From Candidatus Saccharimonadota bacterium (GTDB taxonomy: Bacteria > Patescibacteriota > Gracilibacteria > UBA4473): 32,000 nt of DNA. This document shows positions 1 through 32,000 of this stretch, in pieces. The notes beneath the pieces are model-generated. The model saw only the letters and a list, made by a program, of their open reading frames with translations, did no database searches and was not told the DNA's origin. A program made the translations under genes and the position numbers. The stretch lies in assembly GCA_963677105.1 (NCBI GenBank), contig OY781871.1, positions 480,001-512,000 of the forward strand. Direction: 5' to 3'. How positions within the stretch are numbered: position 1 is the stretch's first letter; the number at the start of each line of letters is the position of its first letter.

Positions 1-448
1 TTATCGGATACATCAACGCTGATTTTACTCGTTGATTTAGCTCAATATTTTTCTGCACTTGTTCAGCAATATTGTCTAACACTTCTTCTAATTGCCCGGA
101 AAGCTCTCCCGAATAAATCATACGAACTTCTGCTCTCGGAAACACTTTTGGATGTTTTGCCATTGCCTGTGACAACGTTGATCCATGGTGAATTATATCG
201 TGTTCGATAGTGTCCAAAACTCTCTGGAGTCGCAGATTCTGTGTCCGCCGAGACAACATTCTAACTGCATTCGTAATGGGAACTCCTGATTTTACCAATA
301 AACGAAGTGAATTAAAAAACAAAGATCGTTCTTTGTTTGTTATTGCGGAATTATTAACCAAAAAATCATTCACCTTTTCAAACAAGGAGAGACTTGATCG
401 ATCAGTTACGCCATAAATGACCTGTTCATGATTTATGTGTCTTTTCAT
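1..448 (-). CDS. pilC: Type IV pilus / T2SS platform protein PilC (GspF family), N-terminal part; the gene continues past the left window edge
   Basis: Missing from the ORF track because it has no stop inside the window. Hand translation of the minus strand from ATG 448..446 stays open to position 1: MKRHINHEQVIYGVTDRSSLSLFEKVNDFLVNNSAITNKERSLFFNSLRLLVKSGVPITNAVRMLSRRTQNLRLQRVLDTIEHDIIHHGSTLSQAMAKHPKVFPRAEVRMIYSGELSGQLEEVLDNIAEQVQKNIELNQRVKSALMYPI. This matches the first T2SSF repeat pattern (LL.sGvpi..al..l......l...l..i...i..G.sls.am......fp......i..gE.sG.L...L). The start overlaps the stop of the upstream PilO-like ORF in ATGA. Confidence 0.85.
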   Translation of the reverse strand, partial: MKRHINHEQVIYGVTDRSSLSLFEKVNDFLVNNSAITNKERSLFFNSLRLLVKSGVPITNAVRMLSRRTQNLRLQRVLDTIEHDIIHHGSTLSQAMAKHPKVFPRAEVRMIYSGELSGQLEEVLDNIAEQVQKNIELNQRVKSALMYPI

Positions 449-942
449 CCCTCAATAAAAAAAGCATAAAGTGAAATATTCATTTCTGTACGAGGAATTG
501 GCAGCGAGGAATCTGTGATAAAGGAAAGTCCGTTTGTTCCCATAAACCGTGGATTATTTTCTACTTCTTGAAGAAAATTTTGAATTTGTTTACGACGACC
601 CGATAGTGGAAAACTAATACTGATTTGCTCTGCGTTCACATCCGAATTTTTCCCGATCGAAAAACTCCACGCATCAGGAAGCGTAAAACCCGTTTTTTTT
701 GCTATACGATTAACATCGTTGATTAGCTCTATTTGTTCAGGTTCTGTAGGAATTATTTTTCCAGTATCTGCAACCGTCTCTACCTTTTCTAGCATCGATA
801 ATCGCTCAATTTGTGATTGTTTTTGTATAAATAATTGCTTATTTTTAACTTCTCTTTCAATCGCCACCTTCCGAATTGGACCAACTCCAAATCCTGCCAT
901 TAAAACAAGTGCCACCGTAAGAATAATGTTACTTGTCTTCAT
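445..942 (-). CDS. PilO-like bitopic membrane protein (candidate pilus alignment-complex component)
   Basis: 165 aa with an N-terminal TM helix (IILTVALVLMAGFGV), a coiled-coil stretch and a C-terminal alpha/beta-looking domain. It overlaps the PilN-like ORF by 14 nt and pilC by ATGA. The assignment rests on architecture and position, not on a strong motif. Confidence 0.45.
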   Translation of the reverse strand: MKTSNIILTVALVLMAGFGVGPIRKVAIEREVKNKQLFIQKQSQIERLSMLEKVETVADTGKIIPTEPEQIELINDVNRIAKKTGFTLPDAWSFSIGKNSDVNAEQISISFPLSGRRKQIQNFLQEVENNPRFMGTNGLSFITDSSLPIPRTEMNISLYAFFIEG

Positions 943-1495
943 TATGGTTTGGGAAAAAATTAAATGTCAATTCTGCCGATTGCTTTGCTCCTGCTACTGG
1001 CGGAGAAAGTATTGAAGTACTAGCAATTCGAATATTACTCACTCGAGAATCTTTTTTTAACGAATCAATAAATACCGATAAACTCTTCCAGGAAGTCGCT
1101 TGGCAAGAAACCGACATCTTCCCTTCCGAAAAATTTACTCTTGAAAAACGCACCGCAGAAGACTCTAAATCTACAATCTGCTCCATAATATTCGACCAAT
1201 TTGTTCTAAATTTTTCTGCATTCCTTGCTACTTCTTTTTGTCTTTTAACCAATGACTCTGTTCCTGGTGCAAGAGCTTGAAGACGTTTTTGTGTGTTTTC
1301 AATAGAAACTTCAAACCTTTGATTTTCCTTCTCTAATCTCCATGATTTCAATCCATAAAATCCCATTACTACAACAACTATTGCCGCAGCGAAACTCCAG
1401 ACGATCCAAAATCGTCGATTAGACTCGTGTTTTTTTTGTATTTGTTCTTGCTCCATGGCACTTTTCATTGTACGGTCGGCAAGACAATTTCTCAA
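929..1495 (-). CDS. PilN-like bitopic membrane protein (true start may be an internal Met at 1468 or 1456)
   Basis: 188 aa with a short basic N-terminus, one TM helix (FWIVWSFAAAIVVVVMGFYGL), a coiled coil and a C-terminal domain, lying directly upstream of the PilO-like ORF and pilC. The canonical PilM-binding INLLP motif is absent. Confidence 0.45.
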   Translation of the reverse strand: MRNCLADRTMKSAMEQEQIQKKHESNRRFWIVWSFAAAIVVVVMGFYGLKSWRLEKENQRFEVSIENTQKRLQALAPGTESLVKRQKEVARNAEKFRTNWSNIMEQIVDLESSAVRFSRVNFSEGKMSVSCQATSWKSLSVFIDSLKKDSRVSNIRIASTSILSPPVAGAKQSAELTFNFFPNHNEDK

Positions 1496-1514
1496 CTTTT
1501 TTTACCCTAAAATA

Positions 1515-2123
1515 ATGCAACTTTGGAGCGCTGATAATGCGGCACTGATAATAACTCGGGCAATTTTATGTCGAGAACCAAAAATTTCTCTACAAATCTT
1601 TCTCGGTGGAGCTTGTCCCAAAGATGCTGTTTCTGTTCCTGATATATGGGAAATAGCTATCGACAGTTTAAAATTGAAATATAAAAGACTTGGAGTTGCT
1701 TTCGATCAAGCAAATCATGAGGAGAATGAGTTTTTACAAAATGCTTGCAATTTTTCGCTTCCTATCAAATACGAACTCCTTTCTGATTTCGCAAATCGTC
1801 AATTAGCGGACACCGTTGAATTTCGCAGACTTGCAAGAAAATATCTTCGACCCGCAAAACACGCACACTGTGATGCTGTTCTGTTTTTATCTGGAACATT
1901 GGCTGAAGAATCGTCTCGCAAAATACTTGCAAAAACGCTTGGAACACAGATAAAATCATTTTTATTGACCGACTTTTTACCGAAAAGTTGGCTTGTCGCA
2001 GAAAAGAAACAACATATTGAAATTTTTGCCAATAACAACCTCGAACAGGTGCGAAAAGAGGCGGAAATTTTATTACACAAAAAAATCACAAAAGACTGCG
2101 TACAACTTCGGAAACAAGATTAA
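1515..2123 (+). CDS. Hypothetical protein (about 202 aa)
   Basis: The ORF-track frame 1455..2123 is trimmed to ATG 1515 (MQLWSADNAAL...) because the upstream extension overlaps the PilN-like start. No motif I can name with confidence. Followed 15 nt later by the YqaA-like gene. Confidence 0.5.
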   Translation: MQLWSADNAALIITRAILCREPKISLQIFLGGACPKDAVSVPDIWEIAIDSLKLKYKRLGVAFDQANHEENEFLQNACNFSLPIKYELLSDFANRQLADTVEFRRLARKYLRPAKHAHCDAVLFLSGTLAEESSRKILAKTLGTQIKSFLLTDFLPKSWLVAEKKQHIEIFANNNLEQVRKEAEILLHKKITKDCVQLRKQD

Positions 2124-2138
2124 ACCATTGCATAAAAT

Positions 2139-2582
2139 ATGGAAGAAACACTAATCCAGTTGGGATACATAGGACTGTTTACGGCATCTTTTCTTGCTGC
2201 TACGTTGCTGCCGCTTTCTTCTGAAATATTCGTCATATTAATGATTGTTTCAGGACGTAATGCAGTACTTATTTGGTTTGTCGCGTTAATGGGAAATTAT
2301 CTCGGCGCATCAACAAATTATCTTGTCGGAAAATATGGCGATGATTTTATTTTATCTAAATATATCAAATATGGTCCGAAGAAGAAAAAAGTCGAAGATT
2401 TATATAAAAAGTATGGATCTCCACTATTATTATTTTCGTGGTTGCCGGTAATTGGTGATCCATTGTGTCTCATTCCTGGAATCTTTCATCTGGATTTTCA
2501 CATTTTTTCATTCTGGGTAATTCTCGGAAAAGCTATACGTTATTTTGTGGTTATAAAAGCGGTGGAAATTATTGCGTTCTAA
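2139..2582 (+). CDS. YqaA/DedA-type (SNARE-associated-like) small membrane protein
   Basis: 147 aa with 4 predicted TM segments. The pattern GYIGLFTASFLAATLLPLSSEIFV...GNYLGASTNYLVGKYG...LLLFSWLPVIGDPLCLIPG is typical of the YqaA/DedA family. Confidence 0.7.
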   Translation: MEETLIQLGYIGLFTASFLAATLLPLSSEIFVILMIVSGRNAVLIWFVALMGNYLGASTNYLVGKYGDDFILSKYIKYGPKKKKVEDLYKKYGSPLLLFSWLPVIGDPLCLIPGIFHLDFHIFSFWVILGKAIRYFVVIKAVEIIAF

Positions 2583-2594
2583 CGAAATAAAGAA

Positions 2595-2623
2595 TTGAAA
2601 AAAGTCCGTTATTCTGATATAAT
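2595..2623 (+). promoter_or_regulatory. Sigma70-like promoter of pilB, leaderless geometry
   Basis: TTGAAA (2595-2600), 17-nt spacer, TATAAT (2618-2623), then 6 nt (cacgcg) to ATG 2630. There is no SD. Confidence 0.55.
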
Positions 2624-2629
2624 CACGCG

Positions 2630-4276
2630 ATGACACAGGACTTAAATGCAACCGAAGCATCTCCTCTTGAACAGGTGAATCGAGAGCTTGATGATAAAAA
2701 AGCGCGTCAACGCGCTGCTTCCTCTGGATTGCCATATGTTGATCTGCGACATTTTGATATTAATATTGATGCGCTTCGTTTGACAAAAAAAGAAGTCGTG
2801 GAGGAGGCTCATGCAATTCCTTTCGATTTATTAGGGAAAAGGGTACGGATTGCTTTTCTAGGAGAAAAATCCGTTGCAGCAGATAATCTCGCTCATTCTC
2901 TTGAAGAACAGGGTTTTGCTGTCGAATGGACAATTTGCTCTATGGCTGGATTAGAACAAGCAATGCGGGAATATGATTCACACATGTTTGTGCGACATAA
3001 AATTGAATTGCGTACTGAATCAAGAGAAACCAAAGAGCAAGAATTAACCGCTCATTTGCAAGATTTCTCAACACTAGAACCCCATCTTAAAACACTTTCT
3101 TCTGGAGAATTACTAAATGAAATTGAACTTCTTGCTGTTTCGTCTCAGGCGTCGGACGTACATTTCCAACCAGGAAGAGATGAAATGGTTGTACGAGTAA
3201 GAATTGATGGTGTATTACATGATGTATTAAAAATTCCGATTAAAATTGCTGAACAACTCGTTACTCGGATAAAATATGAAGCCGGAATGCGTGCAAATAT
3301 TACTAATTCTCCACAAGATGGAGCCATTTGTTTCGAAATAAATGGAAGGAAGGTTGATCTTCGTGTTTCTACTCTTCCTACACCAACCGTTGAATCTGTC
3401 GTTTTTCGAATACTGGATTCTTCACAGGGAATTTTAACTTTTTCGGAACTCGGATTTACCCCACATGTTGAGAAAAAAATATTAACTTCTCTTCAGCGAC
3501 ATAGTGGAATTATACTTGTAACTGGACCAACTGGATCTGGAAAAACAACAACTTTGTATTCTATGTTGGCGGAACTCAACACGCCAGAAAAAAAATTAGT
3601 AACACTTGAAGATCCGATTGAATATCACCTAAATGGAGTATCTCAATCACAAGTTGATGAAAACAGTAACTATACATTTGATTCTGGATTCAAATCATTG
3701 CTCCGACAAGATCCTGATGTGATTTTAGTGGGAGAGATTCGTACATTAGAAACAGCAAAACTCGCCTTTGAAGCAGCATTAACTGGACATACTGTGTTGT
3801 CGTCTTTACATTCAAACTCCGCTGTTGGTGCCATTTCCCGTTTGCGGAATCTTGGGGTTAAAGATGTGAATACTGCGCCAACAATTTCTGCAATATTTGC
3901 TCAACGATTGGTCCGTCGAGTCTGTAAAAAATGCTGCAAACAAGAAGTAGCAAAAGACAATGATCGTGTAAACTCTGCAATAGAACGATTACAAAAAATT
4001 CTTCCCGAACAGAAAATTCCAAACACTGTTTCCGTTGCAGAAGGATGTAAAGATTGTTCTTTCACCGGATATTCAGGACAAATAGCAATAAGCGAAACTT
4101 TCGTGGTAGACGATATTCTTCGTGAAATGATTTTGAACGGTGTTTTTGAAACAGAAATGCTAGAACATCTACGTAAAAACACAGACTATGTTTCTCTTTG
4201 GGAAGACGGTGTGTTGAAAGTTTTGGAAGGTATTACCACGTTAGACGAAATTGAACGTGTCGTTGGAATGTCTTAG
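2630..4276 (+). CDS. pilB: Type IV pilus assembly ATPase PilB (GspE family)
   Basis: 548 aa. N-terminal GSPII_E_N-like region, Walker A GPTGSGKTTT, Walker B/Asp box LRQDPDVILVGEIR, His box GHTVLSSLHSN, and tetracysteine motif CKKC...CKDC. Confidence 0.92.
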   Translation: MTQDLNATEASPLEQVNRELDDKKARQRAASSGLPYVDLRHFDINIDALRLTKKEVVEEAHAIPFDLLGKRVRIAFLGEKSVAADNLAHSLEEQGFAVEWTICSMAGLEQAMREYDSHMFVRHKIELRTESRETKEQELTAHLQDFSTLEPHLKTLSSGELLNEIELLAVSSQASDVHFQPGRDEMVVRVRIDGVLHDVLKIPIKIAEQLVTRIKYEAGMRANITNSPQDGAICFEINGRKVDLRVSTLPTPTVESVVFRILDSSQGILTFSELGFTPHVEKKILTSLQRHSGIILVTGPTGSGKTTTLYSMLAELNTPEKKLVTLEDPIEYHLNGVSQSQVDENSNYTFDSGFKSLLRQDPDVILVGEIRTLETAKLAFEAALTGHTVLSSLHSNSAVGAISRLRNLGVKDVNTAPTISAIFAQRLVRRVCKKCCKQEVAKDNDRVNSAIERLQKILPEQKIPNTVSVAEGCKDCSFTGYSGQIAISETFVVDDILREMILNGVFETEMLEHLRKNTDYVSLWEDGVLKVLEGITTLDEIERVVGMS

Positions 4277-4355
4277 TAAAAGTACAAATTTCAAAGTACG
4301 AACTACAAAATCTGAAGGCTTGCTTTTTTCAACTTTTCCCGCAAAATATCTCACG

Positions 4356-5282
4356 ATGATTGGCGTATTTTTATCGACATTGTTTTGGAATAACGTATTG
4401 AATGCAAAAATCCCCAAAAGCCCACAAATCTCAACACATAAAGTGTGGGAGGCTTCTTCTGTTGTAGAAGAAGAAACAACTCAAAATCAACTATTTGATG
4501 AACGCCTAATTGATTCATCAAAAAAAATTGCACAACCAATGCCTGAATTTTCGAAGAAAGTTCTCGTCGTAGCGCCTCATCCGGATGACGAAATTTTATG
4601 TTGTGCAAATACAATAAAAGAGCATCTTCTTTCTGGTGATGACGTTTCTATTGTCGTGATAACAAACGGTGATGGAAAATCTGAAAATAATCGCCAAGAA
4701 TCATTAGATTATGGACGACAACGGCAAAATGAATCTTTGCACGCGGCAAAGAAATTGGGGATTCCTCTGCGGAAAATCTATTTTCTTGGATTTCCTGATG
4801 GAAACTTGGCTGATATAGAAAGAAGAGGCAGTTCGCGCAGTCAATTTACAAACCTTATGCAAACGATGCGATCAAGTCTTTTCCCCGGAACTCCATATAC
4901 ATGGAACGGACTTCAACAATCTCTAAAAAAAGTTCTACAAAAATCTACTCCTGATGTCGTATATCTTCCCGGAGTAGAAGATTTACACGAAGATCATCGT
5001 GTTAGTGCGAATGCAGTTCGTGTTGCCGCAAATACTGTTCATATAGTTCCAATATGGAAAGAATATGTCGTACATTCTAAAAATAAATCTTGTGTCGAAC
5101 AATCTGTCGATAAACAAAAACTAGCATTGATTCGTGAATTTAAAACACAACGACACGATAGATATCACTCTGAATTTTTGGAGAAGTTCGCATCATGTAA
5201 AGAAGAGTTTCGAGATTCTGCCAATGTAACAAATACAAAAAATGGTTTGACTTCCGTCAAAATCATACTTAAATCTCAATAA
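4356..5282 (+). CDS. PIG-L/LmbE family N-acetylglucosaminyl deacetylase with N-terminal membrane anchor
   Basis: The ORF-track start 4251 overlaps the pilB end. ATG 4356 gives MIGVFLSTLFWNNVLNA (anchor or signal). Motifs VLVVAPHPDDEILC and DLHEDHRV match the PIG-L family metal-binding pattern. Confidence 0.75.
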   Translation: MIGVFLSTLFWNNVLNAKIPKSPQISTHKVWEASSVVEEETTQNQLFDERLIDSSKKIAQPMPEFSKKVLVVAPHPDDEILCCANTIKEHLLSGDDVSIVVITNGDGKSENNRQESLDYGRQRQNESLHAAKKLGIPLRKIYFLGFPDGNLADIERRGSSRSQFTNLMQTMRSSLFPGTPYTWNGLQQSLKKVLQKSTPDVVYLPGVEDLHEDHRVSANAVRVAANTVHIVPIWKEYVVHSKNKSCVEQSVDKQKLALIREFKTQRHDRYHSEFLEKFASCKEEFRDSANVTNTKNGLTSVKIILKSQ

Positions 5283-5300
5283 TTATTAATTATACAAAAA

Positions 5301-5477
5301 ATGGCTATGGTTTGGATCGACATAGAGGCAACTTATACACCAGATGATCAAAAGGAAACGAAGACATTCGTACAAGAGCTTTTTGGTTTACAAAATCGTC
5401 TTTTAGTCGAGGCAGAAAAAAAACGTAAAATAGAACTAGAAACTTTAATCGCCACACGTTTAGAGATAGAAATCTAA
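5301..5477 (+). CDS. Possible small protein (58 aa), unannotated in the ORF track
   Basis: Hand translation gives MAMVWIDIEATYTPDDQKETKTFVQELFGLQNRLLVEAEKKRKIELETLIATRLEIEI followed by a stop. It is charged and helical-looking. There is no SD and no homology that I can recognise. Confidence 0.25.
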   Translation: MAMVWIDIEATYTPDDQKETKTFVQELFGLQNRLLVEAEKKRKIELETLIATRLEIEI

Positions 5478-5523
5478 ATTTTTTGTTCTTTGAACTTTGT
5501 ACTTTCTTATTTGTAATCTGAGC

Positions 5524-6219
5524 TTAAATTATTCCCCGAAAAGCTTTTTCTATTGGACAGGATTTTTCATCGAATAATATTTTCCCCGCTTCTAGTCGAA
5601 TTACCCGCGGAGTCAACGCTTTTATTAAAACGGGATCATGTGTTGAAAACAATACAGTTAATCCTTGTGTTAAGTGTAAATGTTGCAATAAGTCGGCAAT
5701 ATCCCGAGAATTTTTTGGATCGAGATTTCCCGTAATTTCATCTGCAATTAATATTTTCGGATCATGTACAAGTGAGCGAGCGATCGCAGTTCGTTGTTTT
5801 TCTCCGCCAGACAACTCATGGGGAAATGCGTCCATTCGGTGGCTCAATCCAACTAAGTCGAGAAGTTCCGGAACCTTCTGGGAAATCTTTTCATCTTCTC
5901 CACATACTTCAAGAGCAAAGGAGACGTTATCAAACACCGTTTTCTTTGGTAATAAACGAAAATCCTGAAATGCGACTCCAATTTGTCGACGATAATGTTG
6001 CATGCTTCCGGAAGTTAGATCAGACAACAAAATATTATCGAGAAAAATATTTCCTTCTGTCGGATGTACTTCTCCCGTCAGGAGACGAAACAATGAAGAC
6101 TTTCCTGCGCCAGAAACCCCCAATACTGCAACCATTTCTTGTGGATGAATCTCAAAGGAAATGTCTCGAAGAACAGACTGATTGCCAAGGTCGAGCGAAA
6201 CGTTATCAAATTTCAACAT
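5524..6219 (-). CDS. ftsE: Cell-division ABC ATPase FtsE
   Basis: 231 aa. Walker A GVSGAGKSS, FtsE-typical YRRQIGVAFQDFRLLPKKTVFDNVSFAL, signature LSGGEKQR, Walker B ILIADEITGNLD. No ftsX is adjacent. Confidence 0.85.
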   Translation of the reverse strand: MLKFDNVSLDLGNQSVLRDISFEIHPQEMVAVLGVSGAGKSSLFRLLTGEVHPTEGNIFLDNILLSDLTSGSMQHYRRQIGVAFQDFRLLPKKTVFDNVSFALEVCGEDEKISQKVPELLDLVGLSHRMDAFPHELSGGEKQRTAIARSLVHDPKILIADEITGNLDPKNSRDIADLLQHLHLTQGLTVLFSTHDPVLIKALTPRVIRLEAGKILFDEKSCPIEKAFRGII

Positions 6220-6253
6220 TGATTTTTTTTTTCATTCTGACAGAATTTCCCTG

Positions 6254-7390
6254 ATGAAAAAAGTTCTCTTATCACTTTTCGGAATATTTCTCTGTATTAG
6301 TAATTCCCAAGCACAAAGAATTCCAACCTTTGAATTGTTTTATGGAGCGGAATGCCCTCATTGTCACGATGAAATTGAATGGCTCGAAATTATACAAAAA
6401 TCACATCCCGATCTTATCATAAATAAATATGAAGTTTGGCATAATGCGGAAAATCGAACACTCTTAGCACAACGAGCAAAAGAATTAAATGTTATTCCGA
6501 ATGGAGTGCCTTTTAATGTGATTGGAAACACGGTAATCTCAGGATTTCAACGAGAAATATTATTGAAAACACTTCATGAAGAATTTGGATTTGAAACAGG
6601 TGATTCTTGTGGACTGGAAAAAGAGGAGGAAATTTGCACCTCTCCTAAATGGGAAAAATGGCTCAAATCTTCGTGGCCAATCATGGCGCTTGCGTTGGGA
6701 CTTACTGATGGATTCAATCCTTGTGCGATGTGGTCACTTTTCGTGTTACTTGGATTTTTACTCGGACTTGAATCAAAAAAGAGACGCTGGCTTATTGGAG
6801 GAGTATTTATTTCCAGTTCGGGAATTTTATACTTCGCGGCATTGTTAACATATCTCCTTGGGTTTGGAGAGGTTTCTGCACTTATGGCAACAAGCACTAT
6901 GGACTGGGTTTTCCGTGGAGTTGGGGTTCTCGCGCTTGCAACGGGAATACAAACTTTATGGGTTGCTCATCGTGCACAGATAGAATGCTCTGTTCGTGAT
7001 GCAACAAGTCGAAAAAAATTTTCTGAACGCATGCATTCTGTTCTTGAAAAGAAAAACCTTTGGCTCGTATTATTGGGAGTAATTGGACTCGCGTTTAGCG
7101 TTAATTCTGTTGAGCTACTCTGTTCCTTTGCAATCCCAACTACGTTTACTGCAACGCTTATATCAATGAAGCTTTCAATGTGGCAACAACTTTCCGCAAT
7201 TGGACTCTATGATTTAGCGTATATGTTTGACGATATTCTTGTATTCACGATTGCTATGTGGACGCTCTCTTTAAAAGTTTTCTCGCCAAAAATCATGCAA
7301 TGGTCACACGTTATCGGTGGACTTCTTTTGTTAATAATCGGAGGAACACTGGCTATTGATCCTTCTTTTCTGAGTCTCCTTGTAAAATAA
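6254..7390 (+). CDS. Secreted thioredoxin-fold domain (CPHC) fused to a CcdA/DsbD-like membrane thiol-disulfide transporter domain
   Basis: The ORF-track start 6182 is trimmed to ATG 6254 (MKKVLLSLFGIFLCISNSQAQ signal). Redox motif YGAECPHCHDE. The membrane domain has the two DsbD_2/CcdA-type Cys motifs GFNPCAMW and ELLCSFAIP. Confidence 0.7.
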   Translation: MKKVLLSLFGIFLCISNSQAQRIPTFELFYGAECPHCHDEIEWLEIIQKSHPDLIINKYEVWHNAENRTLLAQRAKELNVIPNGVPFNVIGNTVISGFQREILLKTLHEEFGFETGDSCGLEKEEEICTSPKWEKWLKSSWPIMALALGLTDGFNPCAMWSLFVLLGFLLGLESKKRRWLIGGVFISSSGILYFAALLTYLLGFGEVSALMATSTMDWVFRGVGVLALATGIQTLWVAHRAQIECSVRDATSRKKFSERMHSVLEKKNLWLVLLGVIGLAFSVNSVELLCSFAIPTTFTATLISMKLSMWQQLSAIGLYDLAYMFDDILVFTIAMWTLSLKVFSPKIMQWSHVIGGLLLLIIGGTLAIDPSFLSLLVK

Positions 7391-7409
7391 AATTTCGTAA
7401 AGAATTCTC

Positions 7410-7438
7410 TTGCCAATAATTCGCAATCTTGCTAACGT
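7410..7438 (+). promoter_or_regulatory. Sigma70-like promoter of the Fur-family gene, leaderless geometry
   Basis: TTGCCA (7410-7415), 17-nt spacer, TAACGT (7433-7438), then 8 nt to ATG 7447. Confidence 0.45.
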
Positions 7439-7446
7439 CGCGCTCG

Positions 7447-7875
7447 ATGAGTGATTTTCTATTATCAGTTCAAGCCATATTCGTTGCTCGTGGATGGCGC
7501 GTAACCGCAGGAGTACAAAATGTTGTTCGTATATTAGAACAGTCTCAAATCCCTATTTCTTCTGCAGAAATTTGTGCACAACTCGAAAAGGAAGGACGAC
7601 CAATTGATCTCACTACCGTGTATCGAATTCTGGATAGATTAATCTCTATTCACCTTTTGCATTCATTAAATGGAAAATTTATTCGTTGCTCTGATCCCGA
7701 AAATAAAAGTGACTCTCATCACTTTCTGATCTGCGATGATTGTGGAAAAGCTGAAGAGATTTTCCTTGATTATTTTAAGTCAATCGAACAACAGCTTCAA
7801 CGAGAAAAGAAGTTCCAATTGCGAGAAGTTGATATGAATTTTTTGGGACTTTGTTCTCATTGTCGGAAAAATTGA
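7447..7875 (+). CDS. Fur-family metalloregulator (Fur/Zur/PerR type)
   Basis: The TTG start in the ORF track (7429) is trimmed to ATG 7447. Winged-helix region SSAEICAQLEKEGRPIDLTTVYRILDRL, H-rich linker SDSHHFLICDDCGK, and C-terminal CSHC (two CxxC pairs). Confidence 0.8.
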   Translation: MSDFLLSVQAIFVARGWRVTAGVQNVVRILEQSQIPISSAEICAQLEKEGRPIDLTTVYRILDRLISIHLLHSLNGKFIRCSDPENKSDSHHFLICDDCGKAEEIFLDYFKSIEQQLQREKKFQLREVDMNFLGLCSHCRKN

Positions 7876-8041
7876 CAATTCTGGAAAACCGCGTAAAATC
7901 AGGGCGAAATTGAGTTGTTAATACGATTTTTTCTATATATTTTTTATAAATCACCCCATTCTCAGGAGATTCTTGAGAAAGTGTGTGTGGATCAATCATA
8001 GCGAACTCCGTTTCCCTTGATTTTTTTAAACCAATCTTGAT

Positions 8042-9583
8042 ATGGAAACCTTAACCTTTCTTCTGCCAATCGGAGGATTAGCATTGGGCTTGGGACTTTC
8101 TTGGATGCTCATGCGTCCTCGCACAAAGTCAATCGAGTCTGCTGCTCGCCGAGAAGCAGAACAACTTCGTGGAACCGCTCAAAAAGAAAGTGAGCGATTA
8201 TTGCAAGATGCTCGAAAACACGTTGAACAGCTTCGTGCAGACGTACACAGAGAAGACAAGCAAATGCGTGAACGATTAGAAAACGTTCAAGCAAAAATGG
8301 ATGAACGTATCGCAAAACGTGAAGCCCAACTTGATGAAAAAATAGAGCGCTCTGAAAGTGCTCGGGAACGATATGAAAACGAAAAACGTCTACTAGAGGA
8401 AAAGCAAGAAGCGCTTGCAAAACAACTTGAGGAGCAGGCAACAGCATTAGAGAAAATTTCTAAACTTTCTCGAATAGAGGCAAAACAGGAACTTATTAAT
8501 CGTGTTGAAAGTGAGGTCTCTGACGAATTAGCCGAAACTTTACGACGGAAAGTTGATTTAATGCGAGACTCCGCTGATGAAGAATCATCCAACATTATTG
8601 TACAAGCGTTACAACGATATGCTGCTCCAGTAACAGCTGAAGCAACTGTCAGTGTTCTAAAAATTGAGTCCGATTCATTAAAGGGAAAGATTATCGGTCG
8701 TGAAGGACGAAACATCAATGCCTTTGAGCAAATGACCGGAGTAGATGTTATCATTGATGATACGCCAGGAACTATTACGATTTCATCGTTCGATCAATTC
8801 CGTCGACACGTAGCAAAAGTAGCCCTCGAGGCATTAATTAAAGATGGACGAATTCATCCATCAAAAATTGAAGAAATGGTACAAAAGGCGCAGGAACGTT
8901 CTGAAAAAATGCTCCAGGAATTGGGACAACAAGCGGCGCAAGAACTGGGGATTGCCAGTTTGCCAACTCAAATATTAAAGCTTATTGGACGACTTCGATT
9001 CCGTACGTCATACGGACAAAATGTGTTGGCTCACTCTATCGAAGTAGCTTATTTGGCGGAAGCGATTGCAGAACAAATTCCAGGAGCAAATCCTGATATT
9101 TGTAAAAAGGCTGGACTTGTCCATGATATCGGAAAATCTGTAAGCCATGAAGTAGAAGGAGGACATGCACTTATCGGAATGGAGATTTTAGAAAAATTCG
9201 GAATAGAAAAGGCTGTAATAGTAGCAATGAAGTCTCACCACGAGGACTTTCCTTATGAATCTATTGAGGCTCGTATTTTGCAGGCTGCAGATGCGATTAG
9301 TGCATCACGACCAGGAGCACGAAGAGAAACACTTGAAAAATATATTAAACGACTCAAGGAACTTGAAGCTATTGCTTCAGGATTCGATGGAATTGAAAAA
9401 GTGTTCGCAATTCAAGCAGGACGTGAGGTACGAGTATTTGTAAATGCCGCAAACGTAGATGATTTACAATCAGAAAAACTTTCTTTTGAAATCGCCCGAA
9501 AGATTGAAAAATCGTGTGAATATCCTGGAGAGGTTCGTGTCGCCGTATTCAGAGAAAGCCGCTATGACAGCGTCGCAAAATAG
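8042..9583 (+). CDS. rny: Ribonuclease Y
   Basis: 513 aa. N-terminal TM helix, long Glu/Lys/Arg coiled coil, KH domain GKIIGREGRNINAFEQMTGVDVIIDDTPGTITISSFD, and HD domain HSIEVAYLAE...GLVHDIGK. Confidence 0.95.
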   Translation: METLTFLLPIGGLALGLGLSWMLMRPRTKSIESAARREAEQLRGTAQKESERLLQDARKHVEQLRADVHREDKQMRERLENVQAKMDERIAKREAQLDEKIERSESARERYENEKRLLEEKQEALAKQLEEQATALEKISKLSRIEAKQELINRVESEVSDELAETLRRKVDLMRDSADEESSNIIVQALQRYAAPVTAEATVSVLKIESDSLKGKIIGREGRNINAFEQMTGVDVIIDDTPGTITISSFDQFRRHVAKVALEALIKDGRIHPSKIEEMVQKAQERSEKMLQELGQQAAQELGIASLPTQILKLIGRLRFRTSYGQNVLAHSIEVAYLAEAIAEQIPGANPDICKKAGLVHDIGKSVSHEVEGGHALIGMEILEKFGIEKAVIVAMKSHHEDFPYESIEARILQAADAISASRPGARRETLEKYIKRLKELEAIASGFDGIEKVFAIQAGREVRVFVNAANVDDLQSEKLSFEIARKIEKSCEYPGEVRVAVFRESRYDSVAK

Positions 9584-9609
9584 TTTTTGCAAACAATTTG
9601 TAATAATTT

Positions 9610-9639
9610 AAACCTGGGATAAATCCTGGGTTTATTTTT
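9610..9639 (+). terminator. Rho-independent terminator after rny
   Basis: AAACCUGGG (9610-9618), loop AUAAAU, CCUGGGUUU (9625-9633), then A-UUUUU. The stem holds two G.U pairs on the plus-strand RNA that become mismatches on the minus strand, so it is oriented for rny. Confidence 0.6.
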
Positions 9640-10240
9640 ATTTACGCTTAAACATAACGCGCCAAATATCATCTCCCTCTAATAATTTCTGCTTTTCCCA
9701 ATGAGTTGGAATCCCATGTATCGATGTATTGAACTTTTCTGTAAATTTATATGACGTCTGCTGTACTTCCTCCAATGTTTCATCAAACAGGAATTTCTGA
9801 TCTGTTTGAAAAATAAATCGAACATCAACAGGAAGCCATTTTGAGCATTCTTGCAAGAATTTTGCATTTATAAAACGTCGTTTTTTATGTTTCTCTTTAA
9901 ACCATGGATCGGGGAAATTTACAAAAATTTCTTCAATTATTGCCCCTTGATCCAGACACGGTTCTAAAATAGTACGAAAGTTTCGTGCGGCGTCTCCATC
10001 GAAGACGACAACGTTTTCTTTGTCAGAAAATTTCTCAGCAAGTTTTTGAGCCAGTGGTCGACGTATTTCAAAAAGTATAAAATTGTGGTCTGGAAATTTT
10101 TCTATAAGTTCTGCTGCAAACTCTCCTTTACATGCGCCAACGTCTACAAATATTGGACGATCGTTTCCAAATCCGTTGAACGAGTGTTTAATGAGAATAG
10201 AAAGGGGATTTACATGATTTCGAACTCGTTTCTGTGGCAT
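9638..10240 (-). CDS. trmB: tRNA (guanine46-N7)-methyltransferase TrmB
   Basis: 200 aa. SAM-binding VDVGACKGEF and the TrmB signature FVNFPDPWFKEKHKKRRF. Confidence 0.9.
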   Translation of the reverse strand: MPQKRVRNHVNPLSILIKHSFNGFGNDRPIFVDVGACKGEFAAELIEKFPDHNFILFEIRRPLAQKLAEKFSDKENVVVFDGDAARNFRTILEPCLDQGAIIEEIFVNFPDPWFKEKHKKRRFINAKFLQECSKWLPVDVRFIFQTDQKFLFDETLEEVQQTSYKFTEKFNTSIHGIPTHWEKQKLLEGDDIWRVMFKRK

Positions 10241-10356
10241 ATTGATTCAGTTCTCAAATATAAAACTACAAATTCCAATTATCTCTTCTTTTATAGTCAC
10301 GATAATTTTCTTGTTTCTAGTAAATTTCGCAAGTTTTCAAGAGGCTTCTTAAAATT

Positions 10357-10385
10357 TTGACAAAACAATCAATCGACAATAATCT
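10357..10385 (+). promoter_or_regulatory. Candidate promoter giving a leader of about 150 nt for glyA
   Basis: TTGACA (10357-10362), 17-nt spacer, TAATCT (10380-10385). I found no better promoter nearer to ATG 10546. Confidence 0.45.
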
Positions 10386-10545
10386 TCCTCTGAAATGATT
10401 ATTATTTTCAAACAACATCGCGGTTGTCGTCCCACAGGAAAAGGACGGAAAGAAATTTGATAAATAACATCGTGGATTCTTCCACTCTTTATGCGGAACA
10501 GATAGGTTTGTTCCCAACCATTTTTAACTTTTAACTCCCTAAAAA

Positions 10546-11823
10546 ATGAGCTCTCCACAACAAATACCTTTTATTGAAAAACAAGACGCAGAAATTGCAG
10601 CAGCAATTCGCGGTGAAGAAAAACGAGAAAGAGAAGGACTCGAACTTATTCCCTCAGAAAACTATGTATCAAAAGCTGTCCTCGAAGCAGACGGTTCTGT
10701 TTTCACAAATAAATATTCTGAAGGATATCCCGGACGTCGATATTACGGTGGACAAGAATACACAGACATCGTTGAGCGAATCGCAATAGAACGCGCTTGT
10801 AAGCTTTTTAACTGTAAATATGCAAACGTACAACCGCTCTCTGGAGCACCAGCAAACGTAGCGATGTATTTTGCTCTCTGTAAACCTGGCGATACAATTC
10901 TTGGAATGGATCTCGGGCACGGAGGACATTTGACTCACGGACATCCGGTAACACATTTAGCGAAAATTTTTAACTTCGTGCGATACGGGATGAAAGATCC
11001 TGAAACAGGGGAAATTGATTATGAAGCACTCAGAGAAACGGCTCTTCGGGAAAAACCAAAAATGATTCTCGCTGGATTTTCTGCTTACTCACGAGAACTT
11101 GAGTATGAAAAGTTTGTAGAAATTGCAAAAGAAGTTGGTGCGATTACTGTTGCTGACATGGCACATATTGCAGGACTTATAGCCGGGAAAGCGGTGAAGA
11201 ATCCATTTGATTATGGATTTGATGTTATCACGACCACAACTCATAAAACGCTTCGTGGACCACGTGGAGGAATGATTCTGACTCGGGAAAATGAAGATTA
11301 CGCAAAAGCAATTAATAAATCTGTCTTCCCTGGATTACAGGGGGGACCTCACATGCATTTAATTGCTGGAAAGGCTGTTGCATTTGGTGAAGCTTTAAAG
11401 CCAGAGTTTCAAGAATATGCACAACAGGTATTGAAAAACGCAAAAGCAATGGAAAAAGTATTCCTCGACGGAGGCGTACGACTTCTTGGAGGAGGAACCT
11501 CTAATCATCTACTCTTGGCTGATGTGTTTGGGTCTCTTGGTGTAACTGGAAAAGATGCACAAATGGCTCTTGATGAGGTTGGAATAACGCTCAATATGAA
11601 TTCCATTGCAGATGATCCACGAAAGCCGCTAGATCCTTCTGGAATTCGATTTGGAACACCAGCAGCAACTACACGAGGATTTAAGGAAGAAGACTGTGCT
11701 CAAGTAGCAGAACTTATGCTTGCTGTATTGAACAACATTGAAGACGAGAAAATAAAGAAAAATGTACGCGAAGAAATTAAAGAGCTCTGTGTTTCTCATC
11801 CAATTCCTGAAAGTTTCGTCTAG
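10546..11823 (+). CDS. glyA: Serine hydroxymethyltransferase
   Basis: 425 aa. LELIPSENY, YPGRRYYGG, SGAPANVA, and PLP-lysine motif TTTHKTLRGPRGG. Confidence 0.97.
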   Translation: MSSPQQIPFIEKQDAEIAAAIRGEEKREREGLELIPSENYVSKAVLEADGSVFTNKYSEGYPGRRYYGGQEYTDIVERIAIERACKLFNCKYANVQPLSGAPANVAMYFALCKPGDTILGMDLGHGGHLTHGHPVTHLAKIFNFVRYGMKDPETGEIDYEALRETALREKPKMILAGFSAYSRELEYEKFVEIAKEVGAITVADMAHIAGLIAGKAVKNPFDYGFDVITTTTHKTLRGPRGGMILTRENEDYAKAINKSVFPGLQGGPHMHLIAGKAVAFGEALKPEFQEYAQQVLKNAKAMEKVFLDGGVRLLGGGTSNHLLLADVFGSLGVTGKDAQMALDEVGITLNMNSIADDPRKPLDPSGIRFGTPAATTRGFKEEDCAQVAELMLAVLNNIEDEKIKKNVREEIKELCVSHPIPESFV

Positions 11824-11845
11824 ACCTCAATACTATTTTATGAAA

Positions 11846-11880
11846 TAAAAAAAACACCCCCGAAGGGGTGTTTTTATTTT
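11846..11880. terminator. Bidirectional rho-independent terminator between convergent glyA and the giant minus-strand gene
   Basis: AAAAACACCCC (11850-11860), loop CGAA, GGGGTGTTTTT (11865-11875). It is flanked by A-runs upstream and T-runs downstream. Confidence 0.85.
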
Positions 11881-11905
11881 CTTTGTTTCCTTTCTTATCT
11901 TAATC

Positions 11906-14900
11906 TTAGTTACATAATGGTTGTGGCGTAAACATTCCACAAGTTCCGGCAGAAGGAGGCGTAAAGGATCCTGCTGGTAGATAGATTAAGTGTTTATCGG
12001 TCTGTAGGTTCTGCATTCCCGTGAGAGCATTGACTCCTTTCATTACATTCGCATTCCCGTCAACAATTGCAGAAACTTTGTTATTATCATTAATTGTACA
12101 TTCTTCAATTATTACTGGTTTTTCTGTTTCAGAACAATATTTATCAGCAACTATCCCTCCTAAACTACTTGAACAACTCACTTTGCGGGCCCTATATAAC
12201 ACTGGTGAAGCCAATGAAGCACTCGTCAAGGCTGTTTCAACTGTACTTAATTCAATTCCTGTCGAAGACATAAATCCTCCTCCCGATACTCCTACGTCTC
12301 GACTTGCAACGGAAGTGGCATGACTAATATCATCAATCAGTGCTACTGCTTCTATCGCAGCAATTTGCTCAAGTCTTTCGTCCACCGTCATTGGAGTTCC
12401 TTCTACTATATCTATCAATGAAGCCCTTGAAAGAGAACTCGATAATCCTGCTGCAGTTAAAACTTGTTCCTTTTTCTGTGTCAAATTTGTAACTGCTGCT
12501 GCTGCTGACTGTTGAACTGATTTCTCTGCTGCTATTACGTTCGCTACTCGTTGATTATTTCCACAATTTCCCCATTCTCCTACTTCCCAGTCATATGTAA
12601 CCTTTGTTAGTGTACAGTCTTCTACGCTCGCTGGACGAGCACTGACCGAACTACTAAGTTTGTCTGTACAGAATGAATCTTCTACCACTTTCCCTGTATT
12701 TATGTGTACACAGTCCACGTCTCGTGTTCGAATAGGGATTTTGTTTTTGGCTACTGAGGAATAGAGTGTTGCACCACTTCTTGCTGAAGAAGATGTCACT
12801 AGATACGCCTCCTTTATTTGTGCTGAAATCTCTTCTATATCTTCCTTCACTTTTAGTGCCGCTTTTTCTAATCCTGTTCTTCTCTTTGATAACACTGGAG
12901 TAGTTGTACTCACTGCTATATTATTTTTTGCTGTCTCAAGTTTCGTGTATTTTTTCTCGAGTTTTTGCTTCACTATTTCTATAGAAGAATCTGCATCAGG
13001 TCCACATGGACTCCATTTTCCCAATCTCCATTCATAGTCATCCTCAAGTTCACACTCCATCATAGACACTGGTCTTGATGAACTAAATGTTGTGAGCTCA
13101 TTACTGCTTTCACAGAAAGAATCTTCTACGATTTTTTTATCTGAACGCTGACAACTTACGTCTCTGTATTTATATGGCAATCCACCATCATTCACTTCTT
13201 GGTTCACTATTGATACAGCTTCACTAAAAGTAAGTGTAGATTTTGTTGCATCTGTTATCGTCGTCGTATCAGGACTTCCACTAATCGCTATTTTCTCATA
13301 TTTTCTCGCTTTTTTTGCATTAATTGCCTTTGTATATTTTCGAAATTTAGCATTTACTCGAGCTTGAACACGAGCTGTCTCATCGCTTGAAGCAGAAATC
13401 GAAATCACTGCATCTGACGGACTTGACCAAGATGGCAATGATGAAAAGTTCTCGTTTGCCTGTGCCACGAACTTCGCCCGTGCAGATTCTAATTTTGCAA
13501 TCTCTTCATCTGCTGTTTCTTTTTCTTTCTCTCTTCTTGAAACATATAATTTCACGCTTTCTGGTTTTCCTGCACAGTCGCTCCAATCACCAGTAATCCA
13601 TGAATATGTATATTTCACTTCATTGTCATACAATTTACATGTTTGACTCGATTTCGGTCGCTCTGTTCCCGCACAATACACCTCTGATTGAAGTGATCCA
13701 AATTCACTAAGACAAAGTACGCTTCTAAACTGAATTCCTACTGGAACTGAAACAGCTTCCTCCACTGAAATATCACTATCCACTAAAGCGTTTATTGCAA
13801 GCACCACATCTTCTTTCACTTTATTTTTCAATGACACTGCTTTCGTCAAGCTTTCACTGCTGCTAGACAACGTACTTCCAGCTCCTGAAGTATAATATGT
13901 CACCATTTGTTCTGCTGCACGTAACTCTTTTTCTAAGTCCTCTACTTTTTCATTAAGATCAACTTTTTCTGCTCCACACGGTCCCCATCGTCCTACGCTC
14001 CATGTTCCTGGGATGCTTACGAGTGGATCTTCTGCTCCGAAAATGTTTCCTGTTTTCATTGATTGCACTCCCGCTCCGAGCTCGTTCACAGCGTAAACAA
14101 AGATATCATATTTCTTTCCCGCTTCTGGCTTTGGCGTACCTGTTACGTCCCATGTATATGCTCCTTCTCCTTCTGCTACGTCAAAACATGTTGTCCCCAA
14201 AGATTCTCCTTGCACACACACTTTGTAGGTACTAATTGTACCGTATCCTTTTTGAGCTTCTGTACTCAAGTCTGTCCAAGTAACTGTAAATCCATTTGCT
14301 TGAGACTCAATCGCTAAATCTGCTGGTGCCAATGGAATAGTCACAAAATTCAAGTTCAAAAGATTTCCTTCTTTATACAAATCTCCTGTGAAGTTAATAT
14401 TTCCTCTTATGTCCAATGCTTCTGTTGGAACGGTTGTCGGAAGAAGGTTTATTCCTACCTTTGATGTTCCCGCTAATGAGTCAGCTAGCCGAACTGTCGG
14501 CGCTGTAACCGAAATTTTTGTGTTCGCCCCTGGTAGCCCTGCCAATGTTGCAATATTAATATCTCCCGTTGAATCATTCTGAATTAATATATCTTTATCT
14601 AGTCCTCCAGCAATTTTCATGCTTAAGTCTTCGCTTAATGAAGAAATGTCTAACTGCTCACTCTGAGAACTCAATATTATCTTTCCTGAATTCCTGCTTA
14701 ACACCTCTGCTCCATCATCTCCCATTCGAATTGTATTGTTCCCAACATGAAGATCCTCTACCCAAAGATTTCCAAACCATTTATCTGCGGCCCCAATATT
14801 TCGAGTAGAAATAACTCCCGTCGCTCCTGTCATATTTGGCAATATGTCTGAAGTAACATCTGTAAGATCTGCTCCACTTCCACCTGATATATCCGTTCCA

Positions 14901-15268
14901 CAGGTAAATACTCCCGAAGCATCAACTGCCTGAAGTTGTTCTCCTGATGCACATGTCAGAGCCGTAACCCCTGAACCACCTGCCGGCCAAGCTGTTATAC
15001 AGTCTGTATTTATACAAAATTCTGGCGCAGTTAATTTTGTAACAGATGTATCATTTAAATCTAATCCTGTAATTTTCCCGCTTCCATCAATATCTACTCC
15101 TGTAAATACTTCTGTTACCTCGTTTATCGCAGACGTTATATCGTTAAACTCGTACGCAGAAACGGGGTCACTTGCTGATTTTTCTGGAAAATTGAGGGAA
15201 CTAATCTGAGCACTCGCGTTGCTCATTATAAGTACCCCGACGAGGCCGAGAAGAAGCGTTTTTTTCAT
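11906..15268 (-). CDS. Giant secreted surface protein: tail-fibre-like N-terminal region, FN3-like domain, four split TSP1-like Trp/Cys modules
   Basis: The ORF track starts at TTG 15295. ATG 15268 gives the signal peptide MKKTLLLGLVGVLIMSNASAQ. The N-terminal region carries tail-fibre/beta-helix-like motifs (FCINTDCITAWP, IGAADKWFGNLWVEDLHVGNNTI, ALDIRGNINFTGDLY). An FN3-like domain lies at about aa 320-415 (ORF-track numbering). Four repeated W..G.W..CG ... R.V.C modules span about aa 431-1067. Confidence 0.85.
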   Translation of the reverse strand: MKKTLLLGLVGVLIMSNASAQISSLNFPEKSASDPVSAYEFNDITSAINEVTEVFTGVDIDGSGKITGLDLNDTSVTKLTAPEFCINTDCITAWPAGGSGVTALTCASGEQLQAVDASGVFTCGTDISGGSGADLTDVTSDILPNMTGATGVISTRNIGAADKWFGNLWVEDLHVGNNTIRMGDDGAEVLSRNSGKIILSSQSEQLDISSLSEDLSMKIAGGLDKDILIQNDSTGDINIATLAGLPGANTKISVTAPTVRLADSLAGTSKVGINLLPTTVPTEALDIRGNINFTGDLYKEGNLLNLNFVTIPLAPADLAIESQANGFTVTWTDLSTEAQKGYGTISTYKVCVQGESLGTTCFDVAEGEGAYTWDVTGTPKPEAGKKYDIFVYAVNELGAGVQSMKTGNIFGAEDPLVSIPGTWSVGRWGPCGAEKVDLNEKVEDLEKELRAAEQMVTYYTSGAGSTLSSSSESLTKAVSLKNKVKEDVVLAINALVDSDISVEEAVSVPVGIQFRSVLCLSEFGSLQSEVYCAGTERPKSSQTCKLYDNEVKYTYSWITGDWSDCAGKPESVKLYVSRREKEKETADEEIAKLESARAKFVAQANENFSSLPSWSSPSDAVISISASSDETARVQARVNAKFRKYTKAINAKKARKYEKIAISGSPDTTTITDATKSTLTFSEAVSIVNQEVNDGGLPYKYRDVSCQRSDKKIVEDSFCESSNELTTFSSSRPVSMMECELEDDYEWRLGKWSPCGPDADSSIEIVKQKLEKKYTKLETAKNNIAVSTTTPVLSKRRTGLEKAALKVKEDIEEISAQIKEAYLVTSSSARSGATLYSSVAKNKIPIRTRDVDCVHINTGKVVEDSFCTDKLSSSVSARPASVEDCTLTKVTYDWEVGEWGNCGNNQRVANVIAAEKSVQQSAAAAVTNLTQKKEQVLTAAGLSSSLSRASLIDIVEGTPMTVDERLEQIAAIEAVALIDDISHATSVASRDVGVSGGGFMSSTGIELSTVETALTSASLASPVLYRARKVSCSSSLGGIVADKYCSETEKPVIIEECTINDNNKVSAIVDGNANVMKGVNALTGMQNLQTDKHLIYLPAGSFTPPSAGTCGMFTPQPLCN
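12095..14005 (-). repeat. Four divergent protein-level repeats (split thrombospondin-type-1-like modules) inside the giant gene
   Basis: The module boundaries, in nt, are approximately 13631-14005, 13046-13609, 12608-13036 and 12095-12598. See the finding for the aligned motifs. Confidence 0.6.
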
Positions 15269-15550
15269 GTGTGTTTGTGTGAAAAATTGTATCAATATCT
15301 ATTTTTTCACGCATTGAGAAAAAAGCCAAACTTTTTTTGGACGTAAAATTTTCTCTCTCCCCATCAAAATGGGAACTCAGTCCTATTTATATTTGACTTT
15401 TTTGTGCTTTTAGTCTATTCTACAAGTGTTCCTTGGCTACTTTTACAAAAGATCGTCAAGGATGATCTTTGATATATCAGAATTTAGAAAAAATAAGCTT
15501 TTATCTTTGGTGGCTATAAGCCACTTTTCACACCATTATATCGCTGTTTT

Positions 15551-15674
15551 TTCCGAATCGAGCAGCTGCTTCATTTCTTCTCCTTTTGTCATTGTGGACT
15601 TGCTCCACAATCCATCTTTAAAAAATTAAATTCAGGATGAAAAGCCGAAAGTGACGCGCCTTCTCGATTCGGAA
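15551..15674. repeat. 12-bp perfect inverted repeat enclosing nested hairpins (candidate structured RNA or operator) in the divergent intergenic region
   Basis: TTCCGAATCGAG (15551-15562) pairs with CTCGATTCGGAA (15663-15674). Nested inside are GCTTCAT (15568-15574) pairing with ATGAAAAGC (15637-15645, 2-nt bulge) and ATTGTGGA (15591-15598) pairing with TCCACAAT (15604-15611) around a 5-nt loop. Confidence 0.4.
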
Positions 15675-15760
15675 CGGTAGCCTTTCCTCTACCAATCGCC
15701 AAGTCGATGATTCCGTAAGTAAGAAAAAACAAAAAAAATAGAATCCCAAAGGAGGGACCA

Positions 15761-18700
15761 ATGTTTTCTACAAAAAAAGGGATTGTGGTCATCCTTATAA
15801 TGACCATCGCTGTTTTGGCTTTCGGCCAGAACATGGAATACGAAAATCATGGAACAATGACTGTTGGCGGAGGATCATATCTTCGTCATAATTGGGTACA
15901 ATTACCCAATGGTGACAACTACGTTCGCTGCACAACCAATGGCGTGTCAACAAATGTTGAGTTATATGCCGGATGGACATTAACGTTTAATGGCGTTACA
16001 AATCCATGTATGGCGGAAGACGATGGCACAATTTATTGCGCTGTTAGTCAATATGACGCAACCACAATTGGCGGAGTCACATATCCTGATCCTCCAAACA
16101 ATGAATCACGAGTTATTCTCGTGAAAATTAGTTCAAGCGGATCTGTCTTAGATTCATGGATCACTTCTGACCATGGATTTGAGCTGAAGAATATCGCAAC
16201 GAATGGCTCCGAGATAGCACTTGTTGGACACGCTGACCCATCATTAGAACACCTCTCCTCCCCAATCGGCGGAGGCGTTGTTCTCATCCATGATGGAAAC
16301 AACTGGGATCCCACGAAGGGTTTCTATATTGAAACCCCTGCTAATGGATTTCGTCCGGTTGTCACCGATGTTCAATTTCTCTCAAATGGAAATTTGGCCT
16401 TAAGTGGGGAATGGACAGGCGGAACACTGTCTTTCGGCGGACTTTCTCGTTCTCCTATCGGAGGAGAGGATATGTTTCGTGGAGAAATTAGCACCGCTGG
16501 TGTTGGTATTTCCGTTGTTAACTCTGGTGGTCTTAGTGGTGATTTCGATAATATCTCTATCACCAATGCAAATGGTGATTATATGATCACTGGGCTGTAT
16601 TGTAGCTCTACATCACTAACTACGTTCTATAACGCAGACGAATCGGTTGGAGGAACTATTGATGTTCATCCTGTTGGCAACTCACATGATCAAATGTATT
16701 TTGCATTCTATGACGCTTCTGGCGTATTGCAGAATGTAGAGTATGTATACAACTCCAACGAAGATCTACGTAATGTAGACGTCGCTTGTAGCGACGGATA
16801 CTTTTACGCCATGATTAGCAATGAAAATGGGGGAACTGTAGTAACTCCAACGGAAAGTCACTCTCAGCTAGCTCCTATAATGCTTAAGTTTGATTCTGTG
16901 GGAACTCCCATATGGTCAAAGCAGTATGAGGGAACCTCTGCTCAATACGGAGAAGAAATTCTCGTGAGCGGAGATATCGTGACCATTTGTGGTCTTGAGT
17001 ACGGAACATCCGATCTCGATTTCGATGTCAACAACGTAGTCAATGTGTCCAATACTAGCTATTGGGCTCGTTACTTCGACGGCGTCGTAGTTGGACCAAC
17101 CGCAGATTTCGTTGGAACTCCAACCACAATCGTGGAAGGAGAAAGTGTTTCCTTTACGGATTTATCCGGAACTGGAACAAATCCAATCACTTCTCGCTAC
17201 TGGACATTTGGAGACGATGGAACTTCTAGTTCTACTAATCCAACCAATACTTATGATGATCCCGGAATATACACAGTTTCTTTAACTGTTTCCGACGGCG
17301 ACCTATCAGACACTGAAACGAAAACTGCGTATATCACTGTGATTGCGCAAACTTTGTCATTAACTCCAACATCAGAAGATGTTACTGCTGCGGCTGGTTC
17401 TACCAGCTTTACAGTTTCATCCAACGGTGGATGGAACGCAGAGGAAGCCTGTGGCTGGGCTACAATCGCCCCCGCCTCCGGAAACGGAAATGGAAGCATT
17501 GCGGTCAACTATCAGGAAAATACAACAACGGTTAGCCGAAGTTGTGTTGTAACTGTAACAGCTGACAACGGTCTTGAGGAAGTGTTTACACTGACTCAAG
17601 CTGGAGCAACTCCTGTGTTGGTTTTTGATCCTACAACAACGAATGTTTCAACTGTTGCTGGGAACGCTGTTTCTGTCTTGAGTACTAACGAGGCTTCTGC
17701 TTCATTAGTTATCTCAGGATCAGGTGCTGCTGTAAATCCAACAACCGTTGTAACTGGTGACACAAATGTAACGGTTTCATATCCAGCGAATCTGGACATG
17801 GCAACTCGATCGTTTGTTGTAACCGCCACATCAAGTCCTCACGGACTTGTTGAAACGTTTACCGTTGATCAAACTGGTGTTGATGCGTTTATCGTATTGA
17901 CCCCAGATAACGCGAACGTTCCAGCTTCTGCTGGTTCTGTAAACGTTACGATTGATTGCCCGGGCGACCTTGCTTGGACAATTGATGGATTGGCTGATTG
18001 GATAACCGTTGACGAGTTAACCGGAACAGGACCTCAAGATATCTTGATTTCCTACGAAGAGAATGAAGAAGAAACTCCACGTTCAGACGACTTCACTGTC
18101 GCTGGATCCGGGGAAACTGCAATGTTTTCTCTGAGTCAAGTAGCAGCAAACGCTCCTTTGAGCGGAACTGCAACTGCGTCTCCAGATGAAATATCTGTTG
18201 GTGCGGAAATTCAGCTGTCAGCCCAGGGAACTGGCGGAACTGGGAATTATTCTTATTCCTGGACCTCTGTTCCTGTTGGTTTTACATCAACAGAACAGAG
18301 CCCGACAGCCACTCCTGTAATTCATACAACGTACTCTTGCGACATTTTTGATGGCGAAGATGCGTTTGTAGCAGAAGTTGACGTAATTGTTCATCCACTT
18401 CCTGTGGTTGATTTTTACGCCGACGACGTAACTCCAACTGTTGGTCAGGTAGTGCAGTTCACTGCTGACATTACTTTCCCTTCTGGAGCACTTGGTGTTT
18501 CCACTTACGAATGGGACTTCGATGATCCCACAGGTGAAAATGGCGGATTCTCCAATGAGGAAAATCCAGGCTACGCATTTGCCGAAGATGGGAGCCACGA
18601 CGTGAAGTTGACCATCTGGTTAACGGACGGGACAGTTACTTGGGAACAGAAGATTGATTACATCACTATCACCGTTGGTGTTGATGATGAACATGTGACT

Positions 18701-18967
18701 CCGGTCACAACTTCACTCTCGAACTATCCCAATCCGTTCAACCCAACTACTACAATTCGTCTTCAGGCGAATGCAAACGTGGAATGGAAATCCCTTGGCG
18801 TTTATAACATCAAGGGACAGTTGGTTAAATCTATAGATGTGGACCGTTTACGCGGAACACAAAACATAGAGATAAAAATGGACGAGAATGCTTCTGGGGT
18901 ATATTTCATGCGTGCTACTACGTATGATGGAAAGAATATGCTTCACAAAATTTCTCTTTTGAAATGA
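15761..18967 (+). CDS. Secreted multidomain protein: beta-propeller-like N-terminal region, PKD domains, Ig/BACON-like repeats, T9SS type-A C-terminal sorting domain
   Basis: 1068 aa. Signal peptide MFSTKKGIVVILIMTIAVLAFGQN. Two PKD-like domains (VSFTDLSGTGTNPITSRYWTFGDDGTSSSTNPTNTYDDPGIYTVSLTVSD and VQFTADI...YEWDFDDP...GSHDVKLTIW). Three repeats of about 90 aa ending in ..FTLTQAG, ..FTVDQTG and ..FSLSQVA. C-terminal NYPNPFNPTTTIRL...SGVYFMRATTYDGKNMLHKISLLK. Strong SD AAAGGAGGG 5 nt before the ATG. Confidence 0.9.
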   Translation: MFSTKKGIVVILIMTIAVLAFGQNMEYENHGTMTVGGGSYLRHNWVQLPNGDNYVRCTTNGVSTNVELYAGWTLTFNGVTNPCMAEDDGTIYCAVSQYDATTIGGVTYPDPPNNESRVILVKISSSGSVLDSWITSDHGFELKNIATNGSEIALVGHADPSLEHLSSPIGGGVVLIHDGNNWDPTKGFYIETPANGFRPVVTDVQFLSNGNLALSGEWTGGTLSFGGLSRSPIGGEDMFRGEISTAGVGISVVNSGGLSGDFDNISITNANGDYMITGLYCSSTSLTTFYNADESVGGTIDVHPVGNSHDQMYFAFYDASGVLQNVEYVYNSNEDLRNVDVACSDGYFYAMISNENGGTVVTPTESHSQLAPIMLKFDSVGTPIWSKQYEGTSAQYGEEILVSGDIVTICGLEYGTSDLDFDVNNVVNVSNTSYWARYFDGVVVGPTADFVGTPTTIVEGESVSFTDLSGTGTNPITSRYWTFGDDGTSSSTNPTNTYDDPGIYTVSLTVSDGDLSDTETKTAYITVIAQTLSLTPTSEDVTAAAGSTSFTVSSNGGWNAEEACGWATIAPASGNGNGSIAVNYQENTTTVSRSCVVTVTADNGLEEVFTLTQAGATPVLVFDPTTTNVSTVAGNAVSVLSTNEASASLVISGSGAAVNPTTVVTGDTNVTVSYPANLDMATRSFVVTATSSPHGLVETFTVDQTGVDAFIVLTPDNANVPASAGSVNVTIDCPGDLAWTIDGLADWITVDELTGTGPQDILISYEENEEETPRSDDFTVAGSGETAMFSLSQVAANAPLSGTATASPDEISVGAEIQLSAQGTGGTGNYSYSWTSVPVGFTSTEQSPTATPVIHTTYSCDIFDGEDAFVAEVDVIVHPLPVVDFYADDVTPTVGQVVQFTADITFPSGALGVSTYEWDFDDPTGENGGFSNEENPGYAFAEDGSHDVKLTIWLTDGTVTWEQKIDYITITVGVDDEHVTPVTTSLSNYPNPFNPTTTIRLQANANVEWKSLGVYNIKGQLVKSIDVDRLRGTQNIEIKMDENASGVYFMRATTYDGKNMLHKISLLK

Positions 18968-19041
18968 TAACTTTCTAAATTCTCACCATCTCAATTGATA
19001 TCTTCGGATAAATGTTGAGTAGTGCGAGTATATCAAACATG

Positions 19042-19070
19042 AAGCACCGGATCCGTCCGGTGCTTTTCTT
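19042..19070 (+). terminator. Rho-independent terminator after the T9SS-CTD gene
   Basis: AAGCACCGGA (19042-19051), loop TCCG, TCCGGTGCTT (19056-19065), then TTTCTT. Confidence 0.8.
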
Positions 19071-19112
19071 CGTATAAATTTTTATTTATGCACTTTCCTT
19101 CCGGAAGAAGTT

Positions 19113-19140
19113 TTGACCGCTTATGTGTTTTTCATATGAT
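19113..19140 (+). promoter_or_regulatory. Sigma70-like promoter, leaderless geometry, for the Cys/His-rich lipoprotein gene
   Basis: TTGACC (19113-19118), 16-nt spacer, TATGAT (19135-19140), then 7 nt to ATG 19148. Confidence 0.5.
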
Positions 19141-19147
19141 AAAAATA

Positions 19148-19546
19148 ATGCGCACAACCCTCGCTAGTCTCTGCATTTTAGGAAAACTCTCTCTTTTGGG
19201 ATGTTTTTCTCTTTTCGGAGGACATTGTGGTGTTGCAGAAGCGGCAGAAATTTCTCCTTGCCACCAAGTGGCAACCGAAAAACATGTTGGAGAGGAAGAA
19301 CACACTCCTCCATGTGGACAATGTGAAAATTCTGTAAAAACGTGGTCAACGCCCGTTTCTGTTTTTTCTGCTGAAAAGAAAATCTATGTTCCTGCGACAT
19401 TTGTTTTCCCACCGTATGCATTTCAAAAGGAACTTCCTTGTAATAAGATCGTACTTAGTCCTGCAAAGCGACCACCCGACGACTTGTTTACTCGAACTTT
19501 TCAACGCGTTGCCAAGTCGACGCAATGGCGGAGTTCTGAGCACTAA
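19148..19546 (+). CDS. Putative lipoprotein with Cys/His-rich N-terminal region (possible metal-binding)
   Basis: The ORF-track start 19088 is trimmed to ATG 19148. MRTTLASLCILGKLSLLGC carries a lipobox-like LLGC. The mature part begins FSLFGGHCGVAEAAEISPCHQVATEKHVGEEEHTPPCGQCENS. Confidence 0.55.
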   Translation: MRTTLASLCILGKLSLLGCFSLFGGHCGVAEAAEISPCHQVATEKHVGEEEHTPPCGQCENSVKTWSTPVSVFSAEKKIYVPATFVFPPYAFQKELPCNKIVLSPAKRPPDDLFTRTFQRVAKSTQWRSSEH

Positions 19547-19563
19547 TTTTTAAAAAACGACAA

Positions 19564-19588
19564 CGTAATTTCTGAAAAATGAATTACG
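19564..19588 (+). terminator. Weak AT-rich hairpin between the two small Cys-rich genes
   Basis: CGTAATT (19564-19570), 11-nt loop, AATTACG (19582-19588), followed by T-rich sequence. The stem is weak and AT-rich. Confidence 0.3.
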
Positions 19589-19612
19589 ATATTTCTTTAA
19601 TTTAATTTTATA

Positions 19613-19867
19613 ATGAAAAAATACTTTATGATTTTCGGTCTTGCCCTCGTCGCAGGAATTGGCATTTTCGCTCTCACAGACAGTCTCGCTGGAACAGATC
19701 TCTTGACGAGCATTATTCCAACAGAAACTTGTGATGACGGAATGTGTGGCAATTCAGACTGTGATTGTCCCAAAAAAATGGATCCATCTTACGCAGAAGG
19801 TTGCCCGATGAAAGCGGCAAAAACAAAAACTGTTGGATGCGGATGTGCGAAAAATTCGCGTTCGTAA
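19613..19867 (+). CDS. Small membrane-anchored or secreted Cys-rich protein (metallothionein-like C-terminus)
   Basis: 84 aa. N-terminal hydrophobic helix MKKYFMIFGLALVAGIGIFAL. The C-terminal 45 aa hold 9 Cys in CxxxxC, CDC and CGC spacings (ETCDDGMCGNSDCDCPKKMDPSYAEGCPMKAAKTKTVGCGCAK). Confidence 0.55.
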   Translation: MKKYFMIFGLALVAGIGIFALTDSLAGTDLLTSIIPTETCDDGMCGNSDCDCPKKMDPSYAEGCPMKAAKTKTVGCGCAKNSRS

Positions 19868-19953
19868 GAATAAAATTCAGTTTTTATTGAAAGAAGGGGG
19901 AGAAATCCTCTCTCTTTTTTTATTTTTTCATTCCCACATCGCAAGAACGATTA

Positions 19954-20391
19954 CTAGTGGTTCCATTTAAATAGTTCTTTTACTGTCAAGAGCGCTGCAC
20001 TGATGGCACTTTTGTCAAAGTTAGGAGAAGACAATTCCTTCTCCATTTGGGAAATAAGATCTTTCAATTTCTGTTGTTCCTCTTCATTAAATTTTGGAGG
20101 AGGCGTGGCAGCTCGATAATAAACCTTCATCATGTCGACCAAATCTTCTAAGAATTCTTGAACTTCTTCTTTGTTATCATAATCGAGCGTTCTCCAGTCT
20201 TCTTTTTCTCTCCCCCCACAAAAGGCATTTACATTTCTTGCAACTCGCCTTATTCCAACTTCCCCCTCTTTCCACTCTTCAAGACGCTTTTTTATTATTA
20301 ATCCTGCTTTTTGCCAATATTTTTTATTTGAATGTAATTCAGATTCTTTTGCTGTCCGTCTTGGAATGGGATTCGTTTTTGCAAGTACCAT
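19954..20391 (-). CDS. Hypothetical protein, tightly coupled downstream of purL
   Basis: 145 aa, charged and helical, with no recognisable motif. Its ATG lies 2 nt after the purL stop codon. Confidence 0.55.
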   Translation of the reverse strand: MVLAKTNPIPRRTAKESELHSNKKYWQKAGLIIKKRLEEWKEGEVGIRRVARNVNAFCGGREKEDWRTLDYDNKEEVQEFLEDLVDMMKVYYRAATPPPKFNEEEQQKLKDLISQMEKELSSPNFDKSAISAALLTVKELFKWNH

Positions 20392-20393
20392 CT

Positions 20394-23312
20394 TTAAAAT
20401 TTAGAAAACGTCTCTCGATACGCATCACTCAATTTCTCTACAGAAACTGCATCAAGTCCCGCAATAACTAAGTCATCTCCAGCAACTTCTCCAATCTCAA
20501 TCGCTTCTGGGAAAAGTTTTTCAAGCTCCCCAACTTTGTTTGAGGCGACGGAAACAAGGAATCGCGATTTTGATTCAGACCACATTGCTGTAGATAAATC
20601 TTCTGAAATTTTCGATAAATCAACGTGAGCACCAAGCTGTCCTGCTACGCAAGATTTCGCTAATGCTGTCGCCAATCCTCCTTGCCAAACGTGTTGAGAA
20701 GAAGCGAGCAATCCGCTCTGATGCGCCACAAACATCCGATCGTAACGATCTTTTGATTCTTCTGCATTTAATACCGGAACAATAGAGTCTTTCAGTTCTT
20801 TCATATTACTAAACTCAGAACCTCCAAATTCAGCGCTCGTTTCGCCGATGACAAATATTTTGTCTCCTGCCATTTTCCAATCGATCGTTTGTACTTTGTT
20901 CGCATCTGGAATCACGCTTAATGTTGAAATCAAAAGCGTTGGCGGAACGGAAATTTTTATCTCTTTATCGTTCGCGTCGTATCCGCGGAAGTCGTTAAAC
21001 ATTGAATCTTTCCCAGAAATATATGGCGTTCCATAAATGGTTGCTACGTCATAACACGCTTTTGCTGTTTCTAAAAGCTGACCAAGTCTCTCGACTTCAT
21101 CAGAACTGCACCAACAAAAGTTATCCATAATCGCCATGTGATCTATGTTCGCTCCCGTCGCAACTGCTGACGCAACTGCGTCATCAATCGTCGCCGCAGC
21201 CATTGCATACGGATTCATATTCGTCATCCGTGGGTTCAACGCGTGAGATGTCACAACCGCTTTATTCGAAGTCAAAACTGGACGAACAACTGCCGCCGCG
21301 CCATTCACTCTCCCTTTTCCTTGAAACGGTTTGACCACGCTTCCACCAAGAACTTCGTGATCATATTGCTGAGAAATCCATTGATTAGACGTCACATTCG
21401 GTCGTTTCAACATTTCTACGATGTCCGCAGAAGAGGTTTTTATTTCCAGTGTTGCTGGTAATTCATGTTGTTTCCACTCAGCTTTCAGTTGCTCTCGTGG
21501 CCATCCTGTAGCGAGAAAATTGAGGGAAAGATCAAAAATCTTTTTCCCATCCCAGAGAATTTGTCCTCTTCCGCTGTCAGTAAATTTCCCAAGAACGGTT
21601 GCCTCTACTCCGTGTTTTGTAAATATTTTTATAAATGCATCTACTTTCCCCTGCGGAACAGAAAATGTCATTCGCTCTTGAGATTCAGAAATCCAAATCT
21701 GCCACGGCTCAAGATTCGGATATTTCAATGGAACTCTCTCCAAATGAACTTCAAATCCTCCCGCTTCTTCCCCAAGTTCTCCGATTGTTCCAGAAATTCC
21801 TCCTGCTCCACAATCGTGAACCGAGTTGATAAATCCACCTTCGCGCAAATCGTAAATAACTGCGTCTGATAATTTTTTTTGTGTAATCGGATCTCCGATT
21901 TGAACGGCTGTCGCCGGACTTCCTTCATCCAATGCTTCTGAACTAAATGTCGCTCCATGTACTCCATCCATTCCAACACGTCCTCCAACGACAACGATTG
22001 CGTCGCCCGCTTTCGCTGATTTTTCACTTGAATCGGTTCCGTCTAAATTCCGTGGAATAAGACCGATTGTTCCCGCAAAAACGAGTGGTTTCCCCGCATA
22101 TCCATCATCGAAATACGTAAAACCAAGTGGCGTTGGAATTCCTGACTGATTTCCTCCTTCATTCACTCCCTCCACAACTCCATCGAGGATTTCTCGCGGT
22201 TGAAGAATCGGATTTGATTTCTTTTTTCCGCGATACAAATCGAACGTCTTTCGTGGGTCGGCTGTACAAAATCCATATCGATTAATTACTGGTTTCGAAC
22301 CACGTCCATATCCAATACAATCACGATTTACTCCGACAATTCCTGTCATCGCTCCTCCAAGTGGATCAAGCGCTGATGGAGAATTGTGCGTTTCCATTTT
22401 ATCTGAAACAACCCACTCATCATCAAAATCAATTCCTCCAGAATTGTCTGAAAAAACCGAAACACAGAAATCGTCTTTCCCTTTGTTCTTTCGAATATCT
22501 ACGGTCGCTTGGCGAATAAATGTTTTGAAAATTCCTTTCTCGTGTTCGTTGATTGGGTTTGCAAAAATGGTGTGTCGACAATGTTCTGACCAAGTTTGAG
22601 CAATCGATTCCAACTCAATGTCGAACGGGTTTCGTCCTTCTTCACGGAAATAATCTCGAATCGTGTGTAGGTAAAGAAGCGACAAAGCAAGTGGTCCACG
22701 ACGTGTTCCATCTGGAGAAAGAATTCCTTTTTTTCCGAGCTCAATAAGTTCTTCGTCTGAAACTTCCAGATTTACTTCCATCGGCGCGGCTGGTGCGTGC
22801 AACTTTACTTCTGGAGCAAAAATATCCATTCCTCCGTCTTTCTGAAATGCTTCGTGTGATTTCACAGAAATTCTTTGGATAAGCGGATTCGCAAAAAGTC
22901 TTCCTATTTGTTGCGCTTGTTTCTCTGAAATGTTTCCAGAAACATAGAGAAGTACGGAACTATAAGCGTTTTCATGTGGCACGTTAAACTTTATTCCGAA
23001 TTTGTTTTCAATAGATTCTACAACTGTCGATCCGACATTATCAGTAACTCCTGGCAAGAACCCGATTTCAATCGCCCAATCAAATTCTCGAAATATGTCC
23101 GGATCATCAATATTAAATGATTCATAAACAGGATTTGTAAGCATTTCGCCAACTTTTTCCTGCTCACTTGGTTCAAATTCTCGAACAATTGTGTAAATAT
23201 TTGTTGTCGCTAATTTGGTTATTTGAAATCCAGCTGCCTGAATTTTCGTTTGGAAACTAACCGCACGATTATCTTGTACGGTGTTCTCGATCTCGATGCG
23301 AAATGCGTTCAT
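20394..23312 (-). CDS. purL: Phosphoribosylformylglycinamidine synthase, large-PurL type (N-terminal + linker + synthetase domains) without glutaminase domain
   Basis: The ORF track starts at TTG 23363. ATG 23312 gives MNAFRIEIEN... The motif AQTWSEHCRHTIF is the large-PurL form (small PurL has SEHCSYK). About 220 aa precede it (PurS-like N-domain plus linker). The protein ends after the synthetase domain at about 972 aa, with no GATase motifs. Confidence 0.92.
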   Translation of the reverse strand: MNAFRIEIENTVQDNRAVSFQTKIQAAGFQITKLATTNIYTIVREFEPSEQEKVGEMLTNPVYESFNIDDPDIFREFDWAIEIGFLPGVTDNVGSTVVESIENKFGIKFNVPHENAYSSVLLYVSGNISEKQAQQIGRLFANPLIQRISVKSHEAFQKDGGMDIFAPEVKLHAPAAPMEVNLEVSDEELIELGKKGILSPDGTRRGPLALSLLYLHTIRDYFREEGRNPFDIELESIAQTWSEHCRHTIFANPINEHEKGIFKTFIRQATVDIRKNKGKDDFCVSVFSDNSGGIDFDDEWVVSDKMETHNSPSALDPLGGAMTGIVGVNRDCIGYGRGSKPVINRYGFCTADPRKTFDLYRGKKKSNPILQPREILDGVVEGVNEGGNQSGIPTPLGFTYFDDGYAGKPLVFAGTIGLIPRNLDGTDSSEKSAKAGDAIVVVGGRVGMDGVHGATFSSEALDEGSPATAVQIGDPITQKKLSDAVIYDLREGGFINSVHDCGAGGISGTIGELGEEAGGFEVHLERVPLKYPNLEPWQIWISESQERMTFSVPQGKVDAFIKIFTKHGVEATVLGKFTDSGRGQILWDGKKIFDLSLNFLATGWPREQLKAEWKQHELPATLEIKTSSADIVEMLKRPNVTSNQWISQQYDHEVLGGSVVKPFQGKGRVNGAAAVVRPVLTSNKAVVTSHALNPRMTNMNPYAMAAATIDDAVASAVATGANIDHMAIMDNFCWCSSDEVERLGQLLETAKACYDVATIYGTPYISGKDSMFNDFRGYDANDKEIKISVPPTLLISTLSVIPDANKVQTIDWKMAGDKIFVIGETSAEFGGSEFSNMKELKDSIVPVLNAEESKDRYDRMFVAHQSGLLASSQHVWQGGLATALAKSCVAGQLGAHVDLSKISEDLSTAMWSESKSRFLVSVASNKVGELEKLFPEAIEIGEVAGDDLVIAGLDAVSVEKLSDAYRETFSKF

Positions 23313-23378
23313 AAATTCGTAAAAAATACGCCAATAGTGTAGTGTCTTTCTCTTTTTTAGCAACGAAAATTTCCGTTA

Positions 23379-23387
23379 ATTATAACA
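23379..23387 (-). promoter_or_regulatory. Extended -10 element upstream of purL
   Basis: The minus strand reads TGTTATAAT (forward ATTATAACA 23379-23387), about 66 nt upstream of ATG 23312. The -35 is weak (TACAAA). Confidence 0.4.
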
Positions 23388-23424
23388 TTCCATTTTTGCA
23401 CTTTGTACTTTGTAATTTGATATT

Positions 23425-24894
23425 TTATCCCTCCTCCGCTCGCTGAAACAAAATCCCTGCTTCCCCGACCCTTTTCTCGTCACCAATCATCTTCCACATT
23501 TTTGGTGCCGTTTCTGGCAAAAGAATTTCTGACATCTTAGCAATTGTTTTTAGATGAAATAAAAGTCGTGCAAAAACCTGCGTTGCCCCTTTTGGATCAG
23601 TTTTAAATAATTTCCATGGCTCTTTCTCGTTTAGCAGTAAATTTGCTTTACTCGCCTCATAAAACATCTCCTCAATTGCTGAACGCAAAGATTTGTCCTC
23701 CATATATTGATTGAAAAGAACTAAGTCGTTTTGAACATCTTGCTTCTCTCTTACCATAGTTACCCACTCTTCATTTTCGGGATTCATTGGTGCCCATTCT
23801 GGAGTTTGCCCGTCTAAAAATTTATGAATCAAAACGATTACTCTATTAAAAAGATTCCCAATTCCTCCTGCTAATTTCTTGTTATACAAATCGTGAAATT
23901 GTTCTTGTGAAAAATCTCCATCATTCCCAAATTCAAATAAAGACAACAAACCAATTCTCACAGCGTCATTCCCATATTTTGTGGCAAGATCGAGTGGAGA
24001 AATCACGTTGCCCAAAGACTTTGACATTTTCTCTCCATCGACCGTGAAAAATCCATGAGCGAATTCTTCTGTTGGCGTTTCAATTCCCGCAGAAATCAAC
24101 ATCGCTGGCCAAATCACACAATGGAATCGTGTAATATCTTTCCCGAGCAAGTGAAGTGTATTTGACCAAAATTCATCATTGGGACAACCTGTTCGATAAT
24201 TAATCAACGCATCAAACCACACATAAATTTTGTGATTTTCGTCCCAAGGAAGAGGAATTCCAAATTCTGCTCCTTCTCGACTAATAGAAATGTCTTCGAG
24301 TCCTGCTTTTATAAAGGAAATCACTTCGTTACGACGCTTTTCTGGTTCAAGAAGTTTTGGATTCTTCGTGAATAGTTCGAGCAACTGATCTTGATATTTC
24401 GAAAGTCGGAAAAAATAATTTTCTTCTTCTACCGCTTTCGGTGCTTTTTTGTGATCTGGACAATGTCCATTTTCGTCTAAATCAGAGGGTTTTAAAAAAG
24501 TTTCACATCCAGTGCAATAAAGCCCTTCATATTTTCCTTTGTAGATATCTCCTGCTTCATGAATTTTATTCAGAATTGCATGAACTGTTTTGTGGTGCCG
24601 TTTTTCTGTCGTACGAATAAAATCATCAAACTCAATGCCAATGTTTTTCCACGTATTTTTCCAACGAGCAGACATTGATTCCAAATATGGAACAATCTCT
24701 TCTCCAGCTGCGGCAGCCGCATCGACTGTTTTCTGTGAATTCTCATCTGTTCCGGTAAGAAAAAAGACACTTTCTTTTCCCAACTTCTGTCGCCAATATC
24801 GCGCCAATGTGTCAGCTGCCAGGGTACAATACGCATGTCCAATGTGTGGGACATCGTTTACATAATAGATTGGGGTCGTAATAAATTTTTTCAT
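23425..24894 (-). CDS. metG: Methionyl-tRNA synthetase (short form, no C-terminal tRNA-binding domain)
   Basis: 489 aa. HIGH motif PHIGHAY, zinc knuckle CTGCETF...CPDH, and KMSKS motif KMSKSLGN. Confidence 0.95.
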   Translation of the reverse strand: MKKFITTPIYYVNDVPHIGHAYCTLAADTLARYWRQKLGKESVFFLTGTDENSQKTVDAAAAAGEEIVPYLESMSARWKNTWKNIGIEFDDFIRTTEKRHHKTVHAILNKIHEAGDIYKGKYEGLYCTGCETFLKPSDLDENGHCPDHKKAPKAVEEENYFFRLSKYQDQLLELFTKNPKLLEPEKRRNEVISFIKAGLEDISISREGAEFGIPLPWDENHKIYVWFDALINYRTGCPNDEFWSNTLHLLGKDITRFHCVIWPAMLISAGIETPTEEFAHGFFTVDGEKMSKSLGNVISPLDLATKYGNDAVRIGLLSLFEFGNDGDFSQEQFHDLYNKKLAGGIGNLFNRVIVLIHKFLDGQTPEWAPMNPENEEWVTMVREKQDVQNDLVLFNQYMEDKSLRSAIEEMFYEASKANLLLNEKEPWKLFKTDPKGATQVFARLLFHLKTIAKMSEILLPETAPKMWKMIGDEKRVGEAGILFQRAEEG

Positions 24895-24908
24895 CTACAT
24901 TTGATATT

Positions 24909-24930
24909 AAAAATCCGGTCGATGACCGGA
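24909..24930 (-). terminator. Intrinsic-terminator-like hairpin 14 nt upstream of the metG start (candidate attenuator)
   Basis: On the minus-strand RNA: UCCGGUC (24930-24924), loop AUC, GACCGGA (24920-24914), then UUUUU (24913-24909). An upstream GGUCGGA (24955-24949) can pair with the 5' arm instead, forming 5 Watson-Crick and 2 G.U pairs. Confidence 0.55.
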
Positions 24931-25113
24931 AAGAGCAACTCATGCGCATCCGACCACTGAATTAACAGAAGAACATCATCATTGGTACTCGCGCCATGCA
25001 TTTCATCGCTCGTAGTCTGACTTATACAAAATATCGTGTCAACTTTTTGGCTCGCCATTATTGTGAATTTCTTATAACAAAGAACCTTTTATGTTTTTGT
25101 AATTTGTTCTTTG

Positions 25114-25794
25114 CTATCTCCCCTTTGGGGCGTCAGCGACAAGCATATAGCCATGTCCACGAACGGTTTGTAACATTTTTGCGTCTTTCTCGAGTTTTGA
25201 ACGAATTGATCGCATATAAACATCGATTACATTTGATTGCGCGCCGATAATATCGCCCCAAACCTGCTCGCTTAAATCTGTGCGAGAAAGCACCACATTT
25301 TTGTGAGATAAAAATGCAAACAGCAACTGAAATTCTCGTCGAGATAGCGTTAATAGTTTTTGACGCAAACGAACTTCTTTTTTTTCGATGTCCATGACGA
25401 GCGGTCCACACGCAAGAATATTGTGTTTTTTCTCTAAACGACGACGCATCAATGCTCGAACGCGAGCGATAAATTCTGCGATTGAAAAATTCTTAACTAA
25501 ATAATCATCTGCGCCGATGTCTAGACCTCGCACACGATCTTCAACTCTTCCATATGAGGAAACTATTAAAACTAACGACGTATTTCCTCCGGCCCTTAGT
25601 CTGCGGAGAAGCTCTAATCCTGAAATTCCGGGCAAACCAATATCTAGAACAATTAAGTCGAATTTTTGTTCTCGAGCGACATTGAGCGCGTCCTCTGCTG
25701 TATGAACAACTACGCATTCAAATTTTTCCCCATAGAGCGCTTGCTCAAACAAACGAGCCATGTGTCGATCGTCATCGATAATGAGACATCTCAT
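25114..25794 (-). CDS. OmpR/PhoB-family response regulator (no cognate kinase in the window)
   Basis: 226 aa. Receiver domain MRCLIIDDD...DLIVLDIGLPGISG. Winged-helix output domain LTLSRREFQLLFAFL...VDVYMRSIRSKL...VRGHGYML. Confidence 0.9.
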   Translation of the reverse strand: MRCLIIDDDRHMARLFEQALYGEKFECVVVHTAEDALNVAREQKFDLIVLDIGLPGISGLELLRRLRAGGNTSLVLIVSSYGRVEDRVRGLDIGADDYLVKNFSIAEFIARVRALMRRRLEKKHNILACGPLVMDIEKKEVRLRQKLLTLSRREFQLLFAFLSHKNVVLSRTDLSEQVWGDIIGAQSNVIDVYMRSIRSKLEKDAKMLQTVRGHGYMLVADAPKGR

Positions 25795-25905
25795 GAAGTT
25801 ATTATTTTATTTGAATTCTGAATCGTCGCTACAATTGTTAGAATAACACGCATACATTAAATTTTAATGAAGAAATATTATAAAATTATAGAAAAGGGGA
25901 AAAAC

Positions 25906-25934
25906 TTGCTGATACTTCAAGAAGAAATTATCAT
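25906..25934 (+). promoter_or_regulatory. Sigma70-like promoter, near-leaderless geometry, for the membrane-protein/zinc-ribbon pair
   Basis: TTGCTG (25906-25911), 17-nt spacer, TATCAT (25929-25934), then 9 nt to ATG 25944. Confidence 0.45.
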
Positions 25935-25943
25935 TAAAGGAGC

Positions 25944-26495
25944 ATGAAATCACGACCATCGCACTCAAATAAAATTGATCTGGTTCCTCTTTCACAAAAC
26001 CTAAGAAAACTTGCCTTTGAGGACAAAGTTGCTCTCGGAGCACACGTCGGAACCGTGATCGCCTGTTTTCTTCCGTGGGTTTCTACCACAACTCTCTACG
26101 GTCCGACCAATTTTATAAACGCATTCACTGGAGTCTCTTGGCTCATTGGATCGCTCGTGTTCATCCTTTCTCTTTTGGCGACAACTTCGTTTATTAATGA
26201 GTTGTTTGAAAAAAAACTTCCCCATATAAACATTCCCCGTACAACAATTATCGGTGTTGCAAGTATTCAGTCTTTACTGTTGCAACTATGTGCTTGGTCT
26301 GTTCTTCGTTCTACAGGAAACGCTGATATCGAATTTCGATTTGGACTTGTCGCCTGCGTATTATTGCAAATTGTTGCACTCGTTGCAGCATGGCTCCGTG
26401 CTCGTTCTTCAAAAAAAGAAGCTGTAAATAAATTTTTTCAGTTGCCAACTCAAGGAAAATCTGGAGAATCAACGACGAACCACAATACAATATGA
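25944..26495 (+). CDS. Hypothetical integral membrane protein (about 4 TM)
   Basis: 183 aa with four hydrophobic segments. No motif recognised. ATGA overlap with the next ORF. Confidence 0.6.
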   Translation: MKSRPSHSNKIDLVPLSQNLRKLAFEDKVALGAHVGTVIACFLPWVSTTTLYGPTNFINAFTGVSWLIGSLVFILSLLATTSFINELFEKKLPHINIPRTTIIGVASIQSLLLQLCAWSVLRSTGNADIEFRFGLVACVLLQIVALVAAWLRARSSKKEAVNKFFQLPTQGKSGESTTNHNTI

Positions 26496-26836
26496 GCGAT
26501 TCAGATTCATTCCTTCATGAAGCACAGCAAGCGGGACGCGCCAGTGAAAAAGTAGAAATTAACGACCTTGATTCTGCTATTAATGCTATCACGCATATTC
26601 TGAATGAAGATGCTGCAGAACAATATCGAAAAACCGAAGAAGATACTTGGCCACGTGCTACAATGACTGTCTATTGTCACGATTGTCGAACCATTGTTCC
26701 TGCGGGAATCGGGAAAACTCTTCGGGGAAACGCTCGAACTGTTTGTGGAAATTGTCACAGCAAAAAAATATCTATGGGAAGAGAAGATGCTCTTCGAACC
26801 TTTTATCATCTTGAAAAACAAGAAGAAAAGAAATAA
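26492..26836 (+). CDS. Hypothetical zinc-ribbon protein
   Basis: 114 aa with CHDC...CGNC (two CxxC pairs 25 residues apart) and acidic N- and C-termini. Translationally coupled (ATGA) to the upstream membrane protein. Confidence 0.6.
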   Translation: MSDSDSFLHEAQQAGRASEKVEINDLDSAINAITHILNEDAAEQYRKTEEDTWPRATMTVYCHDCRTIVPAGIGKTLRGNARTVCGNCHSKKISMGREDALRTFYHLEKQEEKK

Positions 26837-26904
26837 TTTCTCAAGAAATACATACACTTTTTTATCGCAATATAAAAGGATTTTTTAGATTATTAAAAAA
26901 AGTT

Positions 26905-26933
26905 TTGACACAAGTGTATGTTCTGTGTATGCT
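26905..26933 (+). promoter_or_regulatory. Sigma70-like promoter of lexA, near-leaderless, overlapped by repeats
   Basis: TTGACA (26905-26910), 17-nt spacer, TATGCT (26928-26933), then 9 nt to ATG 26943. The spacer contains GTGTATG-N4-GTGTATG. Confidence 0.5.
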
Positions 26934-26942
26934 TTCGTGTGC

Positions 26943-27572
26943 ATGGACAAATACACACAATTGTTAACAGTTAAAGAGAGCGAAGCACTACATGAAGTAA
27001 AACACGCTATTCGTCTCTTTGGAAGATTTCCTTCTGTGCGAGAACTCATGATTGCAATGGGATATCGATCGCCTCGTTCTGCTGCCGTCTTGTTGGAAAG
27101 ACTTGAAAAAAAGGGTTTTTTGAGACGCGACAAACTCCAACGTCTTTGTATCGCGCCAGAAACGAAAGAAGACACTTCTTCTGCAGATACAGTTGACGTT
27201 CCTTTGATTGGGGCTGCTCACTGTGGGACTCCTGACTGGGCAGAACAGAATATTGAAAATTATGTAAAGGTAAGCACTCGTCTTGCTCCGCGAGACCGAC
27301 AACACTTTTTTCTACGTGCAGTAGGAGACTCCATGAATGAGGCACAAATAGACCCAGGAGACCTTGTTCTCGTCCGAGCACAAAACACGGCAAATAATGG
27401 TGATCGTGTTGTGGCACTTATTGATGACGAAGCAACTATCAAAGAATTTCAGAAAAGAGGAGACGTTGTCGTTCTGCAACCACGATCCAACAATCCTTCT
27501 CACCAGCCGATTATTGTTACCGAAGCGCTCCAAATACAAGGCGTTGTCGTAACAGCTATTCCAACATCATAA
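26943..27572 (+). CDS. lexA: LexA-type SOS repressor (S24 peptidase)
   Basis: The GTG start in the ORF track (26925) is trimmed to ATG 26943. N-terminal wHTH SVRELMIAMGYRSPRSAAVLLERLEKKGFL, cleavage-region PLIGAAHCGTP, catalytic Ser in VGDSM, and Lys in ATIKEF. Confidence 0.85.
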   Translation: MDKYTQLLTVKESEALHEVKHAIRLFGRFPSVRELMIAMGYRSPRSAAVLLERLEKKGFLRRDKLQRLCIAPETKEDTSSADTVDVPLIGAAHCGTPDWAEQNIENYVKVSTRLAPRDRQHFFLRAVGDSMNEAQIDPGDLVLVRAQNTANNGDRVVALIDDEATIKEFQKRGDVVVLQPRSNNPSHQPIIVTEALQIQGVVVTAIPTS

Positions 27573-27822
27573 CATTTTAAAACACACATATACATGCGGC
27601 TCTACACACCAATCACCAGAGACATACGAACGGAAAGATCTCCAAAAAACGATCCAATTCTTCCAAAAAGCTTTTATGGGAATCAATACGAAATGACGTT
27701 TGATGTTCAAGCCGATTCTCATCTCCGTTCTTTATTAAAAAGGGAAAATAAGTCCTCCCTCTGTGAATTCATAAACAGTTAATAGGACATCCTACTTTTG
27801 TAATTTTTAAAACTCACACACA

Positions 27823-28827
27823 ATGGCAACAACAGATCCCAAAAAGGCGGCACTTCAGGCCGCTCTCACACAAATTGAAAAAAACTTTGGAAAAGGAGCG
27901 GTAATGCGAATGGGAGACCATGATCGACCAAAGATAGAAACCGTTAGTTCTGGTGCAACATCTATCGATATTGCGCTCGGTGGGGGATGGCCCAAAGGAC
28001 GTGTTGTAGAAATCTACGGACCAGAAAGTTCAGGAAAAACTACTCTCTGTCTCCATGCCGCAGCTGAATTTCAAAAACAAGGTGGAACTGTTGCCTTTGT
28101 AGACGCAGAACACGCTCTCGATCCATCATATGCTGAAAAGGTTGGCGTTAAAATCGATGACCTTCTTCTTTCTCAGCCCGATTCAGGGGAACAGGCTCTG
28201 GAAATCGTTGAGGCTCTTGTACGATCTGGTGGAGTTGATCTAATTATTGTAGATTCTGTTGCCGCTCTCACGCCAAGGGCTGAAATTGAAGGTGCTATGG
28301 GAGACGCTCAAATGGGACTTCATGCTCGACTGATGAGTCAGGCCCTGAGAAAACTCACTGGAGTGACAAGCAAAACAAACACCACCATAATTTTTATAAA
28401 TCAAATCCGTATGAAGATCGGTGTTATGTTTGGGAACCCCGAGACAACAACGGGAGGAAACGCCTTGAAATTTTATTCGTCGCTCCGAGTGGAAGTAAGA
28501 AAAGGAGGAAAACTGGAGTCGGGAACTGGTGATGAAAAAGAAGCTCACGGAAATGCGATGCGCGTCAAGGTCGTGAAAAATAAGGTCGCACCACCTTTCC
28601 GCACGGCAACCGTAGACATCATGTTTAATGAAGGAATCTCTAAGCTCTCAGACCTTCTCGAGACAGCTGTGAGATATGAAGTTATTGAAAAAGCTGGGGC
28701 ATTTTACTCTTTTAAAGAAATAAAACTTGGGCAAGGAAAACTGAAAGCGATGGATTTCCTAAAGACGAATCCAAAAGTAGCGAAAGAGATTGATATGTTA
28801 TTGCGGAAAAAATTCGAAAAGAAATAA
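27823..28827 (+). CDS. recA: Recombinase RecA
   Basis: 334 aa. [18 protein letters not shown], Walker [25 protein letters not shown], and [32 protein letters not shown]. Confidence 0.98.
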
Positions 28828-28844
28828 AGCTAAATATTCTAAAG

Positions 28845-28872
28845 AATCCCTCGTTTTACCGAGGGATTTTTT
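28845..28872. terminator. Rho-independent terminator between convergent recA and the dCMP-deaminase-like gene
   Basis: AATCCCTCG (28845-28853), loop TTTTAC, CGAGGGATT (28860-28868), then a T-run. It is better oriented for recA. Confidence 0.8.
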
Positions 28873-29341
28873 ATTTACTTTTCCCAAACAATACGTCCGC
28901 CCCTTCTACAAGAAAAACTTTCTCTATTCCTGCGTCAATCATTTTCTCCCAACAGCTTTCACAACACCACCAGTGTCCCCATAAATACAATTCTGCTCCT
29001 TTGGGATTAGCGCCTCTTCTAAGAACATCTCGAAGGGCCGTTTGTTCCGCATGAAATTTTGGAGAACATCCTGGACAAGACCAATACATTTTCCCGGATG
29101 GGACTAGGAAAAGGTTGCGTAATCCTTTTCTTACACACCCTAAATGTTTATGAAACCATGAAACATTCGCGCCCTTCCCTATTATTTTCCCTTCTTTTAC
29201 CACAACGGCACCGGTCGAATGTTTTACGTCTGTCGAATATTTCTTCGCAACTTCCTCGGCAAGACGCATGAATTCGTTTTCTCTGGGAACATAAAAAACT
29301 TCCCATCCGATAGGAATATATGGCAGTGTTTCCTTTTTCAT
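28871..29341 (-). CDS. Cytidine/deoxycytidylate deaminase family protein (dCMP-deaminase-like)
   Basis: 156 aa. Zinc motifs FHAEQTAL (HAE) and WWCCESC (the CxxC equivalent of PCxxC), plus an extra CPGC in an insert before HAE, as in ComEB/T4-type dCMP deaminases. TAATG overlap with the upstream Dcd-like gene. Confidence 0.75.
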   Translation of the reverse strand: MKKETLPYIPIGWEVFYVPRENEFMRLAEEVAKKYSTDVKHSTGAVVVKEGKIIGKGANVSWFHKHLGCVRKGLRNLFLVPSGKMYWSCPGCSPKFHAEQTALRDVLRRGANPKGAELYLWGHWWCCESCWEKMIDAGIEKVFLVEGADVLFGKSK

Positions 29342-29988
29342 TATTTCAGCTTTTTTAATACATCAAGATTTCCGGTACGTATTAATTCTAATTCTTCTTC
29401 CGCATCACACTTACTTGTAAGTTCTGCTGAGGTCGCTCCCTCATACTTTGCAGCTTGCGCTCCATGACGCTGTGCTTCATCTTTTTGCACATCACTTGCA
29501 AGTCGCTGAAAAACAATTTGACAAACTCTTTCTCCCGGGTAAATACGGATGATTTGCGACGTTGTTTTATTCAAAATTGGAATCATCAAATGTCCTGAAT
29601 AATGGACGTCTACAATCCCCGTTAAATCGACTGAAAGCCCTCGACGATTTACTGAACTTCGTGGATACAAAACTCCCATAATGTCATCTGCCCGGAGAGA
29701 AACTTTTTCAAGCGTACTTGCTATAACCGATTCACCTGGAGCTAGCTCAAAGAATTGCCCTGACTCTAAATCTATTTTCTCATAATTATCTGCCGTACAA
29801 TGAGTAACGTCCACTGTTAAAACTTCTCTCCCTCTATCTGAAATTTTCCATATTTTTGGCAAATAGAATGTCGTCCCAAGTCGCAAATCAACCGCGTGTG
29901 GTTGATCTTGGTATTTATCAAGTGCTGGTTCAAAAATTAATTTTTCCTCAGCTATCAATGTTCCGATTTCGTGTCGCGTAAGAATCAT
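29341..29988 (-). CDS. dCTP deaminase / dUTPase superfamily protein (Dcd-like, non-canonical active site)
   Basis: 215 aa. Collinear with E. coli Dcd (AVDLRLG, PGESVIASTLEKVSL, PRSSVNRRGL, C-terminal AAKYEG). The catalytic-Glu segment reads VDVHYSGHLMIPILN. ATGA overlap with the upstream DHFR-like gene. Confidence 0.8.
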   Translation of the reverse strand: MILTRHEIGTLIAEEKLIFEPALDKYQDQPHAVDLRLGTTFYLPKIWKISDRGREVLTVDVTHCTADNYEKIDLESGQFFELAPGESVIASTLEKVSLRADDIMGVLYPRSSVNRRGLSVDLTGIVDVHYSGHLMIPILNKTTSQIIRIYPGERVCQIVFQRLASDVQKDEAQRHGAQAAKYEGATSAELTSKCDAEEELELIRTGNLDVLKKLK

Positions 29989-30491
29989 TTTAAAACCTTA
30001 TACCAAAGTGCCAGCGTATTTTCCCCAATTTTTTCAAATTTATCAAGCTCCAGTTCCAATTCTGTGTCATCGCTGAAAACGCCCATTCCCGAGCCAAAAA
30101 CAATCGGCGAAACTGTAACGATAACTTCGTCTATTAATTTTTCTTTTGCAAACAACGTATTAATTGTTGTTCCTCCAGCAACAATCGGATTCTCAAATCC
30201 GAGAGAATTCAGTTTGTCCAAAATTTCTGTTGGAGACAAAGAAGTGAAAATTAAATTTTCTTCTCGTTGCTCCCATTCTCCGGCACTTCGTGATAGAACA
30301 ACTGAAAGCCTTCCTGGCAAAACTCCTGGTAATGTATCAAATGTTGTTCTTCCAAAAATCATAACACCTGACTCTTTTGTTCGACTGCAAAAGAATTTTT
30401 TATCAGCGCTTTCGGTCCAATTGGGAAAATGATTCGCGTCTTTTGCGATTCTCCCATCCAGTGTTTGAGCCATTAATAAAGAAACTTTCAT
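29985..30491 (-). CDS. Dihydrofolate reductase superfamily protein (RibD C-terminal-domain type)
   Basis: The ORF-track start 30539 is trimmed to ATG 30491 (MKVSLLMAQTLDGRIA...), which has a leaderless promoter. Motifs SLDG-like TLDGRI, MIFGRTTFDTLPGVLPGRLSVVLS, IVAGGTTI and VSPIVFGSGMGVF. Confidence 0.7.
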   Translation of the reverse strand: MKVSLLMAQTLDGRIAKDANHFPNWTESADKKFFCSRTKESGVMIFGRTTFDTLPGVLPGRLSVVLSRSAGEWEQREENLIFTSLSPTEILDKLNSLGFENPIVAGGTTINTLFAKEKLIDEVIVTVSPIVFGSGMGVFSDDTELELELDKFEKIGENTLALWYKVLK

Positions 30492-30498
30492 TAGCTGC

Positions 30499-30527
30499 AG
30501 AGTAGCAGAAAATTTGATTTTCTTCAA
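30499..30527 (-). promoter_or_regulatory. Sigma70-like promoter, leaderless geometry, for the DHFR-like/Dcd-like/deaminase operon
   Basis: On the minus strand: TTGAAG (30527-30522), 17-nt spacer, TACTCT (30504-30499), then 7 nt to ATG 30491. Confidence 0.5.
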
Positions 30528-30549
30528 AAATTTTGGCACGGTATCTCTA

Positions 30550-31425
30550 ATGAAAAATGTCTCTCCGGAATTGCGGTCAAAATTATTGCACTTTCAGCAA
30601 AGTGAACGGACAGAGGCTATTGTTTATAGGAGCTTGGCAAAGCAATGTAAGAATGAAAAAAATTGTAGAATTCTCAATCAAATTGCTGATGATGAATTAC
30701 GACATGCTGAATTTTGGAGAGCGGTGACAGACGGAGAACGCATAAAAGGAAATGTCTTTCGTGCTCGCTGGTGGAGCTTTGTTGCTCGCATTTTGGGAAT
30801 CACATTCGGATTACGATTGATGGAACGAGGCGAGGGGAATGCACAAAAAGTCTATGCGAGAGTCGAAAAATATGTTCCAAATGTCAATACTGTTATTGCC
30901 GATGAAGAAGCTCATGAACAGAAACTTATTGATGTTCTCGATGAAAAAAAATTAGAGTATGTGGGTTCTATTGTTCTTGGTTTAAACGATGCTCTCGTTG
31001 AATTGACAGGAGCTCTCGCTGGATTTTCTTTCGCGATTCAAAACACAAAAACCATTGCTCTTTTGGGGGTTATTACTGGAATTGCCGCAACCCTCTCCAT
31101 GGCTGCAAGTGAATATTTATCCAATCGAGCCGACGACAGTGGAAACGCACTAACTGCTTCTCTTTATACTGGAATCGCCTATTTGATAACGGTTATTCTT
31201 TTAGTAGTTCCGTATTTTATTTTCAACAACTATCTTCACGCTCTTGGAACAATGCTCGGAATAGTTGTGTTTGTAATTGCAGCATTTACTTTCTATCTTT
31301 CGGTGGCGAAAAATGAAAAATTCTGGCACCGTTTTGGTGAGATGACTTTAATTAGTGTTGGTGTTGCCGCATTGTCTTTTGGAATTGGTGTGGCTGCACG
31401 ATTGGGATTAGGGTTGGATATTTAA
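30550..31425 (+). CDS. VIT1/CCC1-family iron/manganese transporter with N-terminal ferritin-like domain
   Basis: The ORF-track start 30514 is trimmed to ATG 30550 (MKNVSPEL...). The ferritin-like domain has two E..H motifs (DELRHAEFW, DEEAHEQKL), followed by the VIT1 membrane domain (GLNDALVELTGALAG...SMAASEYLS...). Confidence 0.85.
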   Translation: MKNVSPELRSKLLHFQQSERTEAIVYRSLAKQCKNEKNCRILNQIADDELRHAEFWRAVTDGERIKGNVFRARWWSFVARILGITFGLRLMERGEGNAQKVYARVEKYVPNVNTVIADEEAHEQKLIDVLDEKKLEYVGSIVLGLNDALVELTGALAGFSFAIQNTKTIALLGVITGIAATLSMAASEYLSNRADDSGNALTASLYTGIAYLITVILLVVPYFIFNNYLHALGTMLGIVVFVIAAFTFYLSVAKNEKFWHRFGEMTLISVGVAALSFGIGVAARLGLGLDI

Positions 31426-31658
31426 AAAATCATTCCTACAAGCGAAACCAACGCAATGATTCCCCAAACAATCTGAAGTGCTGAGGCGGCCCACGCTTTT
31501 TTCTTTACAACAGATATTCCAAGAAATAAAGCCCCAAAAAGATTAATAACTGGATATACGATTCCCTCTACTGAAATAAACCCAAATACATTTAAAAAAT
31601 ATCCCAACACGACGAGTGTTGTTCCAACCCAACCGATGATTTCGGAAATTTTATTCAT
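31422..31658 (-). CDS. Small 3-TM membrane protein, co-transcribed downstream of the ThyA-like gene
   Basis: 78 aa with three hydrophobic helices. Its start is 10 nt after the ThyA-like stop. Its stop overlaps the VIT1 stop (shared TTAA). Confidence 0.55.
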   Translation of the reverse strand: MNKISEIIGWVGTTLVVLGYFLNVFGFISVEGIVYPVINLFGALFLGISVVKKKAWAASALQIVWGIIALVSLVGMIF

Positions 31659-31668
31659 TTTTATTTAT

Positions 31669-32000
31669 TTATAAAACAATAGACATTCTTCCGAGCGACT
31701 CCTGTGGTTCGTATTTTGATTTCAGCTGCTCAAAACATTCTTGGACCAGGTCCTCTGAATCGCCGTCGCCAACCTCCGCCCGATCAAATGCGTTTTTTGG
31801 ACAATTAAATTGAATTGGCTCCGCTAAACATTTTCGGGCAATTATCTCTCGTGCCTGATCAAAATGGATGTCATAAATATGTGCATTCGAAATTGAGATT
31901 GTTAAAAATCCAACTCCCACACCTACCTTTTCCGCCAGAAAATGAGCTAATAATGCGAATCCCGCTGTGTCATGCGGATTCCCAAGCATCATGTCATTCG
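31669..32000 (-). CDS. Thymidylate synthase (ThyA) family protein, C-terminal about 110 aa only; Asp variant at the pyrimidine-selecting position
   Basis: The frame is open to the window edge (..NDMMLGNPHDTAGFALLAHFLAEK...SNAHIYDIHFDQAREII...YEPQESLGRMSIVL). It aligns without gaps to ThyA [22 protein letters not shown] / GDTHLYSNHMDQ. Confidence 0.85.
   Translation of the reverse strand, partial: NDMMLGNPHDTAGFALLAHFLAEKVGVGVGFLTISISNAHIYDIHFDQAREIIARKCLAEPIQFNCPKNAFDRAEVGDGDSEDLVQECFEQLKSKYEPQESLGRMSIVL

What the first reader, a model, noticed from the sequence alone, without database searches (positions are those of the whole stretch)
28871..32000. Pyrimidine deoxynucleotide gene cluster whose parts fit a cytosine-C5 pathway better than canonical dTMP synthesis
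These genes lie within 3.1 kb. The ThyA-like gene (31669 to beyond 32000, minus) is followed after 10 nt by a 78-aa 3-TM protein. After an oppositely oriented VIT1 gene comes a translationally coupled minus-strand operon with its own leaderless-type promoter: RibD_C/DHFR-like (29985..30491), then Dcd-like (29341..29988, ATGA overlap), then dCMP-deaminase-like (28871..29341, TAATG overlap). Carrying both a dCTP-deaminase-family and a dCMP-deaminase-family gene is redundant for ordinary dUMP supply. The Asp-variant ThyA and the apparently Glu-less Dcd suggest an alternative reading. In it, dCTP is converted to dCMP by the Dcd-like protein acting as something other than a deaminase. The ThyA-like enzyme then makes 5-methyl- or 5-hydroxymethyl-dCMP; a DHFR partner is needed only if DHF is produced, which points to methylation. 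Finally the deaminase yields dTMP or 5-hm-dUMP, since T4- and animal-type dCMP deaminases are known to accept 5-substituted dCMP. The outcome would be either a route to thymidylate that bypasses dUMP or a DNA-cytosine hypermodification pathway in a cellular genome. All of this is inference from gene content and motif changes.
Basis: inference. Interest (0 to 1): 0.68.

Follow-up and report, generated by a model that had tools for sequence, protein, structure and literature searches.

The report
Cytosine-first thymidylate operon in CPR bacteria
This tiny-genome (CPR/Patescibacteria) bacterium, like hundreds of its relatives, carries a conserved gene set that looks like ordinary thymidylate synthesis but has the active-site signatures of the phage Xp12 system, which methylates dCMP first and deaminates afterwards, so a whole bacterial superphylum may make the DNA base T by a route so far known only from viruses.

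Summary
The genes, the ATGA and TAATG overlaps, Asp in place of ThyA Asn177, and loss of the Dcd catalytic Glu (to Pro) are all confirmed.

The cluster is not a local oddity. At least 473 species-level Patescibacteria genomes carry this ThyA variant. In 80 loci examined, Asp177 is invariant, with Pro147, Asn143 and Phe83. This is the signature of the phage Xp12/PaMx74 dCMP methyltransferases, with which the clade groups in a tree.

The usual neighbours are a DHFR, a discrete Dcd subfamily with Glu138 replaced by Pro, and a divergent dCMP-deaminase-family protein. The 5mC phages have the parallel module: pyrophosphohydrolase, TS homolog, deaminase, DHFR.

Best reading, by inference only:
- Dcd* converts dCTP to dCMP.
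- ThyA* converts dCMP to 5-methyl-dCMP, and DHFR recycles the DHF produced.
- The deaminase converts 5-methyl-dCMP to dTMP.

No enzyme was assayed. Absence of thyX or a canonical thyA could not be checked genome-wide. Canonical dUTPases sit near some of these operons. I found no paper describing this in cells. Databases name these proteins "thymidylate synthase" and "dCTP deaminase".

The parts
31669..32000 (-). ThyA* gene, 3' part only. This is an Xp12-type thymidylate-synthase homolog with Asp at the Asn177 position. It holds the C-terminal ~110 codons, and the gene runs ~510 nt beyond the window end.
   Evidence: Pfam PF00303. The motif 'NDMMLGNPHD' is read directly in the window. It is 88-91% identical to the full-length genes in L009 and L010, which carry KNVPCP (Cys146, Pro147, Asn143).
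31422..31658 (-). 78-aa membrane protein of the CBU_0592 family, 10 nt downstream of ThyA*. It is probably co-transcribed, but it is not a conserved partner.
   Evidence: NCBIfam NF047864, 49.8 bits against a cutoff of 25. phmmer found no homolog in the 80 related loci.
30514..31425 (+). Rubrerythrin-like plus VIT1 protein (MbfA-like iron exporter), oppositely oriented. It is inserted between thyA* and folA, nearly always in the closest (Peribacteria-like) lineage, and is not part of the pathway.
   Evidence: Pfam and NCBIfam. phmmer finds it in 10 of the 80 related loci: between thyA* and folA in L008, L009, L010, L013, L017, L018, L021 and L026, and elsewhere in L003 and L075. In the other loci with folA, folA directly follows thyA*.
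29985..30491 (-). Dihydrofolate reductase of the Thermotoga type, the first gene of the three-gene operon. Its predicted role is to recycle the DHF made by ThyA*.
   Evidence: Pfam DHFR_1 43.6 bits and RibD_C 61.9 bits. PDB 1CZ3, E 2e-23 over the full length. The start at ATG 30491 matches homolog N-termini. CPR folA genes complement E. coli delta-folA (PMC11974145).
29341..29988 (-). Dcd*, a dCTP-deaminase-fold protein with the catalytic Glu138 replaced by Pro. It is predicted to be a non-deaminating dCTP (or dUTP) pyrophosphatase. Its start overlaps the DHFR stop as ATGA.
   Evidence: Pfam DCD, and TIGR02274 98.9 bits. Alignments to Mtb and E. coli Dcd. Pro is conserved in 51 of 54 linked homologs, and in every sequence covering that position (with one exception) among the ~23 best cluster representatives.
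28871..29341 (-). Divergent deaminase of the dCMP-deaminase (CDA) family, the last gene of the operon, with a TAATG overlap. It is predicted to convert 5-methyl-dCMP to dTMP.
   Evidence: Pfam PF00383, 55 bits. The HAE and CxxC motifs are read directly. It is only remotely similar to solved dCMP deaminases (E ~1e-4) and far below the ComEB equivalog cutoff. It is linked to ThyA* in 44 of 80 loci within 4 kb.
28840..28873 (.). Hairpin plus T-run between the convergent recA and deaminase genes, a probable bidirectional terminator that ends the operon.
   Evidence: Terminator scan: 14-bp stem, 5 GC pairs.
10546..11823 (+). Serine hydroxymethyltransferase (GlyA). It is unlinked but lies in the same window, and it supplies the 5,10-methylene-THF needed by ThyA*.
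   Evidence: Pfam SHMT, E 8e-152.

Best explanation
The cluster is a cellular, housekeeping version of the thymidylate route known from 5-methylcytosine phages such as Xp12.

Proposed steps:
1. Dcd*, which has the Dcd fold but no deaminating Glu, hydrolyses dCTP to dCMP plus PPi. It may be dTTP-regulated like other Dcd enzymes.
2. ThyA* (Asp177, Pro147, Asn143) reductively methylates dCMP with 5,10-methylene-THF, giving 5-methyl-dCMP and DHF.
3. The co-transcribed DHFR regenerates THF, and SHMT reloads it.
4. The CDA-family deaminase converts 5-methyl-dCMP to dTMP. It might instead act after phosphorylation, converting 5mdCTP to dTTP.
5. Tmk and related kinases carry the product on.

dUMP is not an intermediate.

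Shown here: gene content, residue signatures, the grouping with Xp12-type enzymes, and conserved linkage. Inferred: every substrate and the order of steps.
For: 1. ThyA* signature. In 80 of 80 Patescibacteria loci position 177 is Asp. Position 147 is Pro in 79 of 80, position 143 is Asn in 80 of 80, and position 83 is Phe in 80 of 80. Cys146, Glu58, Tyr94, Arg166, Asp169, His207 and Tyr209 are kept. Positions 177 and 147 are the two top discriminators of cytosine-modifying TS homologs (PMC8670742). N177D converts TS to a dCMP methylase (literature cited).
2. Xp12, PaMx74-type (PA_LZ02), Mallos and RcRudolph enzymes share the same Asn143, Pro147, Phe83 and Asp177, plus the 'KNVPCP' and 'AYGYRW' motifs. 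T4 gp42 has Asp143/Thr147, and canonical TS has Leu143/His147/Asn177.
3. In a neighbour-joining tree, the split (CPR + Xp12-type | canonical + gp42) appeared in 100 of 100 bootstraps. The best phage tblastn hits of ThyA* are these 5mC-phage enzymes.
4. The Xp12 TS homolog, and 5 of 7 deaminase-linked Asp177 homologs tested, make 5mdCMP. Their neighbouring deaminases yield thymidine nucleotides, 'bypassing the need for another TS' (bioRxiv 10.1101/2024.12.05.627091).
5. The phage module is [pyrophosphohydrolase]-[TS*]-[deaminase]-[DHFR]. This matches the four CPR functions.
6. Linkage. In 42 distant Patescibacteria loci, within 4 kb, DHFR is present in 40, Dcd* in 35 and the deaminase in 32, with all three in 27. 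The typical order is ThyA*-DHFR-Dcd*-deaminase with gaps of 0-20 nt. The same holds when anchoring on Dcd* (L102).
7. Dcd* is a discrete subfamily with Glu138->Pro that keeps the hydrolysis Asp128. In L001 a MazG-like pyrophosphatase takes its place.
8. Canonical dUTPases co-occur next to the operon in 11 loci, so Dcd* is not simply the cell's dUTPase.
9. A DHFR directly after ThyA* argues for a DHF-producing reaction, that is methylation and not hydroxymethylation.
10. A deaminase-kinase fusion (L080) and adjacent Tmk genes fit a deaminase product of dTMP.
Against: No biochemical data exist for any CPR member.

Arg127 is His in the CPR clade (79 of 80), unlike both Xp12-type and canonical TS. 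The effect of this is unknown.

The CPR deaminase is not orthologous to the Xp12-type deaminase (blastp E 6e-5 over 60 aa), so its 5mC preference is inferred from context only.

Canonical Dut genes near the operon also fit a dUMP-fed pathway. A Dcd*-deaminase fusion (L104) fits the order dCTP->dCMP->dUMP at least as well.

In some lineages the deaminase slot holds a Cys-less TS-like protein or an amidohydrolase fusion. This is unexplained.

About half of the closest relatives show no linkage within the sequence held.

I could not test whether thyX or an Asn177 thyA exists elsewhere in these genomes. None lies in the ~1.2 Mb of flanks held.
Confidence: 0.55

Rival explanations
1. Ordinary dUMP-based thymidylate synthesis with unusual residues. 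Dcd* supplies dCMP or dUMP, acting as a dCTPase or a Dcd-like dUTPase. The deaminase makes dUMP from dCMP. ThyA* still methylates dUMP despite Asp177, and DHFR recycles folate.
For: - All four proteins score as members of the canonical families. ThyA* exceeds the TIGR03284 cutoff (139 against 108) and Dcd* exceeds the TIGR02274 cutoff.
- The best PDB matches of ThyA* are canonical TS enzymes, E 1e-40.
- Canonical dUTPase and Tmk genes lie beside the operon in several lineages.
- The Dcd*-deaminase fusion in L104 fits consecutive dCTP->dCMP->dUMP steps.
- Dcd-fold enzymes that are only dUTPases exist in archaea (my own knowledge of M. jannaschii MJ1102 and P. furiosus dUTPase).
Against: - Asp177, Pro147 and Asn143 are invariant and match the dCMP methyltransferases, not any dUMP-using TS in the comparison.
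- The N177D switch of specificity is established.
- The clade groups with Xp12-type enzymes.
- Dcd* scores only 40 bits against the archaeal dUTPase equivalog, whose cutoff is 130.
- This model gives no reason for the coordinated loss of the Dcd Glu.
Confidence: 0.25
2. The operon serves to replace or enrich cytosine by 5-methylcytosine in the cell's own DNA, as in Xp12. Dcd* acts as the dCTP-excluding dCTPase, and the deaminase only diverts part of the 5mC pool to T.
For: - The functional set is the same as in 5mC phages, including a pyrophosphatase.
- A DNMK-like P-loop kinase sits in many operons (33 bits for PF21448 in L076) and could phosphorylate 5mdCMP.
- The characterised phage deaminase mSCD-B5 acts on 5mdCTP, not on the monophosphate.
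- CPR-type ThyA* with the deaminase and a short Dcd* also occurs on phage-like IMG/VR contigs.
Against: - I found no report of globally 5mC-substituted DNA in any Patescibacteria.
- Tmk, not a dedicated 5mdCMP kinase, is the recurrent neighbour.
- The cells need a thymidylate source in any case, which the operon already explains.
- The kinase match covers only the P-loop region.
Confidence: 0.07
3. ThyA* is a hydroxymethylase of the T4 gp42 or MilA kind. It makes 5-hm-dCMP, which the deaminase converts to 5-hm-dUMP for a modified base or a small-molecule product.
For: Asp177 is shared with gp42. Nuc_deoxyrib_tr/DNPH1-like domains are fused to the deaminase in many lineages. This recalls the MilA/MilB logic and DNPH1's hmdUMP hydrolase activity (my own knowledge; PMC5175136 for MilA).
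Against: - ThyA* is only 20% identical to gp42, and gp42 has a different signature (Asp143, Thr147, Val83).
- The tightly coupled DHFR is pointless for a hydroxymethylase, which releases THF.
- His207 and Tyr209, the deoxyribose contacts, are kept, so CMP is an unlikely substrate.
- The clade groups with the methylating Xp12-type enzymes.
Confidence: 0.05

Closest known systems
Phage Xp12 / PaMx74-type (Bradleyvirinae, Pamexvirus) 5-methylcytosine module: pyrophosphohydrolase, dCMP methyltransferase (TS homolog, EC 2.1.1.54), dCMP-deaminase-family 5mC deaminase, DHFR
   Same: The TS homolog carries the same active-site signature (Asn143, Cys146, Pro147, Phe83, Asp177) and groups with ThyA* in the tree. 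The same four functions are encoded side by side. The same logic applies: methylate cytosine nucleotide first, then obtain T by deamination.
   Different: - Here the module sits on a cellular chromosome next to recA/lexA, ribosomal and other housekeeping genes, and is spread across a whole superphylum.
- The pyrophosphatase is a Glu-less Dcd-fold protein, not MazG/PRA-PH/HAD.
- The deaminase belongs to a different CDA lineage.
- The TS homologs are only ~34% identical, and Arg127 is His.
- There is no evidence that the cell's DNA is 5mC-substituted.
Canonical bacterial dTMP pathway: Dcd (or Dcd-Dut) / Dut / ThyA / FolA, or ComEB-type dCMP deaminase / ThyA
   Same: The protein folds, the folate cycle (SHMT, TS-type enzyme, DHFR) and the overall flux from dCTP to dTMP are the same. 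thyA-folA adjacency is a classic arrangement.
   Different: The substrate-determining residues of ThyA (Asn177, His147) and the catalytic Glu of Dcd are replaced throughout the clade. The predicted order of methylation and deamination is reversed, and dUMP is bypassed.
Phage T4 dNTP module: gp56 dCTPase/dUTPase, gp42 dCMP hydroxymethylase, Cd dCMP deaminase, Frd DHFR, Td
   Same: Both combine a dCTP pyrophosphatase that feeds a cytosine-specific TS homolog (Asp179 in gp42) with a dCMP deaminase and a DHFR.
   Different: - gp42 hydroxymethylates and has a different signature. It is 20% identical to ThyA*.
- T4 also keeps a separate dUMP-using Td.
- gp56 is not a Dcd-fold protein (my own knowledge).
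Archaeal Dcd-like monofunctional dUTPases (M. jannaschii MJ1102 type; NCBIfam PRK02253)
   Same: Both have the Dcd/dUTPase fold without dCTP deaminase chemistry. This is a precedent for a purely hydrolytic Dcd homolog.
   Different: Dcd* scores 40 bits against a cutoff of 130 for that equivalog, and is closer to true Dcd (98.9 bits). It co-occurs with canonical Dut in several genomes. Its base specificity is unknown.

Membership tests
Thymidylate synthase ThyA (EC 2.1.1.45) | TS fold / Pfam PF00303, catalytic Cys146, phosphate-binding Arg166 and Ser167, Tyr94, Glu58 | tested here: met
   The window fragment matches PF00303. Full-length relatives keep Cys146, Glu58, Tyr94, Arg166, Ser167, Asp169, His207 and Tyr209 in 80 of 80 loci. 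TIGR03284 scores 139 bits against a cutoff of 108.
Thymidylate synthase ThyA (EC 2.1.1.45) | Asn177 (with His147), which specifies uracil (dUMP) as substrate | tested here: not met
   Asp177 in 80 of 80 loci and in the window itself. Pro147 in 79 of 80.
Xp12-type dCMP methyltransferase (EC 2.1.1.54) | Asp at position 177 and a non-His residue at position 147. The shared derived motif is K-N-V-P-C-P. | tested here: met
   Asn143, Pro147, Phe83 and Asp177 are identical in Xp12, PA_LZ02, Mallos, RcRudolph and all CPR sequences compared.
Xp12-type dCMP methyltransferase (EC 2.1.1.54) | Phylogenetic grouping with the characterised phage enzymes and not with canonical TS | tested here: met
   Neighbour-joining tree on 274 columns. 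The split CPR + Xp12-type appeared in 100 of 100 bootstraps. Sampling of canonical TS was small (3 sequences), and identity to the Xp12-type enzymes is only ~34%.
Xp12-type dCMP methyltransferase (EC 2.1.1.54) | Product is 5-methyl-dCMP, with DHF released | not testable with these tools
   Supported only by context: a DHFR immediately downstream in 40 of 42 distant loci. An enzyme assay is needed.
T4 gp42-type dCMP hydroxymethylase | gp42-like sequence and signature, and no DHF production | tested here: not met
   20% identity. gp42 has Asp143, Thr147 and Val83. ThyA* is tightly linked to a DHFR.
dCTP deaminase Dcd (EC 3.5.4.13) / bifunctional Dcd-Dut | Dcd fold with Ser111, Arg115 and Asp128 | tested here: met
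   Pfam DCD 96.8 bits, and TIGR02274 98.9 bits against a cutoff of 92.8. The residues are kept.
dCTP deaminase Dcd (EC 3.5.4.13) / bifunctional Dcd-Dut | Catalytic Glu138, which activates the deaminating water | tested here: not met
   Pro in the window and in 51 of 54 linked homologs. Pro in every sequence covering that position (with one exception) among the ~23 best cluster representatives, while Glu returns in lower-scoring canonical Dcd.
Trimeric dUTPase Dut (EC 3.6.1.23) | Five Dut motifs, including the C-terminal motif 5 (RGxxGFGSTG), and membership of the Dut equivalog models | tested here: not met
   Dut models score 38-40 bits against cutoffs of 102-130. The C-terminus is Dcd-like ('AAKYEGAT'). 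True Dut genes with all five motifs are found separately near the operon in 11 loci.
dCMP deaminase (CDA superfamily, ComEB/DCTD type, EC 3.5.4.12) | Zinc motifs H-A-E and C-x-x-C, and Pfam PF00383 | tested here: met
   PF00383 scores 55.3 bits against a cutoff of 25. 'FHAEQ' and 'CCESC' were read in the translation.
dCMP deaminase (CDA superfamily, ComEB/DCTD type, EC 3.5.4.12) | Equivalog-level similarity to characterised dCMP deaminases | tested here: not met
   TIGR02571 ComEB scores 32.7 bits against a cutoff of 219. The best PDB dCMP deaminase match has E 1.6e-4. In L001 a canonical ComEB-like deaminase coexists with the CPR-type one.
Dihydrofolate reductase (EC 1.5.1.3) | DHFR fold with full-length similarity to a characterised DHFR | tested here: met
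   DHFR_1 scores 43.6 bits against a cutoff of 25. T. maritima DHFR 1CZ3 matches residues 2-166 with E 2.4e-23.

The most novel reading that the evidence does not exclude
Across the Patescibacteria (CPR) superphylum, thymidylate is made without dUMP. A Glu-less Dcd hydrolyses dCTP to dCMP, an Xp12-type enzyme methylates dCMP to 5-methyl-dCMP, and a dedicated deaminase turns this into dTMP. The genes now annotated 'thymidylate synthase' and 'dCTP deaminase' in hundreds to thousands of genomes would then be misnamed. The cells would handle a 5-methyl-dC nucleotide pool that could also enter their DNA.
Probability: 0.5. Interest if true: 0.85.

Novelty: new variant of a known kind. Interest (0 to 1): 0.74.

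Why it matters
dUMP methylation by ThyA or ThyX is treated as the universal cellular route to thymidylate. A methylate-then-deaminate route is documented only for phages with 5mC DNA.

If the CPR operon works as its residues and neighbours indicate, several things follow:
- A large branch of bacteria uses a third way to make T.
- Automated annotation of two core enzymes is wrong for that branch.
- Metabolic reconstructions of CPR symbionts, including their folate and nucleotide dependence on hosts, need revision.
- The dUTP/uracil problem in these minimal cells looks different.
- An evolutionary bridge appears between CPR housekeeping genes and phage DNA-modification modules. CPR-type ThyA* also occurs on phage-like contigs.
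- CPR DNA may carry unusual amounts of 5mC. This is directly testable by LC-MS in cultured Saccharibacteria.

The hypothesis can be tested with four recombinant proteins.

Tried and rejected
1. Extending the window. An exact-protein look-up of the window's Dcd* found no accessible contig. The full-length ThyA* was therefore taken from relatives.
2. Split or intron-containing thyA. Many 103-104-aa database homologs suggested this. I rejected it: the contigs L001 and L002 show frameshifts at an A-run (AAGAAAAAAAAT) in noisy assemblies, other genes there are split too, and all 80 genome loci have an intact ~275-aa ORF.
3. Alternative genetic code (UGA as Gly). Rejected, because TGA ends the DHFR gene in the ATGA overlap and the ORFs are intact in code 11.
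4. Promoter. The consensus scan was not above chance.
5. gp42-type hydroxymethylase membership. Rejected.
6. Dcd* as the sole dUTPase. Weakened by separate canonical Dut genes.
7. Orthology of the CPR deaminase with Xp12-type deaminases. Rejected.
8. Close relatives of the window's deaminase on viral contigs. None were found with the single-protein scan. An alignment-based ThyA* scan did find 7 viral contigs.
9. Dcd*-anchored look-ups. Three landed on contigs too short to be informative (L099-L101).
10. Sequences of the tested 5mC-selective deaminases. No supplementary files are held.
11. Genome-wide absence of thyX, Asn177 thyA or dut. Locally, there is no second TS-family gene and no credible ThyX motif in the flanks held.
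12. Literature. Seven searches found no description of this clade in cells.

Full report
**What is in the window.**
- 28871-29341(-): a dCMP-deaminase-family gene.
- 29341-29988(-): a Dcd/dUTPase-fold gene.
- 29985-30491(-): a DHFR. The best solved relative is Thermotoga maritima DHFR, E 2e-23 over the full length.
- 30514-31425(+): an oppositely oriented rubrerythrin-VIT1 gene.
- 31422-31658(-): a 78-aa CBU_0592-family membrane protein.
- 31669-32000(-): the last ~110 codons of a ThyA homolog that runs off the window.

The ATGA and TAATG overlaps were read directly. The rest of the window is an ordinary cellular chromosome: T2SS ATPase, RNase Y, SHMT, PurL, MetRS, LexA and RecA. The closest genomes are Peribacteria/Gracilibacteria-labelled MAGs with the same gene order. 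RecA is 90% identical, ThyA 88-91% and Dcd 85-87%. The claimed 'leaderless-type promoter' could not be supported, because the promoter scan was at chance level.

**The two motif changes are real.** 'RSNDMMLGNPHD' aligns with E. coli '[12 protein letters not shown]', so Asn177 is Asp. My alignment reproduces the published T4 gp42 numbering, Cys148 and Asp179, which validates it. 'GHLMIPILN' aligns with 'GHITLELSN' of M. tuberculosis Dcd, so the catalytic Glu is Pro, while Ser111, Arg115 and Asp128 remain.

**A false lead.** Many database homologs of the ThyA fragment are 103-104 aa long. This suggested a split or intron-containing gene. The contigs behind them show frameshifts at an A-run, and other genes on them are split too. 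All 80 genome loci have an intact ~275-aa ORF. These short entries are assembly artefacts.

**The ThyA variant is a large, conserved clade.** A scan of one genome per species, using two clade-specific peptide patterns, found 473 confirmed loci. The best 80 are all Patescibacteria, and a few are probably mislabelled as Gammaproteobacteria.

In those 80 loci, using E. coli numbering:

| Position | Residue in CPR clade | Count |
|---|---|---|
| 177 | Asp | 80/80 |
| 147 | Pro | 79/80 |
| 143 | Asn | 80/80 |
| 83 | Phe | 80/80 |
| 127 | His | 79/80 |

The catalytic and deoxyribose-binding residues are kept: Cys146, Glu58, Tyr94, Arg166, Ser167, Asp169, His207 and Tyr209. Positions 177 and 147 are the two positions that best separate cytosine-modifying TS homologs from true TS in a metagenomic genotype-phenotype study. 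The N177D mutation is known to turn TS into a dCMP methylase (PMC8670742).

**Link to known dCMP methyltransferases.** The best phage relatives of the CPR protein are the TS homologs of Xanthomonas phage Mallos, the Pamexvirus PA_LZ02, RcRudolph and their relatives, a clade that contains Xp12 and PaMx74. These enzymes have the same Asn143, Pro147, Phe83 and Asp177, and share the motifs KNVPCP and AYGYRW. T4 gp42 has Asp143, Thr147 and Val83, and canonical TS has Leu143, His147 and Asn177. In a neighbour-joining tree on 274 columns, the CPR clade, the Xp12-type clade and the canonical clade were each monophyletic. The split (CPR + Xp12-type | canonical + gp42) was recovered in 100 of 100 bootstraps. 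The caveats are that only three canonical TS were included and that identity to the Xp12-type enzymes is ~34%.

A 2024 preprint reports that the Xp12 enzyme, and 5 of 7 deaminase-linked Asp177 homologs, make 5mdCMP in vivo. It also reports that the neighbouring dCMP-deaminase-family proteins are often 5mC-selective, that this trait is polyphyletic, and that the phages thereby obtain thymidine nucleotides without a second TS.

**Conserved linkage.** Using the window's proteins as phmmer queries on the ORFs of the 80 loci gave these counts within 4 kb of ThyA*:

| Group | Loci | DHFR | Dcd* | Deaminase | All three |
|---|---|---|---|---|---|
| Distant phyla (55-61% ThyA identity) | 42 | 40 | 35 | 32 | 27 |
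| Close relatives | 38 | 15 | 15 | 12 | 11 |

- In the distant phyla the usual order is ThyA*-DHFR-Dcd*-deaminase, on one strand, with gaps of 0-20 nt.
- Eight close relatives share the window's layout, with the VIT1 gene inserted.
- Anchoring on Dcd* gives the same picture. A 42%-identical Dcd* lies in ThyA*-DHFR-Dcd*-X-Tmk on a 316-kb contig.
- The 5mC phages encode [MazG/PRA-PH/HAD pyrophosphohydrolase]-[TS*]-[deaminase]-[DHFR]. These are the same four functions.

**Dcd* is a discrete subfamily.**
- In 51 of 54 linked homologs the Glu is Pro.
- In a search of 1.84 billion cluster representatives, every sequence covering that position (with one exception) among the ~23 best hits has Pro. Lower-scoring canonical Dcd proteins have Glu.
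- Dcd* keeps the hydrolytic Asp and a Dut-like 'D..Y.G.L.IP' motif.
- It scores above the NCBIfam dCTP-deaminase cutoff but far below the dUTPase equivalogs.
- Separate canonical dUTPases with all five motifs, or Tmk-Dut fusions, lie within 4 kb of ThyA* in 11 loci. Dcd* is therefore not just the cell's dUTPase.
- In L001 a MazG-like protein stands in for Dcd*, and a canonical ComEB-like deaminase coexists with the CPR-type deaminase.

**Most likely mechanism (inference).**
1. Dcd* hydrolyses dCTP to dCMP.
2. ThyA* methylates dCMP to 5-methyl-dCMP and releases DHF.
3. DHFR and SHMT close the folate cycle.
4. The deaminase gives dTMP, or acts at the triphosphate level as the phage enzyme mSCD-B5 does.
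5. Tmk or the P-loop kinase carries the product on.

This model explains why both motif changes are fixed together and why DHFR is translationally coupled. A deaminase-kinase fusion (L080) fits it. I give it 0.55.

**Rivals.** The main rival, at 0.25, keeps dUMP as the ThyA* substrate. It draws support from the neighbouring Dut genes and from a Dcd*-deaminase-NDT triple fusion (L104), which would suit the order dCTP->dCMP->dUMP. It has to ignore the residue signature. Global 5mC substitution of cellular DNA (0.07) and hydroxymethylation (0.05) are not excluded, but they have little specific support.

**Limits.**
- No activity was measured.
- The CPR deaminase is not an ortholog of the Xp12-type deaminase.
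- The effect of Arg127->His is unknown.
- About half of the close relatives show no linkage in the sequence held.
- Absence of thyX or canonical thyA could be checked only in the ~1.2 Mb of flanks held, where none was found.

**Novelty.** Seven literature searches found the phage pathway but no description of this clade or operon in cellular genomes. Papers on CPR treat thyA as ordinary, and databases name the proteins 'thymidylate synthase' and 'dCTP deaminase'. I therefore rate it a new (cellular, housekeeping, Dcd-fold-based) variant of a known phage system, and of high interest if confirmed.

Noticed in passing
L049:12027-12938, L054:2638-3612, L069:10389-11273, L070:11372-12286, L076:2828-3703; standalone L051:12280-12756: In many Patescibacteria the operon's deaminase is fused to a C-terminal domain like nucleoside 2-deoxyribosyltransferase or DNPH1, with the motif 'PSLGVG.ELE.A'. 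Pfam PF05014 scores 19-29 bits, near its cutoff. Its role is unknown. It could bind dNMP, or act as an N-hydrolase that sanitises dUMP or 5mdCMP.
   Followed up: partly
L063:11373-13118: An amidohydrolase-superfamily deaminase-type protein (Amidohydro_1, 152 bits) is fused to the same Nuc_deoxyrib_tr-like domain. It occupies the slot where other operons have the CDA-type deaminase, an apparent non-orthologous replacement.
   Followed up: partly
L102:6659-7696; L075:12002-13066; L065:11587-12630; L057:11587-12660; L073:11644-12061: A 345-354-aa, very divergent thymidylate-synthase-fold protein sits in the deaminase slot. It scores only 14-22 bits for PF00303 and has no PDB match by sequence. 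It lacks the catalytic Cys but keeps 'DPSSRRAI' and an Asp at the Asn177 position. Its function is unknown.
   Followed up: partly
L104:1-1416 (P0147), then 1423-1959 and 1956-2519: A triple fusion of Dcd* (Glu->Pro), the deaminase and a Nuc_deoxyrib_tr-like domain, followed by the P-loop kinase and Tmk. This is a Rosetta-stone link between Dcd* and the deaminase.
   Followed up: partly
L062:13650-14825, L076:4310-5512; short Dut genes in L044, L053, L059, L067, L070, L078, L079, L080, L082: Thymidylate kinase-dUTPase fusion proteins, and canonical 140-150-aa dUTPases, lie within 4 kb of the ThyA* operon in addition to Dcd*.
   Followed up: yes
L069:8344-8892, L076:3733-4278, L043:4861-5412, L062:13040-13594; fusion at L080:2552-3568: A conserved P-loop nucleotide kinase of ~180 aa is part of many operons (AAA_17/18, NF006226 82 bits, weak T4-gp1-like DNMK match). 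In L080 it is fused to the deaminase.
   Followed up: partly
L090-L096 (IMG/VR contigs); L095:5983-6822, 6819-7301, 8485-8964: Phage-like contigs carry CPR-type ThyA* (KNVPCP...RSNDM.LG.P.D) with a CPR-type deaminase and/or Dut. The phage character rests on primase/helicase, helicase, endolysin and ParB hits in PHROGs. L095 also has a short Dcd* with the same Glu->Pro change. The module is therefore shared between CPR cells and viruses.
   Followed up: partly
L001:5600-6484; L002:2334-3169: The 103-104-aa 'thymidylate synthase' entries in the protein collection are artefacts of frameshifts at an A-run (AAGAAAAAAAAT) in noisy assemblies. DHFR and an aminotransferase are split in the same contigs.
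   Followed up: yes
L001:5085-5606(-), 6976-7362(-), 7381-7677(-): One relative has ThyA* flanked by a CPR-type deaminase, a second canonical ComEB-like dCMP deaminase and a MazG-like pyrophosphatase, with no Dcd* in 16 kb. This suggests that the two deaminases differ in substrate and that MazG can replace Dcd*.
   Followed up: partly
window 30514-31425 (+) and 7429-7875 (+): A rubrerythrin-like plus VIT1 (MbfA-like iron exporter) gene is wedged between thyA* and folA. It recurs in 10 of the 80 related loci, nearly all from the closest lineage. A Fur-family regulator lies elsewhere in the window.
   Followed up: partly
window 15761-18967 (+) and 11906-15295 (-): Two very large predicted surface proteins. 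One has PKD and BACON domains plus a Por_Secre_tail (T9SS-type C-terminal sorting) domain, which is unexpected in a CPR bacterium. The other has a weak thrombospondin-type-1 match.
   Followed up: no
L046, L047 (OZ246400.1, 931-kb chromosome), L049, L050, L057, L060, L063, L065, L071, L073, L081: MAGs titled 'uncultured Gammaproteobacteria bacterium' carry the CPR-type operon, and one has a CPR-sized chromosome. The taxonomic labels are probably wrong.
   Followed up: no
PMC10733785 (Dictyostelium Dcd2): The eukaryotic and giant-virus Dcd2 clade is reported to nest inside mostly-CPR Dcd sequences, and it rescues an E. coli dcd mutant. I did not check whether it belongs to the Glu->Pro subfamily. 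That would bear on the activity of Dcd*.
   Followed up: no

Follow-up and report, generated by a model that had tools for sequence, protein, structure and literature searches.

An Asp-type thymidylate synthase homologue in Patescibacteria and a possible methylation-first route to thymidylate

The window, the whole 32,000-nucleotide stretch of DNA analysed here, ends within a gene for a thymidylate synthase (TS) homologue that carries Asp at the pyrimidine-selecting position occupied by Asn177 in E. coli ThyA. This Asp is not a one-off substitution but is invariant in the family to which the gene belongs. Because the active site matches that of the dCMP-methylating enzyme of phage Xp12, many Patescibacteria (CPR) may methylate cytosine nucleotides first and deaminate them afterwards to obtain thymidine nucleotides. 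The more specific proposal that P0047, the full-length product of the gene, is a chromosomal dCMP C5-methyltransferase feeding thymidylate via 5-methyl-dC deamination comes from comparison of sequences and is, in our judgement, an even call.

To our knowledge, dUMP methylation by ThyA or ThyX is treated as the universal thymidylate route in cells, and dCMP methylation followed by deamination has been proposed only recently and only for phages with fully 5mC-substituted DNA. We likewise know of nucleotide-level replacement of cytosine by 5-methylcytosine only from phages such as Xp12, and the literature searched held no report of Asp in a CPR ThyA or of cells using a 5-methyl-dC route. Should the Patescibacteria 'thyA' prove to be of the Xp12 type, a large bacterial branch would reach an essential DNA precursor by a different route, and the wrong reaction would be named in hundreds of genome annotations and metabolic reconstructions. 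The module by which phages modify their DNA and an operon of cellular housekeeping would then have a common origin, with transfer possible in either direction. Such a result would also bear on dUTP/uracil avoidance in minimal genomes, on how sensitive these epibionts are to antifolates and 5-fluoropyrimidines, and on where 5mC-selective deaminases useful for methylome sequencing might be sought.

The gene at the window end and its Asp motif

Minus-strand translation of positions 31669-31998 gives NDMMLGNPHDTAGFALLAHFLAEKVGVGVGFLTISISNAHIYDIHFDQAREIIARKCLAEPIQFNCPKNAFDRAEVGDGDSEDLVQECFEQLKSKYEPQESLGRMSIVL followed by the stop codon, with the reading frame beginning at 31998 and positions 31999-32000 forming part of the preceding codon; the protein strings quoted in the preliminary description of this DNA agree with this translation exactly. 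The part of the gene beyond position 32000 was recovered at the protein level as P0047 (281 aa), the final 109 residues of which are the window fragment (100% identity across the overlap), and its first 172 codons, among them that of the catalytic Cys151, lie outside the window. The P0047 equivalents of the catalytic set Cys146, Glu58, Tyr94, Arg166, His207 and Tyr209 are C151, E64, Y99, R171, H212 and Y214, of which H212 and Y214 alone fall within the window. Syntenic loci (L014, L004 and L019) were recovered as well.

The gene product belongs to the TS superfamily, as seen in both a profile match and the TS fold. The window fragment matches Pfam PF00303 (Thymidylat_synt) with an E-value of 9.2e-13 and 48.4 bits (cut-off 24.3) over profile positions 170-235 of 266, and the best match of a full-length homologue among PDB TSs has an E-value of 1e-40 (1.2e-40). 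An AlphaFold (AF2) model of a 77%-identical family member has a pLDDT of 87.4 and shows the same strand-loop-helix around the Asp motif, and its top structural matches are bacterial ThyA at a TM of about 0.8. Against the NCBIfam equivalog models, P0047 scores 169.8 bits with NF002497 (cut-off 327), 145 bits with NF002496 (cut-off 325) and 142 bits with the PGAP model TIGR03284 (cut-off 108.35), the last of which accepts it as a TS.

Features of the window bearing on the TS homologue, with the evidence for each
Feature	Position	Strand	Evidence
3' end of ThyA-family gene, 109 codons plus TAA stop (31669-31671)	31669..32000	-	residues 173-281 of P0047
Asn173-Asp174 codons (E. coli C168, D169)	31993..31998	-	alignment; D169 rule from PMC13326640
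GAC codon, Asp182, the pyrimidine-selecting position (E. coli Asn177, L. casei Asn229, T4 gp42 Asp179, Xp12 Asp196)	31969..31971	-	alignments
His212-Ile-Tyr214 codons (E. coli H207, Y209), equivalents of residues that bind the deoxyribose 3'-OH	31873..31881	-	alignment; role from PMC5175136
CBU_0592-family small membrane protein, 78 aa, directly downstream of the thyA-like gene	31422..31658	-	NCBIfam NF047864, E 2.3e-13
RibD_C/DHFR-like reductase, 184 aa	29985..30539	-	PF01872 1.4e-16; PF00186 4.2e-11
Dcd-family protein, 215 aa, model-annotated as dCTP deaminase	29341..29988	-	TIGR02274 98.9 bits, above cut-off
dCMP/cytidine-deaminase-family zinc enzyme, 156 aa	28871..29341	-	PF00383 6.7e-15
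Serine hydroxymethyltransferase glyA, source of 5,10-methylene-THF	10546..11823	+	PF00464 7.6e-152

In canonical ThyA, Asn177 hydrogen-bonds O4/N3-H of uracil. The preliminary description had placed Asp at this position in the window gene, and both gapless alignments of the fragment and an alignment of the full-length protein, where the residue is Asp182 and not Asn, bear this out. With phmmer against the PDB, fragment residues 2-69 or 2-90 align without gaps to TSs across the substrate-binding segment, setting PHD-T against PFN-I, and the N229D mutant of L. casei TS (1njc, which reads PFD) scores 35.7 bits against 33.4 for the wild type. A five-sequence alignment equates D182 of P0047 with E. 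coli N177, T4 gp42 D179 and Xp12 D196, and is regarded as valid because it reproduces the published T4 numbering (C148, S169, H216 and Y218; PMC5175136). The motif RSND..LG.P[HF]D is present in all 127 homologues long enough to show it, shorter homologue fragments read PHD, PSD or PFD, and the Asp is found in every homologue whose sequence spans the Asn177 position. The resemblance of the preceding Asn-Asp dipeptide to S-N-D of gp42 rather than to S-C-D of ThyA, to which attention had also been drawn, is real but is not diagnostic, because position 168 is S, N, A, C, Q or E within the Asp-type clade.

Reciprocal substitutions made in two distantly related scaffolds (N177D/N229D in TS and D179N in T4 CH) make Asp a strong cytosine determinant (PMC8670742, PMC13326640, PMC5175136), and N177D switches TS to dCMP (literature summarised in PMC8670742 and PMC13326640). 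Positions 177 and 147 are those that best separate the TS homologues of cytosine-modified viral contigs from those of unmodified ones (PMC8670742).

Active-site signature and distribution of the family

Five active-site positions covary in the Asp-type clade, a large group to which the Xp12 enzyme also belongs: N143, P147, F83, Q/H/R127 and D177. Relative to canonical ThyA, P0047 shows N177D, H147P, L143N, W83F, R127H and Q165I, with N148 and P152 standing where canonical ThyA has Leu143 and His147. A set of 149 sequences was scored, consisting of the top library representatives, P0047 and T4 gp42, and 128 of these are Asp-type; among them N143 is present in 109, P147 in 101 and F83 in 115, and D169 is kept in all 128. 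All 21 Asn-type sequences examined carry L143 and H147, and N143 or P147 occurs in none of them.

Published residue rules were applied to these positions. P0047 combines D177 with a residue other than His at 147 (D182 and P152, equivalent to D196 and P166 in Xp12), which is the Xp12-type state under the rule in PMC8670742, and it combines a non-acidic 143 with Asp169 (N148 and D174, equivalent to N162 and D188 in Xp12), following the rules in PMC13326640. The rule for position 143, which concerns methyl versus hydroxymethyl product, is given as a correlation only; the bulky Leu143 is thought to exclude water, while retention of D169 is the folate-type state and D169N that of 5-hydroxy-dCMP synthases (PMC13326640). 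S167 together with R126 is the 2'-deoxy state, and Ala/Lys is the ribo state of MilA/BcmA (PMC5175136). P0047 carries S172 (S167) and R126, the deoxy state and not that of MilA/BcmA, which suggests that dCMP is a more likely substrate than CMP, and Asn143, the retained D169 and the DHFR neighbour favour a methyl product over a hydroxymethyl or hydroxyl one. The preliminary description had left the choice between dCMP and CMP, and between a C5 methyl and a hydroxymethyl group, to be made; its residue argument is strengthened by the clade-wide signature, and its reading is partly supported, with the predicted alternatives narrowed to dCMP and methyl.

The Asp-type family is present in 299 species-representative genomes, and the 80 of these that were fetched are mostly labelled Patescibacteria. 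The CPR sequences group together as a single clade on a neighbour-joining tree (87 of 100 bootstraps), and this clade is sister to the one with Xp12 and is not nested inside it, suggesting that the function could differ from that of the Xp12 enzyme. All Asn-type ThyA sequences split from the CPR and Xp12-containing clades in 76 of 100 bootstraps, a moderate support on a distance-based tree. A recent phage or prophage origin was rejected, as tblastn of a family query against 50,697 phage records returned nothing above 36% identity and the genes of the window are all housekeeping genes.

Many first-round homologues are about 104 aa long and start at MMLG, and loci L001 and L002 each have a -1 shift that breaks the gene close to a poly-A tract ahead of the catalytic Cys. 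An alternative genetic code and a programmed frameshift were rejected, and the break was treated as a homopolymer assembly error because other genes on the L001 and L002 contigs are also split and more than 120 full-length in-frame homologues exist. The Asp-type TS also occurs in natural fusions, one with a dCMP deaminase (P0156) and one with MazG (P0220).

The thymidylate operon and the order of its reactions

The thyA-like, DHFR-like, Dcd-like and deaminase genes constitute a conserved thymidylate operon. The chromosomal context had earlier been called ordinary, with recA, lexA, metG and purL and no phage genes; these housekeeping genes are indeed as stated, but the DHFR-like, Dcd-like and dCMP-deaminase genes 1.1-2.3 kb downstream had been overlooked. 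The DHFR-like gene lies 1.1 kb from the thyA-like gene in the window, and a homologue lies within 3 kb of it in 54 of 81 loci. Its product is a probable dihydrofolate reductase recycling the DHF from reductive methylation, and is 28% identical to the DHFR-like protein of Xp12 (E 1e-10), of which the AXL1 homologue, at 91% identity, confers trimethoprim resistance (PMC9206674). A Dcd-like homologue is found downstream on the same strand, likewise in 54 of the 81 loci. Alignment with M. tuberculosis Dcd places Pro over the catalytic Glu (hitlElsn vs hlmiPiln; E. coli E138, M. tuberculosis E129), Pro occupies this position in all 46 true CPR Dcd-like homologues, and the protein contains a Dut-like motif. 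With its catalytic Glu replaced, the Dcd-like protein more probably acts as a dUTP or dCTP pyrophosphatase than as a deaminase.

The deaminase gene lies 2.3 kb from the thyA-like gene, and its product is 100% identical to P0297, which is encoded on the 962,416-bp contig that also encodes P0047. The window contains the arrangement expected of the Xp12 type, a deaminase within 3 kb in cis together with a DHFR. Among the 49 loci with full flanks, a deaminase homologue is present within 3 kb in 29 and within 4 kb in 33, and none is present within 10 kb in 16, a count that weighs against a dCMP methylase. In a search that needs shared five-residue words, no close deaminase homologue was listed for the 1.30-Mb, 1.33-Mb, 828-kb and 768-kb contigs that bear the thyA-like gene. 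Published data show 5mC selectivity to be polyphyletic in the deaminase family, so that sequence cannot decide the substrate, and the window protein is a candidate 5-methyl-dC nucleotide deaminase or else an ordinary dCMP deaminase.

A small membrane ORF often takes the same place downstream of the thyA-like gene in relatives as it does in the window. The glyA gene, 20 kb from the thyA-like gene in the window, adjoins it in 10 related loci (the L072 map among them), and other neighbours in relatives are Tmk, Tmk-Dut fusions and Dut. P-loop (d)NMP-kinase-like genes lie next to or are fused with the deaminase in L043, L072 and L082, and some loci encode a deaminase fusion whose other part is, as judged by eye from motifs, a nucleoside 2-deoxyribosyltransferase/Rcl-like domain, a family that presumably includes the MilB/BcmB N-glycosidases. 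Within 10 kb in the 81 loci, no second TS was found as either a ThyX or a ThyA ORF, the ThyX query being approximate.

The best explanation of these features is that P0047 would act as a folate-dependent deoxycytidylate C5-methyltransferase, converting dCMP and 5,10-methylene-THF to 5-methyl-dCMP and dihydrofolate. By the published residue rules, D177 would select cytosine and not uracil, S167 and R126 a 2'-deoxy and not a ribo substrate, and D169 folate and not flavin chemistry, while the non-acidic 143, the ThyA-like closing C-terminus and the DHFR neighbour would indicate a methyl and not a hydroxymethyl product. As read from the operon, the RibD_C-type reductase would regenerate THF, the Dcd-like protein without its deaminase Glu would hydrolyse dCTP (or dUTP) to supply the monophosphate, and the dCMP-deaminase-family enzyme would turn the 5-methyl-dC nucleotide into a thymidine nucleotide. 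The net product would be dTMP/dTTP, reached by methylation before deamination, an order already proposed for Xp12-type phages; the module itself lies in a housekeeping operon here and is common across Patescibacteria. Given the conserved thymidylate operon, dTMP, and not an exotic base, is the most likely physiological output.

The main alternative, possible although we consider it somewhat doubtful, is that P0047 is instead a genuine dUMP TS that tolerates or protonates Asp177 thanks to P147, N143 and a hydrophobic 165. The dUMP would then come both from the Dcd-like protein, acting as a dUTPase, and from the deaminase, acting as an ordinary dCMP deaminase. The conserved operon, with its dCMP deaminase, suits this reading, since DHFR, SHMT, Tmk, Tmk-Dut fusions and the Dut-like motif of the Dcd-like protein are what a conventional pathway from dUMP to dTMP needs; these same components speak against a dCMP methylase, as does the risk of 5-methyl-dCTP entering the cell's DNA. 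The result of the search for a second TS gene, the identity of the closest solved structures and of the PGAP TIGR03284 assignment as ThyA, and the description of groundwater Patescibacteria as having thyA in their minimal repertoire (PMC12455944) are also in its favour. About one third of the loci, including two complete chromosomes, are without a nearby deaminase, and there the trio of TS, DHFR and dUTPase-like protein would need dUMP as its substrate to be self-sufficient. Against a dUMP substrate stand the strength of Asp as a cytosine determinant in both mutagenised scaffolds, the full signature in common with the 5mdCMP-making enzyme of Xp12 and the like activity of five of seven other D177 enzymes, and the restriction of N143 and P147 to sequences other than the 21 of Asn type. 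If dUMP is nevertheless the substrate, nature would offer in this family an exception to the rule, now applied in predicting phage DNA modifications, that Asp177 means cytosine.

A dCMP methylase whose product is to a substantial extent phosphorylated and built into DNA, so that DNA 5mC would be set at the nucleotide level, for example for nuclease protection, is improbable, and we think it correspondingly unlikely that Patescibacteria with the module let 5-methyl-dCTP into replication and have chromosomal cytosine that is partly or wholly 5-methylcytosine. The same four functions are found in phages of the Xp12 type, which have fully 5mC-substituted DNA, kinase-like genes accompany the deaminase in the three loci named above, and a nucleotide pyrophosphatase could deplete dCTP; however, no dedicated evidence of modified DNA was found and none is reported in the searched literature, assembly of such genomes is routine with standard and long-read data, dTMP is indicated as the end product by Tmk and the deaminase, and the cell's own cytosine-dependent processes would be affected.

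Comparison with characterised members of the superfamily

Canonical ThyA (EC 2.1.1.45; E. coli, L. casei) is the best PDB match of the family in sequence and structure and has in common with it the length class, hydrophobic closing C-terminus, catalytic core and operon with DHFR, whereas P0047 has Asn177 replaced and falls below the NF002497 cut-off.

Very improbable is a dCMP/CMP hydroxymethylase or other C5-modifier of the T4 gp42, MilA/BcmA or RB69 type, with a role in hypermodifying DNA or in making a nucleoside natural product: Asp177 is common to all these types, position 143 is a polar Asn in place of the water-excluding Leu, and some deaminases are fused to the Rcl-like domain assigned by eye, but the proven methylase of Xp12 also has N143, the DHFR gene is consistently adjacent and only reductive methylation needs it, a hydroxymethylase having no need of DHFR, and no glycosyltransferase or natural-product genes lie nearby. 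T4 gp42, a dCMP hydroxymethylase, resembles P0047 in the Asp at the specificity position, the R-S-N-D motif and the deoxy substrate (predicted in the case of P0047), but the similarity is weak (24% identity, 43.5 bits). In gp42 an acidic residue, Asp145, stands at 143 alongside Asp177, with Thr at 147, Val at 83 and no ThyA-type C-terminal segment, and P0047 has N148, P152 and Phe83. The CMP hydroxymethylases MilA/BcmA also pair Asp at the specificity position with a bacterial chromosome, but they carry Ala176 and Lys133' for ribose where P0047 has Ser172 and Arg126 (PMC5175136), MilA has Asp at position 143 where P0047 has Asn148 (PMC13326640), and their context is a secondary-metabolite cluster and not a thymidylate operon. 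The 5-hydroxy-dCMP synthases RB69 gp48 and DLP3 gp80 share superfamily membership and N177D with P0047, but these flavin-using enzymes have D169N and L143E where P0047 has D174 and N148 (PMC13326640).

The dCMP methylase proposed here is modelled on the Xp12 type, the reference being Xanthomonas phage Xp12 and related Pamexvirus/Bosavirus phages (MT664984.1, QNN97214.1). The TS-like enzyme of Xp12 makes 5-methyl-dCMP in an in vivo assay, five of seven other deaminase-linked D177 homologues tested also made 5mdC in vivo, the linked deaminases favoured 5mC nucleotides, and TS and deaminase were co-located within 3 kb in 70% of modified versus 6.1% of unmodified contigs (bioRxiv 10.1101/2024.12.05.627091). 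P0047 scores 184 bits with the phage sequence P0166, 160 with Xp12, 125 with E. coli ThyA and 43.5 with T4 gp42; its identity to Xp12 is only 34%, which counts against a dCMP methylase. The Xp12 homologue (N162/P166/F87/D188/D196) has four of the five signature positions in common with P0047 (N143, P147, F83 and D177), differing in Arg127 where CPR sequences have His or Gln, and also shares the PF00303 fold, the equivalents of Cys146, Asp169, His207 and Tyr209, the WDPAxDGL...KNVPCP insertion and the RHFGRDQ motif. The Xp12 enzyme is phage-encoded, whereas the CPR genes lie in housekeeping chromosomal operons near recA, lexA, rpoC and ribosomal genes; the Xp12-type pyrophosphatase is MazG or HAD, whereas its CPR counterpart is a Dcd-family protein, and the Xp12 deaminase is not detectably similar to the window deaminase by BLAST. 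The Xp12/AXL1 gene set of TS, dCMP deaminase, RibD_C-type DHFR and pyrophosphohydrolase or HAD hydrolase nonetheless parallels the four functions of the CPR operon.

The thyA-like gene and its full-length product

The preliminary description had reported, at the end of the window, a truncated ThyA-family gene with Asp in place of the uracil-selecting Asn. Translation of the minus strand reproduces the protein string quoted there, and the resulting fragment matches Pfam Thymidylat_synt (E 9.2e-13) and aligns to solved thymidylate synthases (TS) without gaps through R-S-x-D...L-G-x-P-x-N, with PHD lying over PFN, confirming the substitution. The engineered N229D mutant of L. casei TS scores slightly above wild type against the fragment. 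Homologs of the fragment pointed to two contigs that allowed a full-length relative to be rebuilt, and this relative, used as a search query, returned more than 120 full-length homologs of 276-284 aa with at least 70% identity. One of these, P0047 (281 aa), matches the window translation exactly over all 109 residues and represents the protein that had been expected to continue beyond position 32000; its first 172 codons, catalytic Cys151 among them, therefore lie outside the window. The P0047 contig (962,416 bp) also encodes a protein 100% identical to the window deaminase, which identifies it as the genome from which the window derives.

In a multiple alignment with E. coli ThyA, whose numbering is used for residues unless another protein is named, P0047 retains R21, E58, W80, Y94, R126, R166, S167, D169, H207 and Y209 as well as the catalytic Cys (C146), and differs by W83F, R127H, L143N, H147P, Q165I, C168N, F176H and N177D, so that Asp and not Asn occupies position 177 at full length also. 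The alignment was checked by its reproduction of the published T4 gp42 numbering. Of the reference sequences used (ThyA, Dcd and Dut of E. coli and ThyX of T. maritima), that of ThyA is corroborated by the alignment numbering and PDB alignments. An AlphaFold model of one family member (pLDDT 87.4) has bacterial ThyA as its top structural matches.

In loci L001 and L002 a -1 frameshift breaks the gene near an A7-A8 tract for KKK(N), immediately ahead of the catalytic Cys, and C-terminal halves starting MMLG make up 8 of 17 first-round homologs. Other genes are split on the same metagenomic contigs (DHFR in L001, an aminotransferase in L002). The thyA-like split probably reflects homopolymer assembly error, with transcriptional slippage as a less likely alternative. 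Two Gracilibacteria proteins, P0098 and P0115, possess a 24-residue insertion (VKTAERRSIKLKDGSDFWIGSDAT-like; alignment A1 columns 119-142) just after the W80/F83 folate-contact segment.

Signature residues and relationships of the Asp-type enzymes

A search by profile through 1.84 billion cluster representatives yielded 18,274 relatives, of which the top representatives were scored together with P0047 and the dCMP hydroxymethylase T4 gp42 (n=149). Asp177 is present in 128 sequences, among which N143 occurs in 109, P147 in 101 and F83 in 115, plus Q, H or R at 127; all 21 Asn-type sequences possess L143, H147 and R127, and 19 possess W83. These four positions co-vary with Asp177 in the scored set, and gp42 exhibits a third pattern (D143, T147, V83), unlike both the Asp-type majority and the Asn-type. 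The gene for the Asp-type representative P0166 is found on phage contigs, flanked by a MazG-like gene and a dCMP deaminase gene, and the protein, as a query against isolated phages, leads to the Pamexvirus/Bosavirus group, Xanthomonas phage Xp12 included. The single TS homolog of Xp12 possesses N162, P166, F87, D188 and D196 (its own numbering) and shares with P0047 both the RHFGRDQ motif and an inserted loop, WDPAxDGL...KNVPCP. P0047 scores 184 bits with P0166, 160 with Xp12, 125 with E. coli ThyA and 43.5 with gp42. On a neighbour-joining tree, sequences from Patescibacteria (CPR) are monophyletic in 87 of 100 bootstraps with a sister clade containing Xp12, and all Asn-type ThyA split from both clades in 76 of 100 replicates, a moderately supported distance result and not a definitive phylogeny.

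Two near-canonical ThyA sequences that group with the Asn-type possess a natural Asp177: P0284 (263 aa), found on contigs of roughly 41 kb, which scores 383 bits with NF002497, above the cut-off, and keeps H147, L143, W83 and R127, and P0252, with W83 and R127 retained and Pro in place of H147. These look like independent N177D events, and contig size suggests a phage origin. Natural fusions of Asp-type TS homologs also occur among library representatives, with dCMP deaminase in P0156 (433 aa) and with MazG/PRA-PH pyrophosphohydrolase in P0220 (424 aa).

The Xp12 homolog and 5 of 7 other deaminase-linked D177 homologs made 5-methyl-dC in an E. coli assay (bioRxiv 10.1101/2024.12.05.627091), and the same group had earlier reported that the two positions which best set cytosine-modified contigs apart are 177 and 147 (PMC8670742). 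Acidic versus hydrophobic residues at 143 correlate with hydroxymethyl versus methyl products, and D169N marks flavin-dependent 5-hydroxy-dCMP synthases (2026, PMC13326640); a ribose rule from the structure of MilA, a CMP hydroxymethylase, has Ala and Lys replacing Ser167 and Arg126 (PMC5175136). Applied to P0047, whose N143 is the same residue as in Xp12, these rules predict a substrate with cytosine on 2'-deoxyribose, folate chemistry and a product that is not hydroxymethylated.

Operon context and distribution

The chromosomal context is ordinary, as the preliminary description had stated, with housekeeping genes throughout (pilB-like ATPase, Fur, RNase Y, glyA, purL, metG, lexA and recA), but the rest of the thymidylate pathway in the same window had been overlooked.

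Features of the window and of genomic loci with homologs (L-numbers)
Sequence	Feature	Position	Strand	Remark
Window	thyA-like gene, 3' end	31669-31998	-	109 residues
Window	TAA stop of thyA-like gene	31669-31671	-	
Window	Asp codon GAC of thyA-like gene	31969-31971	-	
Window	CBU_0592 small membrane protein		-	downstream of thyA-like gene
Window	VIT1 gene			between CBU_0592 and DHFR-like genes, divergent
Window	RibD_C/DHFR-like reductase	29985-30539	-	beyond VIT1
Window	Dcd-family protein	29341-29988	-	
Window	dCMP-deaminase-family protein	28871-29341	-	
Window	ORF, 1129 aa	11906-15295	-	
Window	ORF, 1068 aa	15761-18967	+	
L001	thyA-like frameshift	5900-6010		
L002	thyA-like frameshift	2820-2860		
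L004	Dcd-like homolog	11778-12428		
L019	Dcd-like homolog	11773-12423		
L069	Tmk-dUTPase fusion	4310-5512		
L052	Tmk-dUTPase fusion	13650-14825		
L043	Deaminase fusion	2552-3568		P-loop nucleotide-kinase-like domain
L057	Deaminase fusion	2638-3612		PSLGxGxExxxA
L058	Deaminase fusion	12946-13872		PSLGxGxExxxA
L053	Deaminase fusion	12027-12938		PSLGxGxExxxA
L076	Deaminase fusion	12009-12896		PSLGxGxExxxA

Of 81 loci, 54 have a DHFR-like gene no more than 3 kb from the thyA-like gene, 54 have a Dcd-like gene downstream of it in the same orientation, and 49 have a deaminase within 10 kb. Other recurrent neighbours encode Tmk, Tmk-Dut fusions, SHMT, MazG-like proteins and canonical FolA. The consistently adjoining DHFR argues for DHF-producing, reductive methylation. 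In L069 and L052 the thyA-like gene is accompanied, at a distance of a few kb, by single ORFs that join an N-terminal thymidylate kinase to a C-terminal trimeric dUTPase. The deaminase is itself fused to another domain in several Patescibacteria operons, in one case to a kinase-like domain and in four to a C-terminal domain with PSLGxGxExxxA, a motif characteristic of nucleoside 2-deoxyribosyltransferase/Rcl-like N-glycosidases, both domains being assigned by eye. L019 and L020 (on the complete chromosomes OZ245819.1 and OZ246423.1) and 14 other loci possess thyA-like, DHFR-like and Dcd-like genes with no deaminase homolog within 10 kb, and in L019 it is absent between the Dcd-like gene and recA/lexA, its place in the window. 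A word-index-limited search gave, among the matches listed, no close deaminase homolog elsewhere on contigs lacking a local one.

The window Dcd-like protein scores 98.9 bits with TIGR02274 (dCTP deaminase), above the cut-off. Pro replaces the catalytic Glu (E. coli E138, M. tuberculosis E129) in it and in all 46 CPR Dcd-like homologs examined, so the protein would be unable to deaminate by the known mechanism, and its motif GIVDVHYSGHLMIPILN is similar to that of dUTPases, LIDSDYQGQLMISVWN. Hydrolysis of dUTP or dCTP as a pyrophosphatase is its more likely function, and the deaminase annotation is probably wrong. Dictyostelium Dcd2 is reported to branch within the CPR Dcd sequences and to complement E. 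coli dcd (PMC10733785).

Scanning one genome per GTDB species for the pattern gave 299 confirmed loci, and Asp is present in all 127 homologs long enough to show the motif. Record titles of the best 80 of the 299 are mostly Patescibacteria, with 70-100% identity in Gracilibacteria, Peribacteria and Altimarinota and 54-60% in Magasanik-, Harrison-, Sacchari-, Paceibacterota, Moran-, Nomura-, Uhr- and Doudnabacteria; a few carry just the label 'bacterium' or Gammaproteobacteria. Among phage records, none exceeds 36% identity to the thyA-like family query. Six loci titled 'uncultured Gammaproteobacteria bacterium' (L048, L050, L051, L053, L061, L070) encode the CPR-type protein. The two with inspected flanks have a DHFR-like gene (L051; OZ246400.1, a 931-kb chromosome) or a fused deaminase (L053) nearby, and these neighbours and the small chromosome suggest that the label is wrong. 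Elsewhere in the window, the 1129-aa ORF has a weak thrombospondin-type match only, a single domain-level match below threshold alone, and the 1068-aa ORF has PKD, BACON and Por-secretion C-terminal sorting domains, which is unusual in Patescibacteria.

Routes to thymidylate and comparison with phage systems

An Xp12-type dCMP methyltransferase is the reading favoured by the residues, the clade and the architecture of the module, with about even confidence; in it, dCMP would be methylated to 5-methyl-dCMP and the 5-methyl-dC product then deaminated to a thymidine nucleotide. A true dUMP synthase with Asp177 is a less probable but serious contender: the operon context fits ordinary thymidylate synthesis equally well, 16 of the 49 loci with full flanks, two complete chromosomes included, have no deaminase homolog within 10 kb, and the dUTPase-like Dcd motif and the nearby Tmk-Dut fusions are in keeping with it. 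The operon would yield thymidylate in all likely readings, and only the order of steps differs. Incorporation into cellular DNA of 5mC made at the nucleotide level, as in Xp12, whose DNA contains 5-methylcytosine in place of every cytosine, is improbable, and hydroxymethylase or other chemistry, set against the predicted non-hydroxymethyl product, is highly improbable.

The dCMP methyltransferase type and the methylate-then-deaminate idea are already known from phages: dCMP-deaminase-family neighbours often prefer 5mC nucleotides, the best-studied acting on 5-methyl-dCTP, TS and deaminase co-locate within 3 kb on 70% of cytosine-modified versus 6.1% of unmodified contigs, and deamination of 5-methyl-dC nucleotides was proposed, for viruses only, as a source of phage thymidine nucleotides (bioRxiv 10.1101/2024.12.05.627091). 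The CPR gene is uniformly annotated as thymidylate synthase, and a literature search of incomplete coverage found neither Asp in CPR ThyA nor this route in cells. What appears new is that the Xp12-type enzyme and route would here belong to a housekeeping operon, conserved across the chromosomes of a large bacterial radiation. In Xp12 and the related phage AXL1 the same four functions adjoin, namely a TS homolog, dCMP deaminase and DHFR together with either a nucleotide pyrophosphohydrolase or a HAD hydrolase; the Xp12 DHFR-like protein exhibits 28% identity with that of the window (E 1e-10), and its AXL1 counterpart, at 91% identity, gives resistance to trimethoprim (PMC9206674).
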